Position numbers and translations under genes: made by a program
Notes under the pieces: model-generated
The model's database searches: none
What the model was told of the DNA's origin: nothing
Seen by the model: only the letters and a program-made list of their open reading frames with translations
In this document: positions 1-64,000 of the stretch, one piece after another
Numbering within the stretch: the stretch's first letter is position 1
How the letters are laid out: every line of letters begins with the position of its first letter
Assembly (NCBI GenBank): GCA_945877765.1
Contig: CAMDWQ010000001.1
Location: forward strand, 22,253-86,252
Direction of reading: 5' to 3'
From: Candidatus Omnitrophota bacterium
GTDB taxonomy: Bacteria > Omnitrophota > Gorgyraeia > 2-02-FULL-51-18
Length of the DNA stretch: 64,000 bases

Positions 1-940
1 CTCTTCTGAGGCTTTCACCACTGTTTTAAAATTTATCTTTTTGCTGTCACCACCGGCCAAACGATAAATCTTTGAATCCGCATGATCCTTTTGGTAAGCC
101 TCGGCACGAAGAGATACTCCCAGATCAATCGACCACCAAGGCCGGTCCTTGGCCCAAACTTCTAGGTCTGGACTTAAAATATCATCCGGTGTATTAAAAA
201 GCCATTCACCAGAGGCTCCGTTAGCACCACGGTAAACCTCGCCGTTGATTAATATCCCGCAACCATCCCCCGAATAAAAGTAAACGGCGTGTTTGAGGCC
301 TAATTTTGAACCGTACCAATTTTCGGCAAACATAGCCGTGTTGGCATCATTGTCTACAAAAGTGGAAATCCCAAGTTTCCCCTCAAACATTCCATGAATG
401 GAGAAATTGATGTGAAGATCTTGATCCACAAGTCCCGCTTCCCAGCGGACCGAGTTGGAGTCGCGGTTTAAGGGGCCAGGCATTCCAATTCCGATTCCGT
501 AAACCTTTGCAATATCTACGTTGGACTTTTGAATAAGTTCCTCCGCCAGCAACACCATCAGCGGAACCAATTCTTCGCCCGGTTTTAGTGAGCGCTCTTT
601 TTCGATGCGGTGAATCACCTCGCCTTTAAAATTTGTCAGCACTGCTATCATTTTTGTCAGACTGAGACCGATACCGATCGCGTACATCGCAAACGGATTT
701 AAATCTACCAGCGTCGGTTTGCGGCCGCCGGTCGATACATCAATACCCACTTCCTTGATGACGTTCTTTTTGATGTACTGGTCCACATAACTGGTTACGG
801 TAACAATATTCAGTCCAATCAAACGTGAAATTTCAGCGCGTGCGATAGGCCCTTTTTTGCGGATTGTATCCAGAATCTGAAGATTTTTCTTTTCGTGATC
901 CGAAAGGTCAACTTGGTCAAGAAGCCTTCTTTTGGCCATT
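1..940 (-). CDS. ROK family transcriptional regulator / sugar kinase. The N-terminal ~313 aa lie in the window and the C-terminus runs off the left edge.
   Basis: Reverse translation from the ATG at 938-940 gives MAKRRLLDQVDLSDHEKKNLQILDTIRKKGPIA..., a winged-HTH followed by a ROK sugar-kinase fold with GIGIG-type motifs. It is clearly paralogous to the adjacent ORF 948..2174. It is absent from the ORF track because no stop codon lies inside the window. Confidence 0.75.
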
Positions 941-947
941 AGCATAA

Positions 948-2174
948 TTAAATCTCCGCGAAAAGCTCTTGAGTGACAAGACAGATAGCCCCTAGCGCCA
1001 CCGCGTCTTCCCCAAGTCGTGACATGATAATCTTAACAATTCCCGCTGTTTCTTCCATTACCAATTGCTTGACAATGCGTCGAACCGTCGAAAGCATAAG
1101 ATCGCCACCGCGTTCCACGCCACCGCCTAGCACAACCACCTCAGGATTGAAAAAATTGGTTAAATAGGCGACTTTAAGACCCATGCGAGCTCCGGCCTCT
1201 TCCACGATACTTGTCGCCAACAAGTCCCCACGATTAGCTGCCTCATAAACAAGAGCGGCGTCAATTTTTTCAGGGTCCTTGGCAGCCATTTCCGATAGCT
1301 TAGACTGGGCGTCTTTTTTAATCGCCTCTTTAGCTCTACGCGCAATACCTAAATCAAGACCTTCAGATCTAAAAAAATCAGTTTTGTGCACCCAAGGTTC
1401 AATCGCCAGTCCTTCAAGGTTGTCCAGGTTCAACTGGATCTCTCCAGCGCTCCAGCTAGACCCCCAAAAAAGATCGTTATTGGCAATGATACCGCTGCCA
1501 ACATCGGAATAAAAAAATAGGACGTTTTCATCGTCAATACGAAGACTAAGTTTTTTTTCAGCCAGCGCTGCAAGACTTGCATCATTTCCCACGGACACAG
1601 GCACACGAAATTCTTTTTCAAGAATTCCTTTTGCTGTCGCAAAGCTTCCGACCGTCTTCCCACGCATGATATCGGTATCGCGAATCGTTCCCGCGCCACG
1701 ATCAATTACCCCAGAAATACCCAAACCAACACCCTTTAATTTCTCAGGCGAAATTTTTGATTCCTCGATAGCGCGCCGCACCAACTTTACCGCTTCCGCA
1801 ATGGCTACCTCCATGTGACCCATCGGGCGCTTAATCTTTAGCTTATGAATCACTTTGGCGCTCATATCTGAGATAATAGCCACCAAATTGACTGGGCCAA
1901 TCTCTACTCCAATCAAATTTCCCCATTCGCCATTCAATTCCACAAGCTCAGGCCGCCGGCCGCCGCTAGATATATCAAGCCCTTTTTCTACAACAAGTTT
2001 CTGGTCAATGTAATGCTCTACATAGTTAGAAACAGTGACAATATTAAACTGGGTAATACGGGAAATGTCAGTCTTGGCGATGGGGCCATTTCGACGAATA
2101 ACATCCAGCAGAATAATATTTTTTCTTTCACGATCGGTTAAATGATCGCTTTTATAAAGTGAACGATAGGCCAT
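948..2174 (-). CDS. ROK family transcriptional regulator (NagC/Mlc/XylR-like repressor with ROK kinase fold)
   Basis: 408 aa. N-terminal HTH (ILLDVIRRNGPIAKTDISRITQFNIVTVSNYV), then ROK motifs (LIGVEIGPVN, VGLGISGVID, VGNDASLAALAE, GSGIIANNDLFWG). It lies 7 bp upstream of a second ROK paralog, forming a tandem pair. Confidence 0.8.
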   Translation of the reverse strand: MAYRSLYKSDHLTDRERKNIILLDVIRRNGPIAKTDISRITQFNIVTVSNYVEHYIDQKLVVEKGLDISSGGRRPELVELNGEWGNLIGVEIGPVNLVAIISDMSAKVIHKLKIKRPMGHMEVAIAEAVKLVRRAIEESKISPEKLKGVGLGISGVIDRGAGTIRDTDIMRGKTVGSFATAKGILEKEFRVPVSVGNDASLAALAEKKLSLRIDDENVLFFYSDVGSGIIANNDLFWGSSWSAGEIQLNLDNLEGLAIEPWVHKTDFFRSEGLDLGIARRAKEAIKKDAQSKLSEMAAKDPEKIDAALVYEAANRGDLLATSIVEEAGARMGLKVAYLTNFFNPEVVVLGGGVERGGDLMLSTVRRIVKQLVMEETAGIVKIIMSRLGEDAVALGAICLVTQELFAEI

Positions 2175-2323
2175 TATTCCCTTTCCACATCAGCTAGCGT
2201 GATTCAATCGCTTAAATAAATTGCTATTCTTTAAAAAGTACTTAAGCGTGATTATAAATAAATAGAAATAAAATAAATATCGTTAGCTGAATTATAACTC
2301 AGATTACAAAAAAACAAAACAAC

Positions 2324-2360
2324 AAAAAAGACCTTTGTTGCTCAACAAAGGTCTTTTTTT
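2324..2360. terminator. Bidirectional rho-independent terminator (GC hairpin flanked by an A-run and a T-run), immediately downstream of glnN
   Basis: aaaaaagacctttgttgctcaacaaaggtcttttttt: an 11-12 bp perfect stem, with A7 on the 5' side and T7 on the 3' side. It sits 14 nt after the glnN stop on the minus strand. Confidence 0.7.
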
Positions 2361-2373
2361 AAATCTATCTAGA

Positions 2374-4554
2374 TTAAAGCTTAAACAACATGTCGGCGTA
2401 TGAAGGAACCGGCCAGCAGCAAGTAGGCAGCAGCGTCTCTAACGCGTCAATATCCTTACGCAGTTCATTGGCTGCAGGGACCACTTTATCACGGAACGCG
2501 GCAGCTTTTTGATGGGCCTCAGAAACGCTTTGGGCCTTTTTGGTTGCCGCTTCAAGCAGCTCAAGCTTCTTGGCAGAAGAGTCCAAGAGCACCGAAATCT
2601 CACTCAAGAGATCTTTTTGAACCGAGGAAGACACCCCCACCGCGCGCAAACCTGAAATGATCTGAGCCAGCTCTCCGGTGTAACGCATCACCGCAGGCAG
2701 GTACTGACGCTTGACCATCTCAATCGAAGCTCTCGCCTCAATATTAATGTCCTTGGAATATTTCTCCAAATACACTTCATAGCGGGAATGCAGCTCTCCC
2801 TTGGTCAGGACTTTATATTTTTCAAACAATTTAGCGGTTTCAGGCTTAGCCAATACTTCCAAAGCCTCAACCATTGAGCGGATATTGGGAAGCCCGCGCT
2901 TCTTGGCTTCCTTGACCCACTCTTCCGAATAGTTGTTTCCGTTAAATATGATACGGCCATGCTTATTGATCGTCTCTTTAATGATTGCGGCTGCTTCCTT
3001 GTTCACATCCTTGGCTTTTTCAAGGCGAGTGGCAATCTCATCCAAAGCTTCCGCGGTGATCGTATTCAGCACCGTGTTGGGCCCTGAAATTGAAATCGAT
3101 GACGGAACCATGCGAAACTCAAACTTATTCCCCGTAAAAGCAAACGGAGAGGTTCGGTTACGATCGGTATTGTCCTTGGGAAGCGCTGGTAGAGAATCGG
3201 CTCCGATATTGAGGTAGTGCTGGCCCTTGGATTCTGCCTTTTTGCCTTTGGCTAAATCAAAAAGGATGTCCGAAAGCTCCTCCCCCATAAACACGGAAAT
3301 AATCGCCGGCGGCGCCTCGTTGGCACCCAAGCGAAGATCGTTGCCCGTGTTGGCCGCTCCCGCTCTCAATAAATCCGCATGCACATCCACCGCTTTAATC
3401 ACGGCACTGGTAAATACCAAAAACTGCTCGTTGTCATGCGGTGTTTTGCCGGGCTCTAACAGGTTGTGTCCATCATCGGTTGCCAGAGACCAGTTGTTGT
3501 GCTTTCCTGATCCGTTGACTCCAGCAAACGGCTTTTCGTGCAAAAGACAAACCAACCCTAACCTCAACGCGACTTTCTGAAGCGTTTCCATGACCAGCTG
3601 ATTGTGGTCAGCGGCAATGTTGGTGGTAGTAAAAATCGGCGCCAATTCAAACTGCGCAGGTGCCACTTCATTGTGCTTGGTTTTAGCGGAAACACCCATT
3701 TTCCAAAGCTCGATATCCAAATCTTTCATAAAACGAGAAATACGGTCTTTGATAGAGCCAAAATACTGATCTTCGAGCTCCTGCCCTTTCGGGGAAGGTG
3801 CTCCGAAAAGAGTACGGCCAGACGACATCAAGTCAAGACGCTGATCATAAAACTTTTTATCAATCAAAAAGTATTCCTGCTCAGGCCCCACCGTTGCCGT
3901 TACGCGTGTCGACGTCTTGTTGCCCAGCGCACGAAGCACGCGCATCGCTTGCTTGGAAACTGCTTCCATCGAACGCAAAAGCGGCGTTTTTTTATCCAGC
4001 GCTTCGCCGGTATAAGAACAAAAAGCCGTCGGAATAAAAAGCGTCACATCCCCAGAAGAATCTTCTTTTAAAAATGCCGGTGAGGTGCAATCCCATGCCG
4101 TGTAGCCGCGAGCTTCAAAAGTCGCACGCAATCCGCCCGAAGGAAATGAAGAGGCATCCGGCTCGCCTTGAATCAACTGTTTCCCTGAAAATTCCATAAT
4201 GACGCTTCCGTCACCGGCAGGCGCAATAAACGAATCGTGCTTTTCCGCGGTAATACCCGTCAGCGGCTGGAACCAGTGCGTGTAATGTGAAGCGCCTCTC
4301 TCAATAGCCCAATCTTTCATCGCATTGGCCACGACATTTGCTACATCCAGCGAAAGCGGAGCGCCCTGCTCAATCGTTTTGCGCAAACCTTTGTAAGTTT
4401 CTTTTGGGAGACGCTCTCTCATGACTTTGTCATTAAAAACATTAGAACCAAAAATCTTGGTGATGTCTTTGGTGGATGAGGACCGCCCAGCGCTGTGTCC
4501 GTTGGTTCCTAGTACTTGCTTGATTTCATGCAGAGTCGCCATAACAATCTCCAT
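2374..4554 (-). CDS. glnN: Glutamine synthetase type III (GlnN)
   Basis: 726 aa matches the ~730-aa GSIII size class. Conserved blocks [34 protein letters not shown] and the C-terminal extension typical of Bacteroides/cyanobacterial GlnN. It is followed by a terminator. Confidence 0.85.
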
Positions 4555-4779
4555 TGGTTAACTGTGTTTACAAAAAACTATTTTTTAAAAAAACTTGGCC
4601 CAATACCGCTGGCTTAAATTACTTCAAGCGCTTCCAACTGTCAATCACTATCAGAAACCACCATTAAACTACCAGTCAATAGTAGCTCATGAAGATAACA
4701 GGTTATTTTCGGATAGGTTACAAATAGATTACGAGCCGCCTTATGGATACTTAAAATTAGCAACTCGTGACTATCGACG

Positions 4780-5547
4780 CTAATTTTTAAGTAAAATTCC
4801 GACTGGGCAGTGATCAGAGCCCATGACATCGGGCGTAATAAACGCATCCGCCAGCCGCGTCCGCAAATCCTCCGAAATAAAATGATAATCAATTCGCCAA
4901 CCGGCATTACGTTCACGCGCCCGGGTCCTCATGTCCCACCAACTGTATTGTTCCGCCGCTTGATTAAACTCACGAAACGTGTCCACAAAACCCGCCGCGA
5001 TCAATCGATCCAACCACGCGCGCTCCACCGGCATGAACCCCGATGTATTTTCATTCTCTTTTGGATTTTTTAAATCAATCGCTTGGTGCGCTGTGTTGTA
5101 GTCGCCGCTAATGACCAACTTCTTCCCTTTTTTCCTGAGTGCCAAAAAATATTTAAGCGCCTGATCATAAAAATCCAGTTTAAATTGAAGCCGTTCTGGG
5201 CCACGGCCGCCATTGGGGAAATAAATATTTAGGAGCGTGAAATCTTCAAACTCTGTTTCGAGCACCCTTCCCTCACAGTCAAAAACACCGACGCCAATTC
5301 CCCTTTTGACAACGAGCGGTTTTTTTCGTGAGAGCGTGGCGACACCGCTATAACCTGGGCGATCGGCGGAATTCCAACAAGAACTGTAACCGGGAAGAGA
5401 AATAATTTCAGCGGGGACCTGAATCTCCTGTGCTTTGATTTCTTGAAGACAGACAATGTCCGGGGATTCGCGGGATAGCCAATCCAGAAAACCCTTTTTA
5501 TGAACAGCGCGAATGCCGTTAATGTTCCAGGAAATAATTTTGATCAA
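4780..5547 (-). CDS. xthA: Exodeoxyribonuclease III (AP endonuclease, ExoIII/Xth family)
   Basis: 255 aa, full-length match to the xth family: MIKIISWNINGIRA, DIVCLQEIK, LLNIYFPNG, GDYNTAHQAIDL, SWWDMR, DYHFIS, GSDHCPV. Confidence 0.9.
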   Translation of the reverse strand: MIKIISWNINGIRAVHKKGFLDWLSRESPDIVCLQEIKAQEIQVPAEIISLPGYSSCWNSADRPGYSGVATLSRKKPLVVKRGIGVGVFDCEGRVLETEFEDFTLLNIYFPNGGRGPERLQFKLDFYDQALKYFLALRKKGKKLVISGDYNTAHQAIDLKNPKENENTSGFMPVERAWLDRLIAAGFVDTFREFNQAAEQYSWWDMRTRARERNAGWRIDYHFISEDLRTRLADAFITPDVMGSDHCPVGILLKN

Positions 5548-6140
5548 AGACTGGTGAGGCTTTTAAAAAGCTCGCCGTATTTTCGCGTTACTTTAAACTG
5601 TGGGTGCTGCTTTAGAATTTTATCGGGCGGGTTAAAAAAAATACCTCGATCAGCTGCCTTGAGCATGGAGACATCGTTGTAAGAATCCCCGGCGGCATGC
5701 ACCCTAAATCCAATACTCTGAAGGGCACGCACCGCCTTTTTTTTACCGTCGGGCTGACGTAAGCGATAGCCAACAACGTAACCGCTGCGGTCCACCTGAA
5801 GGCTGTTGCAAAAAATAGTGGGAAATAAAAGCTGCTTCATTAATGGCATAGCAAACTCATCAAATGTATCGGAAAGAATAATCACCTGATGGCGGGCTCT
5901 AAGCTGATTCAGAAAGGCGGCTGCTTGGGGCAGGGGCTTCATCGAGGCAATCACGCGCTGCACCTCTTTTAGCGGGATACGATTGCGCCGGAGAATCTCA
6001 ATCCTCCGACGCATCAATACATCGTAATCGGGAACATCTCTCGTCGTCAGAGCCAGTTCTTTGATTCCTGTCTTAAGAGAAACCTGTATCCAAATCTCAG
6101 GAACCAGGACTCCTTCCAAATCAAGACAAACAACAAGCAT
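5544..6140 (-). CDS. thrH: ThrH-like HAD phosphatase (bifunctional phosphoserine phosphatase / homoserine phosphotransferase family)
   Basis: 198 aa. CLDLEGVLVPEIWI (HAD motif I, DxD), TTRDVPDYDVLM, IILSDTFDEF, AAGDSYND. End-to-end similarity from memory to Pseudomonas ThrH. Its start overlaps the xthA stop by 4 nt, suggesting co-transcription. Confidence 0.75.
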   Translation of the reverse strand: MLVVCLDLEGVLVPEIWIQVSLKTGIKELALTTRDVPDYDVLMRRRIEILRRNRIPLKEVQRVIASMKPLPQAAAFLNQLRARHQVIILSDTFDEFAMPLMKQLLFPTIFCNSLQVDRSGYVVGYRLRQPDGKKKAVRALQSIGFRVHAAGDSYNDVSMLKAADRGIFFNPPDKILKQHPQFKVTRKYGELFKSLTSL

Positions 6141-6157
6141 TGGACGGCGTTGGCAGC

Positions 6158-6799
6158 TTAGAGACCGTAGAACTGCTTGATCTTCTTATCTTGGTCAGCC
6201 TTAAACACCTTGTACATTTGTTCGCGCTGGTCAAGCGGCATTTTATCCATCTTCTCCATCAACGCTTTTCTCTGACCCTCATAATCCTTGTCAAAGGCAG
6301 TCATTTTTTCTTCTTTTGGCCCAATTTTCATCAGCTTTAATTTGTCCGCTAGCTCCGCACGGTCTGTCTTTACTTTTTCCTGATAATCGCGAAGCACTTT
6401 TTCCTTCGGGTCCGGCGTAAAAGCCTGCAATTCCTTTTCCAATCCCTGACGTGCCGCTCTTACTTTATCGGCAAAATCACGCGCCATCTTCTCACGCTCA
6501 CCAATGGCCATAGAAAGGTATTTTTCCTGAAAAGCTGCTTTTTCTTTCTCAATCTTCTCTGTAAAAGTCCGGATTTCATCGGGTGACTTTTTGGCAAGAG
6601 CCTCCTGGACTTTTCTCTGGGTTTCTGCGTTACGCGCGGCTTCGTCCTTGCCAGACTTTTCCGCCGATGAAGCGAGCGATACTTTCTCGGGTTCAACGGG
6701 ATTTGGCTTTTTATCAGCCGCTCTTGCCTGCTCTGAACCAACGCCACCAACAATAACCAAAGTTGCTAAAACAAACCCCATAAAAAATCTTTTTTTCAT
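6158..6799 (-). CDS. Secreted Lys/Glu-rich coiled-coil protein (hypothetical; signal peptide)
   Basis: 213 aa. The N-terminus MKKRFFMGFVLATLVIVGGVGSEQARA is a Sec signal peptide. The rest is charged, heptad-like and low-complexity. No recognisable family. Confidence 0.5.
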   Translation of the reverse strand: MKKRFFMGFVLATLVIVGGVGSEQARAADKKPNPVEPEKVSLASSAEKSGKDEAARNAETQRKVQEALAKKSPDEIRTFTEKIEKEKAAFQEKYLSMAIGEREKMARDFADKVRAARQGLEKELQAFTPDPKEKVLRDYQEKVKTDRAELADKLKLMKIGPKEEKMTAFDKDYEGQRKALMEKMDKMPLDQREQMYKVFKADQDKKIKQFYGL

Positions 6800-6960
6800 T
6801 TTCTTTTACCCTTTTTGTTTAAAAAATTGGCTATGCTCTTACACTAAAAAGTTCGTGACCGACGAGTACCCTTTTTTAAAAGCAATCGAACGTTATTATG
6901 TCATCCTCGGCCAAAAACATCAATAAAAAACCCAAGTAATTTACCTATAAAATTAGAGAT

Positions 6961-7575
6961 TTATTTTTGCCTTTTAGACCGCAGCCACTCCACAAGGATG
7001 GGCGCGAATGAGAGGAGAATAACGACAAGGATTACCCAGTGAAGTTTTTTGTCGATACCCGGAACCAGGCGCCCCAAGTAGTAACCTACCGAGGTCATGC
7101 TCAAGACCCATAGAGTCCCGCCTATCACATTGAATAGCAAAAATTTTTTGTAGGACATTCGGCCTACTCCTGCAACGGTCGGCGCAAAGGTGCGCACAAT
7201 CGGCACAAAGCGGGCCAACACAATGGTCTTAGCGCCATGTCTTTCAAAAAATTCATGCGTGCGTTCAAGGTATTTTTTTTTGAAAAAAAAGGATTCTTCT
7301 TTTTTAAAAATTTTGGGGCCCGCGCAAGATCCGATCCAATACCCCAGGCTGTCCCCCAAGATCGCAGCGGCTATTAATAAAAGATTAAGCTGCAGAAAAT
7401 CAAATTTTCCCTGAGAAGCTATAAAACCCGCGGTTACCAAAAGCGAATCTCCTGGGAGAAAAAAACCAACCAATAAGCCGGTCTCACAAAAGACGATGGC
7501 CGCCATACCGGTGTAACCAGCCCACGCGATCAGCTGATCTAGATGGTGTAATTTGGAAAAAATTTCATGAATCAT
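6961..7575 (-). CDS. DedA/SNARE-associated (TVP38/TMEM64) family membrane protein
   Basis: 204 aa. The DedA signature GFFLPGDSLLVTAGF plus GAKTIVLARFVPIVRTFAPTVAGVGRMSYKKFLLFNVIGGTLWV, with multiple TM helices. Confidence 0.8.
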   Translation of the reverse strand: MIHEIFSKLHHLDQLIAWAGYTGMAAIVFCETGLLVGFFLPGDSLLVTAGFIASQGKFDFLQLNLLLIAAAILGDSLGYWIGSCAGPKIFKKEESFFFKKKYLERTHEFFERHGAKTIVLARFVPIVRTFAPTVAGVGRMSYKKFLLFNVIGGTLWVLSMTSVGYYLGRLVPGIDKKLHWVILVVILLSFAPILVEWLRSKRQK

Positions 7576-7596
7576 GGATTCCCTGGCAATTTGTCT

Positions 7597-8820
7597 TTAA
7601 TGAACGCGGCTAAAATCGTAGCTAGTGTATTCTCTCTTGGTAATTTTTCCATTGACGAAAGCCTCGTAAAACGCATCTACTACCTCGGGGTCAAATTGAG
7701 ATCCAGCGCAGCGCCTCAATTCCTCGAATGCCTGTTGGGGCGATGTGGCCTCTTTATAAGATCGGGCCGTCGTAATCGTGTCATAGGAATCCGCAACGTT
7801 TACGATTCGCCCGATAATCGGAATTTCATTTCCCTTTAAACCGCTAGGATAACCTTTACCGTCAAATCGTTCGTGATGGTACAGCACCCCGTCCGCCAGA
7901 TTGGTAAGACCTGTCACGGGTTTCATAATATTAGCACCAATAGTGACGTGACTTTTCATGATTTCAAATTCATCGGGATCTAATTTTGATGACTTGTTTA
8001 GAATCTGATCCTTGATACCGATCTTTCCAATGTCATGCAAGAGCGCCGACAGCTGCACCGTCTCCATGAAATCCCGGTCATATTCCAACGCCCCCCTATC
8101 AATCAACTGCTTGGCGATGACCAGACTGTAATGGGAAACACGCTCAGAATGACCATGAGTGTAGCGATCACGCGCATCAATTGCCGTTGCCAAGGCAATG
8201 GATGTATGAATTAAAAGGCTATGCTCCTTGTCGACGGCGGTTTTAAGATCTTGAATTAGCTCCGCGTTCTTAACGGCCATCGCCACATCATTGGCCAGGG
8301 TCACAAAAAGGCTGATTTCGGGCTCATAATAAACTTCACCTGACAATTTGTCCCCGAGAATTAGAATGGCAACCAGTTCATTCTTATAAAAGCTCGGAAC
8401 GCAAATGGCTGCCCGCAAAAAAGTCATGTGTTTGCGTATGTCATCATAGTGGGTCGCGCGGTCTTCTTTCTTATTCACCAGCATTTCAAAATTCTGTAAA
8501 TGGTCAAGCTCATTAAAGATCAAAGCTTCTTTTCGCGCGAAAGCACCGTTATCTCGGGAGTGAAAAAAGCTGACCAAGGGATTGTTTTTAAGGACTCGCA
8601 CATAACCCACGGGAATTTTAGTTCCCCCCTCGCCTTTGCTGTCGATGAGGACATAGGAGTTTCTCTTGCGGTCGTATAGAAGAACCGCGACATGGGTAAC
8701 ACCAATTTGGCGGTCAATAAACCGCGTGATCATGCGCAAGAGCGTGATGGGGTCCTTGACTCGGATCATGCCTTTGGAGGCATTAAGAAGGGCTTCTTGA
8801 TAATCTACGCGAGAATACAT
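7597..8820 (-). CDS. GAF-domain HD-GYP phosphodiesterase (c-di-GMP hydrolase family)
   Basis: 407 aa. N-terminal GAF-like region. C-terminal HD-GYP: HDIGKIGI, HHERFDGKGYPSGLKG, VADSYDTITTARSYK. Confidence 0.8.
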   Translation of the reverse strand: MYSRVDYQEALLNASKGMIRVKDPITLLRMITRFIDRQIGVTHVAVLLYDRKRNSYVLIDSKGEGGTKIPVGYVRVLKNNPLVSFFHSRDNGAFARKEALIFNELDHLQNFEMLVNKKEDRATHYDDIRKHMTFLRAAICVPSFYKNELVAILILGDKLSGEVYYEPEISLFVTLANDVAMAVKNAELIQDLKTAVDKEHSLLIHTSIALATAIDARDRYTHGHSERVSHYSLVIAKQLIDRGALEYDRDFMETVQLSALLHDIGKIGIKDQILNKSSKLDPDEFEIMKSHVTIGANIMKPVTGLTNLADGVLYHHERFDGKGYPSGLKGNEIPIIGRIVNVADSYDTITTARSYKEATSPQQAFEELRRCAGSQFDPEVVDAFYEAFVNGKITKREYTSYDFSRVH

Positions 8821-9222
8821 TTAGTTGGCTGTCAGACCAAGAGCTTTAATTTTTTGAAAGACTGTGGACTCAAGATACTCCAACACCAAAGGTTTGGTGA
8901 TGTAATCATCCGCCCCTAGCCGGCGGGCTTCCTCTATCGTTTCCTCATCTTCGATACCCGTTACCATAATGACTTTTATACCAGGAAACTGTTGCTTTAT
9001 TTGAGGTAGATACTCCATTCCTTCACGAGGCCGGCGCATCGACACATCCAAAATTACAAGGTCTGTCCTGTCTTGGGCTAATTTTGCCATTGCCTCATCC
9101 CCGTTGGCCGCTGTCACCACCTGATAGCCTCGCATTCCAAAAAAAGATTTAACAAAATTGCAAATATCCATTTCGTTATCAACGACCATCAATTTTGGAT
9201 TTGCGCGCATGAAGTTCCCCAT
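8821..9222 (-). CDS. Single-domain response regulator (CheY-like receiver)
   Basis: 133 aa. KLMVVDNE (acid pocket), LVILDVSM (phospho-acceptor Asp), VIMVTG, and a Lys near the conserved position in DDYITKP. Its stop abuts the start of the downstream HD-GYP gene with no gap (8821/8820), indicating an operon. Confidence 0.8.
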   Translation of the reverse strand: MGNFMRANPKLMVVDNEMDICNFVKSFFGMRGYQVVTAANGDEAMAKLAQDRTDLVILDVSMRRPREGMEYLPQIKQQFPGIKVIMVTGIEDEETIEEARRLGADDYITKPLVLEYLESTVFQKIKALGLTAN

Positions 9223-9345
9223 TAAAAATACAAATACTTTTTTCGGTATTATATTAACAAAAGTAACTATTTATTACAAACGATATTAGATTATATCTAT
9301 GGATTCAATTGTTTATATAGGTGTGTTTTGCTTGCGAAGGGAAAT

Positions 9346-10980
9346 TTATTTCTGTTTTAGGTGAGCCGAAAGATAGCCATTGGTAAGCCCATCGATGCCG
9401 GCAACGAGCTCTTCCAGGCGGAGTTGTTGTTCTAGCTGAGTACGCAATTCCTTGGCAGGATTGATCGCGAGCTGAACCTGAAGCCGACGACGCTCATAGT
9501 AGAGATGCGTGACCTCATTTAATACATCATCCCTAAGCTCTACCATAAGCCGTGAGCGCGTATCAATGGATGTCTGATCGTCGTTCCAAAGAAGATCTCC
9601 CAAATCCCAACTCATCCCCAAAGACCAATCGTTGCTCAAATCCTCGGGGCCCTCGATAAACCGGTCAACATCCGCGGTGCCTCCGCGGTCAAGATCAATA
9701 TTGTTGTTGCGATTTATTTTTTGACTTACCGAAACTGTCGGAAGCCACGCTTTTTTTTGCGCGGCTCGCCGCCATTCTTGAATTTTTCTTGGATGAACTT
9801 CGGCATACTCGATCGCCGCTTTTTGGATCTGGGCAATCGACGGCTCGCCTTCAAAAATTTTTAGAATATCCTCGGCTGCCGGTAAAAGCTTGGTAGGCTC
9901 TTTGCCTATTATTTGAGTTTTATTTTCGCTAGCGGAGCTACTCCCTTGAAGTCCGGCGTCCGGAGAGAGGTATTCGAAAATGCCTTTTTTTGTCGCCGCC
10001 AGAAGCCGGTCTCGGCCGGTGTCGTAGGTAATTTTGTAAGTTTGACGGCTTTCCAATCCCTCTGAAATATCCTCAAAAATAGACCTTTCGGGATTCCATC
10101 GATAAACGCCGCGTTCGGTTGCCGCATAAAAAAATTGGCCAGAAGACGCAAGGTGGTTGATCATCCCGCCGGTATCCGAGCCCAAGTGACGCCAAGACAG
10201 TTCCTCTGGCGCAGTCTGGTAAATCCTCCCAGCAGCGGCCGCAATCATTTGATTCGACTTTGGGTGGTAGATGAGACTGGCTGTGGCGGGACTCAAAACC
10301 ATTTCCTCTACCCCCAATTGTTGGAGTGAATCATTGGCCTTATCCTCATCGTTATCGCGCTGGACGGCAACTCTTTGCCAACGATCGCCGTCATCACCGC
10401 TACGGTAAATACCGTCCGCGGCGGCAACAAGAATAGTTTCTGAGCCGGCTCCATGAAAGAGAATGGAATAAACCGCGAGGTTCGGAAATGCTGCCTTTTT
10501 TAGCGTCTGGCCCGTCGAATCATCAACCACCACAATACCGGAGGCCGTACCTAACCAAAGACGGCCCTCCTTCGCCGGATTCATCGCCGCGCAGAATATA
10601 GTTTTAGAAGTTCCCCTGCCGCCCTGATAGAATAAATTCCAATTCTTTCCCGAATCGTTCGAGCGCCATACACCACTGCTGGATGCCAGGTAAAGTTTGC
10701 CCGGCGTTGAAGCGTCGATACCCACCCAGCGGATTTCCGCATCCGATCCGCGGAGGGTAAAAATCCTTGCCCACGAATCCCCGTTATTGACCGTCTTGTA
10801 CAGACGTTTTTGGGATGATGCGTAAAGAATATTGGGGTTGACGCTGTCCGCTGCAACCCACCGAACATCGCTTTCAGGAAGCGAGCTTGAGAGGGTGGTC
10901 CACTGGGCATACGCACGGCTCGACAAAAAACCACCCGATAGAGCGGCAACAAAACAGATAAGCAAAATTTTCTTTTTCAA
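9346..10980 (-). CDS. Secreted BNR/Asp-box (sortilin/Ycf48-like beta-propeller) repeat protein with an unassigned C-terminal half
   Basis: 544 aa. Signal peptide MKKKILLICFVAALSGGFLSSRAYA. Repeated S-x-D-x-G-x-x-W type motifs (TVNNGDSW, SNDSGKNW, SGDDGDRWQRV) are typical of BNR propellers. The C-terminal ~200 aa has no recognisable signature. Confidence 0.55.
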   Translation of the reverse strand: MKKKILLICFVAALSGGFLSSRAYAQWTTLSSSLPESDVRWVAADSVNPNILYASSQKRLYKTVNNGDSWARIFTLRGSDAEIRWVGIDASTPGKLYLASSSGVWRSNDSGKNWNLFYQGGRGTSKTIFCAAMNPAKEGRLWLGTASGIVVVDDSTGQTLKKAAFPNLAVYSILFHGAGSETILVAAADGIYRSGDDGDRWQRVAVQRDNDEDKANDSLQQLGVEEMVLSPATASLIYHPKSNQMIAAAAGRIYQTAPEELSWRHLGSDTGGMINHLASSGQFFYAATERGVYRWNPERSIFEDISEGLESRQTYKITYDTGRDRLLAATKKGIFEYLSPDAGLQGSSSASENKTQIIGKEPTKLLPAAEDILKIFEGEPSIAQIQKAAIEYAEVHPRKIQEWRRAAQKKAWLPTVSVSQKINRNNNIDLDRGGTADVDRFIEGPEDLSNDWSLGMSWDLGDLLWNDDQTSIDTRSRLMVELRDDVLNEVTHLYYERRRLQVQLAINPAKELRTQLEQQLRLEELVAGIDGLTNGYLSAHLKQK

Positions 10981-11076
10981 GAAATCCTCCGGTTTGGCAA
11001 AGTCCTACACCAAAAGGAAATGTACATGGTGATTTGTACTTTGTCAAATATTATTTGATTTAATATCATTAAGCGG

Positions 11077-12618
11077 TCATCTCTGCCATATATTTCGATC
11101 CAGCGTGCGGTAGTGAATAGCCTCGGAGACATGCGTCGCTTCTATAGTCTCACTGTCCTCTAGATCCGCAATCGTGCGAGCCACCTTGATCGACTTATGG
11201 TACGCCCGCGCTGAAAAACCCAGCTCCTGAATCGCCATTTTTAATAAGTTTTCTCCCTCTTGGGAAATCGCGCAATATTTTTCAAGCTGTCTTGGCTCAA
11301 GCTCCGCATTGGCCGAAATTTTTTCGGAAGTATACCGCTTTCTCTGGAGAACCCTGGCCTTTTCCACTCGTTGACGAATTGCAAGGGACCCCTCCCCTTT
11401 GCTTTTCTGAGTAATTTCTCCCACTTTCAGGCATGGCACCTCCAGCTGGATGTCAATACGATCAAGGAGCGGTCCTGAAATCTTGGACATATAATTTTTG
11501 ATCTGCACCGACGTGCAATTGCATTCCTTTTTGGGATCCGTAAAATACCCGCATGGACAGGGGTTCATCGCGGCTACCAGCATAAACCGAGCCGGAAAGG
11601 TATAGGTAGACGCGGCCCGAGAAATCGTGATCCTTCCCTCTTCCAGAGGCTGGCGAAGCACCTCCAGCGCATTTCTTTTAAATTCTGCAATTTCATCCAG
11701 AAACAAAACCCCGTGATGAGCGAGGCTGACTTCGCCCGGCTTGGGATTGGAACCACCGCCGACCATTGCAACGCCGGAGATGGTATGGTGAGGGTCACGA
11801 AAAGGCCGCGTGGACAAAAGCGCCGATTTCTGGGAAATAAGTCCGACAACGCTATGAATTTTGGTGGTCTCGATCGCTTCGTTGAACGTAATACTTGAGA
11901 GGATTCCGGGAATTCTTTTAGCGAGCATTGTTTTGCCAGCACCCGGGGGGCCAATCATGATGAGGTTGTGACCTCCTGCCGCCGCGATCTCAAGGCCTCG
12001 TTTCGCATGTAACTGTCCTTTGATATCAGAAAAATCAAGATACTTGGGACTGGCCACCGGATCCGGCAAGCTGGTCACAATCTCCTCGGAGGGTTTTAGG
12101 CTAAGCTCTCCTTTTAAAAACTGAACCAGTTGCAAAAGGTGGTTGACCGCATAAACTCGGATACCGCTCACACACAAAGCTTCTTTGGCATTGCTGGACG
12201 GGATGAAAAAATCCTTTTTTTGCGGCTCCTCCAAAATAGCCGCCGCCCGCGGAAGTATTCCTGGCACACCCCGCACCTTTCCGTCGAGAGACAACTCCCC
12301 GCAAAATATTTTCTCGCGGACAGCCTCCTGCCCAATCACCTCATTGGCCACGAGAATACCAATGGCGATCGCCAAATCAAACGCGGACCCCTCTTTTTTG
12401 ATATCGGCAGGCGCCAAATTGACCGTAATTTTTTTGGAAGGAAAAGGAAAGCCGCTATTTTTAATCGCCGCTCTCACGCGGTCCTGGCTTTCACGGCAGG
12501 CTGTATCGGGAAGCCCCACGATATTAAAAGCAGGCAGTCCGCTAGCAATATCTACCTCCACCTCGACATTGTAAGCTTCGATCCCAACAACGGCACTCGT
12601 TAATACCTTTGAAAACAT
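11077..12618 (-). CDS. comM: YifB/ComM family Mg-chelatase-like AAA+ ATPase
   Basis: 513 aa. Lon-protease-like N-domain (GLPDTACRESQDRVRAAIKNSGF), Walker A GPPGAGKTMLA, LFLDEIAEF, and the C-terminal Mg-chelatase ChlI-like domain. Confidence 0.85.
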   Translation of the reverse strand: MFSKVLTSAVVGIEAYNVEVEVDIASGLPAFNIVGLPDTACRESQDRVRAAIKNSGFPFPSKKITVNLAPADIKKEGSAFDLAIAIGILVANEVIGQEAVREKIFCGELSLDGKVRGVPGILPRAAAILEEPQKKDFFIPSSNAKEALCVSGIRVYAVNHLLQLVQFLKGELSLKPSEEIVTSLPDPVASPKYLDFSDIKGQLHAKRGLEIAAAGGHNLIMIGPPGAGKTMLAKRIPGILSSITFNEAIETTKIHSVVGLISQKSALLSTRPFRDPHHTISGVAMVGGGSNPKPGEVSLAHHGVLFLDEIAEFKRNALEVLRQPLEEGRITISRAASTYTFPARFMLVAAMNPCPCGYFTDPKKECNCTSVQIKNYMSKISGPLLDRIDIQLEVPCLKVGEITQKSKGEGSLAIRQRVEKARVLQRKRYTSEKISANAELEPRQLEKYCAISQEGENLLKMAIQELGFSARAYHKSIKVARTIADLEDSETIEATHVSEAIHYRTLDRNIWQR

Positions 12619-12619
12619 G

Positions 12620-12994
12620 TTAGCCTCCTGGGAATGCGTCTTGTATTAATTCAATGAGAGGTTTTCCATCTCTAGGAATTAAAATCGAAACCACATCGAA
12701 GCGGCAAGGCGTTTCTTGCATTCCGTAGCGGCCAAGATAAGACTGAGCCACTCTCACAATCTGCCTTCTTTTGGCAGGAGTGACACTCTCGGCGGGATCC
12801 CCCATCGCCAAGGAGCTACGAGTCTTTACCTCAATAAAAACCAACGTCTCCCCGTGGCGCGCTATCAGATCAATTTCGCCCAGTGAGTTTTCGTAGTTTT
12901 TAAGAAGCAGTTTATAGCCGCGCTGATGCAAAAAGGAAGAGGCTAGATTCTCTCCCAAAATTCCGAGCATCTTCGATGTGGTTGCTTGATTCAT
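12620..12994 (-). CDS. yraN: YraN family (UPF0102) PD-(D/E)xK endonuclease-like protein
   Basis: 124 aa. GEIDLIARHGETLVFIEVKTRSS is the YraN signature. The comM start follows its stop by 1 nt. Confidence 0.75.
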   Translation of the reverse strand: MNQATTSKMLGILGENLASSFLHQRGYKLLLKNYENSLGEIDLIARHGETLVFIEVKTRSSLAMGDPAESVTPAKRRQIVRVAQSYLGRYGMQETPCRFDVVSILIPRDGKPLIELIQDAFPGG

Positions 12995-13000
12995 GGATGC

Positions 13001-13270
13001 TTAGGAGTCCACGCCGTCTATTTCCTTATTGTAGGCTTCAAGCACTCTTGCCTCGACCTCATGCTTGAGTGAGCCTTCAATAGCAATCGTATCCATCCAC
13101 CGGCCATCCTTGGCGAGCTTGCTAGGGACTTTCACAAAGGCACCCTTGGGGCCATCCATCACCGAGAAACCACGAATCAGCAGATATTCCCCAAATTTCA
13201 CATTCGCAAATGCCTTTAACTTGCTGTCAAGATTAGATTTACGAATATCAACCACTTCTACTTCCATCAT
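13001..13270 (-). CDS. spoVG: SpoVG family protein
   Basis: From MMEVEVVDIRKSN, ~89 aa: KAFANVKFGEYLLIRGFSVMDGPKGAFVKVPSKLAKDGRWMDTIAIEGSLKHEVEARVLEAY aligns well to SpoVG. The ORF-track start at 13369 adds 33 unconserved residues. The ATG pair at 13265-13270 is preceded by a GGAGG Shine-Dalgarno, so 13270 was chosen as the start. Confidence 0.7.
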   Translation of the reverse strand: MMEVEVVDIRKSNLDSKLKAFANVKFGEYLLIRGFSVMDGPKGAFVKVPSKLAKDGRWMDTIAIEGSLKHEVEARVLEAYNKEIDGVDS

Positions 13271-13496
13271 ACCAGCCTCCTTTGGTTCGACGCGCTTGGC
13301 TTGCTCACCATTCATCCTGAGCAAGGCCGAAGGCCGCGTCGAATGGACTTGTTTTGGGTTTAAACACACGAAAGCATTCGTGCTCTCACCCTACAGGACG
13401 ACAAAGAGGGTCTTTTTCGTCAAAAATTTATTAACATTTTTTTTCGATTAACATCAACGAGCGTCACTCCCAAACAGCCACACAGTGTCACCCATC

Positions 13497-13625
13497 CCGT
13501 CATTCCCGAAAGTTTTAATCGGGAATCAAACCTACCTGTCGTCATTCCCGAAGGCTTCAATCGGGAATCAAACCTATACATGATCCCTGATAATGGATCT
13601 CGGGGATGACATGGGGGGGTGTGGG
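13497..13625 (+). repeat. Dispersed dual-hairpin repeat element, copy A. The first hairpin unit is tandemly duplicated. It ends in a G7 tract.
   Basis: gtcattcccgaaRgYttYaatcgggaatcaaacct occurs twice in tandem at 13497-13533 and 13539-13576. The second hairpin follows: atgatccctgataatggatctcggggatgac, then atgggggggtgtgg. Both hairpins are palindromic, with stems ATTCCCGA/TCGGGAAT and ATCCCYGA/TCGGGGAT. The same element recurs at 16224-16297 (inverted) and 60837-60950. Confidence 0.8.
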
Positions 13626-14462
13626 AGCAAGATAAGCAGTGGCACCGCATCGACGGTTTCTATGCATGACAGCGCAAGTGTTTCAGGGGACATGGATACT
13701 AAATCCAACGTCGATTTTGCGCCTCATCTCAGTTTTTATAGCCCTAGACTTAGCGGTCACGGTCGATCCTCTGGGAATCTTGTAGTAAAAAGTGGTCAGA
13801 CCGTGACGTGGGGTGACCCAAGTTATAGAGGCGGATATCGTGACTGGACTGCCTGCTACGTGGATAATCAGAAATCAGTTGTTATAGAACCCGGTGCCAC
13901 CGTCAACATTGTTGGAAATCTTGTTATACGTGTTGATGCCGTGAGCACTGTCACGGAAGTGAGTTCTGCGGTACTTACGGTTACAGATCCCGCTTTCGTT
14001 ATATGCCCCGGCGCGACCATCAACATCGCAAAAGACGTCGTTTTTAAAATATATGCCGCCGCTGGGGCTGTATCGATAAATTCGTTTATCAACCACAATA
14101 ATGATTCGACAGAAGCCCAAAATTTTCAAGTGGTTGGCTCAATTGACTGCCCCGTGATTGATCTTAGAAATCTCTATGACACCACTCAGGCTGATGGAGG
14201 GCATATGCCAATGCTTGTCACAGCAGCCAACGCCCAAGTGCTGCCTCCCGAAAAAGGTAATATTTACGGCGGGATAGTATGTAAACGCTTCGGTTGGGAT
14301 AATTACACAGAAGATTCAGTGACTGGCGATAGTAGTTCGATACTACGAATTCACTATGACGAAGAACTTAGAAGAACGGGACCTGTGGGTCAAACCGTGT
14401 ATGGAGCAGTACGACCCTGGAACCTTCCCGTCAAACTAGAGTGGGTAAGGGTAGTAGATTAA
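13593..14462 (+). CDS. Hypothetical protein; start uncertain because the annotated ATG lies inside the repeat element
   Basis: A 289-aa ORF with no recognisable family. Ser/Thr/Val-rich segments could indicate a beta-rich or secreted protein, but there is no clear signal peptide. Alternative in-frame starts lie at 13611 (MGGCGSK) and at a later M (MHDSASV). The G7 tract at 13614-13620 falls inside the 5' coding region. Confidence 0.45.
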   Translation: MDLGDDMGGCGSKISSGTASTVSMHDSASVSGDMDTKSNVDFAPHLSFYSPRLSGHGRSSGNLVVKSGQTVTWGDPSYRGGYRDWTACYVDNQKSVVIEPGATVNIVGNLVIRVDAVSTVTEVSSAVLTVTDPAFVICPGATINIAKDVVFKIYAAAGAVSINSFINHNNDSTEAQNFQVVGSIDCPVIDLRNLYDTTQADGGHMPMLVTAANAQVLPPEKGNIYGGIVCKRFGWDNYTEDSVTGDSSSILRIHYDEELRRTGPVGQTVYGAVRPWNLPVKLEWVRVVD

Positions 14463-14482
14463 ACAACACAAAGGAGGCTAAG

Positions 14483-14704
14483 ATGGTACATCTGAGAAAT
14501 AGGTTCGCACTTGCAATAGCGTTGGCGTTTGCTTTTTCGTCCTCGATGATGATCTCTCAAGAAGCAAATGCTGATGAGGAAGCACTTCAAGATTATACCC
14601 AAGAAAGTGAAAATGTCCGGTTCGTCAACCTAGAAGGAAGCCGTGCAACAAAGGATGTTACGCTTAATATCACTGCCGAAGGCACTGAGATTGTGGAAAG
14701 CTAG
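14483..14704 (+). CDS. Small secreted protein (hypothetical, ~73 aa)
   Basis: A strong AAAGGAGG Shine-Dalgarno sits 6 nt before the ATG at 14483. MVHLRNRFALAIALAFAFSSSMMISQEANA is a textbook Sec signal peptide with an AxA cleavage site, followed by an acidic mature peptide. The ORF-track start at 14441 is upstream of the SD and less likely. Confidence 0.55.
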   Translation: MVHLRNRFALAIALAFAFSSSMMISQEANADEEALQDYTQESENVRFVNLEGSRATKDVTLNITAEGTEIVES

Positions 14705-14928
14705 CAAACAGTGTCGGGCGAAGTCAAAGCGTAAACATGCCCTAGAGGTGTGGAGAACTAGCAAAGGTTAGCGGTTAAGGGGTCAAATCTCCCCTTGACT
14801 GCATGCCTGATAAAAGTTCCGGGGACACTATACTTAATTCAGTTCCATGCTCTCTATTTTTTCCTCCGCTCTAGCTTCGATTGACTTATTCAAATAGTCA
14901 TTTAATTTAGTTTGACTTTTTTAAATGA

Positions 14929-16179
14929 ATGCTGTATATTTTCAGCATGATGCAGAGGGCACTTTATTCGATTGTATTTTCACAGACTTGGGGCCGGCAG
15001 ATGCGTTTTATCACGGGCCCAAGACAGTCAGGCAAGACGACGCTGGCCAAACAGAAGCTTGAGATAGCAGGCTCGCCCGAGCTTTATTTTTTGTGGGATT
15101 TGCGCGAGGTGCGTAGGCGCTACAAAGAAAATCAGCTTTTTTTTACCGAAAACCACCCCCCCAGCAAAACTCCTCAGTGGGTTTGTTTTGATGAGATTCA
15201 TAAAATCCCGAAATGGAAAAATGGGCTAAAAGCAATTTTTGACGCAAGTCAAGAGGATTACCGGTTTATTGTCACGGGCTCCGCCAAGCTTGAGATTTTT
15301 AAAAAAGCGGGCGACAGCCTTTCCGGAAGATATTTTACGTTTCATCTTTTTCCTCTGGCCCTCTCGGAGTTATCAGGGTCCAAATCCGTTTTGACGGTTG
15401 AGGATTTAGCGCCTAAAACGGCCCATGACTGGATACAACAAATCCTTGATTTTCATGAACTAAAAAATACCCACCAGAATTTATCCGATTTGCTTGAGTA
15501 CGGCGGATTCCCCGAACCATTTTTAAAACAGTCCCATGCTTTCCATATGAAATGGAGAAAAGACTATGCGGATACAGTGATCCGTGAGGATATCGGAGCC
15601 CTGACAAGGATTATAGACAAGGAATACCTCTATGACCTGTATCAACTCCTGCCTGAAATGGTGGGAAGTCACATTTCCGAGTCATCCATTGCCTCTCATT
15701 TACAAATCAGCGGCCCGACAGTTAAAAGCTATCTCCGGCGGCTTGAGGATTTTTATTTGACGTTTAGAGTGCGCCCTTACTTTAAAAACATCAAACGGGC
15801 GCTGTTAAAAACTCCCAAGTGTTATCTTTATGATTACACAATGATCGGTGACGCAGGCAAGCGGTTTGAGAATTTCGTGGCTATAGAACTCATGAGCCGC
15901 ATTCATTTATGGATGGATGCTGGTAGTGAGGACTACTCGCTTTTTTACGTTCGCAACAAGGAAGGTCAAGAAACAGATTTTCTTATTTTAAAAAATTCAA
16001 AACCGTGGCTACTTCTAGAGGCTAAATTGTCTGATTCGAGAATTGACGGACATCATTACAAAACCCAAGCCATGCTGGGGGGCATCCCCTTGGTTCAGCT
16101 CTGCCGTAAAGACGGTGTTTGCCGAATGGAGGGCAAAAATATTTATCAGATTTCCGCCGCGCGGTTTTTTTCTTCTTAA
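14929..16179 (+). CDS. AAA+ ATPase, DUF4143-containing (COG1373-like) ATP-binding protein
   Basis: 416 aa. The Walker A ITGPRQSGKTTLAKQ near the N-terminus, FDEIHKIPKW (Walker B / sensor region), and a C-terminal region typical of the DUF4143 family. The true start may be at MMQRAL or MRFITG. Confidence 0.65.
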   Translation: MLYIFSMMQRALYSIVFSQTWGRQMRFITGPRQSGKTTLAKQKLEIAGSPELYFLWDLREVRRRYKENQLFFTENHPPSKTPQWVCFDEIHKIPKWKNGLKAIFDASQEDYRFIVTGSAKLEIFKKAGDSLSGRYFTFHLFPLALSELSGSKSVLTVEDLAPKTAHDWIQQILDFHELKNTHQNLSDLLEYGGFPEPFLKQSHAFHMKWRKDYADTVIREDIGALTRIIDKEYLYDLYQLLPEMVGSHISESSIASHLQISGPTVKSYLRRLEDFYLTFRVRPYFKNIKRALLKTPKCYLYDYTMIGDAGKRFENFVAIELMSRIHLWMDAGSEDYSLFYVRNKEGQETDFLILKNSKPWLLLEAKLSDSRIDGHHYKTQAMLGGIPLVQLCRKDGVCRMEGKNIYQISAARFFSS

Positions 16180-16223
16180 CCCAATTCAGGGAACCCCAGA
16201 ATTGACGATTAACTGTAATGGCG

Positions 16224-16297
16224 CGTCATCCCCGAGATTTCTTATCGGGGATCATACCGAGGTTTGATTCCCGATTAAAGCCTTCGGGAATGACAAC
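16224..16297 (-). repeat. Dispersed dual-hairpin repeat element, copy B, inverted relative to copies A and C
   Basis: The reverse complement reads ccgttgtcattcccgaaggctttaatcgggaatcaaacctcggtatgatccccgataagaaatctcggggatgacgcgc. It is near-identical to copies A and C apart from the variable linker and loop nucleotides. It lies in the convergent gap between the DUF4143 ATPase (+) and comEC (-). Confidence 0.8.
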
Positions 16298-16317
16298 GGG
16301 GTGGCACCAGCCTAAGA

Positions 16318-18633
16318 TTAAGCTTGGACGAAGATAGTAACCGTAAGATTTGTCCCATCAGAAACAACGCGGACGGCTCCCTGCTGATCCGTTCTAAAAA
16401 TTTGATTGCCTTTGATTGAAGAAAGTAGCTCCAGCGTTTCTTTACGCGGATGACCGTAAGAGTTTCTCTGGCCGACGCTGATAACACTGACCCTCGGAGC
16501 AACGCTTTGAAAAAATAGCTCTGCCTCTTTTCTTGGTTTAGCCCCATGATGAGGCACTTTCAAGACATCCGCGTGCAAATCAAGCCCGGACTCCATTAGG
16601 CTTCTCATGGCAGGATCCTCAATGTCTCCGGTCAATAGAAATGATGTCTTTCCATACGTAATTTTTAAAATAAGACAGTCATTGTTGATATTTTTGGAGG
16701 CCTCTTTCCCGGCCGGGGGACTAAAGATGTCCACTCGGACATCCGAAAATCCTTTCAAGCTAGATCCCCTTGCGGCCTGGCAATAATCAATCATTTTGCT
16801 GCGAATATTCTTTTGCAACAACTGGTAGATTCCCGAAAAATAAACTTTTTTGGCATCAATCACGTGAGCCACTGAAAAATCCTCCAGGAGTGCCGACATG
16901 CCTCCGATATGGTCTTCCTGAGGATGGCTGATCACTAGCGCATCCAATGAGCGGATTCCCCTAGACTTAAGATACGGCCCCACCACGTGACGGCCTTTGT
17001 CGTGCGGCTGGCCTTTGCCTGCGTCGATCAGCAGGTTCCCGCCCTTAGGAAATTCAAAATAAATAGCATCCCCTTGTCCCACATCAAGCACCGTCATCGC
17101 AAAGCGGCGGTCAAAATACCTTAGCGCCTCTTGAAAAAGAAAGACATTCATCGAAAAAATGATTAATAGGAGAGCTCGAAAAAATCGACTTTTTATTTTT
17201 TTTGAAAAAAGTAAATAGCTTAATCCTGCGATTAAAACAATTTCCACCGCCAAGTCCATTTTGCCGACAATCACTACGCTAAACGGCAATCGACTAATCC
17301 ATGAAAGCAAGCACGTAAAAATAAGCATCATTGATTTTAAAATCCACGGGATAAAAAATAAGAATGGGGGCACCCACCAAAAGCATAAAAAATAAACTAA
17401 GCCGCAAAAAAATAAGCAAAATGACAGCGGCACCGCAACCATGTTGGCCGCCAGCGACAGAGGGGTTACCATATAAAAATATTGCACCGTCAAAGGCAAT
17501 GTCGTCAATGTCGCCACAAAAGATACCCAGAAGAGCTCTTGGGCGCCGAAAGCAGATTTCTCCCAAAACGTCATTTTTTCATTGGGGAAGAGTTCTTTTT
17601 TGGGCATAAAAATTGGCATAAAAAGCGCCATTCCTGCCACGGCCGCAAAGGAAAGCTGGAAACCAATATCAAAAATATTTTTAGGATTCGAGGCTAGAAT
17701 CAGAAGAGCCGCCAATCCCAGTGAGTTTAAGAGATCTTGCTTTCGCCCCAGCAATTTAGCGACAATGAGAACCGTTGCCATGACAGAGGCGCGCACTAAA
17801 GGCGCTTGCCACCCCACCATCACGCAGTAGGCCCAAATAACCGCCAGCACAATCACCCACCGAATTTTTTTAGGTATCCTAAACGGGGATAAAATAAACA
17901 GGAGGGCCGCCGTTAAAAAACCGACATTAAACCCGCTAACCGCCAGAAGATGCATCGTGCCAGTGCGGACAAAAAGACTTTCAAATTCGTCAGACAATTC
18001 CCTTTTCTCACCCAGTAGTAGCGCTTTAAGAAAGGCGGCGTCATCCAGCTTGAATTCTTGTGCTAATTTCTGAGATAGAAAATTTCGAAACTTGATCGCG
18101 TATTCGGTAATAAAATGGGGCCGATGCCCCACCACCAACGTGCCGGCGCTATCTTTTTTGGCAAAAAAAAGCCCTCGTATTCCCTGTCGGTCAAGGTAGG
18201 CGCGCGCATCAAAGCCGCCGGGATTTCGCGGGCCATCAGGAAGAGCCAATTTTCCGGATAGACTAATCTGATCCCCATAACGCAACCACACCGCTGGATC
18301 TCTGACAGTGACTCTCACCTTCCCGCGTAAAGTTTTGAAGGCATCGCCTTCCCAGTCAACAGAGTCACACTCCAAGACAAACGAATCATATTTCTGATGG
18401 TAGTAATTTACTTTCCTTTCAACCTCAGAAATAATTCTTCCGCGAATAAGAACAGATTCCGGATCTTGCCGCGCTATCCAATAAACATCATTTTTGGGGA
18501 CTTGGTACAAATAGGCGGGAACAAAATAGCCGGTAAGTAAAATGAGGGTAGAAAATAGAATCGCCGCATAAAAAAGCGGACGACGGCCTATTTCGCGAAA
18601 TTGGAGCTTGCTTAGAATATCAAGCGCTGGCAT
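16318..18633 (-). CDS. comEC: DNA internalization-related competence protein ComEC/Rec2 (with C-terminal metallo-beta-lactamase domain)
   Basis: 771 aa. A polytopic competence-domain core, then MBL-fold motifs DVGQGDAIYFEFPKGGNLLIDAG, ISHPQEDHIGG and VPHHGA. Confidence 0.85.
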   Translation of the reverse strand: MPALDILSKLQFREIGRRPLFYAAILFSTLILLTGYFVPAYLYQVPKNDVYWIARQDPESVLIRGRIISEVERKVNYYHQKYDSFVLECDSVDWEGDAFKTLRGKVRVTVRDPAVWLRYGDQISLSGKLALPDGPRNPGGFDARAYLDRQGIRGLFFAKKDSAGTLVVGHRPHFITEYAIKFRNFLSQKLAQEFKLDDAAFLKALLLGEKRELSDEFESLFVRTGTMHLLAVSGFNVGFLTAALLFILSPFRIPKKIRWVIVLAVIWAYCVMVGWQAPLVRASVMATVLIVAKLLGRKQDLLNSLGLAALLILASNPKNIFDIGFQLSFAAVAGMALFMPIFMPKKELFPNEKMTFWEKSAFGAQELFWVSFVATLTTLPLTVQYFYMVTPLSLAANMVAVPLSFCLFFCGLVYFLCFWWVPPFLFFIPWILKSMMLIFTCLLSWISRLPFSVVIVGKMDLAVEIVLIAGLSYLLFSKKIKSRFFRALLLIIFSMNVFLFQEALRYFDRRFAMTVLDVGQGDAIYFEFPKGGNLLIDAGKGQPHDKGRHVVGPYLKSRGIRSLDALVISHPQEDHIGGMSALLEDFSVAHVIDAKKVYFSGIYQLLQKNIRSKMIDYCQAARGSSLKGFSDVRVDIFSPPAGKEASKNINNDCLILKITYGKTSFLLTGDIEDPAMRSLMESGLDLHADVLKVPHHGAKPRKEAELFFQSVAPRVSVISVGQRNSYGHPRKETLELLSSIKGNQIFRTDQQGAVRVVSDGTNLTVTIFVQA

Positions 18634-18762
18634 TTTTCTGGGGAGCTACCACGCGCAGAGTGACCTGATCCCTGACATTTAAAAAAATATTAACCACAAC
18701 CAGACACAAAGCAACGACCGAGAGGACAATCAAGATCTTTACTTCGTAAGCAATGTGTCTTT

Positions 18763-21219
18763 TCAAGAAACGGCGATGGTGTAGATCTTTTTGGGGACGT
18801 ACTTTTTCTGAGAAATTTTTAGGCCCCCAATGGCAGCGAGAACTTTCTCATCCTTCATTACCTGACTCTCCACTTGGGCCTCAGTAGCGGAGGCGGAAAT
18901 TGTAATTTTAGATTTTACCTTTCCGTTGACCATGATAGGGATCTCAAGCTCATCATCCTCGATGAGCGCTGGGTTGTAGATGGGCCAGGATTGATATGCA
19001 AGGCTTTCTTTATTTCCCAGGCGCTGCCAAAGCTCTTCGGCTAGGTGAGGCGCAAGCGGCGATAAAATGAGCGCAAAATCTCGCATCACCGACTTGGGCC
19101 GCACCGCTTCTTTGGACAGATCGTTGGAAAAAATCATAAGTGCTGAGATGGCGGTATTAAAAGAAAGTGTCTCAATGTCGTCACCCACTTTTTTAATCGT
19201 GCGGTGAAGCTGTTTTAAAATGGCTGGATTTGGCTCGATCTCCTGAATAGAGGTGTCAAGATTACCTTGGCGGTCAACAAAAAGACGCCAGATCCTGCCC
19301 AAAAAGCGGTAAACACCTTCCACGCCCTTCATCGACCAGGATTTCATCTGCGTCAGAGGGCCCATGAACATCTCGTACAACCTGAGACTGTCCGCACCGT
19401 ATTCGCGAACAACCTGGTCAGGATTGATTACGTTTCCTCTGGATTTGGACATTTTCTGTCCGTCCTCGCCTAAAATCATGCCTTGGTTTACTAGCTTCTT
19501 AAAGGGCTCTAAACCCGAAACTAGCTTTAAATCATAAAGCACTTTATGCCAAAAACGAGAGTAAAGCAGATGCAGCACCGCATGCTCCGCTCCGCCAACA
19601 TAAAGATCGACGGGCATCCAGTATTTTTCTTTGGCGGGGTCGCAAAAAGACTTCGAATTCTTGGGGTCGAGATAACGCAAATAATACCAGCAGGAACCAG
19701 CCCACTGGGGCATCGTATTGGTTTCCCGGTTCGCTGGTCCGGCGCATTTAGGACATTTTGTTTCCAACCACTCTTTAATCTTAGCTAGCGGCGGCTCTGC
19801 GTTGGCGCTAGGCTTAAAGTCGTTGGTTTCGGGCAAGCGAAGAGGTAAATCATTCTCATTAAGAGGCACAATGCCGCATTTGGCGCAATGAACCAGTGGA
19901 ATGGGTTCGCCCCAATAACGCTGCCGCGAAAAGAGCCAATCGCGTAGTTTGTAATTAACCATTTGCTTTCCTACGCCCTGTTTTTGGAGCCACTCGATCA
20001 TATTTTTTTTGGCTTCCGTCGTTGTCAGACCTGAAATAAAGCCGCTATTCACCGAAAGCCCCTCCCCCGTAAACGCTTTTTCGGCAACACTACCCCCGGA
20101 AACCACCTCGGTGATTTTCATCCCAAATTTTTTGGCAAATTCATAATCGCGCTCATCGTGAGCCGGCACTGCCATAATCGCACCCGTGCCATAGGTCAAT
20201 AAGACATAGTCCGCAACCCAGACAGGGATTTTTTCATCATTAACAGGATTCACCGCGTAGGCTCCGGTGAATACACCGGTCTTTTCCTTTGAAAGCTCCA
20301 TTCGTTCAAGCTCGCTTTTGGAGGCGGCTTGTTTTTGGTAGGCTTCCACCGATTTTTTTTGATCGGCCGTGGTAATTTTGGAAACTAGCGCATGTTCAGG
20401 CGAAAGAACCAAATAGGTTGCGCCAAAAAGGGTGTCTGGGCGAGTGGTAAAAACAGCCACGCCCTCCCCCCCGCCTTCAATTTTAAAACAAACCTCGGCA
20501 CCGACACTTCTACCGATCCAATTTTTTTGCATTTCCTTAACCGAGTCGGGCCAATCCACCAATTTTAAATCATCAAGCAACCGATCGGCATACGCGGTAA
20601 TCTTGAGCATCCACTGCCGCATGGGCCGCCGCACCACCGGATGACCGCCACGCTCACTCTTACCGTCAACCACCTCTTCGTTGGCAAGGACACAGCTAAG
20701 CGCCTCGCACCACCACACCGGCACCTCGGCAACATAAGCCAGCCCGCGGTGATAAAGCTGCAAAAAAATCCACTGCGTCCACCGCACATACTCCGGATCG
20801 GTAGTATCTACCTCTCGGTCCCAGTCGTAACTTAGCCCTATCGATTGGATTTGACGCCTAAAATTATCGATATTTTTCTTCGTGGTGACGGCCGGATGAG
20901 TGCCGGTCTCAATGGCGTACTGTTCGGCCGGAAGACCAAAAGCATCCCAGCCCATGGGATGCAGGACGTGATAGCCCTGCATACGCTTAAAACGGCAATA
21001 AATATCGGTCGCTGTATAGCCTTCTGGATGGCCCACATGCAAGCCAGCGCCTGACGGATACGGAAACATATCAAGCACATAAATCTTTTTAGCGGTTTGG
21101 GTAGGCGCTACGTCCGCGGTACAAAAAGTTTTGTTCTCGAGCCAGTGTTTTTGCCAGCGAGCTTCTATTTCAGAAAACGGGTAGAGTGAATCTGTCATCA
21201 TGGCGTCATTCTTCCCCAA
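18763..21219 (-). CDS. leuS: Leucine--tRNA ligase
   Basis: 818 aa. [12 protein letters not shown] (the HIGH motif), the editing CP1 domain and the KMSKS motif (QKMSKSRGN). The real start is probably M7/M8 ([17 protein letters not shown], around 21198-21201), which removes the apparent overlap with the upstream GGDEF gene. Confidence 0.9.
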
Positions 21220-22028
21220 ACTTTATTTTTTGTCTTTGGGGGATTCGCATTGGCGGAAGCGTCTTGAGAAAAGGCTCTATTTTTTCCCTGAGTTTTGGCT
21301 TGAAAAAGTGCCTTGTCGATTGTCTCAATAAATAAATTTTTATCGGTATCGGTGAGATCGTCAAAAAAATGCACTCCCATACTAACGGTGACTTTGATCG
21401 CCCGGTTCTTGACTTTAAACTCATGCTTAGCCATTGTTTTTTTAATGCGCTCAGCCACCACATGACCTGTCTCCAGTGTCGCTTCTGGCAACACGATCAA
21501 AAATTCATCCCCGCCGTACCTCCCCAAAATATCAATCGTGCGGATGCTGTGATCAAAAACTTTCGCTGACTCCTTGAGCACATAATCACCCAATAGATGC
21601 CCGTATTTGTCGTTGTACTTTTTAAAATCATCGATATCAATCATGATGCCAACGAGCGTGTGTTTGTACCGCCGGGCCCGCTCGATTTCTTTTTCAATTT
21701 CCTGGAGAATGTGACGCCGATTGTAAAAGCCGGTCAATTCATCAATGATGGATTGTTCCTTTAAAAATACATTTACTTCTTCGAGAGTTTGCTTCTGTTT
21801 GTAAAATTTGTCCAACAAGCCTCCCGAAAAAACCCCGAATAAGGCAAACACCGCTGGCGTTGATACGCCCATGTAGGCATAAAAAAAGAAATGGTGGCGA
21901 AGTTCATGGCTTAGCCACGCCAAGTTAAAAGGCGGATTCATTAGGGCATGCAAACACACCGCTCCCAGGGGCGCTCCCAGGCCCAAAAGAAAACCGCTAA
22001 CGGCGTAGTTGTGACGATGTAGACTCAT
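21198..22028 (-). CDS. Membrane-anchored diguanylate cyclase (GGDEF domain)
   Basis: 276 aa. N-terminal TM segments, then an intact GGDEF domain ([14 protein letters not shown] with a conserved upstream RxxD-like I-site region). It is transcribed divergently from the tRNA genes. Confidence 0.8.
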
Positions 22029-22071
22029 AAGATTGGCATAAAATTTATTTTATCATAAAACGAAATCATAC

Positions 22072-22100
22072 AAGACAGCCTGAAAGTATTCTGGTATATT
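22072..22100 (+). promoter_or_regulatory. Candidate sigma70-type promoter for the tRNA-Ala / tRNA-Leu pair
   Basis: aagaca (-35-like, 4/6), a 17-bp spacer, then tatatt (-10-like), ending 12 nt before the tRNA-Ala 5' end. Found by pattern only. Confidence 0.25.
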
Positions 22101-22112
22101 GTGTGACCTAGA

Positions 22113-22188
22113 GGGCCTGTAGCTCAGTTGGTAGAGCGCCTCCATGGCATGGAGGAGGCCAGCGGTTCGAGACCGCTCAGGTCCACCA
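22113..22188 (+). tRNA. tRNA-Ala (anticodon GGC)
   Basis: Cloverleaf GGGCCTGTAGCTCAGTTGGTAGAGCGCC(TCCATGGCATGGAGG)...GGTTCGAGACCGCTCAGGTCCACCA. The anticodon stem is CCTCC/GGAGG with loop ATGGCAT. The G3:U70 Ala identity pair is present, as is the TPsiC arm GGTTCGAGACC, and CCA is encoded. Confidence 0.85.
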
Positions 22189-22207
22189 AATTCTTTATTA
22201 CCCTCTT

Positions 22208-22291
22208 GCCGAAGTGGCGGAACTGGCATACGCGTCGGTCTCAAAATCCGATCCCCTTACGGGGTTGTGGGTTCAACTCCCACCTTCGGTA
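22208..22291 (+). tRNA. tRNA-Leu (anticodon CAA), class II with a long variable arm
   Basis: GCCGAAGTGGCGGAACTGGCATACGCGTCGGTCTCAAAATCCGAT...GGGTTCAACTCCCACCTTCGGTA closely resembles E. coli tRNA-Leu(CAA) (GCCGAAGTGGCGAAATCGG...TTCAAAATC). The anticodon loop CTCAAAA has U33 and A37. A long extra arm CCCCTTACGGGG is present, and no CCA is encoded. Confidence 0.75.
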
Positions 22292-22300
22292 CTCTTTTTT

Positions 22301-23071
22301 TTAAATACCACCTATCAGAGCTCCCACAAGCCCGATAGATAGAGCACCCGCCAATGCCGCAAAAATGGTGTTGCGCGGGTGATGCTTAAGCACCTCACTT
22401 AAAAGCGCATGCGTTACCAAAAATATAAAGCCCCCTCCCACATGCCCAAGCACATAACCAATCCAGCGAGAGGAAGACGGCAGTAAAAATAGGATCCCCA
22501 CAATACCGCCGGCAACTGTGGTTAATGTCTCCAGAAGAAAACTTAAGAAAAAAGCCCGCAGACGTCTCATCCCCGATCCGATGGCTACCAGCGTCAGCGC
22601 TAGACCCTCCGGAAGCTTATGAAAAGCTACCGCCAAAAGAACAAAAACGCCGACTTTTGATCCGCTGAGATAACCACTGTAAATGGCTAGCCCATCCATA
22701 AAACTGTGAACCGAGAGTGCCACCACCATCGAAAGGGTAATGGCTTTAAAATTTACCTCGGTATGGGTGGCTGAGCAAGCCGGGCAAACGTGAAAAACAA
22801 ATTTTGTGATCCCCCAAAATAAAAGATAGCCCGTCAAAAAACTAACAGCGGCACTCGCGGCACCCACAAGCTCCACGGTCTCCGGCCAGAGCTCTAGAAT
22901 TGCCACTGCCAGAAGCGCTCCAGCGGCAAATGAAATCAATAGGCATAATCGTTGATGGCTTATTTTTTTAAAACTAACGGCAATGATGGCACCGAGCGTC
23001 GCCATGAAGCAGGCAAGAACCAGTCTTAAGCCGATAAGCTGCCACACATCCATTCCAAATAAATTTCTCAT
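22301..23071 (-). CDS. ZIP family (ZupT-like) zinc/iron permease
   Basis: 256 aa, eight predicted TM helices. Conserved HSFMDGLAIYSG and HKLPEGLALT motifs typical of ZIP transporters. Confidence 0.75.
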   Translation of the reverse strand: MRNLFGMDVWQLIGLRLVLACFMATLGAIIAVSFKKISHQRLCLLISFAAGALLAVAILELWPETVELVGAASAAVSFLTGYLLFWGITKFVFHVCPACSATHTEVNFKAITLSMVVALSVHSFMDGLAIYSGYLSGSKVGVFVLLAVAFHKLPEGLALTLVAIGSGMRRLRAFFLSFLLETLTTVAGGIVGILFLLPSSSRWIGYVLGHVGGGFIFLVTHALLSEVLKHHPRNTIFAALAGALSIGLVGALIGGI

Positions 23072-23154
23072 TAAATTAATAGTTTCATCCGATAGGTTTT
23101 AAAAAGTGGGCAAAAAAATGACGTGCTAAACTTTCCTTAAGAAAGAAACAAGAC

Positions 23155-23340
23155 TTATTTTTTCTTATTCTTAATAGTGGCTTCAGCCCGAAGCCAGTCT
23201 TCTGCATCAAAACCATCTTGGCATCCACGATCGACAAAAAATTGATAAGCTAGCGCCGCAATCTGCGCTTGATCATTTTCCTGAGAAGCCAGGTTCACTT
23301 TAGATGCATTTTTTAATTGTGGGGAAGCAATTTTAGCCAT
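23155..23340 (-). CDS. DUF2934-like small protein
   Basis: 61 aa. IAALAYQFFVDRGCQDGFDAEDWLRAE matches the DUF2934 core pattern A-Y-x-x-W-x-x-x-G-x-x-x-G-x-x-x-x-D-W-x-x-A-E. Confidence 0.5.
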   Translation of the reverse strand: MAKIASPQLKNASKVNLASQENDQAQIAALAYQFFVDRGCQDGFDAEDWLRAEATIKNKKK

Positions 23341-23492
23341 TGTTTGATCTCCATTTGATAATTGATTCTACTCCAAAAGAGCGGGAGGTGACAATATTAT
23401 TTTGTTGGCAAAATAATAACGTATTGGAAAATTTTTATGTGGGGCCATATTCTTTGACTTGTTTATTTAATTTATATCTCGTCCTTTAGGTT

Positions 23493-24530
23493 CTAATTTC
23501 TTACTTTTTTTGACGGCAATTTCGACTCTAATTCACTTTCCATCTCTTCAACCGTAGGTAATTTTGACAATAACTTTCCCTTTATCTTCTGAGTCAAAAT
23601 ATAATTGCTTATGCCCATCGGCTTTTTAATATCTCTCAGGGAATACTCCGCTTCGATTTTATCTTTATACCTGCACAGTATCAGCCCTATTGACGGATTA
23701 TCATCTGGGCGTTTCAACAAAGAATCAACCGCAGATAAATAAAAATTGAGCTTTCCCGCGTACTCCGGCTTAAATCTTCCGGCCTTTAATTCAATAACCA
23801 CATAACAACGCAAATCCAAATGATAGAACAACAGGTCAATAAAATACTCGTTGCCAGATATCTCCAGCCTATACTGCCTGCCCACAAAAGCAAATCCCTT
23901 GCCAAGCTCAAGCAGGAAAGACGTTATTTGTTTAGTCAGATTCTGTTCGATCTCTCTTTCCTGGGCACTGTCTCCAAGTTCCAAAAAATCAAATAAATAT
24001 GGATCCTTAACAGCCTGTCGCGCAAGATCCGATTGAGGCGGCGGTAATGTCCGGGAGAAATTATTCAGCGCTTTGCCTCTTCTATCACAATACCCATTTT
24101 CTATCTGCATCTCAAGTATGTCCCTTGACCATCCATTCTGCAAAGCCGCGGAAGCATACGCAAGAGCGGTATCAACTTTACGCATTTTAGCCAAAATTAC
24201 ACGATTGTGCCCCCATGGTATTTGTGCCACAGGCTGTGGCACAATTTCAAACTTTGAAGAATAGAATAGATACCACTGCCTTATGGCGTAAAGGTTCCTA
24301 CGGGAAAAACCTTTCATCCCGGAAAAGTCTTTTTTAAGATCGGCTGCCAGCCGCTCAACAAGCCCATCGCCCCAGGAAGCCTCGGACTGTTTCTTGATTA
24401 TTTCTTTGCCTATATCCCAGTAAAGTTCCATAAGCGTCTGCGAAAGCCCCTGAGCAGCCCTTAAGCGAGCGGAAATAATCTTCTGCTTTAAATCAGCAAG
24501 CCATTTTATATAATCGCGTGATATCTTCAC
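23493..24530 (-). CDS. DUF1016 / YhcG-like PDDEXK-fold nuclease domain protein
   Basis: 345 aa. The C-terminal restriction-endonuclease-like core (FIDLLFYHLDLRCYVVIELKAGRFKPEYAGKLNFY: the D...E-x-K arrangement) and the N-terminal helical domain are typical of YhcG/DUF1016. The segment is visibly AT-rich (by eye) compared with its neighbours. Confidence 0.65.
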   Translation of the reverse strand: MKISRDYIKWLADLKQKIISARLRAAQGLSQTLMELYWDIGKEIIKKQSEASWGDGLVERLAADLKKDFSGMKGFSRRNLYAIRQWYLFYSSKFEIVPQPVAQIPWGHNRVILAKMRKVDTALAYASAALQNGWSRDILEMQIENGYCDRRGKALNNFSRTLPPPQSDLARQAVKDPYLFDFLELGDSAQEREIEQNLTKQITSFLLELGKGFAFVGRQYRLEISGNEYFIDLLFYHLDLRCYVVIELKAGRFKPEYAGKLNFYLSAVDSLLKRPDDNPSIGLILCRYKDKIEAEYSLRDIKKPMGISNYILTQKIKGKLLSKLPTVEEMESELESKLPSKKVRN

Positions 24531-24807
24531 AAATCACCCCTATAGAAATCCTATACATTAACCTCTATCACTCGCGTCGTATCATTCTCAAAAGTACCCA
24601 CCACCTTCACAGCGATCTTCCGTCGACCAAAAGCGATACCATTGGCGCATTAGCTCCAGATTACATAAGATGATTCTACAAAGAGGTGGAAGAAAAGCAA
24701 AGATAAACAATTGTCTCTTAAAAAATTGAAGCCGAAAAAGAGCCTAAAAAAAAGCCAGCCACAGGAGGGTGTGGAGTTTAAATTAAATCAAAAATTAACG
24801 GTGTGTC

Positions 24808-27800
24808 TTACGCCGCCTGCAATGCCATTTTGATCATCAAGCTATAGGTCTGTATCATTTCCTCGACCGCAAGCTTCATGACGGGTGGGAGGGCAAATTG
24901 CTGGAGGATTTTTAAGTCTTCCAGAAGACCCTTTAAGGCATTGATGAAATCAGGCAGGTCTTTGGGTTTAAATTCACGTCCTAATTGTTTTTGGTAGGCT
25001 TGGTAGAATTGGACAAAATAAGGATTGCTGATGCTTAGCTCTTCCAGACGGGCTTCGAAGCTAGCGAGAGTGAGAGTGGCGGGATTAAGTACGCCTCTTT
25101 CGCCAAGATCAAGAAGATAGAGAAAGCGTGTCTTGCTATTGGGCTGGTGTCTTCTGGTAGATGAGGTGACATAGACTCGCTCTGCTTTTTGATAGGTTAC
25201 TTGTAGTTCACTAAAATTTAGAACCATGAGATCTTTTTCTGTGGGGTAAAGCCTCTTTGCCTCTTTAAGCATCGCGCGGGCCTGATGACCCACGACGACA
25301 TACCTGACAAATTTGCCCCCGGGAGTGCGTCTTTCATTGTGAAGCTGGGCCACTAGAAGCTGGATGGCTAATTGAGTTACGTTTCCTTGGGGAAGCACGG
25401 CATTGGTGTTTAAAATGACCACTGCGGGCTCATTGATGAAGGATTCGGGCACATTCGCATAGAGCGTGCGGGCTTCGCGGGCGGCTTCTTCCATGATGAG
25501 CCTATAGTCGGCCAGCGACATGGTGGCGGTGGTTTGGTTGCCTTTGCGCCTTATTTTGATTTTTCTAGCGCCAATGGCTATGCCCCTGTCGGCCAAGCCA
25601 TAAAGAATTGCCTTTCCATCATCCCGGAAGACTATTTGAATGACGGAGGAGCCGATGGCGATTTGTTTATTTTCATGGACGTTTTGGGTGGTAATGACTT
25701 GGGCGATGAAGGTAATGACTTCGCCTTTTTGAATATTCACCACGGGATGGCCTTGGGTTAGCTCTAAGTTGAGTGGTCTGGGACGCCGAGCAGGGACTCT
25801 GGAAGTGGGAACGCGTTCTAGGGTTGTGGTGGCGAGGCGGGCGGCATTGGGCTTCGCCAGTCTCGCGCCATCCAACACTGTACCCCCCGTACTGTTTTTT
25901 TCTCTGATCACGTGGGCTGCGGGACTCCCAATAATATTCTTCCCCCGCTCAATGGATTCGCGAATGGTTGTAATCGGTCGGACCTGTAGAACAACAATTC
26001 GGTCATCTGCGTCCAAAGACCACTCCATGTCGATCTGAGTCCCAAAATATTCAGATAGCTTGTAAACCACTTCGGCAACCGCTTGAAGTTGTTGTTCATT
26101 GAGTGCTGGCTCAAGAGCTTGTGCGTTAGGTTCCACCTTATAGCCTCCCTGCGGCCCCAGATCTAGCAGAACCTGTTCGGTTTTAACACCTACATGAGAG
26201 TCAAGAAGTTCATATCTTCCCGAAGCGCTTGTTGTTTTTGAAAATAGATACGAATCCGGATCCTTGACAGTTTGATCCACCAGCCCTTTGGCTAACCCAT
26301 GGGCCGCATCCACTCGTATGTGATCGGCTCTCTGTTGGGCAGGATCAGCGCTGAAAGCAACGCCGGACGCTTTTGGGTTAATCATCTCATCCACCAAAAT
26401 ACTCTCAGCCCCGGATAACCAAACATCGACAACAGCTCTTGAAAGGGCCTGAATTCCGAATACGTTAAGTTTGGTCTCCTTCATTCCCGCCATCGCTTCA
26501 TCAACGCTATCTTCTTTCAATCCCGAAGAGCGCACAGCAACCGCCCCAAGCACTTTCATAGAATTCCCGATGGAACGAGAAACATCACTTGTTTCATACT
26601 TAAGTAGCAACAACTCCACTGAATCTCGCAGACTTAAAATTAAGCCATCGATAGAATGAAGCTCCTGGCTTCTTTGAAGATTTTGCTTAAACTTTAAAAT
26701 TTTAGTCTTAACTTCTGTTTTAAATTTAACTGACGTTCTTTCGTCAATGGCTATCAACCTCTCAAGATTGTTTAATTGCTTCACTGTCAAATCGCGGTAG
26801 GCAAAAGCTAGGTTGGCTTGAAGCTTAAGATCAATGCCTTTGCTTTCTTCGATTTTTTCTTGCAAGGCAGCGGAGATCTTCCAAGATTTTTCAGCTAGAT
26901 TTCCGGTATCGATTAAAGCATTTAATGATTGGTTTGCCTTTGACGTTAGTTCAAAAATATCGGCCGGGCCTTTCGCGTCTCTCACCTTGTCTACAAAACC
27001 ACTAATGGCCTGGTGGATATCAATCCTAAGATCCGCGGAAGTCTCTTCATCTGTTTTAATTAATTCCAGAATACCTGAAAAAATCGTATTCAACTGCCGC
27101 TGCCAATCATTGGCATATTCATCAATCCCTGTCATGCCCTCAAGAGAATTTAGTTCTTCAGGGTGCTCGCGAACCCTCCAAAGAAAATACTCAGTTGGCT
27201 GAATGACGAATCCTTCGGGAGTCGCGACTTGCACCGAGGAATCTATCAAGCCCCTTTCTTGAAGTTGTTTTACCGCGTAGGTTGTCTCGGCAGAATTACT
27301 ACCTTTCCCCCCTGCGATGGGCCTTGAAAAACGGTCTTTTAAATTTTCTTTCCAGACAACACCGCGGCCTTGAAGTTCTTTGATTTCGTCTTCGCGCGCT
27401 TTTTTGAGAGCGTCAATTTTAAGTTTTATTACCAAGATTTTTTCTTTGATGGTGGAGTCGCCTTCCTCACCGGTCATACCGGCAAGCTCTAACTTATTCC
27501 AAAAACTTAGAAGCACCGGCAGTTCAGATCCGCTTAACTCGACGACTGCACTTTCAACCTCAGCCGATATCTCTTTTCTGGCCGCACCAAGCCATTCCCG
27601 GCCCTTTTCGATCATCTCTGCCCTGGAGGATTGCAGCATCATCGCGGTAAATGGGTGCTTCCAATCTCCGTTTGCCGCCAGCATCGTCCGGTCAAGACGC
27701 TCTGCTTGCTTCATTAGTTTATCGGCTTCCAAAAATACTTGCTCAAAATCGTATCGTCTGGCATATTTTTTTTGTTCTATATATTGATGAAATTTTTTCA

Positions 27801-30800
27801 AATCTGCCTGAAATTGGTCGATCAATTCTCCCGCCTGACTTCTCACAAATTCCAAAATTGTGCTTCTTATGACTGGGTTTTCTGAAAGTTGGGTCAATAA
27901 GGACTCGATGCTATCGGACGGAAGTACCGCGCCTCCCAAAATTTGATCCAACAGCGCTCTCACCAGGTTCTGATTTGAGATCCTAGAAATAATATTCCCC
28001 AGAATATTCACGTCTTTGGGTAGAATCTCATAGGATGCTTTCGTTTCCATTCTTTCCTTCCACATCAAGTACTCCGTATACTTTATGACCGTTTCACCAC
28101 TCAAGTCATCGGCTCCCGCAATAAAATAAAGGGTGCCTTGATTAGCGTCTAAATAGACCAAATCTCCATCATGAACCTCACAGGTAGTTTGTTTTGCGTC
28201 AGCTATCGCATGAAATACTATTTCTTTTCCACCAACCTCTATCTTCATCTCTGTTGTATCGGCGGTATAAGTCTTAAAGCGCAGGACTTGGTTATGCACT
28301 GAAGCTCCATTAAAAATAACAGCGGGCTTTCGATTTTCACGCGCCCGTATAGCCGCATGAGATAATGAGCCGCCTGTAGTAATCGCAACTCCGTTTGCGG
28401 CGGCAATGCTCGGATCATCCTCATTGTCGGTATAGTCGGCAATCAAAATTCCGTTTTTAAACTCGTCCGCACTTCTTCCTGTTTGCTTAAATCGGGCAAA
28501 ACCGATCGCCTTGCCAAGATTCAAACGCACTCCACCCAAAGAAACTGCGCTGATACCACGCCTTTGATTTGGTCTTTCCAATAATTGCTTTTTTTTAAAT
28601 GGTCCCGTCATACGATTTAATAGATGCTCATTAGAAATAGCAGAAAAAATACCCCGTGCCCCGTCAGGACTATTGGCTGCTCCAGCCAAACGAGCCCCGC
28701 TCATCTGGACGGCAAGCGACTCAAACCATTCCCGAAATGCGCTAGTGGAGGCAAAGCCTTGCGGCAACAAGAGCTCTTCTAAGTCATAGGGACTAAGCTT
28801 GTTATTAACTAATTCTCTTTTCCGGAATAAATCATATCTCCGTTGATTCATAAAAAATTCTCCCAAAATTGCCGTACCCAGAACAAACTGGGAAGATTTC
28901 GTGTCTTTCAAGACATAAAACGTGATCTGATCTCCTAAAGCAGCAAGCTTCAATTCTTCGACAAGATAAGGACCGACTTCTCCGATGGTCGTGCGAGAAC
29001 AAAAAGATTGGAGTGATCGAGCAATCGCCGCCACCTGACGCATGTAAATAATCTGAAGTTGGTCGGCTTTGTAGGCGGCCTCGATTAGCCGAGCGACTGG
29101 GAAGTTACGAGCCGAAGCTTCTTGGTAAGCAGCATCAAATTTATAATTCCCATCATCAATCACAACTAACGCTCCTCTAGAAATGAGAGTCTGGATGCCG
29201 TGACTGATAAAATCCATCATCCTTTGACCGCTTGGCATACCATCAGGCACTTCTATCCCAAGAGCCACGGCCAGTGCTTCTACTTGTTTGACAGCGGCCG
29301 GCAGTGGCGTCGGCACCATCACCGAATCTTTATCGCTTCGCAAGAGATAACCATTGGCGACGAATTCAGAAGTTAGGTCCGAAGCATTTACATGGGGGGA
29401 GCGATTAATAGCGAGGTCAAGATCGAGAGTTGAAGTAACCACTTGTACTGCAAAATTCAGCTTCTCGGGAAGATCCGCTATAGAGGATGCGCCATGATCT
29501 TTATCAAAAACTGCTTCCATATGATATCCATCCCTGCTGACCATAAAACCAGCCGCTTCAAACGCATCACAAATACTTCTAAAACGCGTGCTGTTACCAG
29601 GCTCATAGATTTTCTCGATATTATCCATATAGCTCACCAAAATTCGGCCCTCCTCCTGGACAGGCAGAAGCGAAAAATGGATGGCCGCGCTATGAAGACC
29701 CAGCTTAAGACCGATCAACGCTGTATTTTCATCCGCCATGACAAGAGCGTTGGAGGGATCGAAAAAACGTGAATTCTTATGCCTTAATTGATTCAGCGAA
29801 AAAGCCTGGGTAACAGCAAGAACCGCTATTGAGTGCTCTTGCTGTGGTTTTTGTCGAGCGTCGAGATATTTGACATTGACCTGGGTCCTCGAGTCAGCAG
29901 AGCTGACCATACACGTAGACACTCTCTGGCTCCCACCGGAGGGCATAACACCTCCCAGATTTCTCACACCTTTTTGATGGACAATGTTGATTAGTTCGGC
30001 GAAGGAAACGGCTTCATCACTAATCGGCGTTCCACTACCGATAAAAGCTATGTAGTCACCCAAATTGATACTCCTAACTCGGGTCTCGTAACCCTCGGCA
30101 GGGGCAACCGTCAGCCGAGAGGATTTTTTAGAATCAAACAACTGCATCATTGCTTCAATGGATGGTTGGATAGCGTGTGCTTTTCCAGGAAGCGACCGAA
30201 GACTGTCCATAGCACCCTCTACTTCATGCCGGATATTTAAAAATAACTTTGCGATGGACCTCCCCCCTTGAAGATCTGACGATTCCTTGGCAATAGAATC
30301 CAAACTTTTCCCAGGAGGCTGCCCCTTGAAAAGCACCTCGTAAGACAGCACCATCAACTGCATGGTATCTAACAAAGCTAAAATATCCTCCGGAGACTTG
30401 TTGGGCTTGCCAAGTTTTTGCAGGACCTCAGAATTTAGTTTTTCAAAATCGCGGTACATGGCCATGACTCGTTGCGCCTCAGGGTTAGCCGTCGGGGTAT
30501 CTACCATTGGCACAAAAGCGTATTCGACGGGTATAACACGTCCCGTATGGTAGTCAATTTCCCGATGTAAAAAAGAACTCAATTGTTTGAAATCTGGTTT
30601 TCCATAAACCTGTGGAACGGGAACATTTCTATTTAACTTGCCGTAAATTTCTGAAAGAGCCAAGAGGGCTTGTTCGCTTCCGTTGTTAACTTTTGTCTTT
30701 AGAATTAGATAGATTTCAGCTTGTTGAGGAGAATTTAAAAAGACGTAGGCGGCGCCTAGGGCTAGGAGGACGACTCCATTCCCGCTGTTAACTTGTGCCT

Positions 30801-33800
30801 TTAGAATTGGATAGATTGCAGATTGTTGGGAGAGAGTTAAAGAGGCGTAGATAGGGCCTAGGGCCCGGAGGGCATATTGATTTCCGTTTTCAGCTTGTGT
30901 CTTTAGAATCGGGTAGACTTCAGATTGTTGGGAAGAAGTTAGAGAAGCGTAGGCGGAGCCTAGGGCTTGGAGGGCAATTTCCTGCCCAGTTTTAGCCTCT
31001 GTCCTGAAGAGCGTATAGATTTCGGATTGTTGGGAAGAAGTTAGAGAAGCGTAGGCGGAGCCTAGGGCTAGGAGGGCGCGCCCACTTCCACTTTCAGCTT
31101 TTGTCTTTAGAATTATAAAGATTTCAGATTGTTGGGAAAGGGTTAAAGAGGCGTAGGCGAGTCCTAGGGCCCGGAGGACTACTTCGCTTCCTTTATCAAC
31201 TATTGTCTTTAGAGTTGCATAGATGTCGACTTGTTGGGCAGAGGTTAAAGAGGCGTAGGCGAGTCCTAGGTCCCAGAGGGCGAATTCATTTTCTTCGTCT
31301 GCTCCTGTCTTTAAAGTTGCGTAGATGTCAAGTTGTTGGGCAGAGGTTAAAGAGGTGTAGGCAGAGCCCAGAGCTAGGAGCGACGAACTGTATTTAAGAT
31401 CAACGGCATTTGTTTTCAAAAAGTCATAAAGCTTTTGAAAATCCGCCATCACTTCATCAGGATTTGAGATCTGTGGGGTTGCTTTGGTTTCCACAGGTGT
31501 GACCGGGGTCATGGTATTTAACTTGCCGTAAATCTTTGAAAGGGCCCAGAGGGCATCTCCATCACCTTTGTCAGCTTTTGTTCTTAGAATTGTGTAAATA
31601 TCAGATTGTTGGGAAGAAGTTAAAGAGGTATAGGCGAATCCTAGGGCTACGTCGGCGCCAGAATTTCCTTTTTCAGCTCCTGTCTTTAAAATTGGGTAGA
31701 TTTCAGATTGTTGCGAAGTAGTTAAAGAGGCGTAAGCGGCTCCTAGGGCTCGAAGGGCAGTTCCATAACCTTTACCAGCTTCTGTCTTTAGAATTGCATA
31801 GATTTCAGATTTTTGAGAAGGGGTTAAAGAGGCGTGGGCGAAGCCTAGGGCTTCGTGGGAAAATACACTTTTATTGTCAGCTTCTGTTTTTAGAATTGGA
31901 TAGATTTCGGATTGTTGGGAAAATGCTAAAGAGGCGTAGGCAAGGCCTAGGGCCCAGAAGGCATCTCCACTTCCACTGCCAGCTTCTGTCTTTAGAATTG
32001 GATAGATTTCGGATTGTTGGGAAGGAGTTAAAGAAGCGTAGGCGGAGCCTAGGGCTAGGAGGGCGTCTCCATTTCCTTTATCAACTTCTGCCTTTAGAAT
32101 TGGATAGATTTCGGATTGTTGGAAAAGAGTTAATGAAGCGTAGGCGGGGCCCATGGCTAGGACGGCATCTTTATTTTCTTTGTCAGCTTTTGTCTTTAGA
32201 ATCAGGTAGACTTCGGATTTTTGGGAAGGGGTTAATGAGGCGTAGGCGCAGGCTATTCCAGTGCCAGGGTTTGCCTTTAAAATTGGATAGATTTCGGATT
32301 GTTGGAAAAGAGTTAAAGAAGCGTAGGCGGAGCCTAGGGCATACAGGCCATTTGAATTTCCATTTTTAGCTTGCGTCTTTAGAATCAGATAGACTTCAGA
32401 TTTTTGGGAAGGAGTTAAAGAAGTGTAGGCGGAGCCTAGGGCTAGGAGGGCGTGTCCATTTCCGTCTTCAACAGCAGCTTTTTTCAAAGAGTCATAATGC
32501 TTTTGAAAATCCTCCCTCACTTCATCAGGGTTTGAGATCTGTGGGGTTGCTTTGGTTTCCACAGGTGCAGCCGAGGTTATGGTATCTAGCTGGCCGCCAA
32601 TCCCTGAAAGAGCCAAGAGAGTTTGTTCATATCCACTGTCAGCTAGTTGCTTTAGAATCGGAAAGGCTTCGGATTGTTGGGAAGGGGTTAAAGAGGTGTA
32701 GACAGATCTTAGGGCTTCGAGAGCATTTAAATTTCCTTTTTCAGCTTGTGTCTTTAGAATTAGGTAGACTTCAGATTGTTGAGAAAGAGTTAAAGATGCG
32801 TAGGCGGAGCCTAGGGCTTGGAGATTGGAAGCACTGGGCGGTTTCATGATGACAGACGGCCGAATCATCTTATAAAGCCCCCAAATAGTTGCACAAGTGG
32901 CAAACAAAACAGCGATAGAAAAGAACATGTAGTTGGCAACTGTCATTAAAACATTTTCTTCTTTTGGCTTTTCCAGTTTGGCTTCTTTGTCGGATGTAAT
33001 ATTTTCATTGGGCTGAGAATTCGATTCTTTATCAGACTGAATATTTTTTCCGGTTTGAGGATAGCTGACTATCTGATCCACCGCTTCTCCTTGCGCTTTG
33101 GTATCGCCAAAATACTTTTTAATGCTGGGGGAAGGCTTGGTTTTTTCATCGGCTGACGGTTGAGATGAATCCTGCTGCGCTAAAGATTGGGACGCAAGCG
33201 GCACAGAGAAGCCCAGCAAAACAGCACCCGATAAAATCAGGTGCCTAAACATTTCTCCGGCTGAATTTTTAGGGTGGTTTGTCTTCGCAACACGTGCGTC
33301 GCCATTCGACGATCCCCCATTATCTGCCAGCCGGGCAGCATTCATCGAATAGACTGCTCCCGCCAAAATATCTTTTTTGATATTTTGAGCTTTTGCCGTA
33401 GCAGCCATCCTACCCTGTCCCATAACATAGGCAGTCATATCCATTTTAGCGGCCACAGTGCTTACCACTGGCTGTTTTACATTCACGGATATCTGACCCA
33501 AAAGTATTTCCTCATACCTCTTAATATTCGTCTCATGCGTCACCTCGGGAATAATAGAGATGTAGGAAATGTTCCTTTGTTTTAAAAGATACTTAAGATT
33601 GGGTGTGTGATAGCCGCCGGTGATGAGGATAGCGCCTGCCTGCCGGCTAGGCAGGGATTTTGAATCTTGGATGGCGGATATATTTTTCAGAAAAACTTTA
33701 TCTCTCTCATAAGTTAGCTCATAGAATTTTTTACAGAGATTCGCCATATCTGTGAAATCTTCCTTAAGAAAAATCGCTTTTTCATAATGACCTTTTAAAA

Positions 33801-35076
33801 CCATGAGCTTTTGATTTAGAAAACCTGAGAGAGTTTTAATATCCGCAAAATCCTCTTTTTTGAATTCTTCATATTCTTCGGGAGTCAGGGACAGGTGAAA
33901 TAGTTTTTTATAAAACTCTAAAACTTTGATAGAAAGAAGAAGCTTGGACTCATCCTCATTGGTAGTGAAATTCTTAAAAATCTGGTCTTCCAGAGCTTTC
34001 TTTTCCGATAGGAGGTCTTTGGGGCTCAGAGAATTTGATTTTTCAAGGTATGCGAAATATTTAAATAACTCAGGGTATTTTGTTGTGCCTTTTAATTTTT
34101 CTTTCAAATATAGAAAAAATCCTTTTTGTGAATCTTTCATGGACAGCTTTGAGGCGGATTGGCCGCTTAACTCCCTTTGATCCTCCGCACCTAAAGATTC
34201 AATCGCTTTTTGTTGCTCTAGGCTTGCATCTTTAAAGTCAATTTTGGATTCAAAATTTTTAAGTTCTTTTAATTTCAGAAGATTCGGGAAATGGTTCAAA
34301 TCAATATTTAAAACATTAGCTTGGAGAAAAAGTGCATCGACATAGTCGGAGAAACTGGTTTCATCCTTTTTTGCTTTGTTATACTTCTCAAGGAATGACA
34401 AAAGAAATGGGTTTAGAAGCTTTGGTTTTAGGACTTCAATCGTAGATTCGATTTCCTGCAGATAGCTTTCGAAACGGTCCCTTTTTTTGATGCTTTGTTT
34501 ATAAACTTGTAGAGACTTAAAATAAAGATTCGGATCTTCAACTCCCACAACTTTAAAATTGTGATCGCTGGTCAGATCGAGATATTCAATTCCATGAAGA
34601 AGCCCTTTCTGTAAATATTCTTTGGCAATATTCTGTCTTTTGGACAAAGAAGCTCTGTCTCTTAAAAAAGTAAGATTGGCATTGCCATTGGCAGCCTCGG
34701 TGAAGACGGTATCTGCTATTCCGTTTTGGAATAATAGATCGAAGAGTTTGGCTTCGTTTAACTGGCATGAGGAATTGGTGTGAGCGTCTTGGATGAGGAT
34801 GATGGTTTCGGAGGGGCTAGACCCCTGTGGTATCTGGTAGGCGTCTTCGATGGTCGCTACTGATTCAGGGATTGGAGGAAGTAGCTTTTTAGCCCATTCC
34901 AGATTCTTTTGTTTTTCCCCCCTATCCTCCGTCCTCCATCCTAAATCCATCTTTCGAAGCTCAGGTGCCGAATAAGAAAACTCTTGAATTATTAGGCATA
35001 AAATTAGCGTGAGCGAGAGGCTCTTAAGAAAGACCGTTCGTGTCGTCTTTTTGACGATGCGGGGGCTATTTATCAT
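24808..35076 (-). CDS. Giant (3422 aa) membrane-anchored multidomain protein: TIKI/TraB-like N-domain, ~20 HEAT/PBS-lyase-like 35-aa repeats, PEP-utilizing-enzyme phosphohistidine swivel domain, and PEP-synthase/rifampin-phosphotransferase-like ATP-grasp domain
   Basis: A single uninterrupted 10,269-nt ORF. The N-terminus has a signal peptide/TM (VFLKSLSLTLILCLIIQEF), and a second TM lies at ~aa 712-738 (MFFSIAVLFATCATIWGLY). About aa 748-1480 are tandem ~35-aa repeats (ALGSAYASLTPSQQSEIYPILKTEAxKGNxxAL). At ~aa 2225-2320 TTGGSLSHAAIRARENRKPAVIF...HDGDLVYLDANQGTLYF is a strong match to the PEP-utilizers mobile domain with the catalytic His. At ~aa 2575-3036 AGGKGSNSAE, AVRSSGLKEDSVDEAMAGMKETKLNV, IDMEWSLD and VLQVRPIT give a PPDK_N/PpsA ATP-grasp nucleotide-binding domain. 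No PEP/pyruvate TIM-barrel domain is present. Domain assignments are from motif recognition only. Confidence 0.8.
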   Translation of the reverse strand: MINSPRIVKKTTRTVFLKSLSLTLILCLIIQEFSYSAPELRKMDLGWRTEDRGEKQKNLEWAKKLLPPIPESVATIEDAYQIPQGSSPSETIILIQDAHTNSSCQLNEAKLFDLLFQNGIADTVFTEAANGNANLTFLRDRASLSKRQNIAKEYLQKGLLHGIEYLDLTSDHNFKVVGVEDPNLYFKSLQVYKQSIKKRDRFESYLQEIESTIEVLKPKLLNPFLLSFLEKYNKAKKDETSFSDYVDALFLQANVLNIDLNHFPNLLKLKELKNFESKIDFKDASLEQQKAIESLGAEDQRELSGQSASKLSMKDSQKGFFLYLKEKLKGTTKYPELFKYFAYLEKSNSLSPKDLLSEKKALEDQIFKNFTTNEDESKLLLSIKVLEFYKKLFHLSLTPEEYEEFKKEDFADIKTLSGFLNQKLMVLKGHYEKAIFLKEDFTDMANLCKKFYELTYERDKVFLKNISAIQDSKSLPSRQAGAILITGGYHTPNLKYLLKQRNISYISIIPEVTHETNIKRYEEILLGQISVNVKQPVVSTVAAKMDMTAYVMGQGRMAATAKAQNIKKDILAGAVYSMNAARLADNGGSSNGDARVAKTNHPKNSAGEMFRHLILSGAVLLGFSVPLASQSLAQQDSSQPSADEKTKPSPSIKKYFGDTKAQGEAVDQIVSYPQTGKNIQSDKESNSQPNENITSDKEAKLEKPKEENVLMTVANYMFFSIAVLFATCATIWGLYKMIRPSVIMKPPSASNLQALGSAYASLTLSQQSEVYLILKTQAEKGNLNALEALRSVYTSLTPSQQSEAFPILKQLADSGYEQTLLALSGIGGQLDTITSAAPVETKATPQISNPDEVREDFQKHYDSLKKAAVEDGNGHALLALGSAYTSLTPSQKSEVYLILKTQAKNGNSNGLYALGSAYASLTLFQQSEIYPILKANPGTGIACAYASLTPSQKSEVYLILKTKADKENKDAVLAMGPAYASLTLFQQSEIYPILKAEVDKGNGDALLALGSAYASLTPSQQSEIYPILKTEAGSGSGDAFWALGLAYASLAFSQQSEIYPILKTEADNKSVFSHEALGFAHASLTPSQKSEIYAILKTEAGKGYGTALRALGAAYASLTTSQQSEIYPILKTGAEKGNSGADVALGFAYTSLTSSQQSDIYTILRTKADKGDGDALWALSKIYGKLNTMTPVTPVETKATPQISNPDEVMADFQKLYDFLKTNAVDLKYSSSLLALGSAYTSLTSAQQLDIYATLKTGADEENEFALWDLGLAYASLTSAQQVDIYATLKTIVDKGSEVVLRALGLAYASLTLSQQSEIFIILKTKAESGSGRALLALGSAYASLTSSQQSEIYTLFRTEAKTGQEIALQALGSAYASLTSSQQSEVYPILKTQAENGNQYALRALGPIYASLTLSQQSAIYPILKAQVNSGNGVVLLALGAAYVFLNSPQQAEIYLILKTKVNNGSEQALLALSEIYGKLNRNVPVPQVYGKPDFKQLSSFLHREIDYHTGRVIPVEYAFVPMVDTPTANPEAQRVMAMYRDFEKLNSEVLQKLGKPNKSPEDILALLDTMQLMVLSYEVLFKGQPPGKSLDSIAKESSDLQGGRSIAKLFLNIRHEVEGAMDSLRSLPGKAHAIQPSIEAMMQLFDSKKSSRLTVAPAEGYETRVRSINLGDYIAFIGSGTPISDEAVSFAELINIVHQKGVRNLGGVMPSGGSQRVSTCMVSSADSRTQVNVKYLDARQKPQQEHSIAVLAVTQAFSLNQLRHKNSRFFDPSNALVMADENTALIGLKLGLHSAAIHFSLLPVQEEGRILVSYMDNIEKIYEPGNSTRFRSICDAFEAAGFMVSRDGYHMEAVFDKDHGASSIADLPEKLNFAVQVVTSTLDLDLAINRSPHVNASDLTSEFVANGYLLRSDKDSVMVPTPLPAAVKQVEALAVALGIEVPDGMPSGQRMMDFISHGIQTLISRGALVVIDDGNYKFDAAYQEASARNFPVARLIEAAYKADQLQIIYMRQVAAIARSLQSFCSRTTIGEVGPYLVEELKLAALGDQITFYVLKDTKSSQFVLGTAILGEFFMNQRRYDLFRKRELVNNKLSPYDLEELLLPQGFASTSAFREWFESLAVQMSGARLAGAANSPDGARGIFSAISNEHLLNRMTGPFKKKQLLERPNQRRGISAVSLGGVRLNLGKAIGFARFKQTGRSADEFKNGILIADYTDNEDDPSIAAANGVAITTGGSLSHAAIRARENRKPAVIFNGASVHNQVLRFKTYTADTTEMKIEVGGKEIVFHAIADAKQTTCEVHDGDLVYLDANQGTLYFIAGADDLSGETVIKYTEYLMWKERMETKASYEILPKDVNILGNIISRISNQNLVRALLDQILGGAVLPSDSIESLLTQLSENPVIRSTILEFVRSQAGELIDQFQADLKKFHQYIEQKKYARRYDFEQVFLEADKLMKQAERLDRTMLAANGDWKHPFTAMMLQSSRAEMIEKGREWLGAARKEISAEVESAVVELSGSELPVLLSFWNKLELAGMTGEEGDSTIKEKILVIKLKIDALKKAREDEIKELQGRGVVWKENLKDRFSRPIAGGKGSNSAETTYAVKQLQERGLIDSSVQVATPEGFVIQPTEYFLWRVREHPEELNSLEGMTGIDEYANDWQRQLNTIFSGILELIKTDEETSADLRIDIHQAISGFVDKVRDAKGPADIFELTSKANQSLNALIDTGNLAEKSWKISAALQEKIEESKGIDLKLQANLAFAYRDLTVKQLNNLERLIAIDERTSVKFKTEVKTKILKFKQNLQRSQELHSIDGLILSLRDSVELLLLKYETSDVSRSIGNSMKVLGAVAVRSSGLKEDSVDEAMAGMKETKLNVFGIQALSRAVVDVWLSGAESILVDEMINPKASGVAFSADPAQQRADHIRVDAAHGLAKGLVDQTVKDPDSYLFSKTTSASGRYELLDSHVGVKTEQVLLDLGPQGGYKVEPNAQALEPALNEQQLQAVAEVVYKLSEYFGTQIDMEWSLDADDRIVVLQVRPITTIRESIERGKNIIGSPAAHVIREKNSTGGTVLDGARLAKPNAARLATTTLERVPTSRVPARRPRPLNLELTQGHPVVNIQKGEVITFIAQVITTQNVHENKQIAIGSSVIQIVFRDDGKAILYGLADRGIAIGARKIKIRRKGNQTTATMSLADYRLIMEEAAREARTLYANVPESFINEPAVVILNTNAVLPQGNVTQLAIQLLVAQLHNERRTPGGKFVRYVVVGHQARAMLKEAKRLYPTEKDLMVLNFSELQVTYQKAERVYVTSSTRRHQPNSKTRFLYLLDLGERGVLNPATLTLASFEARLEELSISNPYFVQFYQAYQKQLGREFKPKDLPDFINALKGLLEDLKILQQFALPPVMKLAVEEMIQTYSLMIKMALQAA
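30636..32835 (-). repeat. Intragenic tandem repeat array (~105-bp unit, ~20 copies) encoding the HEAT-like repeats of the giant protein; it contains a higher-order duplication
   Basis: The plus strand shows recurring blocks such as ctttagaattggatagatttcggattgttgggaaRgagttaaagaRgcgtaggcggagcctagggct with 105-nt periodicity. The larger protein segment PVETKATPQISNPDEV occurs twice (aa ~838 and ~1193), indicating block duplication. The many spurious plus-strand ORFs at 31203-32849 are antisense artefacts of this periodicity. Confidence 0.8.
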
Positions 35077-35154
35077 AGGTCTATGTATTACATATAGATA
35101 CGTGGAGTATGCCCAATAACTACCGATATTGCAAATTTTTTACAAGCTTGGGTT

Positions 35155-35961
35155 TTGGGGGCAATAAAACTCAATCAGAATTGCCAAACAAGCTCATCCA
35201 TGTTAGCATCATCGACTATGATCACAAATTTCTCCACACAAGAAGAAATTATCAAAAAACTACGCTCCATTGCAAAAATTCACAGCTTTGACGTAGTGCA
35301 TCGTATTTCGTCTGTTTTCTACGATGTTCTCAAGATTTCCTTTTACGCTTTGCAAAGAAAAATCGAAGGTCTCAGGGAACGCCCCACTGGTCCGGTGGTC
35401 TTGTCTACAAACGAGATTACTAAGCTTTTTAAGCTAATCCACTATCACCATTCTCAAAACCATATCCATCTTGTGAGCAATGAGTTAACTGAGTGCTTCG
35501 GTCGTAACTTCATCGAGGCCGATGCATTGAGTTACTTTGAGAAAAAAGTTGAGGGCAATATCTCCGACAAATTTGGGAGACAAATATTCGTTAGTTTGGA
35601 CGATGGGATAAAATTTATGTACAAAAACCAAGATACCGGCAAACATGAAATTGACTCAAAATACTACCTGCCTTATAGGGGTAAGCGCTTACCATGGATT
35701 CAGCATACTTTGAAAAATTCTAAAAATATTTATACAAGGACTGATGGTTCTGATCAAGAACTCATGTATGTGAATCAATATGATTTACCTGATTATGATG
35801 GGCAGGGTAGCAAATGTTTCTGGATTGTAATTTTGAGGCGGTACAAAAAAGACCGTGTCGGCCCTTTTAAATTTAAAACTGCCTTTGCAATTTTTAAATA
35901 TAATAATTTTCTAAAAAGAATCGAAAGATACCGACCCATCACGGAAACCAAGCAAAACTAA
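35155..35961 (+). CDS. Hypothetical protein (AT-rich orphan; start uncertain, possibly at MLASSTMITNF or MITNF)
   Basis: 268-aa ORF on the otherwise almost empty plus strand, divergent from the giant gene. The region is ~35-40% GC by eye against ~50% for the surroundings. No recognisable motif (HYHHSQNHIH, KCFWIVILRRYKK). It may be a foreign or toxin-like gene. Confidence 0.4.
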   Translation: MGAIKLNQNCQTSSSMLASSTMITNFSTQEEIIKKLRSIAKIHSFDVVHRISSVFYDVLKISFYALQRKIEGLRERPTGPVVLSTNEITKLFKLIHYHHSQNHIHLVSNELTECFGRNFIEADALSYFEKKVEGNISDKFGRQIFVSLDDGIKFMYKNQDTGKHEIDSKYYLPYRGKRLPWIQHTLKNSKNIYTRTDGSDQELMYVNQYDLPDYDGQGSKCFWIVILRRYKKDRVGPFKFKTAFAIFKYNNFLKRIERYRPITETKQN

Positions 35962-36146
35962 AGCCCGCTTTTGGATGTCTATAAATCTCCAAAAGCGGGC
36001 AAAAATTTGTTGCTGGTGCAAGAAAACGAACACTCGTGATCACCAATCCCACCAGCCAGACTCGGCGAATAGACTGTTCGTTATTAGGATGACCAAATAG
36101 TACTTGAAAAGTCTATCCCTGTCAATTTCTTCTTAATACAATGCTC

Positions 36147-39100
36147 TTAATACAAACGAAAATCAGCGGCCTGCTGAAAGCATGCCAAAAGGCGTTCACG
36201 GACCTTTTCCAGGCTCTCCGGCGAATAAACAAATTCGTGAGTTTGATTGAGTGTTGAAAAATAAAGCATCCCGCGGACGGGCGCCTCTCCGTAAAGCTCG
36301 CGAAATACAAAAGCGTACAAACCCAGCTGAAATTCATACTCCTGCGCTGTTTTTTTGGACTCAAGGGAGGTGATCTGGTTGGTTTTATAATCCAAGATCA
36401 CCCACTGCCCTGCCTCACGGTAGACTAAATCAATCTGGCCCTTCAGAATGCCGTGCGGTGTCTTAAAAATAAACGGAAGCTCCGGATGGCAGGCGGGTGA
36501 TTTTTTCACCGATGTTCCGAGAGGGCTTTTCCAGAAAGCCGCACTGCTCTCGCGGATCTCGTCTTTTTCAGCAGAGGTGAGTGGCGAAAGAATTTTCATC
36601 AAGAAATCCTCGCGAATGAAACCTCGCGGTGAGCCCAGCGTCATCATTTCCATCACGCGGTGATAGATCGTTCCATACTCATTTCGCGGCGACCTCTCGA
36701 GATCCTCGGGGTCGATGGTTTCTGGTTCTTCTAAATAAACCGGCGGTTTTGGCGACGCTTGCGCCAAAAGATCGCTCACGCTTAAATCGGTTGCCGCATC
36801 GTACGGCTTTTGAGGTAGGTGCAGGCGCTCAAGGATTTTTGCAACGTCCGGCATCACCGGCTCGACGGTTGTCACGGAAGGCTCACGTGACTCTCCGGAA
36901 ATGGACGAAGAGGAAAGCGCTTTCTCGCGGCCCAAAAGATTTAGCACGCGCTCCATCCAAGTGGCATTTTTATTCCCAGAGACGGTTTCACGAGGCGCTG
37001 CGCCACACAAGAGAAGATGTTCACGCGCGCGTGTGACCGCCACGTACAAAATGCGATCCTCTTCTTCCTCTTCTTTTTCATCCATGCGGTTGGCAGCGAC
37101 TTCATAGGCCTCATCGTTTAGTTTTTTACGTTCATCCAGAGGATCCTGCCAGGACCAGCCCAAACCTCCCTCGGTAGACGCGATCGCCAAGCCGCGGTCC
37201 TTAGGCTTTTTCTGACCTCCCAAGTTCGCGATCGCCACAACCGGAAACTCAAGGCCCTTCGCCGCGTGAATGCTTGACAGAAATACCGCGTCGCTTCCAT
37301 CGGTTGCGATTCGCGCTTCCTCCGTCTCATCTCTCTCGGCCATGCCTTTGGCGTAACGCACAAATTCGGCCGCATCCAAGGACATTTTTTCTTCCAGAGA
37401 ACGCGCGATCTCCACGAGTTTTCGCCCATTGGCGACGCGCTGAATCCCATCGGGACCAGCCAGAGCAAAACATTCGTAGTCGCTCCAGCGCAGTATTTTT
37501 TCCAAAATCGACGAAACGGTAAAACTGTTTTTGACGCTTCGTAAAGATTCTAAAAACTCTACAAATACCTGGACGCGGAGGCGGTCTTTTTCCGACAAGC
37601 CTTCCACCGTGGATAAATTATCGAGCGCACGTGAAAGCGACCGTCGCCGGGAATCATCTTTTTTGGCCGCGCGGGCCAGCCAAAAAAGACCGTCATCAGA
37701 AACGCTGGCCAGCGGCGAGCGAAGAGCCGCCGCCAAAGCAACGTCATCGTCCGGATGATCCAGAAGAGCCAGCAAAGACACCAGGTCCTTGATTTCTGTT
37801 TTTTCAAAAAAAGATTTCGATTTCGGAGAATAAAACGGGACGCCCAGGCGCGAGAGCGCACGCTCGTAAGTCTGCGCTTTTTTGGCGCTGCGCATCAGGA
37901 TCGCCACATCGCCCCATTTCATCGGCCGACCAGACAGAGTCCCGTCCTCAACACAAACACCTGAACGAACCAACGATAAAATGCGCTCGGCCAAAAGCCG
38001 GGCCTCATCCTCACGGCCCTCGTCAAGATCTTTCAATTTTTCGTCCGGGCCATAAAACGCGCAGAGAGGCTCGATAGTCCCCTTAACCTCAAGCAAGAAT
38101 TTTTTTCCGGGAACCAACGCCTTAAAAACACCATGGGCGTCTACCGCAAAAAAATGGTTCACAAAATCCAGCACCTCGAATCGAGAGCGGTAGTTCTCAT
38201 CCAGAGTTATTTTTTTTCCGGCCAAAGCCTCATAGTGCCCGAAAAGAGCAGGCTCGGCATGCCGAAACGCGTAGATCGATTGTTGCGGATCTCCCACGAG
38301 AAATAGGTTGTTCTTGCTCCTCAAAAGATCGATAAGCTTTGCCTGTAACGGGCTCGTATCCTGGAACTCATCCACCAATAGATGACAAAAACGATTCCGA
38401 TAACGCTCGCGGACCGCTTTTTTCGCGGGAGTCTCGCCTTTCAAAAGCTTCCACGCTAAGAGCGTCAGATCCTCGAAATCCAGCGCGGCCATTAATCTTT
38501 TTTCATTTTCATAGTTTTCCATAAATACGTGCATGATTTTCAAGAACTCTTCTTTAAAAGGAAAAAATAATTCCCCAAGCGCCGCCAGCTTCCAGGCACC
38601 GGCGTCTTTCCGGAAGGATTCGACCCACTCCTTGAAAGTCTCTGAGCCTCTTTTTTGAATGGAACGCTCGATCACCCGAAACGCCTCGAAATTCCGCCAG
38701 TCTAGAAATGCGGCGGAAAAAATTTTAGGGATATGTCTAGCGCCTTCAATAGCAGCAGCTTCATTGGCGGTTATTTTTTTATTCTTTCCGGCTATTTCTA
38801 TCACCTCAAGAAAAGCTTGGGAGATCTTCGCCTCTAGAGGTTTGCGGTCAAGACCGCTGCGGATCGTCAAAATATTTTCGTCTTCCCCGGTCGCGCGAAA
38901 ATGAGCATACAAACGCAGCGCCGCCAGGCGCACAGAGACTTCACCGCGCTCCGTCAGCATTTCCAGCGCCACAGCGCTATCGGCATGCGCCTCAAATGCG
39001 GCATCCAACGCTTTGGTCATCAAAATATCTGATTCAGCCTTGGATAAAACTTTGAAATATGGATCCACAGCAGCTTCGATTGGATTTTCACGCAAAAGCC

Positions 39101-39383
39101 TCGCGCAGAAGCCATGGATCGTGCCGATATAAGCCGTCTCGAGCGCCCGACGGTCCTCTTCGCGGCCGGCCTGAATGAATTCTTTTACCAGCTGGCGCTT
39201 CATGTGGTTGGCGGCCGGCTCAGTGAATGTCAACGCCAGAATTCGATCGGGCGCCTGCTTAAGATCGATGACCGCATACTTAAAGCGGTTCACGAGCACC
39301 GACGTTTTTCCTGAGCCTGCACCCGCGCTGACGCAGATATCGGCGCCAAACGATGCGGCCGCTTCCTGCTGCTTAGAATTCAT
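36147..39383 (-). CDS. addA: ATP-dependent helicase/nuclease AddA (UvrD/PcrA-like SF1 helicase with C-terminal RecB-type nuclease)
   Basis: 1078 aa. Walker A SAGAGSGKTSVLVNRF and SF1 motifs (LTFTEPAANHMKRQL, LLVDEFQDTSPLQ, GDPQQSIYAFRHA, RSR). The C-terminal PD-(D/E)xK nuclease has GQIDLVYREAGQWVILDYKTNQ. It overlaps addB by 11 nt. Confidence 0.85.
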   Translation of the reverse strand: MNSKQQEAAASFGADICVSAGAGSGKTSVLVNRFKYAVIDLKQAPDRILALTFTEPAANHMKRQLVKEFIQAGREEDRRALETAYIGTIHGFCARLLRENPIEAAVDPYFKVLSKAESDILMTKALDAAFEAHADSAVALEMLTERGEVSVRLAALRLYAHFRATGEDENILTIRSGLDRKPLEAKISQAFLEVIEIAGKNKKITANEAAAIEGARHIPKIFSAAFLDWRNFEAFRVIERSIQKRGSETFKEWVESFRKDAGAWKLAALGELFFPFKEEFLKIMHVFMENYENEKRLMAALDFEDLTLLAWKLLKGETPAKKAVRERYRNRFCHLLVDEFQDTSPLQAKLIDLLRSKNNLFLVGDPQQSIYAFRHAEPALFGHYEALAGKKITLDENYRSRFEVLDFVNHFFAVDAHGVFKALVPGKKFLLEVKGTIEPLCAFYGPDEKLKDLDEGREDEARLLAERILSLVRSGVCVEDGTLSGRPMKWGDVAILMRSAKKAQTYERALSRLGVPFYSPKSKSFFEKTEIKDLVSLLALLDHPDDDVALAAALRSPLASVSDDGLFWLARAAKKDDSRRRSLSRALDNLSTVEGLSEKDRLRVQVFVEFLESLRSVKNSFTVSSILEKILRWSDYECFALAGPDGIQRVANGRKLVEIARSLEEKMSLDAAEFVRYAKGMAERDETEEARIATDGSDAVFLSSIHAAKGLEFPVVAIANLGGQKKPKDRGLAIASTEGGLGWSWQDPLDERKKLNDEAYEVAANRMDEKEEEEEDRILYVAVTRAREHLLLCGAAPRETVSGNKNATWMERVLNLLGREKALSSSSISGESREPSVTTVEPVMPDVAKILERLHLPQKPYDAATDLSVSDLLAQASPKPPVYLEEPETIDPEDLERSPRNEYGTIYHRVMEMMTLGSPRGFIREDFLMKILSPLTSAEKDEIRESSAAFWKSPLGTSVKKSPACHPELPFIFKTPHGILKGQIDLVYREAGQWVILDYKTNQITSLESKKTAQEYEFQLGLYAFVFRELYGEAPVRGMLYFSTLNQTHEFVYSPESLEKVRERLLACFQQAADFRLY

Positions 39384-42375
39384 GGCCCCTCTTAGTTTCT
39401 ACGCGGCAAACCGCATCAAACTCGCAAAAAGTGCAGTCTTTCGGCTCCACAGCAATCTCGCCCGAACGAATCCGGCGCACCGCCAGCCGTACGCGCTCTT
39501 CGGTTTCATCCAGAAGCGTTTCGATCGCTTCCGGCGAAAGCTCGGGATTTTCCCGGCGTCCGCTTTTTAAAATACGATGTTCCAGGCCCGCCGGCTCAAG
39601 AGCCAAGAGACGGCGGATCGCTAGAAGATATAAAGGCAGTTGGATTTCTTCCCCGTTTTTAATTTTTTTTGCCAAGTTCCGGCTTGAGCGTTTGTAATCG
39701 ATCACCAGCGCTTTTTTTCCAGAGACATCCACATCCACTCGGTCGACGGAGCCGCGAATAAGAATCTCTCCGCTTTTATCAGACAGCCGCAGGTAGTCCG
39801 ATTTTCCTTTTCCAAAATCATATTCAAAATATTTTGGCCGCAGCTCACTCTCAGCTCCAAGCTCAAGCTTCACATATTTTTTCAGCATACGCCGCATCGA
39901 TTCACGCCAGGCAATCTGGCGGTAACGCGGCTGATCACGAAAAGGTCCGCCTTCAAAGTGGCGCAAAAATATTTTTTCAAGCTCCGTCTCCATGCGTTCG
40001 GGTTCCCGCAAATAGCGGCCCGAGGCGCGGTCTGTGGCAGAGAGATTCTCAAAATATTCACGCAACGTTTCATGCAAAAGTGTCCCCATCTGGGCATTTT
40101 CTCGCCCTTCGAGCGGCCCGTTCAATCCAAGCGCCTGCTCGGCAAAATAACGGAAGGGACAAAGCAGAAATGCCTCGAGCCCCGTCGCGCTAAACGGCAC
40201 AGCGGCCGAGGCCATTGCCTTGCGAACATCCGGATCTTTAAGACCCATCGTCTCTTGGGCTGCATACTCAACAGCCCTCTGTAGCATGGCCCGCGCTTTC
40301 CAACCCGTGGGCACAAGCTGTGCGAAATCATAGCGGGATCCTCCGCGAAAAAGAAGTGCTGCCAGGCCGCGTGCGACATCAGTTTCGGATTCCCACTCTT
40401 CCTGTTGGGGTAAAAAATTGGCAACGCCGCGCGTCTGCCGCTTCACGGTGTTTTCACCGAAACACGCCAGCACCTCCCCAATAAAAAAAGATTCAAGCGA
40501 CGGATTTCCATCGGAGTCATGCGTCGAATGCGTCAGGTAGAGTCTCTGCTTGGCGCGTGTAAGCGCCATGTAGAAAAAATAGCGCTCCCCCGACAAGCGC
40601 CAGGCGCGCTCATCTAGGACCGTGCCGCTGGCATTGATCACTCGTCTCTCGGCATCCTTAAATAGGGGGTCTTCGGTCACCGGCTGCGGAAATTTTTTTT
40701 CGACAAGATCGCATATAAACACAGCTTTATATTCTTTGGGCAGCGCCATCACCACATCGTATACCTGCACACGGTTACGACCACGAATCTTTGGGGAAAA
40801 AAGACTATTTTCGATCGCGGATAGAATCTCACGCGCGTATCGCGGCGGCTCAAACGGCGTGCCGGATTCCAAGTGTCTCTTGCGGCCCGTCATCAGAATC
40901 GATACCAGCGATCGCAAAGCCGCTTCATCAAGGGCCGAGCCGTCGTTGACCCTCAAGGAGGAAGCAAAAGACGTCGCCAACGCGCCAAAAACATGCGCGC
41001 TCGGTGCGGTTAGCAATTGATCTTCCAATTGAAGAAGCCAGTCGAGAAATTGACTGCCGGGTTTCGGTGTCTCGACGGACTGCGCCAGGCGTATCCAGTT
41101 TTCGCGGCCCTCGCGAATTCCTTCCCTTAAAGCCGCGCGTTCAAGCTCGAGTGAGTCCGCCAAGGGCAATCGCCCGCGCAAATAGCTGGATTTGGCTAGA
41201 TGCAGAACGTCCTCGCGTTTCCAGCCTTCGACGGCCAGCCGCAATAAGCGGTGAAACGAAACGGCCAAGCCGCTCTCCGAATATCGGCTTCTCTCATGAA
41301 TTTCTACCGGGACTTCATATTCGCCAAAAACGGTTTCGATCAACGCTTTTTGCCCGCTAACAGCGCGAAGAATCAAACAAATATCGCTGAAATGAAAGGA
41401 CTCTTCACGGTAAAGCCGGCGAATTTCCGCGGCAATCATCTCGTATTCGGTACGTAAAAAAGGGGCCGAGATCACGCTCAGAGGCGTTTCTTTTTCATAT
41501 TTTTCGGGACTTGGCGCAAATACACAACCAGCCAGGTGCCGCAATGCCGGATGGGAGGAGCGGTGATTTTCGGTAAAATCCGCCCTCTCTTTGAAGCCAA
41601 GGGCGGTCAGTGTACGACGAGTACGCTCAGGATAACTAAAAAGAACGGAGCCTGCCCGGTGCGCCTTATCCAGCGTGAGCGTCGCCACGGTATGCCCCGC
41701 CCAGCCAGCGACAAGCTTCAAGAGCTTTGTCTGGTAACGCGTGAAATGATAAAATCCATCAAAAATGACAAGCTCCGGCGCGCCGCCTGTCTCCTCAAAT
41801 GTCTCAAACGCCGCTAGGTCATCCTCCACTTCGGATAATCCAAGCTCCTTAAGCCGCGCGTCATACCGCTTGATCAACACCGAAAAATCCCTAAATTTTG
41901 ATCGAAAGACAGGATCTTTTAAAAGCGGCTGCGCGCGCTTTTCAAATTCAGCGACCGATAAAAGACCGGCTTTGAATTCGCGGATAGCCTCCAACGCTAA
42001 TTCTTGAAATCCACGTAGTTTCAGCGAATCGCGAAAATAACCATAAATGCTATCCCCTTTGTCATCTTGAGCTGACAAAACTTCCTCCAAAACCAAACGG
42101 CGGGTCGAGTCGGTGGGCCGCCCTCCGGCGGAGGCACGCAAAACACGGTCGGCCAGGTCAGCAATCGTGATAATGTGGGCATTAAACAAACCTGGTACAT
42201 CTTTTTTCAAGACTAAGCTCTGGATACGTTCCGCGTGCTCGCGGCTGGGCAGGATAAAAAAAGACCGGCTATCGATGCCGGCGCCTGACTTGGAAACTTG
42301 CTCACGGAAGAGATCGATGCAGTAAGTGGTTTTGCCAGTGCCGGGAGGCGACACAAGAAGCTCAAGCTTAGGCAT
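39373..42375 (-). CDS. addB: ATP-dependent helicase/nuclease AddB (RexB-like; C-terminal nuclease with Fe-S cluster cysteines)
   Basis: 1000 aa. N-terminal degenerate helicase with Walker A SPPGTGKTTYCI. The C-terminal nuclease has the four-Cys arrangement CPFRYFAEQ...CTFCEFDAVC characteristic of AddB. It lies immediately upstream of and overlapping addA. Confidence 0.8.
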   Translation of the reverse strand: MPKLELLVSPPGTGKTTYCIDLFREQVSKSGAGIDSRSFFILPSREHAERIQSLVLKKDVPGLFNAHIITIADLADRVLRASAGGRPTDSTRRLVLEEVLSAQDDKGDSIYGYFRDSLKLRGFQELALEAIREFKAGLLSVAEFEKRAQPLLKDPVFRSKFRDFSVLIKRYDARLKELGLSEVEDDLAAFETFEETGGAPELVIFDGFYHFTRYQTKLLKLVAGWAGHTVATLTLDKAHRAGSVLFSYPERTRRTLTALGFKERADFTENHRSSHPALRHLAGCVFAPSPEKYEKETPLSVISAPFLRTEYEMIAAEIRRLYREESFHFSDICLILRAVSGQKALIETVFGEYEVPVEIHERSRYSESGLAVSFHRLLRLAVEGWKREDVLHLAKSSYLRGRLPLADSLELERAALREGIREGRENWIRLAQSVETPKPGSQFLDWLLQLEDQLLTAPSAHVFGALATSFASSLRVNDGSALDEAALRSLVSILMTGRKRHLESGTPFEPPRYAREILSAIENSLFSPKIRGRNRVQVYDVVMALPKEYKAVFICDLVEKKFPQPVTEDPLFKDAERRVINASGTVLDERAWRLSGERYFFYMALTRAKQRLYLTHSTHDSDGNPSLESFFIGEVLACFGENTVKRQTRGVANFLPQQEEWESETDVARGLAALLFRGGSRYDFAQLVPTGWKARAMLQRAVEYAAQETMGLKDPDVRKAMASAAVPFSATGLEAFLLCPFRYFAEQALGLNGPLEGRENAQMGTLLHETLREYFENLSATDRASGRYLREPERMETELEKIFLRHFEGGPFRDQPRYRQIAWRESMRRMLKKYVKLELGAESELRPKYFEYDFGKGKSDYLRLSDKSGEILIRGSVDRVDVDVSGKKALVIDYKRSSRNLAKKIKNGEEIQLPLYLLAIRRLLALEPAGLEHRILKSGRRENPELSPEAIETLLDETEERVRLAVRRIRSGEIAVEPKDCTFCEFDAVCRVETKRGHEF

Positions 42376-42427
42376 TAGAAACTCCCCTTTGGATCAAAAT
42401 TATACTTGGAAATGAGAAGGCGGGAAA

Positions 42428-42462
42428 CAAAAAAGAAGCCTTAAAAAAAGGCTTCTTTGGGA
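42428..42462 (-). terminator. Rho-independent terminator downstream of comFB, separating the signalling operon from addBA
   Basis: Minus-strand reading: aagaagcctt-ttttttt-aaggcttctt followed by ttttgttt, a 10-bp stem followed by a U-run. It lies 20-55 nt after the comFB stop. Confidence 0.6.
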
Positions 42463-42481
42463 AAAATAGTAGCGGTTAAAT

Positions 42482-42772
42482 TTACTTACGGGGGTGAGAC
42501 TTAACGATATCAATCGCCGCACGCAGTTCTCGCACGACATCTTTTTCAACCTTATCTTCCACAACAATTTTACGCACAAAATTTTTGCCAGTAGCACTGG
42601 TGACATACATAGGCCAGAGACGATTGAGCGCCAAAGCCTTAACATCTTCAATGGCATCGGCAGAAAGACGCGCACGGTCCTTGGCAAGCAAATCATCCAG
42701 GACGCTTCCGGCCAGCTCTTCCATATAATTAGTCAGGCGAGTATTTTTTTGTTTTTTAGCGTTGGCTAGCAT
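42482..42772 (-). CDS. comFB: ComFB family protein (late competence development protein ComFB-like; cysteine-less variant)
   Basis: 96 aa. NYMEELAGSVLDDLL...DVKALALNRLWPMYVTSATG fits the ComFB core (NY-EE-V...D-AL-LN-LPP-Y-). The Cys pairs found in Bacillus ComFB are absent. Confidence 0.6.
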   Translation of the reverse strand: MLANAKKQKNTRLTNYMEELAGSVLDDLLAKDRARLSADAIEDVKALALNRLWPMYVTSATGKNFVRKIVVEDKVEKDVVRELRAAIDIVKSHPRK

Positions 42773-42836
42773 TGTGTTTTTCCTTTTCGATGTGAGTATA
42801 CACTATCTTTTATGAAAATACAAATAAGCCTAAAAA

Positions 42837-44591
42837 TTAATTTTTCCAAGAGGTAAGAGCAACAGGAAAAGGCTCTCCTGGCCGGGCCAAGTAATACCCC
42901 TGCCCAAGATTGATGCCGCACATACGGGCCGCCTCACACTCTTCCCGGCTCTCAATCCCCTCCGCTACCGTGGTCGCGCCAATTCCTTTGGCAAATAAAA
43001 TTAGCGACATAAGAATCTGCTGTTTTGTTGTACTAACATCAATCTGACGAATCAATGAGCGGTCAAACTTAATGTAATCAGGCTTGAGTTGAGCAACATC
43101 CCTTAAACTTACTGCCCCGCCACCGACATCATCAATGGCAACCGAAACACCCTGCTCCTTAAGTTCTGCCAGCGCAACACGAATCTTATCAAATGAACGC
43201 AAAATGCTCTGTTCGGTAATCTCAATGACAATATTCTTAAAACCAATCGCCCCTTTGTCCTTAAAAAGCTTGCTCATTTCTGCACGATCCAGGAGCGTTT
43301 CATGATTAAGATTTAGAAATAACTTCAGGTTCTGCGCCATCGCTTGGGCTCGCTTCAGAGCAAACTCTACGCACATGCAATCCAGCTCTTTGACATGGTT
43401 CGTTTGCCGGGCCATCCCGAAAAGTGTGGAAGCTTCGTTGGACGGGTAATGAAGGATGGGTCTTGAAAGCGCTTCATAACCCACCACGCACTTCTGCTTA
43501 AAATCCACCAGCGGCTGATAAAGCGTCTGTATTTTTTTTTCTTTTAAAATCGCATAAAAAAAAGCCGCGTACTGATCGGGATTGGTGGTCGATCCGGGAA
43601 TAACCACGCTCTTCATATTTCCAGGAAAATGAACTTCGTGGGTATTTTCGGGGGTCGCTTTTACGGATTTTTTTTGAATCGGACGGTACAGCGAATAACA
43701 ACTCCCGGGCATCGTACGCATGGTTTTGGCAAGCTCCCCGGCGATACAGCTTATTTCTGACGCCTCCTTGAAACTAATTTTGGCGTTATCTACGACAGCC
43801 GCTGAAAGACTCATAATTGGAAACCGCTTGAGCTCACCCTCTGAGTTACGCTGCACTAGGTGACCGCGCTCACGATCCTCGGTATCATAGAAGCCTGCAA
43901 CCTCCGAGTCAAAATTTTGAATCACCGCTTCGCATAGGGGCACTGAACATTCCGGCGTTGTCAAAATAATAAAATCATCTCCCCCTAGATGGCCCAAAAA
44001 ATTCTTGGGCTCCCCATAAAGACGGATCGCTTTTTTTAGGATTTCACTGGTACGGATAATGATTTCATCGCCGCGAGAGTCGCCGTAGGCCTTATTAAAG
44101 GCGGCCAGGCCCGTCAGATCAATACAAACAACGGAGTATTTTTTTTTCGATTCAATCGCCTGCTCTAAACGTAGAATCGTGGAGCGCGTTCCTGGTAAAT
44201 GGGTAAGAGGATTGACATCCATCTCGTTAGAACTTTTTTTAAGAACTTGGCGAATAGATCCAGCCAGGAACTTAACGTCATTACTTTTTTCAAAAAAATC
44301 CTCAATCACCATCATTTCTTTAATTAAAAGCGTTTCCTTCTTCTCTAATACAAGCACAATTGGAATGTATTTGAGCACGATGTCTTGTTTGAAACTAAGA
44401 GCTAACTGTTTTCCCTTGAGTCCATCATGAGCTTCATCCACAACAATCAGATGGGGCACTTCATCAAATACTGCCTGAAGAATCCCTTCTTTTTTGGGAT
44501 TAAAAATCTCAAAAACCGTCTTGCCAAGATTTTTGACAAGCGATTTAAGCAGTCCCTTGTCGTCTGTGACGACCAAAATCTTAGTTTTCAT
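42837..44591 (-). CDS. REC - degenerate GGDEF - EAL protein (likely c-di-GMP phosphodiesterase with regulatory GGDEF)
   Basis: 584 aa. N-terminal receiver-like domain (KILVVTDD, LIVVDE). The GGDEF domain signature reads HLGGDDF (Arg to His and Glu to Asp replacements), so it is probably catalytically impaired. The EAL domain has GYEALSRP and DDVGGG, with the catalytic Glu present. Confidence 0.75.
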   Translation of the reverse strand: MKTKILVVTDDKGLLKSLVKNLGKTVFEIFNPKKEGILQAVFDEVPHLIVVDEAHDGLKGKQLALSFKQDIVLKYIPIVLVLEKKETLLIKEMMVIEDFFEKSNDVKFLAGSIRQVLKKSSNEMDVNPLTHLPGTRSTILRLEQAIESKKKYSVVCIDLTGLAAFNKAYGDSRGDEIIIRTSEILKKAIRLYGEPKNFLGHLGGDDFIILTTPECSVPLCEAVIQNFDSEVAGFYDTEDRERGHLVQRNSEGELKRFPIMSLSAAVVDNAKISFKEASEISCIAGELAKTMRTMPGSCYSLYRPIQKKSVKATPENTHEVHFPGNMKSVVIPGSTTNPDQYAAFFYAILKEKKIQTLYQPLVDFKQKCVVGYEALSRPILHYPSNEASTLFGMARQTNHVKELDCMCVEFALKRAQAMAQNLKLFLNLNHETLLDRAEMSKLFKDKGAIGFKNIVIEITEQSILRSFDKIRVALAELKEQGVSVAIDDVGGGAVSLRDVAQLKPDYIKFDRSLIRQIDVSTTKQQILMSLILFAKGIGATTVAEGIESREECEAARMCGINLGQGYYLARPGEPFPVALTSWKN

Positions 44592-46519
44592 ATCGCCTCA
44601 TCTATTTTTACAATAATCAATGTAATGTCATCATGTTGCTCGGCTTTCCCCATAAATTGATCGAGGTCCTCCACGACCCGCTTGGCAATATTTTCTGCCG
44701 TCTCTGAGCGTCCAATAGCCAGAACCTTCTGAAGTCTCTGCACATCGTATTCTTCCTTACGACGATTTCTTGCCTCGCTAACCCCATCCGAATAGAAAGC
44801 AAATGCATCGCCCGCATGGAGCGGATAGGTGGAATTAGCAAAGGCGACTCCCTCCATCACCCCAATGGGCATCCCCTCTTCGGCGCTCAGAAGCTGGCTA
44901 ACACCAGAAATACTCACAGCCGCTACCGGCAAGTGGCCTCCATTAGAAAGCATCATTTTTTTGTCCACTAGGTCAAATATCGCATAACTCATCGTCACAA
45001 ACAAGCCCCCCGTTGTTTCGGAGGCGATGGCATTGTTCACCTGCTCTAGAGCACCGGCTGGTTCCTGACGGTCACGCGCAGAAAACTTAAATTCAGAGAC
45101 TGTTTTTGCCATAAAAAGAGCAGCGGGAGTGCCCTTACCGGAAACATCGCCCACCATGACACCAATCTTGCCTTCGGGTGCTAGATTTACAAACGAGTAT
45201 AAATCGCCGCCAACAGCCTTGGCGGGTCTAAAATGCACAGCGATCGAGAGGCCTTTGACTTGCGGCATGGACTCAGGCAAAAAACTCTTTTGTATTTGGC
45301 TGGCAATTTTAAGCTCGCTTTCTATCAGCTCTCGTTTTTTCATTTCTAAAAGAACGCGTGAGAGCGTGGTGCTGGCATAGAGCGCCGCAAACACCACCAT
45401 TGGATAAAAAAGATCGATCCACCAACCCGCCGTGCAAAACAATATAACGGACACTACGGCAAAAAAGCTCATGACACTCAACGCGCCTAAAAGCGCTCGG
45501 GCAGGCTTAAAACCAGCGGAGATACGATTGATTAAAAAACCAACCAAAACTAGAAGCGCTAAATTAATCCCGCGGCTAGCTCGATGGATAAAATCCCTTT
45601 GAAGGATATCGTTTAAAATATTGGCATAGGAACCTACCATGGGATAAACCGATTGAATCGGTATCGGGCTGGTATCGTGCGAACCTTGTGACGTCAAACC
45701 CACGATACAAATTTTTCCTTTTAACAAATTCAAATCAATGCGGGGTTTCCGGCCCTCTGCCGCCTGAGCATAGGAATAAATAACGTCCAGATAGGAATAA
45801 TGCTGAAATGTCGTTTCCCAGGATCCGGCATAAGTGATGATAAAGCAGCTATCTTCATCTAAGGGAATACGGTGAGCGGGTGAAAGCTCAATGCATTGCC
45901 CCGGTTTGAATATTATGCTTTCCTCACCCTGGCCCACTAAATCGGCAGCCGCGCGAAAAGCTAATTGAAAATAATTTTTTCCTTCAAAGGAGATGACCGG
46001 TACCGTACGGCGTCGCTTACCGTCTATATCCGCCTTGGCATTCACGAATCCCACGCCTTTTGCCGCCTGCCGATACCCGGGCACAAGATCGGATTCTAAA
46101 CGCGTGGCTGTAAAAATATTTTTGCGGCGCTTAGGGTCTGCAAACGCGAAAGCAAAGTAAATATTTTGAGCTTTTTTGGCGGCATCAATCACCGCCTGAT
46201 CGTGCTCCCGCGGGTCGGCAAATAGAATATCAAATAGGACAGCTTTGGCACCGGACTGCTCAAGCACTTGAATTAAATTTGCATGATATTCGCGGTCAAA
46301 CGGCCAAGCACCCAGTTCTTTCAATGAATCATTCCATATATCAATCAGGATTATTTCGCTGCTTACAGGGCGAGGCCCGCGAAGTTGGCAGCGCCAATCA
46401 AAAGTCTGAAGCTCGTAAAGCTCAAAGCTGCGAAAATAAGACCCAAGCGCTGCCAATAGCAAGGCAAATACAACAAGGACATACCACGTATATTTTCTAG
46501 AAAACGACAGGAATCCCAA
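44588..46519 (-). CDS. CHASE2 sensor domain - PP2C/SpoIIE-type serine phosphatase (RsbU-like input phosphatase)
   Basis: 643 aa. N-terminal TM plus a periplasmic CHASE2-like region, then TM helices. The C-terminal PPM phosphatase has VGDVSGKG, LFVTMSYAIFD and YSDGVSEA. Its start overlaps the downstream REC-GGDEF-EAL gene by 4 nt. Confidence 0.75.
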   Translation of the reverse strand: MGFLSFSRKYTWYVLVVFALLLAALGSYFRSFELYELQTFDWRCQLRGPRPVSSEIILIDIWNDSLKELGAWPFDREYHANLIQVLEQSGAKAVLFDILFADPREHDQAVIDAAKKAQNIYFAFAFADPKRRKNIFTATRLESDLVPGYRQAAKGVGFVNAKADIDGKRRRTVPVISFEGKNYFQLAFRAAADLVGQGEESIIFKPGQCIELSPAHRIPLDEDSCFIITYAGSWETTFQHYSYLDVIYSYAQAAEGRKPRIDLNLLKGKICIVGLTSQGSHDTSPIPIQSVYPMVGSYANILNDILQRDFIHRASRGINLALLVLVGFLINRISAGFKPARALLGALSVMSFFAVVSVILFCTAGWWIDLFYPMVVFAALYASTTLSRVLLEMKKRELIESELKIASQIQKSFLPESMPQVKGLSIAVHFRPAKAVGGDLYSFVNLAPEGKIGVMVGDVSGKGTPAALFMAKTVSEFKFSARDRQEPAGALEQVNNAIASETTGGLFVTMSYAIFDLVDKKMMLSNGGHLPVAAVSISGVSQLLSAEEGMPIGVMEGVAFANSTYPLHAGDAFAFYSDGVSEARNRRKEEYDVQRLQKVLAIGRSETAENIAKRVVEDLDQFMGKAEQHDDITLIIVKIDEAI

Positions 46520-46541
46520 GGTGATTTAGGTTTTCTTTTGG

Positions 46542-47327
46542 CTAAGTTTTTTTGCCGGGTATAAAATTTTGTTTGGTGCTGGACGCGGCGATGGTTGTCT
46601 CTGCCGCCGAAAGCTCTGGGGTTTCCAGTTGGGTAGCAGCGAGTGATTTCTTGTGCGCTAAAAGCCGCTGGGCGCGCTCTCGATCCATCTCTTCCCGGCT
46701 CATTTCTTTTCCTTTGAGAAGCACTTTCCACGGATGGTGTTTGACGTCATCGCTAAAATCGCGGAAATTGCTGGAGGTTTCATCAAAATTTTCCATCATG
46801 CTGTTAATTCTGGGGCGGTTTTCGACCACAATCTCATCGACATGCTTGGCAACCAAACCGATATCCTGAGTTGTTTTGCTAATATCACCGGCAACTTTTT
46901 TTCCAATCTCCACCAATTCTTCCATGCGGAATGGTTCCGTACTTCCAATCGCATCCCCTTCTTTGGCGTATTCAGGAGAGGTCGTGCCTGATTTAATCTC
47001 GATATACTTTTCACCCATCAATCCGAAGGTAGATGCCATCGCAGAAGAATCGAGGCGGATATTAACCCCCTCCCGAATCCAAAGATCCAGTTCCACCAGC
47101 GTTTCCTGACCATACAAAAGACGGATATCCTTGACTTCCCCAACCTCGACTCCCGACAAACAGACGGGCGCGTGTTTTTTGACCCCTCCGGTATAGTGAA
47201 ATTGAGTTTTTAATAGATAACCTTTTTTGACCCAGGTAATCTTTCCTACGCGAATCGCCAGCGCGCCAAACGCGACAACGCAAACAACAACAAAAATACC
47301 CGTTTTGAGCTCATTACTTATTTTCAT
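46542..47327 (-). CDS. mlaD: MlaD-like MCE-domain protein (phospholipid ABC transport, periplasmic substrate-binding component)
   Basis: 261 aa. N-terminal TM anchor (IFVVVCVVAFGALAI), an MCE domain, and a C-terminal extension. Confidence 0.75.
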   Translation of the reverse strand: MKISNELKTGIFVVVCVVAFGALAIRVGKITWVKKGYLLKTQFHYTGGVKKHAPVCLSGVEVGEVKDIRLLYGQETLVELDLWIREGVNIRLDSSAMASTFGLMGEKYIEIKSGTTSPEYAKEGDAIGSTEPFRMEELVEIGKKVAGDISKTTQDIGLVAKHVDEIVVENRPRINSMMENFDETSSNFRDFSDDVKHHPWKVLLKGKEMSREEMDRERAQRLLAHKKSLAATQLETPELSAAETTIAASSTKQNFIPGKKT

Positions 47328-47361
47328 TCCCTCGCCCCTCCGGTTTAATCCTATAGAAAAA

Positions 47362-48186
47362 TTAAGACTGCTTCAACTCCGTTGTTAGTTGCTCCAAATA
47401 ATCATCACCCTTTTGCACAAACGATATCGGTCCCTCTGCTTCTCCGGTAATAAATTGTTCAACGATTGGATTTTTCGAGTTCCTTATCTCCTGGGGAGTC
47501 CCAATTTGAATGATGTTGCCCTCGTGCAACATGACGATACGATCCGCGATACGAAACACGCTATTCATGTCATGGGTGACCACGACCGACGTCATGTGAA
47601 GCTTCTTGGTCAAATCCATCGTTAACTTGTCGACGACACCGGTCATCACCGGGTCCAAGCCCGCCGTCGGCTCATCATAAAACACAATCGTCGGATCAAG
47701 GACGATCGCGCGCGCCAACCCTACCCTTTTTTTCATGCCGCCCGAAAGCTGTGAAGGCATCAGGTTCTCAAATCCGCGTAGGCCGACAAGCTCAAGCTTC
47801 ATTTTTACCACGATGCTGATAACGCTGTTGTCTAGCTTGGTGTGCTCGCGCAGCGGCAACGCAATATTCTCCCCTACCGATAGGGAATCAAATAAAGCGC
47901 CGGACTGAAAAAGCATGCCGAATTTTTTACGAATCTCATCCATCTGGTCTTCGCTGGCTTTGGCGATATTTTTCCCAAACATCCAAACCTCACCCGAATC
48001 AGGGCGAATAGACCCAATCAAATGCCGCAAAAAAGTACTTTTCCCACAACCCGAACCGCCCATGATGACTATCGTCTCTCCCTGAAAAATATCCAAGGAG
48101 ACATCATTAAGAATACGGCGCGAACCAAAATTTTTAATTACATTCTTGACGCTGATGACGATTTCTTTTTTTTGGGGTGTGGTCAT
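47362..48186 (-). CDS. mlaF: MlaF-like ABC transporter ATP-binding protein
   Basis: 274 aa. Walker A GGSGCGKST, Q-loop, ABC signature LSGGMKKRVGLARA, Walker B IVFYDEPTAGLD and the H-loop. Confidence 0.85.
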   Translation of the reverse strand: MTTPQKKEIVISVKNVIKNFGSRRILNDVSLDIFQGETIVIMGGSGCGKSTFLRHLIGSIRPDSGEVWMFGKNIAKASEDQMDEIRKKFGMLFQSGALFDSLSVGENIALPLREHTKLDNSVISIVVKMKLELVGLRGFENLMPSQLSGGMKKRVGLARAIVLDPTIVFYDEPTAGLDPVMTGVVDKLTMDLTKKLHMTSVVVTHDMNSVFRIADRIVMLHEGNIIQIGTPQEIRNSKNPIVEQFITGEAEGPISFVQKGDDYLEQLTTELKQS

Positions 48187-48983
48187 GACTTGGCGAAGTA
48201 GAAAATGAGGGTTAAGACCGCATCCGCTAGAATGATAAGAATGAACGAGGTGACTACACTCTGAGTGGTGGATCGCCCGACTCCCTCAGCCCCACCCTCT
48301 GTAGAAATGCCTTTGTGACAAGCGATCAAGGAAATGATCATGCTAAAAACCGCGCTTTTAAGCAGCCCTGTGTTGATGTCTTTTAATGTTAAAAAGCGAA
48401 TCGTTGTATCAAAGTAGAGGCCTGGAGTAATGTGAAGCTGGGTCGTACCGATAAGGTACCCGCCATACATACCGACAATATTTCCTAAGATCACAAGACA
48501 CGGAAGCATAAATAGAAGCGCTAAAAAACGGGGCGCCACCAAATACCGTACGGGATTGAGGCTTAGCGTTTCCAATGCCTCCATCTGCTCGGTAACTTTC
48601 ATCGTCGCAAGCTCAGCCGTGATCGCCGCTCCCACACGACCCGCGATGACAAGCGATGTCAGAACCGGGCCTATTTCACGCGTCATTGAAACAGCCACAA
48701 GTGCCGCGACATAAATAGTGGCCCCCATTTGCTCTAGCTGATAGGCCGATTGCATCGCAAGAACCATGCCGATAAAAAGATTCACAAAGAACACAATCAC
48801 CATCGAATCCAGTCCCGCAAAAACAGTTTGCGCAAAAAAACTTTTGCGTGAAACTGCTTTTTTCTTAAAAGGACCGGCAAAAATCCAATACAACGTCTGA
48901 AAGAAAAGCTTTATAACCAGAGCGGTTTCTTTGAGAAGTGAGAGAGTGCCGCCCCCAATGGATTCAAAAAGGGAGAGGTTCAT
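48183..48983 (-). CDS. mlaE: MlaE-like ABC transporter permease
   Basis: 266 aa polytopic permease of the MlaE/YrbE family. It overlaps mlaF by 4 nt. Confidence 0.8.
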   Translation of the reverse strand: MNLSLFESIGGGTLSLLKETALVIKLFFQTLYWIFAGPFKKKAVSRKSFFAQTVFAGLDSMVIVFFVNLFIGMVLAMQSAYQLEQMGATIYVAALVAVSMTREIGPVLTSLVIAGRVGAAITAELATMKVTEQMEALETLSLNPVRYLVAPRFLALLFMLPCLVILGNIVGMYGGYLIGTTQLHITPGLYFDTTIRFLTLKDINTGLLKSAVFSMIISLIACHKGISTEGGAEGVGRSTTQSVVTSFILIILADAVLTLIFYFAKS

Positions 48984-49306
48984 TTAATTTTTGCGATGGC
49001 CTCGTCTTGAGCGGCAAAAATTGAAAAAAGCTTATCCAATTTTGTAATTTCAAAAAGGCTCTTCACTTTTTCAGACATACCCGCCAGGCCTAAAGCACCT
49101 CCCTGAGAACGTGTTTTTTTGAGAATCTCAACGAGCGTTGCCAGTCCTGAGCTGTCGATATACGATACTTTTTCAAGATTGACGACAATTTTTTTAGAAG
49201 AGATTTTCTCAAAATGATTTTTTAGGGCAGGGGAGGTGCTAATATTAATCTCGCCATTGACCTGAAATACCGCGATTTCTTCGATTTGTAGAACCTTTAC
49301 ATCCAT
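48980..49306 (-). CDS. STAS-domain anti-sigma-factor antagonist (SpoIIAA/RsbV-like; also occupies the MlaB position)
   Basis: 108 aa. The conserved phosphorylatable-serine motif YIDSSGLATLVEIL (DSSG). It overlaps mlaE by 4 nt. Confidence 0.75.
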   Translation of the reverse strand: MDVKVLQIEEIAVFQVNGEINISTSPALKNHFEKISSKKIVVNLEKVSYIDSSGLATLVEILKKTRSQGGALGLAGMSEKVKSLFEITKLDKLFSIFAAQDEAIAKIK

Positions 49307-49343
49307 AAAATCTCCCCCTTTTTAAGAAATAAAAACGTTTATT

Positions 49344-49817
49344 TTAAAGCGGTCCTTGAATCGATTTTTCCATCCTAATGGAATTCCCTTTGGCATTAAA
49401 CTGAACGCTATCCATCAATTGATAAATAAGATATATCCCGCGCCCGCCGCCCTTGAAAAGATTGTCCTGGTGCGTGCAATCGCTTAAATTAGCCGCCTTA
49501 AAACCCTTCCCGCGGTCCTCAAGATTTAACCATATTTTTTTTTCATTGAAACCGGCCTCCAGCGATACCGGAATCTCTTTCTTTAGGCAATTTCCGTACT
49601 TCATCGCGTTAATCAATGCCTCTTCCAGGCACAGACGGATATCAAAACGGTACGCATCGCTTAGTCCCAACGGCTTAAAAAAAGACAAAACTCGACTGCT
49701 CGTCTTTTGGACTTCAGATAAGCTACTTGGCACTAGCCATTTTTTTACGGCTGCGCTTTTTTTCGCTTTTGACAAAAATTTTTTCAATGGTTTCAAGCTG
49801 TGCCTCCTGGTACACAC
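49344..49817 (-). CDS. Anti-sigma regulatory factor, Ser/Thr protein kinase of the HATPase_c (RsbW/SpoIIAB) type
   Basis: 157 aa as given. N-box LCLEEALINAMKYGN, G1 box DRGKGF and G2 box GGRGIYLI. The annotated ATG overlaps accA by 95 nt, so the real start is probably a downstream GTG/TTG. Confidence 0.65.
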   Translation of the reverse strand: MCTRRHSLKPLKKFLSKAKKSAAVKKWLVPSSLSEVQKTSSRVLSFFKPLGLSDAYRFDIRLCLEEALINAMKYGNCLKKEIPVSLEAGFNEKKIWLNLEDRGKGFKAANLSDCTHQDNLFKGGGRGIYLIYQLMDSVQFNAKGNSIRMEKSIQGPL

Positions 49818-50754
49818 CGATGGTACGAAACTTCTGATAGCGCGCTTCTACAAGATCGCGACCACCTATCCCTTCAAGCTCTTTCAAATATTGATGGATC
49901 GCTTGACGCGTGGTTTCGGTAATTTCCTGAAAATTTTTATGCGCTCCCCCCAAAGGCTCTTTAACGATGCCATCAATCAGTTTCATCTCCAAGAGGTCCT
50001 TGGCGGTAAGCTTTAGAGCGGCGGCAGCCTCCGGCGCCTTCGTGCGATCTTTCCAAAGAATCGCGGCGCATCCTTCGGGTGAGATAACAGAATAATAGGC
50101 GTTTTCCATGACCAGCACGCGATCACCGACTCCAATTCCCAAAGCACCGCCGGAACCTCCCTCGCCAATAACACAAACAATGATCGGTACTTCGATGCGC
50201 GCCATCTCGCGAATATTGACGGCAATCGTGTAAGCCTGCCCACGCTCTTCGGCGCCAATGCCCGGATAAGCGCCAGGCGTATCCACAAAAGCGATGATGG
50301 GCAGTCCAAATTTTTGGGCCATATACATTAGACGAAGCGCCTTACGATAACCCTCCGGGTGAGCGCTTCCAAAATTCCTCATAATATTTTCTTTAGCGTC
50401 GCGACCTTTTTGGTGCCCCATCACTAAGCATGGCCGGCCTTCAAAGAGAGCAAACCCGCCAACCAGCGCCTTGTCATCCGCAAACGTCCGGTCCCCGTGA
50501 AATTCAACAAAATCGGTAAAAATCCCCTGAATATAATCTAGGGTATACGGGCGTCGAGGGTGTCTTGCAATTTGAACGCGCTGCCAAGGTGTTAGATTGT
50601 GGTAGATCTCTTTTTTGGCGACTTCAAGCCGTGATTCGAGCTTCTTAACCTCTGAGTCCAGATTCAAACTGCCGTCCGCAGAAAGGTTTTTTAGCTCCGC
50701 GATTTTCTTTTCAAGCTCAAGAATTGGTTTTTCAAAATCCAAGGCAATCATCAT
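49723..50754 (-). CDS. accA: Acetyl-CoA carboxylase carboxyltransferase subunit alpha
   Basis: 343 aa. RHPRRPYTLDYI, GRPCLVMGHQKGRD, FGLPIIAFVDTPGAYPGIGAEERGQ, IGEGGSGGALGIGVGD. It carries a Lys/Arg-rich C-terminal tail extension. Confidence 0.9.
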   Translation of the reverse strand: MMIALDFEKPILELEKKIAELKNLSADGSLNLDSEVKKLESRLEVAKKEIYHNLTPWQRVQIARHPRRPYTLDYIQGIFTDFVEFHGDRTFADDKALVGGFALFEGRPCLVMGHQKGRDAKENIMRNFGSAHPEGYRKALRLMYMAQKFGLPIIAFVDTPGAYPGIGAEERGQAYTIAVNIREMARIEVPIIVCVIGEGGSGGALGIGVGDRVLVMENAYYSVISPEGCAAILWKDRTKAPEAAAALKLTAKDLLEMKLIDGIVKEPLGGAHKNFQEITETTRQAIHQYLKELEGIGGRDLVEARYQKFRTIGVYQEAQLETIEKIFVKSEKKRSRKKMASAK

Positions 50755-51410
50755 TAAATTTTATCCACAATAGTCACGACGGCTCCCGGAGGAATCATCC
50801 GGTAAAGCTCTTCGACTTCTTCATTTTTCATGCGCACACAACCCGCCGTCACTTGCTGCCCCAACGTCTGCGGCTCAATCGTTCCGTGAATCCCATAACT
50901 GGGCTTAGAGATTCCCATCCAGCGTGTTCCCAGCTGATTTTCGGGGCTGCCAGGCTTAATCGCATGATTGTCCTTATACCAGGTGGGGTTGACTAATTTG
51001 TCGGTGATCGTAAAAGACCCAACGGGCGTTGAGTTGTTGGTGCCGGTGGAAACCACATAAAGTTTAAGAATTTCTTCATCTCCCTTGAGCGCCATACGAT
51101 TTTTTGATTTATCCACTACTAGAGAGAATTTGTAAGTGGGGATTTTAAGTTTCATGCCAGGCCGAAGCTTTTTCTCTTCAATGCCGTTCACCATCATCAA
51201 AAGGTCGGCGGTCACGTGATTTTTTCGAGAAATTTTTGTATAATTATCGCCGGGCATGACGGTATACATCACCGAATGCGCATCAGGCTTTGGTGATAAG
51301 AGAATGGGGAATGCTGGTCCGGGCTCAGATTGGGGAACCTCGGAGGCTGCCCACGCTTGTGGAAGCGCTAAAAAGCAAAGCAGAATAATTAAAATAAGTT
51401 TTCGGCTCAA
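50754..51410 (-). CDS. L,D-transpeptidase (YkuD family) with N-terminal LysM domain
   Basis: 218 aa. Signal peptide. LysM (YTVMPGDNYTKISRKN...LKIP). The catalytic domain has HGT and the GCVRM active-site Cys motif. Confidence 0.8.
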   Translation of the reverse strand: MSRKLILIILLCFLALPQAWAASEVPQSEPGPAFPILLSPKPDAHSVMYTVMPGDNYTKISRKNHVTADLLMMVNGIEEKKLRPGMKLKIPTYKFSLVVDKSKNRMALKGDEEILKLYVVSTGTNNSTPVGSFTITDKLVNPTWYKDNHAIKPGSPENQLGTRWMGISKPSYGIHGTIEPQTLGQQVTAGCVRMKNEEVEELYRMIPPGAVVTIVDKI

Positions 51411-51880
51411 ACGGTCCCCCGATAAAATAAAATGGCGATTAAAATTCCCAAAGCCCCGCCCGCATACACTTCCACAGGGGTATGCCCGACAAATTCTTTC
51501 AAGCGGTTTTCCTGAACCCCTTTATGCTCATAAATATCCTCAATAATTTGATTGAGAATTATCGCCTGACGGCCGCTATGCCGGCGCACGCCTTGAGCAT
51601 CAAACATGGTAATCACCGCAAAACCCAAAGCCAGCGCAAACAGACCAGAATCAAAACCGTATTGGAGACCGATGGAAGCCGCCAGACACATCGATAGCGC
51701 CACGTGAGAGCTCGGCATTCCCCCTGATCGAGCCAGCCAGCGAAAATCAAATTTTTTTGTGCGTAAAAGCCCTAAAAAAACCTTCATGGCCTGCGCCACA
51801 AACCAAGCGGCAAACGAGGCTGTGATTGCAGGATTGTGACCTAGTTGACTCAGAATGCTGCCAGAAGCTGTTGAAATCAT
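51407..51880 (-). CDS. Divergent PAP2 family membrane protein (YuiD/DUF212-like)
   Basis: 157 aa. GGMPSSHVA and FDAQGVRRHSGRQA motifs characteristic of the acid-phosphatase / vanadium-haloperoxidase-related divergent PAP2 family. Confidence 0.7.
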   Translation of the reverse strand: MISTASGSILSQLGHNPAITASFAAWFVAQAMKVFLGLLRTKKFDFRWLARSGGMPSSHVALSMCLAASIGLQYGFDSGLFALALGFAVITMFDAQGVRRHSGRQAIILNQIIEDIYEHKGVQENRLKEFVGHTPVEVYAGGALGILIAILFYRGTV

Positions 51881-51972
51881 ATTTAAAAAATTGTTTATCT
51901 CCGAAGATTGGTCATATTATATAAATTTTGCTTAATCCCGGCAAGGAGATTACCGTAATCTATTTTTTTATA

Positions 51973-53382
51973 TTATTTACCAATACAAAATTTTCCGAAT
52001 AGAACATCAAGCATTTCGTCGTTTACTATTTCACCAAGAAGCTCTCCTAAACAATCCAGAGACAGACGCACATCCACAGCCACAAGTTCCGGCGAAAGAC
52101 GATCGCGGCAAGCGTCTTGCGCGCTCACAACCGCCTCTAGCATTTTCTGCAACACATCTCTTTGACGAACCGAGCTTATCACGCTCTCGCCCGCGTCCTG
52201 AGCCTTGCCCAGCCCTAGCCACTCCAGTATCTTTTTTTCAAGATTCACTATTCCCATTGCTTTCTGGCACGAAGTTTCAATGACGGCTGAATCAAAACCG
52301 GCATTCTCTAAAAGAGACTGGCTTATTTTCTTAGGAAGATCCGACTTATTTAATACGATCATCTTGGGTTTTGATTCTATTTCTTTGTATAGAGCGATAT
52401 CCTCCGCATCAAGCTCAGCGCCCGCATCTAGCACAAAAAGAACCAAATCGGACCCCGCGGCGGCAAGTCGCGAGCGAAAAACGCCTTCTTTTTCAATCGG
52501 ATGCGTCGTTTCCTGAATGCCCGCTGTATCGAAAAGTCTTACAGGAAATCCCTCAAGCTGAATCTCTTCCTCCACCACATCCCGCGTTGTCCCCGGGATC
52601 GGGGTCACAATCACACGATCATGATGCGCTAGGCGGTTCATTAAGCTAGACTTTCCCGCATTAGGACGGCCCCAGAGAACGACACGCGCGCCCCGCTTAG
52701 CCAAAAGACCAAGCTCTGAGCTGCGAAGAAGACTTTGTATTTTGGTTTTGATTTCAAAAATTCTATTTTCTATTCCCGAATATTCCCCAAGCTCCAGATC
52801 ATCTTCCGGAAAATCAATGGAGGCTTCAAGAAAAACTAAAATTTCAAGAAGCGTCTTTTTCATTTCGGCAATTTTTTTAGAAAGCTCCCCTTCAAGTTGG
52901 GCGCTGGCCCATTGGCGGCTTTTTTCAGTTTTGGCCTGGATCAGGTCCAGTACCGCTTCGGCCTGCAGCAAATCGATGCGGCCATTTAAAAAAGCGCGCT
53001 TGGTAAATTCTCCGCCAGCCGCAAGCCGAGCACCTTCTTGAACTGCCAGCGCCAGCACTTCCTGCAAAACGATACTGCCTCCATGAACTTGGATTTCCAC
53101 GACATCTTGAGCGGTGTAGCTTTTAGGGGCTCTCATGACCAATAAGATGGCCTCATCGATGATCCTTGAACCTCCCAACACAGAGCTTTTGGCAATCACG
53201 TGACCATACTGCGCGGTAAAACCTTTTTGATCAGCTACCAATTTTTTGCTGCCAGACACAAATATTTTTTCCGCAATCGCAAGTGACTCCCTTCCTGATA
53301 GGCGCACAATGCCCACGCCACCCTCGCCCACAGCCGTCGCGATTGCCGCAATCGTATCCTGGTCCGATTCTCTTCTCGTCAT
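51973..53382 (-). CDS. mnmE: tRNA modification GTPase MnmE (TrmE)
   Basis: N-terminal DTIAAIATAVGEGGVGIVRLSG. G-domain GRPNAGKSSL, DTAG, NKSD. The C-terminal FCIGK motif. The start was moved to MTRRESDQDT (53382) because the ORF-track start at 53415 overlaps folC and adds non-conserved residues. Confidence 0.85.
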   Translation of the reverse strand: MTRRESDQDTIAAIATAVGEGGVGIVRLSGRESLAIAEKIFVSGSKKLVADQKGFTAQYGHVIAKSSVLGGSRIIDEAILLVMRAPKSYTAQDVVEIQVHGGSIVLQEVLALAVQEGARLAAGGEFTKRAFLNGRIDLLQAEAVLDLIQAKTEKSRQWASAQLEGELSKKIAEMKKTLLEILVFLEASIDFPEDDLELGEYSGIENRIFEIKTKIQSLLRSSELGLLAKRGARVVLWGRPNAGKSSLMNRLAHHDRVIVTPIPGTTRDVVEEEIQLEGFPVRLFDTAGIQETTHPIEKEGVFRSRLAAAGSDLVLFVLDAGAELDAEDIALYKEIESKPKMIVLNKSDLPKKISQSLLENAGFDSAVIETSCQKAMGIVNLEKKILEWLGLGKAQDAGESVISSVRQRDVLQKMLEAVVSAQDACRDRLSPELVAVDVRLSLDCLGELLGEIVNDEMLDVLFGKFCIGK

Positions 53383-53386
53383 GATA

Positions 53387-54703
53387 TTAATTTTCCACCA
53401 TTTTTTTGCGGGCAAGCGCCACTAAATAGAGCGAGCCTGTAACCAACACCAGATCGTCGTCGCCCGCGTCATGACAGGCTTGAGAGAATAAGGTTTGAAA
53501 ATCACGATCCATCACGGATTTTTTGCCCAGTCCCTCAATCGCCTCGGAAATTTTTTCGCATGCCAGAGAGCGATCGTGCCCCGACTGAGTCACATAAAAT
53601 TGATCGGTTTCCGGTAAAAGCTCTTCAAGTATTCCTGCCAAATCCTTGTCTTGGGAAACCCCCAATACCACCAAGAGCCGGGTAAAATGAAAATGCCTTC
53701 GCAATCCCAGAAGCATACGCCGCATACTTTCGCGGTTATGCGCTCCATCCACAACAATCTGCGGGTGATCAGAAATTTTTTCAAGCCTCCCAGGCCAGCG
53801 CGCATCGCGCACACCCTGCTTGACGGCTTCGGGACTGATCTTGATACGCGTCTTATCTTCGAAACAACCCGCCATTGCTATCGCCTGCGCCGCATTTTCC
53901 ATTTGATGTTCACCTAAAAGATGGAGCGTTAAATCATAATAGCTTCCAAATGGCGTTTTGACATCCAGCTTTTGGAAATCGGGTCCATGATTGCGCTCCA
54001 TGAGCTTCACTTCACGTCCCAGCCAAAATAATTTGGCCTCGCGCTCTAGCGCTGTTTCCGTGATGACGCCCTCCGCCTCCCGGGATTGCGCCGCAGATAC
54101 CACGTGTTCGCGGCCCTTAATCACCCCGCATTTTTGGACAGCGATTTTTGAAATTGTCTTTCCCAGCTTATCGGTGTGCTCAAGACTGATCGGTGTCATC
54201 CCAACGACCTTTGCTTCCGCAATATTGGTCGAATCATACAACCCCCCAAGACCTACTTCCAAAATAGCTACTTGGACCTTCATTTCCTTAAAATGAACAA
54301 AAGCAAGAGCTGTTAACACTTCGAAATAGGTTGGCATGTCCTTTCGCCACGAATATTCATCGAGCATTTTTGAAAGGGGTGTCAAATACTCAGCAAAACG
54401 GGTTTCGCTAATCTCAAGCCCGTTCACTCGAATCCGTTCCCGCACATCCGAAAGGTGGGGCGAAGTATAGAGCCCTACTTTTAAGTTTTCCATGCGTAAG
54501 ATCGAACTTAAAATCGCGGCGACTGAGCCCTTCCCTTTGGATCCGGCGATGATGATTGACGGATACGCCTTCTGAGGATTCCCCAGTGATTTGACCAATC
54601 GACGCATGCGATCCAAACTCATCGCTTCGGGATATTCAAACGACTTTTCTTTTTCTAGATTGGTGAGGGTCTCTAGATACTCCAAAGAGTCAGGATAATT
54701 CAT
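53387..54703 (-). CDS. folC: Bifunctional folylpolyglutamate synthase / dihydrofolate synthase (Mur ligase family)
   Basis: 438 aa. P-loop IIIAGSKGKGSVAA and the Mur-ligase middle and C-terminal domains (DGAHN). Confidence 0.85.
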   Translation of the reverse strand: MNYPDSLEYLETLTNLEKEKSFEYPEAMSLDRMRRLVKSLGNPQKAYPSIIIAGSKGKGSVAAILSSILRMENLKVGLYTSPHLSDVRERIRVNGLEISETRFAEYLTPLSKMLDEYSWRKDMPTYFEVLTALAFVHFKEMKVQVAILEVGLGGLYDSTNIAEAKVVGMTPISLEHTDKLGKTISKIAVQKCGVIKGREHVVSAAQSREAEGVITETALEREAKLFWLGREVKLMERNHGPDFQKLDVKTPFGSYYDLTLHLLGEHQMENAAQAIAMAGCFEDKTRIKISPEAVKQGVRDARWPGRLEKISDHPQIVVDGAHNRESMRRMLLGLRRHFHFTRLLVVLGVSQDKDLAGILEELLPETDQFYVTQSGHDRSLACEKISEAIEGLGKKSVMDRDFQTLFSQACHDAGDDDLVLVTGSLYLVALARKKMVEN

Positions 54704-54731
54704 AAGGATTGCTCGATTGCTTTAGGGAAAA

Positions 54732-55280
54732 CTACGCTTGTCCAGCGTCCGCCGCCGGAGTCGCCAAAATTACCGCGGGAGCAGCGGGGACAGCGGGAGC
54801 GGGGACATCGGGGACAGTGGCTGCCGAAACCGGAGCCGATGCGCTGCTCAACCGTTTTTTTGCTTCTTCGAGGAGCGTCATCAGACCCTCCTCGCGCTGG
54901 GCCTGCTTTTCTATTTCCGCCGTAAGTTCAGAAATTTTTTTTTCTTTTTGATCGTTGTCTGCAACGAGCGTTTCATTCACGTACTGCAAAACTTTGTCCT
55001 TGCCCAACAGATCATCCATGGCCTGTTTATTTTTTTGTACTAACTCACTAAGCTTTTTCTCGATCTCCCCATTCTCACGAAGCAGTGCTTCGTTTTGCTT
55101 TTGTAAAAAATTTAGAGGTGCCTTTGCCTCGGCCAGCTGCCGCTCTAAATCTTCAATTATCGATTGCTCGTAAACGTAGAGGGCAATCAATCCTAAAAAA
55201 AGGCCGACAAAAACTGCTGACGCCAAAAAAAAACGGCGCGGGGATTCTTGTTTCTTGATGGCGTCAGCGGCTAGATTCAT
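54732..55280 (-). CDS. Membrane-anchored coiled-coil protein with Ala/Pro-rich C-terminus (hypothetical; possibly division or envelope-associated)
   Basis: 182 aa. One N-terminal TM (FFLASAVFVGLFLGLIALYVY), a long coiled-coil and an APAVPAAPAV tail. Confidence 0.45.
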   Translation of the reverse strand: MNLAADAIKKQESPRRFFLASAVFVGLFLGLIALYVYEQSIIEDLERQLAEAKAPLNFLQKQNEALLRENGEIEKKLSELVQKNKQAMDDLLGKDKVLQYVNETLVADNDQKEKKISELTAEIEKQAQREEGLMTLLEEAKKRLSSASAPVSAATVPDVPAPAVPAAPAVILATPAADAGQA

Positions 55281-55519
55281 TTTTTACAGGAATCTCCATC
55301 CGTTTTGCAACCAGGACACTTCATGCAGCAAGACACTAACTTTAGAATACCGGCTACACCAATCAGACCATACACAATCTTAGCACCCGTAGTTCCGCTT
55401 CCAAGAGCCATTGCCACTAAATCCATGTTGAAAATGCCGTAAAGGCCCCAATTAATAGCGCCTACAACGACAAGAAGCCCCGCCACCTTACAACCTGGAC
55501 AAACTCCGTTTTTCATCAT
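55277..55519 (-). CDS. DUF378-like small membrane protein with Cys-rich termini
   Basis: 80 aa. GAINWGLYGIFNMDLVAMALG...KIVYGLIGVAGI matches the DUF378 core. It is flanked by CPGCK (N-terminal) and CCMKCPGCKTDGDSC (C-terminal). Confidence 0.55.
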   Translation of the reverse strand: MMKNGVCPGCKVAGLLVVVGAINWGLYGIFNMDLVAMALGSGTTGAKIVYGLIGVAGILKLVSCCMKCPGCKTDGDSCKK

Positions 55520-55580
55520 ACGCCCTCCTTGGTATTGCGTTGAACTACCGGACTAAAAAAATCTGACCTGGACACGTCTT

Positions 55581-57131
55581 TTAGTGTTTGAAGTGCCGCA
55601 CCCCGGTAAAAACCATACAAATTTTTGCTTTGTCGCAAGCATCAATGATCGCCTGGTCCTGAATAGATCCACCCGGCTGAATCACCGCACTGATTCCATG
55701 TTTGCGGGCAAGCGCAATGGAATCGGGCTTGGGGAAAAAGCCATCAGATGCAAGCACAGCCCCTTTAGATTTTTTTCCTGCTTTACGAAAGGCGGTCTCG
55801 GCTGAATCCACGCGGGATGTCTGCCCCATGCCCAAGCCTAATGTAGCACCATTTTTGGCGATGACGATTGCGTTTGATTTTAAATAGCGCGAAACCTTAA
55901 ACGCAAACAAAAGATCTGGGATTTGATTTTTTTTAGGTTTTAACTTCGTCACACATTGAAGATCTCCGGCAACAGGGTCTTTGGTATCGCCCTCCTGCAG
56001 CAGAAGCCCGCCGGAAACTTTTTTAAAATCATATTTCGCATCCGTATCCGCTTTGGTATCCATGACCAGAAGTCTTAGGTTTTTTTTCTGCGTCAAAATG
56101 GCAAGAGCGCCTTTTGAAAAACCGGCCGCAACGATGCACTCCAAGAAACCGCTTTTTGAAATTTCAGCCGCCGTCTTTTCATCCACTGGGCCGTTAAAAC
56201 CGACGATGCCTCCAAACGCTGACAACGAATCGCAGGCAAACGCGCTTTTAAACGCTTGAGCACTGTCGCGCCCCACGGCAAAGCCGCACGGGTTGGTGTG
56301 TTTGGTGATCACACACGCGGGTTCTTTAAAATCCGCCACCACATTCCAAGCTGCGTCTAAGTCCAGAAGGTTGTTAAATGAAAGCTCCTTGCCATGAAGC
56401 TGCTTAGCGTTAACAATTCCCTCGGACGCCGGAACCTCTTGGTAAAGCGTCCCCTTTTGATGCGGATTTTCTCCGTAACGCAAATCAGCCGATTTTTTAA
56501 AAGAAAGGTTGAAGGTTTCCGGAAAGTCTGTCGAAGAGGTCTTGTGCTCCTTATGGAAATAATCCGAAATCAGGCTGTCATAGGAAGCGGTTAACTTAAA
56601 TACTTTTCCGGCAAGTTGGCGGCCTGTGGACTCACTCAAAGAGCCGCCGTTTTGACGAAGTTCGGTGATAATCCTCTGGTAATCCGATGGATCGGACACC
56701 GAGGCCACGAAACGAAAATTTTTAGCGGCACTGCGCAGCATCGAAGGCCCGCCGATGTCGATCATTTCGATAATTTCCTGCTCTTTGGTCTTGCTGCGCG
56801 CCGCCTCCGCAAAGGGATAGAGATTAACCGCCAAAAGATCGATGGTGCCGATTTGATGCTCGAGCAGTGTTTGCATGTGCTTGGGATCATCCCGTAAAGC
56901 CAGAATGCCCGCATGCAAACGCGGGTGCAATGTTTTCACGCGGCCGCTAAGCATTTCCGGAAACTGGGTAATCTCCGCTACTTCTTTGACGGGGACTTTC
57001 TCTTTCCGTAAAAGCTCGGCCGTGCCTCCCGTCGAAATTAGCACAACGCCCAATGCGTGCAATGCCCTGGCAAAATCCAAAATCCCCGTTTTATCGTAAA
57101 CACTCAAAAGAGCCCGCTTTACCTTAATCAT
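55581..57131 (-). CDS. purH: Bifunctional AICAR transformylase / IMP cyclohydrolase
   Basis: 516 aa. N-terminal MGS-like IMPCH domain (RALLSVYDKTGI, ISTGGTA) and the C-terminal AICARFT domain. Confidence 0.9.
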   Translation of the reverse strand: MIKVKRALLSVYDKTGILDFARALHALGVVLISTGGTAELLRKEKVPVKEVAEITQFPEMLSGRVKTLHPRLHAGILALRDDPKHMQTLLEHQIGTIDLLAVNLYPFAEAARSKTKEQEIIEMIDIGGPSMLRSAAKNFRFVASVSDPSDYQRIITELRQNGGSLSESTGRQLAGKVFKLTASYDSLISDYFHKEHKTSSTDFPETFNLSFKKSADLRYGENPHQKGTLYQEVPASEGIVNAKQLHGKELSFNNLLDLDAAWNVVADFKEPACVITKHTNPCGFAVGRDSAQAFKSAFACDSLSAFGGIVGFNGPVDEKTAAEISKSGFLECIVAAGFSKGALAILTQKKNLRLLVMDTKADTDAKYDFKKVSGGLLLQEGDTKDPVAGDLQCVTKLKPKKNQIPDLLFAFKVSRYLKSNAIVIAKNGATLGLGMGQTSRVDSAETAFRKAGKKSKGAVLASDGFFPKPDSIALARKHGISAVIQPGGSIQDQAIIDACDKAKICMVFTGVRHFKH

Positions 57132-58002
57132 TTATTTCACCTTTTGTTTGCATCCTGACGCGTTGGAAATCGTCGGCTAAAATTTTAGTCACGGGACCGG
57201 GCAAGCCCGGCCCGATGAGCCGTCCGTCAAGCTTGACCACCGGTAGAATCTCCGAGGAGGTATTGGTCATAAAACACTCATCGGCATTGTAAATCTCGTG
57301 GCGTGTAAAAAAAGTTTCAAGCACTTCCAATCCCCGCTGGCGGCACAATTCAATCACAAACGCGCGTGTTACCCCACTTAAAATACCCGAACCTACCGAG
57401 GGTGTCAAAACCCTTTTTTTCTTAATAATAAAAAGATTGGACACAGTGCCTTCCGCGATATATCCCCCATCGCCCAAAAAGAGAAGCTCGTGTGCTTTTT
57501 GGCCGCTCTCATCCAAAGTGGCTAGCACCCCGCCGGCGTACTGAGAGCATTTGATCTGTGGATTATCCGCTTTTAAGCTCGGGCGGCGCAATACGGCAGT
57601 CTTCATCGCGACACCGGCTTGATACCACTCCTTTGGGTAAGACTTAAATTCTCTGACCAGGGCAGCAATCACACCTTCGCCCTCGCGGTCCCAGTGAATC
57701 GAAACTCGCACCATCGCGTCCGAATACCCGCTGGCTTGGAGAACTTCATCAATCCATGCACTCATCGCGTCCGCCTCCAGCGGAAGATGCTGCCCGAGGC
57801 CCGCACACGATTCTTCCAGCCGCTGCCAATGCTCGGCCAAATGAAAAAAGACACCCCCGTAAGCTCGAACCGTCTCAAAAACCGAAAGCCGATTTAAAAA
57901 AGAGAGGCTAAGGTTTTCGGAGTTGCTGCAAGATGGCTCGGGTGCCCCCTGCTCCAAAGAGAGCCGTGAGAACCGCCTCTGCCTTATAAAGGGTTTCGTC
58001 AT
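57124..58002 (-). CDS. pabC: Aminodeoxychorismate lyase (PLP-dependent fold-type IV aminotransferase family)
   Basis: Class IV aminotransferase motifs (ETVRAYGG, LFLGDGGYIAEGTVSNLFII). The ORF-track start at 58059 overlaps pabB by 150 nt. The true start is probably an internal Met (58002) or a TTG/GTG near 57910. Confidence 0.65.
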   Translation of the reverse strand: MTKPFIRQRRFSRLSLEQGAPEPSCSNSENLSLSFLNRLSVFETVRAYGGVFFHLAEHWQRLEESCAGLGQHLPLEADAMSAWIDEVLQASGYSDAMVRVSIHWDREGEGVIAALVREFKSYPKEWYQAGVAMKTAVLRRPSLKADNPQIKCSQYAGGVLATLDESGQKAHELLFLGDGGYIAEGTVSNLFIIKKKRVLTPSVGSGILSGVTRAFVIELCRQRGLEVLETFFTRHEIYNADECFMTNTSSEILPVVKLDGRLIGPGLPGPVTKILADDFQRVRMQTKGEIND

Positions 58003-59359
58003 ATTCTTTTTCCGGATCTGAATCCGCCACAATGCCGGCCCCCACCTGCAGATGGGCAACGCCGTCTTTGACCACTAAACTACGAATGATGATATTAAAA
58101 TCCATGTCCCCGGTAAAGCTAAAATACCCTAGCGACCCCGTATAAGGGCCGCGCGCTACCGGCTCCAACTGATCGATGATTTGCATCGACCGGATTTTCG
58201 GCGCACCGGTAATCGTTCCTCCTGGGAAAAAAGCTGAAAACGCATCCACCGCGTCGAGCCCTGTTTTTAGATCCGCGCTTATCGCCGAAACTAGATGTTT
58301 TACATGGGAATAATTTTCAATCGTCATGAGCTCATCCACGCGCACGCTTCCATATTCGGCGACGCGCCCAAGATCATTACGTTCTAAATCCACGAGCATA
58401 ATATGCTCCGCCCGCTCTTTTTCATTGATTAAAAGCTCTAGAGAAACCGCTCTGTCCTTTTGGGGGCCCCTGCCGCGAGCCCGCGTGCCGGCGATGGGAC
58501 GAGTTTGAAGACGGTCCCCTTCCAGCTTGAGCAAGCGCTCAGGCGAGCCCGAAAGAATCTGAAAATGACCCGCATCTAAAATTCCAAAAAAAGAAGAGGG
58601 GTTTACTTTTTTTAATTTTTCGTACACCGTTTCGACCGGCTCATTGAGCGAAAAACTAAGCCTCTGAGAAAGATTGGCCTGAAAAATATCCCCCTGGCGG
58701 ATAAAGCTTTTGGCGCGCTGGACCATCGAAATAAATTCGCGCCGGTTAACCGAAGCGCTTATTTTTGGCAGGGACGGCGTCCTTTTTGGCTGAGTCTTTT
58801 TTTTAGCGCGTTTTCTTTTTTTAGAAAAAAAACTTAAGATCTTTTTTTCTAAAATAGATAGCCGTCTCCCTGCAAGCCCTGCCTTGCGATGAACACAAAA
58901 AAGAAGTGCTTGTTTCTTTTGGTGATCAAACAAAACACCCTCATCAATCAAAAGAAAATACATCCAAGGAAGCCCCAAATCTTCTCTGGCGCTAGTAGAC
59001 AGGGACGGCTCCATTATTTTTTTGGCCTCATACCCGGCAAAACCAACAGCTCCCCCGCAAAAAGAAAGATCACCCGGCTTGCGCGTCACACGGCGGCTCG
59101 CCAGCAGTCGCTTTAGATGCAAAAGCGGCCTTCCGCGGACAACCTTGTTTTTTTTGCCTCTCACCTTAATGGTTGTTTGGCCCTGGCAATACTGGAAGAT
59201 GTGGGAGGGGTTCCCAGCCGCCAGCGAGTAGCGGCCCTGCCCCGGAAGAACGCGCGCGCTTTCCAAAAGAACCGCCGGTGGGCGCGCTCCCAGCGCCTGA
59301 TAGGCTTCCAGGGGGGTGATTTTGTTTTTAATTTTTTTAAAGAAAATGGAATATTTCAA
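57908..59359 (-). CDS. pabB: Aminodeoxychorismate synthase component I (chorismate-binding enzyme, PabB/TrpE family)
   Basis: 483 aa. Chorismate-binding domain motifs (GGAVGFAGYE, PIAGTRARG, ERAEHIMLVDLERNDLGRV, GGTITGAPK). The adjacent pabC supports PabB over TrpE. Confidence 0.8.
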   Translation of the reverse strand: MKYSIFFKKIKNKITPLEAYQALGARPPAVLLESARVLPGQGRYSLAAGNPSHIFQYCQGQTTIKVRGKKNKVVRGRPLLHLKRLLASRRVTRKPGDLSFCGGAVGFAGYEAKKIMEPSLSTSAREDLGLPWMYFLLIDEGVLFDHQKKQALLFCVHRKAGLAGRRLSILEKKILSFFSKKRKRAKKKTQPKRTPSLPKISASVNRREFISMVQRAKSFIRQGDIFQANLSQRLSFSLNEPVETVYEKLKKVNPSSFFGILDAGHFQILSGSPERLLKLEGDRLQTRPIAGTRARGRGPQKDRAVSLELLINEKERAEHIMLVDLERNDLGRVAEYGSVRVDELMTIENYSHVKHLVSAISADLKTGLDAVDAFSAFFPGGTITGAPKIRSMQIIDQLEPVARGPYTGSLGYFSFTGDMDFNIIIRSLVVKDGVAHLQVGAGIVADSDPEKEYDETLYKAEAVLTALFGAGGTRAILQQLRKP

Positions 59360-59369
59360 ATCGAATCAG

Positions 59370-59927
59370 CTACAGGTAGCCGATTTTTTGTTTTTTTAGA
59401 CTAATTTGAAGCTTTAAATCTTGAATCTCTTCGCTTAAGGGGCGTATTTTTTCATTGAGCATAAGAACCCGCTCCTCCCATTTCTTTTTTTCCTGGGATG
59501 AGAGAGAAATCCCTTTGGATTCTTTTAAAACATGCACGACATCGACGAGCGTTTTTTGATAACCTTCAAGCTCCGCCTGTTTTTTTTCAATGCTAGCCTC
59601 CGCTAGCTCGATCTCACCTTTAAGTCGAGAGCGGTTCACCTCGATAGCGACGCGAAATTGCTCAATTTTTCGGTTCTGCGCCTTGGCATAAAGATCATAC
59701 TGGCCGCGAAGCCTTTCAACTTCAGCATCCAGCACTTTTTTCCTGGATAAAAGATCTTCTTTGATGCGCGCGATTTGTGCGTGGGCCGCATCACGCTGGA
59801 GCATCATCTGTTTGAAGGCGGGGTCTTCTTTCGTCAAGCGCCCAAGCTCATCAGGATTACGATTCCACTGACAGCCAGCGGCAAAAAAACAAAGCAAAAA
59901 AAGACTAAGTAGAATTTTTTTCATCAA
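59370..59927 (-). CDS. Putative coiled-coil lipoprotein (hypothetical)
   Basis: 185 aa. MMKKILLSLFLLCFFAAGC is a signal peptide with a lipobox-like AAGC. The rest is a charged coiled-coil. Confidence 0.45.
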   Translation of the reverse strand: MMKKILLSLFLLCFFAAGCQWNRNPDELGRLTKEDPAFKQMMLQRDAAHAQIARIKEDLLSRKKVLDAEVERLRGQYDLYAKAQNRKIEQFRVAIEVNRSRLKGEIELAEASIEKKQAELEGYQKTLVDVVHVLKESKGISLSSQEKKKWEERVLMLNEKIRPLSEEIQDLKLQISLKKQKIGYL

Positions 59928-59969
59928 GTTGACTATATCATAAATGGGCTGGAATTCTCAACTTGCGGC

Positions 59970-60003
59970 AAATAAAAAAAAGGCGGGAGCAGCGCTCCCG
60001 CCT
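59970..60003. terminator. Rho-independent terminator (GC-rich hairpin flanked by A/T runs)
   Basis: aaaaaaaaggcgggagcagcgctcccgcctttt. On the minus strand the stem is followed by T8, and it lies 20 nt downstream of the 60024..60701 gene. Confidence 0.7.
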
Positions 60004-60023
60004 TTTCCTTCAACAGCCTAAGG

Positions 60024-60701
60024 TTATTTTTTGGCCTTAAAGCTGTCAATGAGACTGCCCACATACCGGGCGGCCATATCTTTACAGCCAAGTCCTATTG
60101 CTAAACCAATACCAAGCGCCAAAGCCGCAAGAGTGGCCTTAATCAGCAGCTCGATAATGGAAGTATCGATGCGCAGTTGTTTGAGCGCTTCGACAATCGT
60201 AAATATCACCACAATGACCTGACTAAATTGGCCCAGTGAGCGTGCTTGAGGAATACCGGCGTTAGCCGCCGCTGTCCGCACCGTATTAGCCATGATGCTG
60301 GCAAAGAAAATACCCAGCACCAAAATAAACACACTGGCAATCACGTTTGGCACGTACAGAATCACCTGGTTCAACAGCTCTGCTGCTACGGTGAGTTGTA
60401 GCGCATTGACCGCCGCAAGGAGCACCACCAGCATCAAAAGCCAATAAATGATCACTCCCATGATTTCGGAGAGCGTGTAATTGATGTCTCCTTTGGTGAG
60501 GATGTTGGCGATCCCAATTTTCTCACTGACCGTATCTAGACGTGCAAGCTTAAGAAAACGCGTGATGACTTTCTTGGCAATAGCCGCCAAGATCCACCCA
60601 ATGATTAAAATCAATAAAACACTCACCAGCGTGGGTATAAAACCAAGCACTCGTGTCCACATCGCTTCCACAGGCTGCATAATTGTCGCTTCCCAGTCCA
60701 T
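60024..60701 (-). CDS. Small membrane protein with tandem conserved TM-helix repeats (MscS-associated TM_helix family-like)
   Basis: 225 aa, four or five TM segments. Two internal repeats resemble the conserved TM-helix module found N-terminal in MscS-type channels. Confidence 0.45.
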   Translation of the reverse strand: MDWEATIMQPVEAMWTRVLGFIPTLVSVLLILIIGWILAAIAKKVITRFLKLARLDTVSEKIGIANILTKGDINYTLSEIMGVIIYWLLMLVVLLAAVNALQLTVAAELLNQVILYVPNVIASVFILVLGIFFASIMANTVRTAAANAGIPQARSLGQFSQVIVVIFTIVEALKQLRIDTSIIELLIKATLAALALGIGLAIGLGCKDMAARYVGSLIDSFKAKK

Positions 60702-60836
60702 AGGGCCCTCCCTCAGTAAGAACTACAAATTTTAACCAAGTATACTTAAGTTACATTTATAATACTAAAATACTATCTGATTGTCAACTTAAATAGGCAA
60801 TTTATGGCAAAATTTAGCAGAATGAAAGATAAGTGT

Positions 60837-60950
60837 CCCCTTGTCATTCCCGAATTGTTTGATCGGGAATCAAACCTTAAAGTTAGACATGATCCCCGAT
60901 TAGAGATCTCGGGGATGACGCTGGGGGGGTGTTCGTGGATGACGCTGGAC
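60837..60950 (+). repeat. Dispersed dual-hairpin repeat element, copy C
   Basis: ccccttgtcattcccgaattgtttgatcgggaatcaaacctt...catgatccccgattagagatctcggggatgacgctgggggggtg. Same orientation and same G7 tail as copy A. It lies in the intergenic gap between gpmA and the TM-helix-repeat protein. Confidence 0.8.
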
Positions 60951-60965
60951 GGATTATGGCGAGAG

Positions 60966-61580
60966 TTAAGCGATTTCTTTTTTAGAAACAATGTTCATGT
61001 TTGAATCGAAAACGTAGATTCTCGGCACAGCCGTCCCTAAATTAAGTTCAAGGACTTGCTCCTTGGTCAACTTTTCTATTTCCATGACGATCGACCGCAG
61101 GCTATTGCCATGGGCGGCCACAATGACGTTATTACCGCCTTTCAAGTCGCGCACAATGTTGTTGTTAAAATACGGCAGGGTCCGAGCGGCGGTATCCTTA
61201 AGACTCTCCCCATTGGGCGGTGCAATATCGTAGGACCTTCTCCATATCTTAACTTGCTCGTCTCCAAACTTTTTGGCAGTCTCAGCCTTATCCAGACCCT
61301 GAAGATCTCCGTAATGTCTCTCGTTAAGCGCTTGATCTTTTTGGATGGGGATGTTCTGCTGGCCAAGCTTTTCAAGAATAGATGCTAACGTTTCCTGAGC
61401 ACGTTTAAGTAAAGAGGTGTAGGCTAAATCAAACCGAATATTTTCTTTCTTTAGCTTCTCCCCCGCCGCGGCGGCTTCTTCGATGCCTAAGGGGCTAAGC
61501 GGCACGTCCACCCATCCGGTAAAACGGTTTTCAAGATTCCACTGCGACTGCCCATGACGAACCAAAACGAGTATCGACAT
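60966..61580 (-). CDS. gpmA: 2,3-bisphosphoglycerate-dependent phosphoglycerate mutase (short-form dPGM)
   Basis: 204 aa. LVRHGQSQWN (catalytic His), RFTGWVD, ERHYGDLQG, AHGNSLR. Confidence 0.85.
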   Translation of the reverse strand: MSILVLVRHGQSQWNLENRFTGWVDVPLSPLGIEEAAAAGEKLKKENIRFDLAYTSLLKRAQETLASILEKLGQQNIPIQKDQALNERHYGDLQGLDKAETAKKFGDEQVKIWRRSYDIAPPNGESLKDTAARTLPYFNNNIVRDLKGGNNVIVAAHGNSLRSIVMEIEKLTKEQVLELNLGTAVPRIYVFDSNMNIVSKKEIA

Positions 61581-61605
61581 TCTTATCTCCTATGTTAAAA
61601 GTCAT

Positions 61606-61645
61606 TCAAAAAAAGAAGGAGTCTCGCTTGAAAAGCAAGACTCCC
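61606..61645 (-). terminator. Rho-independent terminator downstream of the BI-1 family gene
   Basis: Minus-strand reading: ggagtcttgc-tttt-caagcgagactcc followed by ttctttttttg. Confidence 0.6.
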
Positions 61646-61674
61646 TCGATCAACAGTCTTTGATTAAACGATTA

Positions 61675-62370
61675 CTATCGTCTTTTTCCGAAAAGTCTCA
61701 GAAGCAACATAAATAAATTAATAAAATCAAGATACAGCATCAGAGCGCCCATGACCACGTACTTATTTTCTGCATCGGCATTCTCAAAGCCCATCGCGTA
61801 CATTTTCTTTAGTTTCTGTGTGTCGTACGCAACAAGGATGACAAATACCGCAATCCCCACAAACGTGATCACCCACATCAACCCCGAGCTCTTAAGAAAT
61901 ATATTCACGACGCTGGCAAGGATGACTCCGATAAGTGACATCATCGCCAAGCCGCCTATCGAGGTAAGGTCTTTTTTAGTGGTCAAGCCGTAAGCACTAA
62001 AGAAAAAGAACGTCCCTGCGGTAATGGCAAACGTCTGCATCACCGAAGCGCCTGTATAGGCCAACAAAATCACGCTCACCGTCACCCCATTTAAAATCGA
62101 ATAAACGCAAAATATAGTCGATGCCAGACTGGCGCTCATCGTTTGGATTCTGGCGGATAGCCAGACAACCAGCGCAATTTCGGCAATGAAGATACCGATA
62201 AACGCCCATTGATTGCCAAGAATAGCTCGAAGCGCTTGCGGCTGTGACAAGAGTGCAAACGAAGCCCCTGTCGAAAGAATTAGCCCAAAAGACATCCACA
62301 GAAACACCTTGGATATAAAGCTTGATTCTGATAGTTGGGCGGATGAACCGCTGACAATTCTATTTTGCAT
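61675..62370 (-). CDS. Bax inhibitor-1 / YccA family membrane protein
   Basis: 231 aa, seven TM helices. The family-typical C-terminal LYLDFINLFMLLLRLFG. Confidence 0.8.
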   Translation of the reverse strand: MQNRIVSGSSAQLSESSFISKVFLWMSFGLILSTGASFALLSQPQALRAILGNQWAFIGIFIAEIALVVWLSARIQTMSASLASTIFCVYSILNGVTVSVILLAYTGASVMQTFAITAGTFFFFSAYGLTTKKDLTSIGGLAMMSLIGVILASVVNIFLKSSGLMWVITFVGIAVFVILVAYDTQKLKKMYAMGFENADAENKYVVMGALMLYLDFINLFMLLLRLFGKRR

Positions 62371-62406
62371 GACTACCTCCTCTTTAAAAAATGGGTTGTT
62401 GCGCGA

Positions 62407-63387
62407 TTACTCAATCGGGATCCTGATCCGTGTTCCCTTGCGAGGGCGGTTAGGATTAGAGATCACGTCTTTATTAAACTCATAAATCCGGTTCCACTGC
62501 GTGCCGTCGCCGTACTCCTTCTTGGCAATTCCCCAGAGCGTGTCTCCGCTTTTGATAACGTATTCTTTGACATCCACTTTCACAGCGCTCTCAAATTGCT
62601 TATTTTCCTCGACCACTTGCTGACCTTGCGAGGTTTCACCGAACAGTGACGCTTTATCAGCAGGAATCTGCACTTCTTCAACTTCAGCGATCATGAACTG
62701 AGCGTTACGATCCTTCTGCATTCCCACCAGATCCCCTTTAGAGGCTAAAGCATCCAGCTTTCCACGGCTTAAAATTTTAATGCGGTCTTCCGGGAGCCCT
62801 TGAGAAGTCAGGTAAGCCTTCACGTTGTCCGCCCGGCGCTCACCAAGCTTCATGTTGTACTTCTCAGAACCACGAGTATCCGCATTTCCTGTGATAAGAA
62901 TATCGGCGTTGGGATTGCGGTCCAGAGTGCCGATCGCCTGATTCAGCGTGTCCGCCGCATCGTCACGAATATCCGCTTTGTCGTAATCAAAATAAACTTT
63001 CACATTTTTAATAATTTTTTTGATAACCAGCGATGATTTCATCGGGCCCGCTTCGGACTTGTAATCAAAAATAACTTTGCGGACATAAACCCAACCCTGG
63101 TTTCCCCACGCATCTAGCGTAGGATTGGCCTGACCAGGGGCCGTCGGCCACCACCAGTAACCGCTTCGGGACGGATCCGGATCTTTAAAAGGCGCCGGCT
63201 TAGCATCGGAAGGCCACCAAGAAAAACGGTTGGCCATCTCCTCATCCTGGGAATTTTGAACCTTCGGAAAATCAATCTTGACCAAGGCTGTTTCGGGGGT
63301 TTGAGAATTCTCGGCAGCGGCTGGGATTGCCACGAATATCATGCTAAAAATTAGAGCCGAAAAAACCACTCGAATATGACGCGTCAT
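62407..63387 (-). CDS. OmpA-family peptidoglycan-binding protein with C-terminal LysM domain
   Basis: 326 aa. Signal peptide. OmpA_C-like (VYFDYDKADIRDDAADTLNQ...NADTRGSEKYNMKLGERRADNV). C-terminal LysM (YVIKSGDTLWGIAKKEYGDGTQWNRIYEFN). Confidence 0.75.
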   Translation of the reverse strand: MTRHIRVVFSALIFSMIFVAIPAAAENSQTPETALVKIDFPKVQNSQDEEMANRFSWWPSDAKPAPFKDPDPSRSGYWWWPTAPGQANPTLDAWGNQGWVYVRKVIFDYKSEAGPMKSSLVIKKIIKNVKVYFDYDKADIRDDAADTLNQAIGTLDRNPNADILITGNADTRGSEKYNMKLGERRADNVKAYLTSQGLPEDRIKILSRGKLDALASKGDLVGMQKDRNAQFMIAEVEEVQIPADKASLFGETSQGQQVVEENKQFESAVKVDVKEYVIKSGDTLWGIAKKEYGDGTQWNRIYEFNKDVISNPNRPRKGTRIRIPIE

Positions 63388-63470
63388 AGAGAAAACCTTT
63401 TTTGTTAATTTCTAATCAATAGTTGGGGGTGATTTCAATTTATTTAGGATACTAAAAGCATTTGCCTTCG

Positions 63471-64000
63471 TCAAGCTAAAGAGGGCAGCGCATTCAAAGC
63501 ATCGATCATTCCATGCAGACGGCTGTAGCTGGTTCGGTTAAAATAAAACACAAGCCGTTCTAGCGAGGGGTCCTGATTGTCGTCTTCGGCGATATCTTTC
63601 AAGCGTTCGATCCCCCCTTTGGCACAAATATCCTTAAACCCAGCGGCTATTTCTCGCAGTTCTATATCAGAAAGAGGCCTTTTTAAACGGATCAAATACT
63701 TATCCTTTAAAAATCTTGAGGAATCATAATTTTTATAAAAAACCACAAGATCGTTGACCGCGCTGGCGTTGTCTTGATAATGCCGCACTAGCATCAGGTC
63801 GTGGGGCGAAATCAATCCCTCATCCAAAAGATTTTTCTTTAAAAGCCGTAAGAGTGATTTCCAATAATCACTGCCCGGCGCATCCACCATGACAATAGGC
63901 CTAGGCTTGGCTTTTCCCGTTTGCACGAGCGTCATTGATTCAAACCCCTCATCAAACGTCCCAAATCCTCCCGGAAAAAGAACCGTCGCTTCCGATTCTT
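63471..64000 (-). CDS. LOG family protein (cytokinin riboside 5'-monophosphate phosphoribohydrolase-like), partial. The N-terminus lies beyond the window edge.
   Basis: The reading frame is open to position 64000. Translation of the last nucleotides gives ...PGGFGTFDEGFESMTLVQTGKAKPRPIVMV, the LOG-family PGGxGTxxE / LxQTxK motif. The ORF-track Met at 63935 is therefore internal. Confidence 0.7.
   Translation of the reverse strand, partial: ESEATVLFPGGFGTFDEGFESMTLVQTGKAKPRPIVMVDAPGSDYWKSLLRLLKKNLLDEGLISPHDLMLVRHYQDNASAVNDLVVFYKNYDSSRFLKDKYLIRLKRPLSDIELREIAAGFKDICAKGGIERLKDIAEDDNQDPSLERLVFYFNRTSYSRLHGMIDALNALPSLA

Follow-up and report, generated by a model that had tools for sequence, protein, structure and literature searches.

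Dispersed hairpin repeats of an uncultured Omnitrophota bacterium as probable relatives of the Neisseria NTS/dRS3 repeat

The window analyzed here, a 64-kb stretch of DNA from an uncultured Omnitrophota bacterium, contains exactly seven copies of a 30-nt hairpin unit at three intergenic sites (A, B, and C); with the 28 kb that we read in addition, the sequence from the source organism amounts to 92 kb. Three plus-strand ORFs lie between copies A and B, as reported in the initial annotation. The units and the genes to which we refer are listed below by window coordinates; the bit scores are those of a covariance model trained on the 14 units of the source organism.

11077-12618, ComM-like Mg-chelatase ATPase gene
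13499-13527, plus strand, copy A unit 1, T-type (GTCATTCCCGA-AAGTTTTAA-TCGGGAATC), 60 bits
13541-13569, plus strand, copy A unit 2, T-type, direct repeat of unit 1 at 42-nt spacing, 56 bits
13582-13610, minus strand, copy A unit 3 (A3), C-type, inverted, with one stem mismatch (TCAGGG), contains the ORF start codon (ATG at 13593), 49 bits
13611-13626, plus strand, G-rich tail of copy A (ATGGGGGGGTGTGGGA), partly common to copy C
13627-14462, plus strand, 3' remnant of a 496-aa gene (annotated as a 289-aa ORF), matching residues 220-496 of the L003 allele
14483-14704, plus strand, 73-aa ORF with a signal-peptide-like N-terminus, found in all three variants of the locus
14745-14755, breakpoint at which variant V2 (loci L009 and L175) departs from the window, with no repeat unit there
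14929-16179, plus strand, AAA_14 + DUF4143 ATPase gene, outside the repeat system, found in variants V1 and V3 and absent here in V2
16225-16253, plus strand, copy B unit 1, C-type, 51 bits
16266-16294, minus strand, copy B unit 2, T-type, inverted, 62 bits
16318-18633, ComEC gene
60843-60871, plus strand, copy C unit 1, T-type, 58 bits
60891-60919, minus strand, copy C unit 2, C-type, inverted, 58 bits

The consensus of the unit is GTCAT[T/C]CCCGA-N9-TCGGG[A/G]ATC(A), that is, a stem of 8 bp that encloses a loop of 9 nt; it occurs in two forms, T-type (ATTCCCGA) and C-type (ATCCCCGA). Sites B and C are inverted doublets composed of one T-type and one C-type unit, and site A is a triplet. The initial annotation placed three repeat sites at these positions, and all are present; it also described two related hairpins in each copy, and both hairpins are found, but they are the T-type and C-type forms of one unit in inverted orientation. 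The first hairpin of copy A is duplicated, as had been noted; however, the same T,T,C' triplet recurs on the same contig (locus L172, positions 6917-7029). Copies A and B were said to be inverted to each other, and they do form an inverted repeat of 76 nt that is 86% complementary. The two stem patterns have four and two matches in the window vs 0.00 expected from 100 dinucleotide shuffles, and the covariance model, when run over the window, identifies exactly the seven units (49-62 bits); because the next best match scores <10 bits, the window contains no decayed copies. The elements terminate exactly at GTCAT...ATGAC. When the sequence is folded as DNA, local hairpins appear, and two alternative folds are available to the inverted doublets, a pair of local hairpins or a single long one.

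The stem has undergone compensatory change. In the 14 units of the source organism, 99.1% of the stem cells are paired vs 18–62% when the partner is slid; in addition, when two stem positions are left free, the 84 matches in a genome scan include 34 T.A, 49 C.G, one T.G, and no C.A combinations, that is, T.A/C.G covariation at the free positions in 83 of 84.

The unit is both repeated in its host and widespread. The 92 kb of the source organism contains 14 units at six sites, all of which are intergenic, and short contigs of other assemblies terminate in the repeat. Among the matches listed, the unit is found in >78 stretches from metagenome-assembled genomes (MAGs) of many phyla, and the MAGs that contain it are labeled as at least 10 different major bacterial groups; the variant with the CCCGA stem and the 9-nt loop is nearly letter-identical in Omnitrophota, Planctomycetia, Nitrospirota, Ignavibacteria, Elusimicrobia, Bacteroidota, Desulfobulbia, and others. 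These numbers support the earlier suggestion of a REP-like dispersed repeat family.

The genes between copies A and B vary within the population. The annotated 289-aa ORF starts at an ATG (13593) inside unit A3, so that its first 12 codons belong to the repeat, and it lacks the N-terminal hydrophobic helix of the 496-aa gene. Locus L003 is identical to the window at 14653-17114 and contains an uninterrupted 496-aa ORF but no copy A; homology to this intact allele starts at 13626/13627, the right edge of the tail of copy A. In this variant (V3), the plus-strand block is longer and includes an N_methyl gene and the intact 496-aa gene, with no copy A. In the two independent assemblies of variant V2 (L009 and L175), copy A, the 289-aa ORF, and the 73-aa ORF are retained; past ~14750, these loci contain unrelated genes and neither the ATPase nor copy B. 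A tract with 3.6% divergence is confined to 13670-14652.

We propose that the repeats are Ssn-related hairpin motifs (SRMs), relatives of the Neisseria NTS/dRS3 repeat, and assign this reading a probability of roughly 0.77. NTS hairpins are cut by SsnA, a small GIY-YIG nuclease specific for single-stranded DNA, and hairpins of this kind in many other bacteria are reported as Ssn targets (Chenal et al., Nat Commun 2025; PMC11893778). The published sequences are CGTCATTCCCGCGMAVGCGGGAATCYRG for NTS and CGTCATACTCGGGNNNNNCCCGAGTATC for NTSvar, and the SRM frame consists of GTC, a palindrome that opens with AT, and then C (PMC11893778). In Neisseria, the GTC is most important for cleavage and the 3' C for binding (PMC11893778). 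The unit in the window has the same oriented hairpin, the same (C)GTC + AT...AT + C frame, and the same TCCCG/CGGGA stem core; like SRMs, which are imperfect palindromes of 20–50 nt, it can fold into a hairpin when single-stranded. The palindrome is preceded by GTC and followed by C without exception in the 14 source-organism units (as GTCAT and ATC), that is, the invariant positions of the unit are those critical for binding and cleavage by SsnA. Also like NTS/SRM, the unit is intergenic, multi-copy, distributed over many phyla, and found in flanks of ssn genes, pointing inward (vide infra).

The unit also differs from NTS/SRM in several respects: its stem closes with GA/TC instead of GCG/CGC, its loop is 9 nt instead of 3–4 nt, and its copies are grouped here into inverted doublets of mixed type (T-type + C-type) and into T,T,C' triplets. 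As a result of the 9-nt loop and the CCCGA stem (GA/TC closure), the published SRM pattern, HGTCWYN(0-2)YYVSBRHN(0-5)WNVSBRGN(0-2)RNCYNB, has no matches in the window, L172, or L009; this pattern is a search tool, not a biological definition. The comparison with Neisseria dRS3/NIME is similar: the ATTCCC...GGGAAT palindrome core is shared, as is the proximity to strain-variable genes (here, the three structural variants and the divergent tract); however, dRS3 is ATTCCC-N8-GGGAAT whereas 13 nucleotides (N13) separate the hexamers here, no RS elements are located between the units, and the host is an uncultured environmental bacterium instead of Neisseria.

The association with ssn genes is observed in metagenomic loci of other organisms. 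We used 80 such loci, each with a GIY-YIG protein of 94–98 aa; these putative cd10448-type Ssn proteins were checked for a match to PF01541, a length of 94–98 aa, Y6/Y17/E64, and literal NTS flanks. The proteins match PF01541, and Y6, Y17, and E64 are present in those of 94 aa, at the same numbering as the residues mutated in the 94-aa SsnA of N. meningitidis (PMC11893778). A GTC-AT...AT-C hairpin is located ≤200 nt from the gene in 65 of the 80 loci, on both sides in 45; the published SRM pattern is located ≤250 nt from ssn in 49 of the 80 and the literal Neisseria NTS core in 28, mostly pointing inward. The window-type unit directly flanks ssn (≤250 nt) in nine of the 80 loci (e.g., L090, L131, and L136), the remaining 71 lacking this variant; there are 0.40 such units per kb within 250 nt of ssn vs 0.02 in the remainder of the loci, a 20-fold enrichment. 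The layout in L090 is doublet-ssn-doublet, and a T,T,C' triplet like that of copy A is located upstream of ssn in L136; in L044 and L084, the long-loop variant is located 1–2 kb from ssn genes whose own flanks carry canonical NTS units. An Ssn profile search of 5.8 billion proteins identified at least 7994 family members. Within the 92 kb from the source organism, a phmmer search that covered every ORF of the window and the contig extensions revealed no ssn (GIY-YIG) gene; a cognate Ssn would be encoded elsewhere in its genome.

By analogy with the Neisseria and Wolbachia enzymes, for which strand-specific and ssDNA-only binding and cleavage are known (PMC11893778), the 30-nt unit in single-stranded DNA would form the 8-bp stem and 9-nt loop, framed by the invariant 5' GTC and 3' C, and a ~95-aa single-domain GIY-YIG nuclease (Ssn), encoded elsewhere in the genome, would bind the hairpin on one strand only and cut that strand a few nt 5' of the hairpin. 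With the units arranged as inverted T-type/C-type doublets, a unit in the correct orientation is available on either strand at every site. The Neisseria enzyme is inactive once the sequence of the palindrome is altered (PMC11893778), so cutting of the window variant would require its own co-evolved enzyme; we infer that Ssn cleaves these units. Incoming or exposed ssDNA would then be fragmented beside the repeats and homologous recombination would be modulated; an effect on recombination and genome plasticity is likely, and plasticity may be raised locally, as in the three structural variants of the A-to-B locus. The presence of the ComEC and ComM-like genes in the window makes uptake of ssDNA plausible.

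The same observations allow an extension that we regard as unlikely but worth stating. Like REPINs, the T/C inverted doublets and the T,T,C' triplets may be non-autonomous composites, each copied as a whole by Ssn acting as a domesticated GIY-YIG 'transposase'; copy A could then be a recent and still polymorphic event in a natural population. Its arrival, or an adjacent break, would have deleted 219 codons from the 5' end of a pilin-cluster gene, of which a co-occurring strain has the intact form.

Alternatively, the hairpins might act mainly as RNA, as 3'-end stabilizers, attenuators, or terminators of the upstream gene. The locations of some sites are compatible with such a role: sites C, D, and E are between co-directional genes, with the C-type unit first relative to transcription, and copy B is between convergent genes. 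Copy A, however, is between divergent gene starts. The promoter/terminator scan calls no terminator and no T-run follows any unit; at the gathering threshold Rfam identifies only two tRNAs, and at the E-value threshold only RAGATH-23 (E = 0.25), elsewhere in the region. Also, the characterized relatives act on and bind ssDNA, not RNA (PMC11893778), and an RNA role leaves the tight flanking of ssn genes unexplained. Thus, the structured-RNA or terminator family offered as an option in the initial annotation is improbable.

A second alternative is that the units are REPs served by a RAYT (IS200/IS605-like Y1 tyrosine transposase), the doublets being REPINs copied by a domesticated HUH transposase. 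REP/BIME/REPIN-RAYT systems and the repeats described here have much in common, that is, imperfect palindromes of ~30 nt that are dispersed, intergenic, and multi-copy, inverted doublets that can fold as two hairpins or one long hairpin, and an associated small nuclease gene that is flanked by the repeat; composite triplets that recur at different sites are also consistent with REPINs. The GT[AG]G tetranucleotide is reportedly typical of REPs (Nunvar 2010; Ton-Hoang 2012); the head of the unit is GTCA, with no GTAG. In a crude motif test, no ORF with HUH...Y..NP was found in 1.08 Mb of loci, and the gene that is demonstrably flanked by the unit encodes a GIY-YIG nuclease, not an HUH Y1 transposase. 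We consider a RAYT-based origin very improbable.

Even less credence is given to the proposal that a site-specific recombinase or an IS110-type element uses the units as its attachment or target sites and that the rearrangement at copy A is the product of the recombinase. It is true that dRS3 is a documented recombinase target of the Neisseria filamentous prophages (PMC11893778) and that the edge of copy A is also the junction of one variant; however, none of the six sites has a recombinase, IS, or prophage gene next to it, and when the ORFs of ≥70 aa in 78 genome loci were clustered, no family recurred beside the unit except unrelated housekeeping families. Such a use would also be secondary, leaving the origin and number of the repeats unexplained.

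Least probable is the model in which the inverted, MITE-like copies are the ends of a composite mobile element that imported the three plus-strand genes, that is, a cassette mobilized or delimited by the repeats as proposed in the initial annotation. The inverted orientation of copies A and B, their position around the only multi-gene plus-strand block, and the slightly lower GC content of the block would fit, the last being uninformative (0.43–0.48 vs roughly 0.47–0.53 just outside). In contrast, the breakpoints of the locus variants (13626/13627 and ~14750) fall within the block instead of at both repeats: copy A is missing from the longer block of L003 (V3), L009 and L175 break at ~14750, and the 289-aa ORF is a truncated remnant. 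The check for target-site duplications that had been suggested reveals no duplicated flanks at the six sites, although the GTCAT...ATGAC ends are present, and no transposase is present; also, another gene of this contig lies between two doublets whose orientation is direct, not inverted. In other assemblies of the same population, the sequence from A to B does not stay together as one inherited segment. Because of the internal breaks, the absence of duplications, and the direct-oriented pair elsewhere, the block between A and B is not one moving unit; the repeats are an ordinary dispersed hairpin family and do not mark the ends of a mobile cassette. Integron attC sites and CRISPR were dropped on anatomy alone (irregular spacing, inverted units, and a window without integrase or cas genes).

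As relatives of NTS/dRS3, the repeats have several implications. At least one widespread variant, with a 9-nt loop and a CCCGA stem, escapes the published SRM pattern, so censuses of SRM repeats are underestimates. As tools for work on ssDNA, the ssn genes of L090, L131, and L136 and their flanking units are candidate new nuclease/site pairs. In annotations, the '289-aa hypothetical protein' is best treated as a remnant that takes its start codon from the repeat. The A-to-B locus provides a natural case in which the edge of a repeat is also that of a gene-truncating rearrangement, polymorphic in one population and near competence genes; if the units are indeed copied by Ssn, it would show for the first time at the population level that SRM repeats move and remodel genes, beyond marking sites of ssDNA restriction.

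All three repeat sites described in the initial annotation are present in the window, and each does pair hairpins; the two related hairpins it distinguished, however, are one 30-nt unit, GTCAT[T/C]CCCGA-N9-TCGGG[A/G]ATC(A), with an 8-bp stem (AT[T/C]CCCGA / TCGGG[A/G]AT) and a 9-nt loop, that is present as a T-type and a C-type (named for the base at the variable stem position) in inverted orientation (denoted by a prime). Two further sites (D and E) lie beyond the window on the same contig.

Repeat sites (window coordinates for copies A to C; coordinates of the fetched locus L172 for D and E)
13499-13527 (+), 13541-13569 (+), 13582-13610 (-): copy A, units T, T, C'
16225-16253 (+), 16266-16294 (-): copy B, units C, T'
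60843-60871 (+), 60891-60919 (-): copy C, units T, C'
L172 6458-6527: site D, a doublet, right of the window
L172 6917-7029: site E, a T,T,C' triplet resembling copy A, right of the window

Matches to the stem pattern number 4 and 2 in the window, vs 0.00 expected from shuffles. A covariance model of 14 units recovers exactly these seven units in the window (49-62 bits); the next-best match there scores <10 bits, so the window holds no eroded copies. By DNA folding, each site as single-stranded DNA can form either two local hairpins or one long hairpin. Elsewhere in the window, in a 3422-aa ORF (24808-35076, minus strand), a 102-nt (34-aa) sequence is tandemly repeated at least 16 times (~30630-32880); the gene called there has Pfam matches to PEP-utilizers and PPDK_N.

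A full-text sequence search matched the repeat to the literature (Chenal et al. 2025, PMC11893778). That study describes the Neisseria Transformation Sequence (NTS; CGTCATTCCCGCGMAVGCGGGAATCYRG), which contains dRS3, an NTS variant (CGTCATACTCGGGNNNNNCCCGAGTATC), and a degenerate 'Ssn-related motif' (SRM). SsnA, a 94-aa single-domain GIY-YIG protein, binds the hairpin only in single-stranded DNA and on only one of the strands; its cut falls a few nucleotides upstream of the hairpin. Binding depends most on the C directly after the palindrome, and cleavage on the three nucleotides that precede the palindrome. The repeats typically flank ssnA genes, and DNA with an NTS transforms less well in the presence of SsnA (PMC11893778). 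The window unit has the same frame as the NTS, that is, (C)GTC, a palindrome starting AT[T/C]CCCG, and then C; the GTC and the post-palindrome C are invariant in 14/14 units of the source organism. The literal SRM pattern does not match the window-type unit because of its long loop and GA/TC closure.

Two loci from our genome scan carry 95-aa GIY-YIG genes. Literal NTS units flank each gene, and the long-loop variant lies 1-2 kb from it. Using these two proteins as queries, we collected 80 metagenomic ssn loci from a very large family (at least 7994 matches at E<=1e-20). A GTC-AT...AT-C hairpin is located within 200 nt of ssn in 65/80 loci (on both sides in 45/80), the published SRM pattern within 250 nt in 49/80, and the literal NTS core within 250 nt in 28/80; the SRM/NTS units mostly point inward, that is, they are on the plus strand upstream and on the minus strand downstream. 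This flanking agrees with the published result, so the genes are Ssn homologues in that paper's sense; the 94-aa proteins have Y6, Y17, and E64, whose numbers are those of the residues mutated in Neisseria SsnA. In nine of the 80 loci (metagenomes, other organisms), the window-type unit lies directly beside ssn, and its density is 0.40 per kb near ssn vs 0.02 per kb elsewhere; the arrangements include doublet-ssn-doublet (L090), T-type units on either side of ssn (L131), and a T,T,C' triplet upstream of ssn (L136). From the identity of the frame and the association with ssn genes, we assign the window repeats to the Ssn/SRM system as a putative variant motif and infer a cognate Ssn in this organism; no ssn gene is present in the 92 kb searched from the source organism.

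The variant is widespread. A scan for GTCATYCCCGA-N9-TCGGGRATCA (one genome per species) matched at least 78 stretches, and the MAG labels among the matches listed are Omnitrophota, Planctomycetia, Nitrospirota, Ignavibacteria, Elusimicrobia, Bacteroidota, Desulfobulbaceae, Gracilibacteria, Calditrichaceae, Colwellia, and others. Single MAGs have many matching contigs (CAYGIT01, at least 16; CAZBIH01, 'Planctomycetia', at least 8), and CAZBIH01 shares the T+C doublet and spacer of the window; many other genomes have GATTCCCGC...GCGGGAATGAC as the partner unit, a sequence similar to the Neisseria dRS3 core. The two free stem positions covary in all but one of the matches listed (T.A 34, C.G 49, T.G 1, C.A 0), and no recurring protein family is found beside the unit among the scan loci listed. 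Beside CCCGA units in L034 (2613-3447), L035, L053, and L075 are hairpins with the GTCAT...ATC frame and quite different stems (e.g., GTCATTGCGAGCG...CGAAGCAATC and GTCATTCTGAGGAGC...GAAGAATC); these possibly represent additional motif classes that the published pattern does not cover.

By exact-protein look-ups, the window belongs to a metagenome contig of 96 kb (ENA ERZ27280294), which we read 9 kb further on each side; the look-ups also recovered further assemblies from this population, among them the NCBI MAG GCA_947444795.1. Sites D and E flank an 86-aa membrane ORF (L172 6566-6826) in direct orientation; this region (L172 6458-7029) is a second repeat-gene-repeat arrangement, 2.4-2.9 kb past the right end of the window. 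The MAG contig L009 has one more site, between LptG and AdoHcyase, which brings the source organism to 6 sites with 14 units in total over 92 kb, every site intergenic. The repeat is also found at the start or end of short contigs from other samples (at both ends of L173), an effect of a high-copy repeat on assembly. The element boundaries are exactly GTCAT and ATGAC; the flanks of the sites are unrelated except for a weak C-rich/G-rich tract, and the sites compared have no target-site duplications.

The locus from copy A to copy B has three arrangements in the population.

V1 (the window; also spanned by independent assemblies L176, L177, and L006): SpoVG (-), copy A, 289-aa ORF (+), 73-aa ORF (+), ATPase (+), copy B, ComEC (-)
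V2 (L009, from the NCBI MAG, and L175): SpoVG (-), copy A, 289-aa ORF (+), 73-aa ORF (+), then unrelated minus-strand genes from ~14750; no ATPase and no copy B at this place
V3 (L003, and also a 16.9-kb contig that encodes a 496-aa cluster member): N_methyl (+), 496-aa ORF (+), 73-aa ORF (+), ATPase (+), copy B, ComEC (-); no copy A

Near the locus, tRNA-Ala(GGC) and tRNA-Leu(CAA) (22113-22292) are the sole additional genes on the plus strand. The match of L003 to the window begins at 13627 and runs rightwards; copy A and its G-rich tail end exactly there, and the 496-aa ORF is continuous and in frame across this point. The 289-aa ORF corresponds to residues 220-496 of the 496-aa protein (93% identity), its ATG and first 12 residues derive from the repeat, and the N-terminus that it lacks contains a hydrophobic helix. 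A rearrangement with its junction at the edge of copy A has truncated a gene. ORF calls that cross copy A, that is, the start of the 289-aa ORF (13593-13626, plus strand) and a 76-aa ORF called through the repeat (13420-13650, minus strand), are likely annotation artefacts.

L003 differs from the window at 37 positions, all in 13670-14652 and none in 14653-17114; L009 differs at only four (14603, 14604, 14651, 14652), which are the last four of the L003 differences. The shared segment is therefore mosaic, which implies exchange between locus variants or a strain-mixed assembly. The V1/V2 junction (~14750) has no repeat; a weak Rfam match to RAGATH-23 that overlaps it (14718-14808, plus strand; 22.8 bits vs a gathering threshold of 92.6, E=0.25) is most likely chance. 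The minus-strand set of V2 (L009 2005-4519, L175 2325-2765: a 146-aa ORF, SocA_Panacea, a 76-aa ORF, S24 peptidase, and HhH-GPD) looks like a toxin-antitoxin or prophage-remnant module. In L003 (114-2234), a 205-aa N_methyl protein and the 496-aa protein, with its N-terminal hydrophobic helix, form a pseudopilin-like pair upstream of the ATPase and next to ComEC; this may be a competence-pilus minor-pilin cluster lost by the window's strain. The polymorphic locus recalls the regions beside dRS3/NTS in Neisseria that vary between strains.

Our observations comprise the unit anatomy, pairing constraint, copy number, intergenic position, cross-phylum spread, association of the variant with ssn genes, and locus polymorphism. 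By analogy with Neisseria, a cognate Ssn encoded elsewhere would bind each unit on the strand that reads GTC...C and nick single-stranded DNA just 5' of it; inverted doublets would make each site cleavable on either strand, and cutting of incoming or exposed single-stranded DNA would shorten homology and modulate recombination. ComEC and a ComM-like ATPase are encoded in the window, and the pseudopilin-like cluster in V3. The T,T,C' composite recurs at A, E, and L136, which suggests that composites are copied as units; we consider it unlikely that Ssn mobilises the doublets as REPIN-like units, with copy A as a recent event.

A secondary use of the units as a recombinase target is possible, but nothing in these loci points to it. 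Action at the RNA level, as the structured RNA or terminator that had been offered as an alternative, is possible as a minor effect: the orientation is consistent at three co-directional sites, but none of the units has a T-run or matches Rfam, and the characterised relatives lack RNA binding. If the repeats were REPINs of a Y1 transposase (RAYT), the unit head sequence would be wrong; also, a motif search of the fetched loci found no Y1 transposase, and the gene flanked by repeats is a GIY-YIG gene. A composite transposon or MITE cassette, mobilised or delimited by copies A and B, is contradicted by the comparison with assemblies lacking parts of the block, which is not one unit because V2 and V3 break inside it (one breakpoint without a repeat) and it is not inherited whole.

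The Ssn/SRM system itself was already published in 2025; to it our analysis adds a widespread variant that the published SRM pattern misses, the heterotypic doublet and triplet organisation of this variant, and a polymorphic gene truncation whose junction lies at the edge of a repeat.

Follow-up and report, generated by a model that had tools for sequence, protein, structure and literature searches.

The locus and its reading frame

The window analysed here is a 64,000-nucleotide stretch of DNA from a Candidatus Omnitrophota bacterium, and the feature under study is a single uninterrupted minus-strand ORF of about 10.3 kb (Table 1), as the earlier note on this DNA had claimed. The motifs named in that note are all present in the encoded 3,422-residue protein, at the residues tabulated.

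Table 1. Features of the ORF and its predicted product, in window coordinates
Feature	Residues	Position in window	Strand	Remarks
Whole ORF	1-3422	24808..35076	-	3422 aa plus stop codon (24808-24810); start ATG
Sec-type signal peptide	1-36	34969..35076	-	Predicted; positive n-region, ~12-residue h-region, S-Y-S/A-P cleavage-type site
N-domain	60-545	33442..34899	-	Predicted TIKI/TraB/ChaN/EreA-superfamily fold core with ~300-aa helical insertion
IILIQDAHTN	92-101			Motif in N-domain
AILITGGYHT	482-491			Motif in N-domain
Hydrophobic segment 2	609-630	33187..33252	-	Moderately hydrophobic, signal-peptide-like; Kyte-Doolittle mean 1.55 over 19 aa
Hydrophobic segment 3	709-732	32881..32952	-	Strong predicted transmembrane helix, then K/R/K; Kyte-Doolittle mean 1.86
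34-aa repeat array, three blocks		30670..32826	-	TRF period 102 nt, 71-83% matches; 18 full copies plus one truncated
'Mid' domain (683 aa)	1483-2165	28582..30630	-	Always directly N-terminal of swivel domain
PEP-utilizer phosphohistidine swivel domain	2163-2332	28081..28590	-	PF00391, E 2.2e-10, 40 bits against a cut-off of 23
TTGGSLSHAAIRARENRKPAVIF	2233-2255			Swivel motif, contains His2240
Predicted catalytic His2240 codon	2240	28357-28359	-	In swivel domain
Helical domain between swivel and ATP-grasp	2333-2561	27394..28080	-	230 aa here, 202-219 aa in five homologs
PPDK_N-type ATP-grasp nucleotide-binding domain	2562-3041	25954..27393	-	PF01326, E 5.5e-34, 118 bits against a cut-off of 27
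AGGKGSNS	2588			ATP-grasp motif
AVRSSGLKEDS	2847			ATP-grasp motif
IDMEW	3015			ATP-grasp motif
VLQVRPIT	3029			ATP-grasp motif
Family C-domain (~310 aa)	3114-3422	24811..25737	-	Conserved tail ..MxxQ(A/S)A-COOH, here MALQAA

The open stretch that holds the ORF runs to 3443 codons; in DNA of 46% GC we put the likelihood of such a frame arising by chance at about (61/64)^3443, or roughly 1e-72. The metagenomic source, the repeat array inside the ORF and a database gene call that begins at another methionine might raise the suspicion that the ORF was assembled chimerically, or is a pseudogene in decay rather than one functional protein, but either is hardly credible. The identical protein (P0001, called from Met43) is present in two assemblies, on a 167-kb NCBI contig and on the 96-kb ENA contig ERZ27280294 k141_169049, and the repeats have diverged to a nucleotide identity of only 71-83% between copies, which together make a chimera unlikely; the length of the open frame, the intact catalytic motifs and the recurrence of the same ends and similar lengths in dozens of homologs also speak against this explanation. 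The 3,422-residue protein is real and comes from an Omnitrophota bacterium. Comparison of its gene neighbourhood with those of two homologs revealed no partner gene in common.

Putative export signal, hydrophobic segments and repeats

The n, h and c regions of the putative signal peptide and an AXA-type site are common to about 60 homologs, as judged by inspection and hydropathy, and the pattern ..FLxQ[DE]hxhA/[AN]P[DE].. is kept over their N-termini; this conservation favours Met1 as the start over the Met43 of the database call. Two other kinds of signal were rejected on inspection of the homolog N-termini, namely a lipoprotein signal, given an inconsistent lipobox, and a prepilin-type signal, given that there is no Glu at +5. 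From the N-terminal signal we infer that the protein would be exported. An exported ATP-dependent enzyme is biochemically awkward.

The earlier note had placed one transmembrane helix after the N-domain; there are instead two hydrophobic segments, of which the one at 609-630 is absent from most homologs. Anchoring in the envelope is still plausible. Should the segments at 609-630 and 709-732 both cross the membrane, the positive-inside pattern of charges around them would be at odds with export of the N-domain. With helix 709-732 as the sole membrane span, the phosphotransfer module described below may work in the cytoplasm; otherwise it may work outside.

The repeats, previously counted as about 20 tandem 35-aa units of HEAT/PBS-lyase type, have a period of 34 residues (consensus ALLALGSAYASLTPSQQSEIYPILKTEAxKGNGD) and comprise, as assembled, 18 full copies and a truncated one that passes into spacer sequence. 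A spacer of about 45 residues (PVETKATPQISNPDEV..DFQK.YD.LK) is duplicated, starting at residues 838 and 1194, and parts the repeat blocks. The Pfam HEAT, HEAT_2, HEAT_PBS and TPR models gave no match to the isolated repeat region, even at E≤10, and the HEAT/PBS-lyase label has been dropped for lack of profile support. The array is presumed to form a helical-hairpin (alpha-solenoid) scaffold.

The N-domain

In AF2 modelling, for which the two input alignments were shallow (23 and 16 sequences), the N-domain comes out as an alpha/beta fold built on a parallel beta-sheet, and by this predicted fold it is a member of the TIKI/TraB/ChaN/EreA superfamily. Its invariant residues are D97, H99, Q105, E127, G178, E180, Y185, R458, G487, G488, H490, P510 and Y521. 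Five of these (D97, H99, E127, R458 and H490), invariant in 23 N-domain sequences, supply the two-His/two-Glu plus basic-residue set of the superfamily, except that the first acidic residue is Asp here and Glu in the superfamily; their spacing along the sequence parallels that of E3900/H3902/E3930/R4001/H4030 in RRSP. The N-domain, which keeps the full [D/E]xH...E...R...H set, is a putative hydrolase. Likeness of the paired motifs to the TIKI/TraB/GumN/EreA superfamily had been noted before, and it stands as regards fold and catalytic set but not as regards a match to the TraB family model: the Pfam models TraB, Cofac_haem_bdg and Erythro_esterase had no match to the query at E≤1, and sub-threshold matches occur in some N-domain homologs only (DUF5694, E 0.007; Cofac_haem_bdg, E 0.07). 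Matches of the N-domain profile to PDB sequences were at chance level. All occurrences of the N-domain in the homolog search were N-terminal, and all were in proteins of at least 1.9 kaa.

A family of giant proteins with shared ends

At least 118 proteins, 2-6 kaa in length, carry the N-terminal module (residues ~30-560) at their own N-termini, and at least 34 of the 118 also have the ~310-residue C-domain. Family members with a source name are mostly Omnitrophota, and the closest genomic relatives in a single-sequence search (8 loci) are Omnitrophota MAGs with several paralogs apiece. Of the 34 members with the C-domain, 33 have it no more than 18 residues from the C-terminus, and in 27 it is exactly terminal; in its alignment (A3) the last Ala is invariant and the Q at -2 nearly so. 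It has no Pfam match, its PDB profile search gave chance-level matches, and a Pfam scan of the members that carry it returned scattered noise only. The C-domain had not been noticed in the earlier note. Pfam and NCBIfam searches of the full protein matched neither of these two ends, nor the repeats or the mid domain.

Between the conserved ends Pfam finds a very diverse set that includes PGM, PGI, hexokinase, adenylate kinase, PEPCK, transketolase, malate synthase and protein kinases. The enzyme content of the middle varies among family members, and the domain combination seen here is not unique. It had been called unprecedented and matched to no family; given the family of at least 118 that shares the N-module, the recurrence of the phosphotransfer module in about 70 representatives and the preprint reports of related Omnitrophota giants, this description has to be given up. 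Among the module-bearing proteins surveyed, the C-domain was detected in the query only, so an architecture with two conserved ends is not universal.

The predicted phosphotransfer module

The mid domain, the swivel domain with His2240, a helical domain of ~210-230 residues and the ATP-grasp domain form a module of about 1,560 residues. Profile searches bear out the earlier assignment of the last domain to PPDK_N and of the swivel to the PEP-utilizers, as well as the reported absence of a PEP/pyruvate-binding TIM barrel (PEP-utilizers_C, PF02896), for which Pfam gave no match at E≤1 in the full protein. The swivel domain aligns to the C-terminal His domain of rifampin phosphotransferase (RPH), with GG..SHAA..ARE..PAV and with His2240 in line with its motif. 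The GGK, RSS..ED, E and Q/R motifs of the ATP-grasp domain are conserved and likewise align to RPH, with a helical insertion of about 150 residues between the GGKG and AVRSS motifs. For both domains the best PDB sequence match is the Listeria rifampin phosphotransferase 5FBS/5HV1 (5FBS, E 9e-20 for the ATP-grasp domain); among NCBIfam models the top matches to the ATP-grasp domain are RedH, PigC, PpsA and RPH (RIF_Ptrans_rph), all of them partial and far below cut-offs. The predicted chemistry, from ATP to His to an acceptor, is well supported by these motifs, and to that extent the RPH-type logic proposed earlier holds; the order of the domains is that of GWD and not of RPH. The stretch between swivel and ATP-grasp, formerly taken as a linker of about 260 residues, is a helical domain that separates the end of the one from the start of the other by 230 residues here and by 202-219 residues in the five homologs measured, from Omnitrophota and other bacteria.

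Homolog searches with the 1,583-residue module returned only three proteins, and a three-sequence alignment of the mid domain returned none; we suspect that low-complexity words saturated the candidate lists in both. An exhaustive representative search was used instead, which gave 92 mid-domain representatives among 1.84 billion. About 70 of the 92 have the order mid, swivel, ATP-grasp; in two proteins the ATP-grasp domain comes first, yet there too the mid domain is placed ahead of the swivel. The module is conserved as a unit in the proteins P0121 and P0122. If the present reading holds, it is a rare but widespread and uncharacterised branch of the PEP-utilizer superfamily.

The mid domain and the acceptor

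What had been described as a ~750-residue region of no recognisable family still matches none, but it contains a conserved domain of 683 residues. H1700, D1739, H1795, K1859 and Q1951 of this mid domain are invariant, and D1858 and D1887 nearly so. A profile search of PDB sequences gave chance-level matches only, and the structural model, which is mixed alpha/beta, has a best Foldseek match in the PDB of E 0.027 at TM 0.11; as modelled, the domain has no detectable similarity to a solved structure, nor did these searches link it to a known acceptor-binding domain. An RPH-like acceptor domain was considered and rejected, hhalign against an RPH-like protein having shown no relationship. From its position and conservation alone the mid domain is presumed to bind the acceptor or to be catalytic.

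In 10 stand-alone relatives the module is joined, at three different positions, to a low-molecular-weight phosphatase (LMWPc, LMW-PTP) domain whose C-x5-R-S motif is intact. The recurrence of these fusions speaks for an acceptor that is a phospho-protein, or some other macromolecule with hydroxyl or guanidino groups, rather than for pyruvate or an antibiotic, and suggests a reversible phosphorylation system. We found no support for the antibiotic-phosphorylating role that had been proposed for the protein.

Proposed function and alternatives

We think it reasonably probable that this protein is one member of a modular giant family, with a secretion signal, a TIKI-like N-domain, a phosphotransfer module of about 1,560 residues in GWD order, and the C-domain. 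The plan of the family would consist of a Sec-type signal peptide, a TIKI-like hydrolase domain, a variable middle and often a C-domain with a Q-x-A carboxy-terminus, the middle differing by paralog and holding helical repeats together with one or more enzymes of normally cytoplasmic type. In the present paralog the PPDK_N ATP-grasp domain would cleave ATP and phosphorylate His2240, and the swivel would pass the phosphate on to an acceptor that the neighbouring mid domain binds; we infer this direction of transfer, from ATP-grasp to His2240 to mid-domain acceptor.

The nature of the acceptor is where other readings diverge. If the module were a protein-directed phosphotransferase, a Tyr, Arg or other side chain would be modified, and the fused LMW-PTP of stand-alone relatives would reverse the modification. 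Fusion to LMWPc in 10 representatives, and at three positions, is better explained by functional coupling than by accident; against this, Pfam detects no LMWPc domain in the query or its Omnitrophota relatives, the LMW-PTP fold also covers arsenate reductases, the domain could act on the phosphohistidine itself, and no protein-kinase-like substrate groove was identified. We regard this reading as unlikely, if worth keeping in view. A polymer dikinase of GWD type, which would phosphorylate glycogen or another polysaccharide, its own or that of a host, and aid mobilisation beside the sugar enzymes of the paralogs, seems to us distinctly doubtful. The order of acceptor, His and ATP-binding domains is identical to that of potato GWD1 (PMC13553574); PGM, glycogen phosphorylase, starch-synthase and 4-alpha-glucanotransferase domains are frequent in paralogs and, according to the available portions of the preprints, in larger Omnitrophota giants, where PPDK_N is also frequent beside glycolytic enzymes. 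However, Pfam detected no CBM45, CBM20 or other carbohydrate-binding module in the full protein, the central domain of GWD is all-helical with 20 helices (PMC13553574) and the mid-domain model is not, and the swivel and ATP-grasp domains are some 210 residues apart, as opposed to about 20 in GWD. Nor was there a GWD-labelled chain among the PDB fold matches, in a library where the presence of a GWD central-domain entry is uncertain, and the LMW-PTP fusions better fit protein substrates.

An RPH-type small-molecule phosphotransferase, acting on an antibiotic or toxin, would pass phosphate from ATP by way of His to a drug-like molecule in an RPH-like pocket. The best PDB sequence matches of both catalytic domains to the Listeria enzyme favour it, and NCBIfam likewise ranks RIF_Ptrans_rph, RedH and PigC among its leading partial matches. 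Overall we hold it to be highly improbable. It is tempting to speculate more broadly that these proteins make up a polymorphic 'enzyme-carrier' system in Omnitrophota that live as episymbionts or predators. The conserved ends of Sec-exported giants would handle processing, anchoring or transfer, and the interchangeable middle would bring cytoplasmic-type enzymes to the cell surface or into a host cell. The present member would then be a new class of ATP/His phosphotransferase, with an acceptor domain not seen before, that moves phosphate from host ATP to a host macromolecule, a scenario that we rate as rather improbable.

Should the modular-family reading be right, Omnitrophota would carry a recognisable family of mid-sized giants in which a signal peptide and a TIKI-like hydrolase are combined with exchangeable enzymes and a common C-domain. 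At 2-6 kaa its members would be far easier to express and study than giants of 30-150 kaa, and could show how the latter are built, exported and processed. The module would be a new branch of the PEP-utilizer superfamily, in GWD order and with an acceptor-side domain that lacks a solved counterpart. ATP-dependent enzymes behind conserved export signals, which the available preprint text flags as a possible prediction artefact, would become directly testable.

Comparison with known systems

The module shares with RPH (Listeria 5FBS/5HV1), PigC and RedH the motifs of a PPDK_N ATP-grasp domain and a swivel His domain, the absence of a TIM barrel, and an acceptor-side domain directly before the swivel. 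The order in RPH is ATP-grasp, RIF-binding, His, whereas the swivel precedes the ATP-grasp domain here; the acceptor-side domain of RPH is unrelated to the mid domain in sequence and fold, and the module has the additional helical domain of ~210-230 residues and sits inside a 3.4-kaa protein with a predicted signal peptide. ATP-grasp and swivel His domains are also common to PpsA and PPDK, with presumed dikinase-type chemistry, but the TIM barrel of those enzymes is missing here, the domain order differs, and the NCBIfam PpsA models give about 100 bits, far short of their cut-offs of 598-740. In potato GWD1 the central and His domains are followed by a C-terminal ATP-binding domain (PMC13553574), an order identical to that of the module and about 70 relatives. 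The ATP-binding domain of GWD is described as a homolog of its counterparts in PPDK and RPH (PMC13553574). GWD has CBM45 modules and a 20-helix central domain, in contrast to a bacterial protein with no CBM, a mixed alpha/beta mid domain as modelled, and a much longer linker.

For the N-domain, the systems compared were ChaN (2G5G), EreC (6XCQ), Bcr136 (2QGM) and RRSP (5W6L), from which it differs by its helical insertion of about 300 residues and by the lack of a Pfam model that reaches threshold. RRSP is an effector of the MARTX toxins, themselves very large secreted multi-effector proteins, and has a TIKI fold; RTX repeats, a cysteine protease domain and a T1SS signal were not seen in the query, and the resemblance to MARTX is a conceptual analogy only.

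A further comparison is with the Omnitrophota giant proteins ('Archaeovorins') of two preprints (West-Roberts et al. 2023; Nielsen & Lui 2026), whose available portions report HEAT repeats, PPDK_N and glycolytic enzymes, with C39 and S8 peptidases at the N-terminus, and make no mention of a TIKI-like N-domain, a shared C-domain or a mid-swivel-ATP-grasp module. Those giants are of at least 10-30 kaa, as against 2-6 kaa for the present family and 3422 residues for the query. As far as the preprint text extends, they have in common with it the phylum, a predicted signal peptide or transmembrane helices, an N-terminal domain of peptidase type, helical repeats, enzymes of central metabolism and PPDK_N.

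Integrity and start of the giant gene

The giant gene occupies an open stretch of 3443 codons, so that a chance origin is excluded in DNA of 46% GC, and it is the only gene of its kind in the window. An assembly chimera is unlikely, because the protein from Met43 onward is identical to a public protein found in two assemblies (contigs of 167 kb and 96 kb) and the internal repeats share only 71-83% DNA identity. The public gene call (P0001, 3380 aa) takes Met43 as its start and so leaves out residues 1-42 (window 34951-35076), including the conserved signal peptide, and the closest homolog (P0003) likewise starts at the residue aligned with position 43. The pattern ..FLxQ[D/E]hxhA|[A/N]P[D/E].. 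is common to about 60 homolog N-termini. Residues 1-36 are predicted to be a conserved Sec-type signal peptide, and judged from sequence the true start is likely Met1 rather than Met43; topology surveys built on calls such as P0001 would overlook the export signal. GC content falls to 0.385 at window 34001-36000, a stretch that takes in the gene's 5' end together with the intergenic region, vs ~0.46 for the whole window.

Features of the giant protein (residues) and of its locus (window positions)
Feature	Position	Strand	Remarks
Giant ORF	24808..35076	minus	single open frame, ATG start, 3422 aa
Signal peptide	residues 1-36		predicted; positive start, ~12-residue hydrophobic core, S-Y-S|A-P site
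Hydrophobic segment	residues 609-630		moderate
Hydrophobic segment	residues 709-732		strong
34-aa repeat array	residues 751-1469		18 full copies and one truncated, three blocks
Duplicated ~45-aa spacer	32452-32601 and 31384-31521 (residues ~826-875 and ~1186-1231)		PVETKATPQISNPDEV(R/M)xDFQKxYDxLK
Mid domain	residues 1483-2165		conserved domain
PEP-utilizers swivel domain	residues 2163-2332		His2240
Helical region	residues 2333-2561		230 aa; 202-219 aa in five homologs measured
PPDK_N ATP-grasp	residues 2562-3041		all nucleotide and Mg motifs; ~150-aa insertion
C-domain	residues 3114-3422		
YhcG/DUF1016 PD-(D/E)XK nuclease gene	23493-24530	minus	immediately downstream of giant gene
tRNA-Ala and tRNA-Leu pair	22113-22292	plus	beyond the nuclease gene
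268-aa ORF	35155-35961	plus	247 aa in ENA record; divergent, adjoins giant gene start
AddA/AddB-type helicase-nuclease pair	36147-42375	minus	UvrD helicase and PDDEXK_1; ADDB_N and PDDEXK_1; upstream of giant gene

The flanking genes are an ordinary chromosomal set (LeuRS, ComEC, an AddAB-like pair that is an ordinary recombination-repair locus, GGDEF/EAL proteins, a ZIP transporter and the YhcG-type nuclease). Neighbouring genes are not conserved between the query and homolog loci, where no link of the nuclease or the tRNA pair to the giant gene was seen, and the divergent 268-aa ORF has no Pfam match.

A family with two conserved ends

The earlier note called the domain combination unprecedented, a description that no longer fits. 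A database search returned 126 homologs (1.9-6 kaa among the 120 matches listed), at least 118 of which share residues ~30-560 at 23-62% identity, always at the homolog's own N-terminus. The C-domain, absent from the earlier description, recurs in at least 34 N-domain homologs by iterated profile; no more than 18 residues separate it from the C-terminus in 33 of these 34, and in 27 it is exactly terminal. Between the two ends, Pfam content is almost wholly different from one homolog to another, and includes phosphoglucomutase, PGI, hexokinase, adenylate kinase, PEPCK, transketolase, malate synthase, glycogen phosphorylase, methyltransferases, protein kinases and sigma factors, among others. 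The tail of the C-domain (window 24811-24830 and members of its alignment) reads ..R(L/M)AxxMxEQ(A/S)A-COOH, with an invariant final Ala and a nearly invariant Q at -2. Conservation of this kind at a free C-terminus suggests that a PDZ-type protease, an anchor or a sorting factor recognises it.

Most named family members are Candidatus Omnitrophota. Genomically, the query is closest to MAGs of Omnitrophota and to others auto-labelled 'Planctomycetia', each MAG having three paralogous loci. Two 'uncultured Planctomycetia bacterium' MAGs (CAZAPB01 and CAZBIH01; loci L006-L009, L011, L012) carry N-domain loci 40-65% identical to the query, and may be misclassified Omnitrophota.

N-domain, topology and repeats

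Invariant residues of the TIKI-like N-domain (D97-x-H99, E127, R458, H490) match, at nearly equal spacing, a set whose catalytic role in the MARTX effector RRSP was established by mutagenesis (E3900-x-H3902, E3930, R4001, H4030). A ~300-aa helical insertion splits the two halves of the core. The N-domain is most likely an active hydrolase, whether protease or esterase. C39/S8 peptidases of larger Omnitrophota giants also sit straight after the signal peptide, and because the N-domain mirrors that position, self-processing is one plausible role.

Where a single further transmembrane helix had been proposed, we find two hydrophobic segments (609-630 and 709-732). The charges on the C-terminal side of the second (K, R, K) fit a periplasmic N-domain with everything after residue 732 in the cytoplasm, an arrangement that requires 609-630 not to span the membrane; if both helices span, the phosphotransfer module would lie outside the cytoplasm. 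Most complete homologs have a signal peptide without any further hydrophobic helix and are therefore predicted to be wholly exported, a prediction difficult to square with ATP-dependent enzymes.

The region described earlier as about 20 tandem 35-aa HEAT/PBS-lyase-like repeats has a 34-aa period, and HEAT, HEAT_PBS and TPR profiles find no match there even at E<=10; we infer a helical solenoid. The ~45-aa spacer, present twice, divides the array into blocks, and its recurrence indicates a higher-order duplication of spacer plus repeat block.

The phosphotransfer module

The motifs quoted in the earlier note are all present, each at its expected place, and its domain calls and catalytic logic hold: swivel and ATP-grasp motifs are intact, and Pfam finds no PEP/pyruvate TIM barrel. 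Region 1486-3054 is conserved as a single block in two other Omnitrophota proteins (33-43% identity). An exhaustive search with a mid-domain profile matched only 92 representatives among 1.84 billion. By our own profiles, ~70 of them run in the order mid domain, swivel, ATP-grasp. The Omnitrophota N-domain is present as well in at least 18, and many of the others are stand-alone proteins of 1.3-2 kaa, with or without a signal-peptide-like N-terminus. Two proteins have the ATP-grasp first, and there too the mid domain is directly N-terminal of the swivel. Some larger N-domain proteins, P0200 (7462 aa) and P0207 (4125 aa), have two full or partial copies of the module within a single chain. The mid domain has five invariant residues across 16 diverse sequences (H1700, D1739, H1795, K1859, Q1951) and a confident mixed alpha/beta model (pLDDT 82.1, pTM 0.83).

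Chemistry of the PEP-utilizer superfamily type is the best-supported reading. The ATP-grasp domain would cleave ATP and place phosphate on His2240, and the swivel would take it to an acceptor held by the mid domain; the intact motifs and homology support these phosphorylation and transfer steps, and position and conservation point to the mid domain as the putative acceptor-holding domain. Pyruvate is effectively excluded as acceptor because the query has no TIM barrel. We rank a protein or other macromolecular hydroxyl or guanidino group first and a polysaccharide, as in glucan-water dikinase (GWD), second. A small molecule, as in rifampin phosphotransferase (RPH), ranks last of the three, and the earlier idea of antibiotic phosphorylation does not hold.

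Ten stand-alone module relatives (P0154, P0155, P0169, P0172, P0177, P0179, P0191, P0196, P0198, P0203) contain a fused LMW-PTP/ArsC-type domain with the motif C(T/A)GN(T/A)CRS (C-x5-R-S intact). The placement of this domain relative to the module varies among three positions. These fusions hint at a kinase/phosphatase pair, and suggest that the module yields a phospho-substrate for phosphatases of the LMW-PTP class.

Comparison with known systems

In the RPH structure the rifampin-binding domain directly precedes the His domain. GWD has the module's order (central, His, ATP-binding), with its acceptor-side domain directly before the His domain, in the same place as the mid domain (PMC13553574). 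The giant-protein preprints (West-Roberts et al. 2023; Nielsen & Lui 2026) describe Omnitrophota proteins of 10-147 kaa with signal peptides or TM helices and N-terminal C39/S8 peptidases, which combine HEAT repeats, glycolytic enzymes and PPDK_N domains, and remark on the oddity of such enzymes being predicted extracellular. In the available preprint text and by full-text search, we found the TIKI-like N-domain, the C-domain common to family members and the phosphotransfer module nowhere described. The new elements are thus a family architecture conserved at both ends and a structurally novel acceptor-side domain. The query belongs to two known kinds, the multi-enzyme giant proteins of Omnitrophota and the PEP-utilizer phosphotransferases, and its family looks like the 10-147 kaa design on a smaller scale and in a more regular form.

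Follow-up and report, generated by a model that had tools for sequence, protein, structure and literature searches.

A giant membrane-associated protein of an Omnitrophota bacterium carries a phosphotransfer cassette resembling an X, water dikinase

The DNA analysed here (the window, 64,000 nt from a Candidatus Omnitrophota bacterium) contains a single giant multidomain ORF on its minus strand, and the stretch flagged in the original prediction, which was silent on this, is one part of that ORF (Table 1). The product is a membrane-associated protein. The public gene call P0004 is 3,380 aa long and starts at Met43 (nt 34950), but the upstream ATG seems the better start because a signal-like N-terminus precedes the N-terminal domain in homologues too. 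This N-terminal domain had no match in Pfam or the PDB, and blastp showed that it is common to P0005, P0006, P0008, P0010, P0013, P0014, P0018-P0020, P0024, P0028, P0029, P0032, and P0063. The 34-aa repeats matched no curated Pfam repeat family and may be binding or scaffold modules. The C-terminal region was also without a match in both Pfam and PDB searches, and the signature of its tail is common to 15 other full-length relatives. Several relatives have a signal-like N-terminus only, with no further transmembrane segment ahead of the cassette described below, so export of an ATP-dependent enzyme is predicted for them. Signalling genes (GGDEF, GGDEF-EAL, CHASE2-SpoIIE, GAF-HD) are abundant in the window.

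Table 1 Features of the giant ORF, with nucleotide positions counted from the first letter of the window
Feature	Protein (aa)	Position (nt)	Strand	Basis
Whole ORF	3,422 + stop	24808..35076	-	
Signal-peptide-like N-terminus (probable), hydrophobic at aa 12-33	1-36	34969..35076	-	Hydropathy scans
Conserved N-terminal domain, motifs IQDAH and GGYHT	about 45-560	33397..34944	-	blastp
Weaker hydrophobic stretch, N-terminal to the strong transmembrane segment	611-636	33169-33246	-	
Strong transmembrane segment	708-735	32872..32955	-	Hydropathy
Two blocks of 34-aa repeats (LGSAYASLTxSQQSEIYPILKT...)		30637..32829	-	Tandem Repeats Finder, 102-nt period
Mid domain, putative acceptor-side phosphotransfer domain	1535-2112	28741..30474	-	
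Phosphohistidine swivel domain with beta-hairpin insertion	about 2172-2325	28102..28563	-	Pfam, phmmer, AlphaFold2
Conserved all-helical domain between swivel and ATP-grasp	about 2328-2570	27367..28095	-	AlphaFold2
ATP-grasp (PPDK_N) nucleotide-binding domain	about 2573-3050	25927..27360	-	Pfam, NCBIfam, phmmer, AlphaFold2
C-terminal region, ending ...MIKMALQAA	3090-3422	24811..25809	-	

The original prediction had placed a swivel His domain N-terminal to an ATP-grasp domain, and Pfam, phmmer and Foldseek all found it there at essentially the predicted positions. The Pfam search assigned the upstream segment to the PEP-utilizers family (PF00391, aa 2208-2312, nt about 28141-28455), at an E value of 2.2e-10; its score of 40.4 bits clears the gathering cut-off (23.1). 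PPDK_N (PF01326) gave two matching stretches, of which the stronger, aa 2892-3042, scored 118.4 bits (cut-off 27) at an E value of 5.5e-34. The predicted catalytic His also held: SLSHAAI is aa 2237-2243, and the codon at 28357-28359 is CAT (His2240). From this residue it is about 350 residues to the GGK (2589-2591) of the ATP-grasp domain, whose GGKG motif is aa 2589-2592 (nt 27301-27312) and which carries an enlarged helical insertion (aa 2650-2835, 26572-27129). A weak second His-containing stretch, IIGSPAAHVIRE (aa 3048-3059), had been noted after the ATP-grasp domain, but it is not conserved among 21 homologues and had no profile match, so judging from the sequence this segment is no swivel domain. 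Neither outcome named in advance as refuting, a conventional order or assignment of the upstream segment to a family other than PEP-utilizers, was found.

A comparison with rifampin phosphotransferase (RPH) had been suggested along with the prediction. In the phmmer search against the PDB, two parts of RPH structure 5fbs aligned with the ORF product: the ATP-grasp domain (chain 58-317) with aa 2796-3039, and the C-terminal swivel (chain 757-839) with aa 2172-2254. RPH therefore has the opposite domain order. AlphaFold2 modelled aa 2150-3060 with a pLDDT of 82.9 and a pTM of 0.78; the all-helical domain corresponds to helices H179-H419 of the model and is kept across the family. Foldseek aligned this model with the ATP-binding domain of RPH (5hv6, TM-target 0.68) and with the phosphoryl-carrier domain of PPDK (2fm4, TM-target 0.72), and its matches also included PpsA and HpeI (9goj among the top ones) and, for the ATP-grasp domain, the PDB entries 2ols and 1kbl.

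The functional unit reaches upstream of the flagged coordinates and takes in a new domain, which we call the mid domain. It is followed directly by the swivel and then the ATP-grasp domain, its motifs are HQ[KR]G, H[SP]A, and DK[DE], and it has a confident fold in the predicted structure (alpha/beta plus a helical bundle). Neither Pfam nor the PDB gave a match for it, and no relative with known function was found. With the mid-domain HMM, E values ran from 1e-59 to 1e-232 for giant-type members. Those of 13 further proteins, 1,480-1,940 aa long and without exception His-first, ran from 1e-14 to 1e-36, so a second family of bacterial proteins carries the mid domain in the same domain order. Sixteen polar or glycine positions of the mid domain are invariant, and H1700, Q1701, H1795, D1858, K1859, and D1887 are kept in both subfamilies. 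From this position and conservation we infer that the mid domain is the acceptor site of phosphotransfer. A MaeB-type malic enzyme gene lies directly 3' in 5 of 5 non-giant mid-domain relatives examined, with an overlap that is often 4 nt. Malic enzyme yields pyruvate.

An exhaustive HMMER search returned 29 proteins at E<1e-30, and the family comprises about 30 distant homologues, which are mostly giant and, where identifiable, come from Omnitrophota MAGs. The order mid, His swivel, helical, ATP-grasp was found in every family member carrying both domains, and three members contain the cassette twice with the order unchanged. In members not cut at a contig end, the swivel and ATP-grasp domains always occur together in this fixed order. 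As the order is kept in every member with both domains, the His-before-ATP-grasp arrangement is, as far as the sequences can tell, a genuine inherited architecture, and the check on related genomes bore out the predicted order. The term circular permutation fits, in a formal sense, only against RPH (from grasp, substrate domain, His to substrate domain, His, grasp) and does not fit against PpsA/PPDK. The arrangement is less unusual than had been supposed: 49 of the 153 relatives sampled are His-first, and the same order occurs in plant glucan, water dikinase (GWD) and in HpeH/HpeI read end to end. In a neighbour-joining tree of the C-terminal half of the ATP-grasp domain, 48/48 His-first and 97/98 grasp-first sequences fell on the two sides of one split. 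This split lacks bootstrap support, and by mean identity the two His-first subfamilies do not clearly group together.

Alignment of 22 family sequences showed that H2240, G2589, K2591, R2849, S2850, S2851, E2855, D2856, E3018, Q3031, and R3033 are invariant in all 22. By the phmmer alignment, the invariant residues correspond to Lys22, Arg117, Glu297, and the carrier His825 of RPH, which bind ATP/Mg or carry phosphate according to mutagenesis or structure (PMC4844700). The aligned sequences are only 23-44% identical overall, yet the key catalytic residues do not vary, which argues for purifying selection on catalysis. Decayed domains are frequent in giant multidomain proteins, and in the relatives for which export is predicted the module would have no ATP supply; but with this invariance, it is extremely improbable that the module is degenerate and catalytically dead and serves a giant surface protein only structurally. 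It had also been proposed that the upstream His domain works in trans or with a different partner, which would leave the ATP-grasp domain as an independent ligase- or kinase-type enzyme. The two domains are unusually far apart, with about 245 residues of helical domain between them, and two-component dikinases place swivel and ATP-grasp on different polypeptides (PMC12167813). However, this is very improbable here: the domains strictly co-occur in a fixed order, duplicated cassettes included, both active sites are jointly invariant, the helical domain in between is also conserved, and the pTM of the confident single-chain model suggests a defined mutual arrangement.

The original prediction described the module as PEP-synthase-like, which misleads as a statement of function. 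PpsA and PPDK (EC 2.7.9.2 and 2.7.9.1) have the ATP-grasp domain, the swivel and the phosphohistidine chemistry in common with the ORF, but their order is grasp, His, TIM barrel, whereas the ORF has His before grasp and lacks the barrel: Pfam gave no PEP-utilizers_C (PF02896) match at E<=1 over all 3,422 aa, nor at E<=5 when segments were scanned. Because this PEP/pyruvate TIM barrel is absent, we do not regard the protein as a PEP synthase or PPDK. NCBIfam PpsA/PPDK equivalog scores of 100-112 bits stood far under cut-offs of 598-843 (NF005057, 112/598; TIGR01418, 101/740), with TIGR01828 at 18/843. An enzyme interconverting pyruvate and PEP, with the mid domain as a non-homologous pyruvate-binding site, could still be argued from the top NCBIfam and PDB sequence matches, which carry the name PEP synthase, and from the pyruvate-producing malic enzyme gene next to the five non-giant relatives. 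A literature reading also exists, as West-Roberts et al. state that such domains, i.e., the PPDK_N domains of Omnitrophota giants, "interconvert pyruvate and phosphoenolpyruvate" (bioRxiv 10.1101/2023.11.21.568195). However, the homology to PpsA is confined to two domains common to all dikinases of the superfamily, and no malic enzyme gene adjoins the 3,422-aa ORF or occurs among the other window ORFs scanned, so this explanation is quite improbable.

For the ATP-grasp and the swivel domain alike, RPH was the best match in sequence and in structure. However, the RIF-binding domain of RPH is absent from the ORF, the mid-domain model had no RPH match, and the score for the RPH equivalog NF041857 was 90.7 bits where the cut-off is 999. 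The two-component dikinases are closer in order: HpeH combines substrate-binding and swivel domains and HpeI is the ATP-grasp unit (PMC12167813), and HpeHI, CreHI, and phenylphosphate synthase PpsAB read end to end run substrate, His, grasp as in the ORF, which fuses in one chain what they split over units. The ORF also differs from them in having no aromatic-catabolism gene context. No relation was detectable between the mid domain and the RIF-BD-like substrate domain of the HpeH/CreH type, as assessed by aligning the mid profile with the substrate regions from 49 relatives, 780-930 aa long, that have the canonical grasp-first order (hhalign probability 0.2%).

The domain order itself is already known from the plant starch dikinases, and it is the mid domain, with no detectable known relative, that is new. 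In plant and algal GWD a central domain is followed by a pivoting His domain (931-1050) and an ATP domain (1069-1387) (PMC13553574). GWD1 and PWD (EC 2.7.9.4 and 2.7.9.5) show the same order of acceptor side, His and C-terminal PPDK_N as the ORF; they are likewise large multidomain proteins with N-terminal accessory or binding modules and without the PEP-binding TIM barrel, and the reaction ATP + X + H2O -> AMP + X-P + Pi via a pivoting phosphohistidine is presumably common to both (PMC13553574, PMC11986951, PMC5575247). There are also differences. The ORF is bacterial, membrane-associated and 3,422 aa long, it has no starch context, and its N-terminal part consists of an uncharacterised domain, transmembrane segment(s), and the 34-aa repeats. 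Its mid domain is alpha/beta plus helical bundle, while the central domain of GWD (9HA9/9QVI) is all-helical, and no relation between them was detected. The 245-aa helical domain stands where GWD has a short linker. Pfam found no carbohydrate-binding module including CBM20, although CBM45 is possibly unrepresented in Pfam, and the plant GWD motifs CFATC and SHVSVRAR were absent from the best 150 HMMER matches.

Given which domains are present and how they are ordered, that both this order and the catalytic residues are conserved, and that the folds are confident, we consider the ORF product probably (about 0.7) a GWD-type "X, water dikinase" in which acceptor-side domain, swivel and ATP-grasp act in cis. 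By homology with PPDK, RPH, and GWD, we infer a cycle in which MgATP would be bound by the C-terminal ATP-grasp domain via K2591, R2849, D3016/E3018, and Q3031/R3033. His2240 of the swivel would then attack the beta-phosphate, the gamma-phosphate coming off as Pi and AMP leaving, to give His2240~P. The swivel would turn to the upstream mid domain, in which the conserved residues H1700/Q1701, H1795, and D1858/K1859 would form the site where a putative acceptor takes over the phosphate. The net reaction would be ATP + acceptor + H2O -> AMP + acceptor-P + Pi. Counted against this dikinase reading are the export predicted for several relatives and the helical domain, which is far longer than the linkers of GWD or PPDK.

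A different fate of the phosphate is suggested by VadK of Mycobacterium tuberculosis, a PPDK-derived enzyme that undergoes autophosphorylation and has metabolic enzymes as interaction partners (PMC13400623). A VadK-like regulatory kinase or phosphorelay, with His2240~P as end-point or passed on to a protein, would agree with this precedent, with the translational coupling of malic enzyme to relatives and with the signalling genes of the window; further, an LMWPc phosphatase gene follows next downstream of the closer relative P0025, and LMWPc is fused in P0135, which is His-first but more distant and lacks the mid domain. The protein that receives the phosphate could be a partner enzyme, a prey protein or a different region of the giant protein itself. 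However, the large conserved mid domain with its invariant His, Asp, Lys, and Arg looks like a second active site in its own right, of the kind that GWD, RPH, and HpeH possess, and neither a receiver nor an HPt domain was found by Pfam, so a regulatory kinase is unlikely. A protein acceptor would also be compatible with the X, water dikinase, so the two readings part chiefly over what kind of acceptor takes the phosphate.

A wider proposal is tentative and may well prove wrong: the mid-His-grasp cassette would be an unrecognised, widespread bacterial family of X, water dikinases whose acceptor site is of a new type, and in Omnitrophota it would have become part of signal-peptide-bearing giants. 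These would be exported, or delivered into the cell of a host or prey, and phosphorylate a polymer or protein there with foreign ATP, much as starch is phosphorylated in plants but in the service of an epibiotic or predatory lifestyle. The ancestral form, cytoplasmic and metabolic or regulatory, would survive in the shorter relatives coupled to maeB. PPDK_N is among the frequent domains of the Omnitrophota giants termed Archaeovorins (bioRxiv 10.1101/2023.11.21.568195). They resemble the ORF in host phylum, long multidomain build, transmembrane segments and TPR-like repeats, while the ORF is about ten times shorter than the highlighted ones (roughly 40,000-85,000 aa) and Pfam found in it none of their glycosyl hydrolase, glycosyl transferase or peptidase domains; the passages of that preprint that were searched contain no description of the mid, His, grasp cassette or its order. 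The Omnitrophota host is borne out by LeuRS, which shows 72-76% identity to proteins from MAGs of this phylum, and by the family loci, which lie in such MAGs as well. The relative P0006 is located after pilM...secretin genes, matching the context described there for giant genes.

The stretch at 25968-28404, which the original prediction had read as a circularly permuted PEP-synthase-like module, lies entirely within one minus-strand open reading frame of 3,422 codons (24808..35076), and the coordinates and motifs proposed for it (SLSHAAI, its His codon and GGKG) all agree with the translated frame. An identical public protein (P0004; ENA assembly ERZ27280294, 96-kb contig) is called from Met43 (nt 34950), so it omits a signal-like peptide that is kept by homologues. 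The 3,422-aa product has exactly two curated Pfam domains, PEP-utilizers (PF00391), found where a phosphohistidine (His) domain had been proposed, and PPDK_N (PF01326), and both scored above their gathering cut-offs. When the protein was compared with all PDB sequences by phmmer, the ATP-grasp domain of Listeria rifampin phosphotransferase (RPH, 5fbs, chain 58-317) aligned with aa 2796-3039 and its C-terminal swivel (757-839) with aa 2172-2254, which means that the homologous parts stand in opposite order in the giant protein. The swivel-before-grasp observation is thus confirmed, far beyond chance. A weak second His-containing stretch after the ATP-grasp domain, IIGSPAAHVIRE, was considered as the real swivel and rejected: in homologues its His is replaced by R, S, G, N, Q and others, it has no profile match, and it is not a domain.

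Features of the giant protein, of its surroundings in the window and of the loci of relatives (L-numbers, coordinates of each locus)
Feature	Position	Strand	Remarks
PEP-utilizers (PF00391)	aa 2208-2312	minus	Pfam E 2.2e-10, 40.4 bits, gathering cut-off 23.1
PPDK_N (PF01326)	two stretches, best aa 2892-3042	minus	Pfam E 5.5e-34, 118.4 bits, cut-off 27
SLSHAAI	aa 2237-2243	minus	His2240 codon CAT, 28357-28359
GGKG motif	aa 2589-2592	minus	
IIGSPAAHVIRE	aa 3048-3059	minus	"second His" stretch
N-terminal domain	33397-35076	minus	motifs IQDAH...GGYHT
34-aa repeats	30637-32829	minus	two blocks of 102-nt units
Repetitive ORF, 191 aa	31794-32369	plus	spurious
[G/A]-ARLA linkers	33322-33345, 28681-28704, 25828-25875 (aa 578-585, 2125-2132, 3068-3083)	minus	
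C-terminus ...MIKMALQAA	24811-24840	minus	
Signalling genes	7597-8820, 21198-22028, 42837-46519		GAF-HD(HD_5), GGDEF, GGDEF-EAL, CHASE2-SpoIIE phosphatase
Malic enzyme genes	L011 8787-9236; L012 10670-12934; L015 4687-6966; L017 10776-13025; L016 5965-6360		next to shorter relatives
LMWPc phosphatase gene	L018 10776-11891		follows P0025
Genes before that of P0006 (3,984 aa)	L019 1-5032		

With aa 2101-3103 as query, a word-indexed search brought up no more than three proteins, all canonical and PpsA-like and not even P0004 among them. This near-orphan status was overturned when HMMER was run exhaustively over 1.84 billion representative sequences, with 7,076 matches, 29 of them at E<1e-30. The other 28 proteins at this level were 23-44% identical and 573-6,362 aa long, and local blastp with sub-domain queries showed that those with both domains all share one cassette in one order: mid1/mid2 (aa 1480-2130 in the giant protein), the swivel, a helical region and then the grasp, which a helical insertion divides into a GGK part and a C-terminal half. 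The whole cassette occurs twice in P0028, P0029 and P0031 (4,324-5,030 aa). His before grasp is therefore a genuine order, kept in every relative bearing both domains. An alignment of 22 His-to-grasp segments had invariant columns at His2240, G2589, K2591, R2849-S-S, E2855-D2856, E3018, Q3031 and R3033, and according to the phmmer alignment RPH Lys22, Arg117, Glu297 and His825 have counterparts among these residues. The D-x-E ... Q-x-R pattern presumably also fits the Mg/ATP ligands of PPDK. That the module is dead is hardly credible beside these columns. Mutagenesis of RPH showed that the ATP-side reaction needs Lys22 and Arg117, while Glu297 coordinates Mg2+ in the structure, yet Glu297Ala remained active (PMC4844700).

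The 153 proteins fetched included 49 with the swivel first (His-first) and 98 with the grasp first. A neighbour-joining tree of the C-terminal grasp half, unbootstrapped and built from a query-biased sample, contained one split between 48/48 His-first and 97/98 grasp-first sequences, which suggests that the His-first proteins go back to one old rearrangement. The plant-type motifs CFATC and SHVSVRAR of glucan, water dikinase (GWD) were absent from the HMMER matches examined.

The AlphaFold2 model of aa 2150-3060 (pLDDT 82.9, pTM 0.78) contained a beta-rich swivel with an additional beta-hairpin, about eight long helices at aa about 2328-2570, and an ATP-grasp domain with an enlarged helical sub-domain at aa about 2650-2835. 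Both folds were recovered by Foldseek against the PDB, where the model matched RPH 5hv1 (E 4e-12), PpsA 2ols and HpeI 9goj. Two single domains matched too, with a TM-target of 0.68 for the ATP domain of RPH on its own (5hv6) and of 0.72 for the phosphoryl carrier of PPDK (2fm4).

PpsA and PPDK are ordered grasp, His, TIM barrel. The giant protein has no TIM barrel and no PF02896, its equivalog scores are below threshold, and a PpsA/PPDK function was rejected together with membership of that family. To our knowledge, the GWD-type order has so far been characterised only in phototroph starch dikinases. RPH is ordered grasp, RIF-binding domain, His (PMC4844700), and the giant protein, which has another order and no RIF-binding domain, falls outside this family too; the proposed circular permutation holds formally against the RPH order and not against that of PpsA/PPDK. 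In GWD/PWD, carbohydrate-binding modules (CBMs) and a central domain are followed by the His domain (931-1050), whose pivoting is supported by SAXS, and the ATP domain (1069-1387) (PMC13553574). This is the order of the giant protein, so the reversal alone is not new: it is known already and common among uncharacterised bacterial proteins, beyond the phototroph starch dikinases. Unlike GWD, however, the giant protein is bacterial and of giant size, it has no CBMs, a conserved helical domain of 245 residues separates its swivel and grasp, and its acceptor-side domain is unrelated as far as detectable. Two-component dikinases divide the parts differently: HpeH carries the substrate domain and the swivel, HpeI the grasp (PMC12167813). 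That swivel and grasp of the giant protein likewise function in trans, or independently, is very improbable.

The main interest lies beyond the flagged coordinates, in a conserved and confidently modelled mid domain (aa 1535-2112) without detectable relative. In an alignment of 17 sequences it always stands directly before the swivel. Its invariant columns comprise N, Y, H, Q, D, R, G and K residues, among them those of the motifs HQKG (H1700), Y-x-DAR, G-x-HSA (H1795) and DKD (D1858, K1859). Its predicted model (pLDDT 85.9, pTM 0.83) has three sub-domains: a bundle of helices at aa about 1535-1630, an alpha/beta region at about 1690-1900 and a beta-domain at about 2025-2100. Pfam had nothing common to 17/17 members, a profile search of the PDB gave no match, Foldseek against the PDB gave none below E 0.05 (best E 0.058), and hhalign of the mid profile against the substrate regions of 49 grasp-first relatives (780-930 aa) gave a probability of 0.2%. 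The mid-domain HMM also picked up thirteen shorter proteins (1,480-1,940 aa; E 1e-14 to 1e-36), among them P0041, P0050, P0052, P0087, P0124 and P0147, all ordered mid, His, grasp, and H1700, Q1701, H1795, D1858, K1859 and D1887 are kept in both subfamilies. P0041, from a Holophagae MAG, is annotated solely as "PEP/pyruvate-binding domain-containing protein". A scan of GTDB genomes found six mid-domain loci, half of them (3/6) in Candidatus Omnitrophota MAGs and the rest labelled uncultured bacterium or Planctomycetales. These loci and the LeuRS of the window, with 72-76% identity to proteins whose names come from Omnitrophota/Omnitrophica MAGs, assign the window to an Omnitrophota bacterium. 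By position, the mid domain would be what the acceptor-binding domain is in GWD, RPH and HpeH, and it probably contains the second catalytic centre of a dikinase family that is still uncharacterised.

We infer that the cassette acts in cis. The C-terminal grasp would bind ATP, the beta-phosphate would be taken by His2240 with release of Pi and AMP, and the swivel would then bring the phosphate to the mid domain for transfer to an acceptor there; we give this mechanism as a whole a probability of about 0.7. It singles out a catalytic cassette that can be put to the test, made up of His2240, the residues of the ATP site and the candidate acceptor-site residues H1700, H1795, D1858 and K1859, in proteins of very large size, a class of almost wholly unknown function. 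A regulatory or protein-directed kinase like VadK (PMC13400623) is a much less probable reading. In a preprint on Omnitrophota giant genes (bioRxiv 10.1101/2023.11.21.568195), PPDK_N is among the frequent domains and is read as pyruvate/PEP interconversion. The PPDK_N domains of these giants and of many bacterial "PEP/pyruvate-binding domain-containing proteins" are probably not PEP-forming and more likely phosphorylate something else, which would correct a likely annotation error.

A malic enzyme is the next gene in 5/5 readable mid-domain relatives of 1,480-1,700 aa (P0041, P0147, P0050, P0124, P0101), and its start often overlaps the dikinase stop by 4 nt. Three of the five are complete MaeB-type genes (malic, Malic_M and PTA_PTB), and those next to P0041 and P0101 (loci L011 and L016) have only the N-terminal "malic" domain within the contig. 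The literature search we ran on the dikinase-maeB pair found nothing relevant. This linkage is the only remaining support for PEP formation through a pyruvate site of non-homologous type, which we consider unlikely; for the mid-domain mechanism, the pairing offers an experimental way in to the acceptor. The gene after P0025, a mid-domain relative nearer the giant type, encodes an LMWPc phosphatase, and in P0135, a more distant His-first protein without mid domain, LMWPc is fused at aa 740-800; these kinase-phosphatase pairings recall GWD and the phosphoglucan phosphatases. Neither a malic enzyme nor an LMWPc gene adjoins the giant gene in the window, where a YhcG/DUF1016 nuclease gene lies downstream and an unknown divergent ORF and addAB lie upstream. 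Ahead of the gene of P0006 lie pilM, three small genes, a GspD-like secretin and RNase E/G, which fits a remark in the same preprint that Omnitrophota giant genes come after T2SS/T4P-like secretion loci (bioRxiv 10.1101/2023.11.21.568195). No pilM/secretin-type locus adjoins the giant gene in the window, and PADLOC defence models gave no match.

Crude hydropathy showed that several relatives have a signal-peptide-like N-terminus and no later transmembrane segment before the cassette, which predicts export of an ATP-dependent enzyme. Such export would be sensible only if the protein were delivered to a second cell, a route that Omnitrophota might conceivably use. The giant protein has a signal-like segment (aa 12-33), one strong transmembrane segment (aa 708-735) and a weak hydrophobic stretch (aa 611-636), so its cassette may face either side of the membrane, depending on whether aa 611-636 spans it. 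The N-terminal domain, likewise preceded by a signal-like peptide, is conserved in at least 13 relatives; it has no Pfam match, and PDB sequences gave nothing meaningful for it or for the C-terminal domain.

Each of the two blocks of 34-aa repeats is introduced by PVETKATPQISNPDEV; the repeats match no curated repeat family and also give rise to the spurious plus-strand frame. The linker motif [G/A]-ARLA occurs in four copies at three module borders (NAARLADNGG, SGARLAGAAN, DGARLAKPNAARLATT), equivalent borders in relatives have RSELRS or RSEVRS, and P0018 has both types (RSELRSARLGLSTAR); these motifs could mark sites of processing or be linkers conserved between modules. Like the giant protein, 15 other full-length relatives (within P0005-P0032) end in a helix and x-[A/S]-A (TATAA, IARSA, ISIAA, EASA in two, ALQSA, ASAA, AAASA, AQAA, ESAA, LAAA, LLASA in three, SRAA), and this tail is similar to a ..LAA degron of the SsrA kind or to a non-polar sorting signal at the C-terminus. 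In P0009, P0011, P0012, P0015, P0016, P0017 and P0027 the A-x-A tail is replaced by the conserved motif GGIDFNP..L.L......(I/V)P(I/V)IINI.P...L..FLG directly after the ATP-grasp domain. Genes for signalling and second messengers are numerous in the window; together with addAB, comEC, GSIII and leuS, they have no obvious tie to the giant gene.
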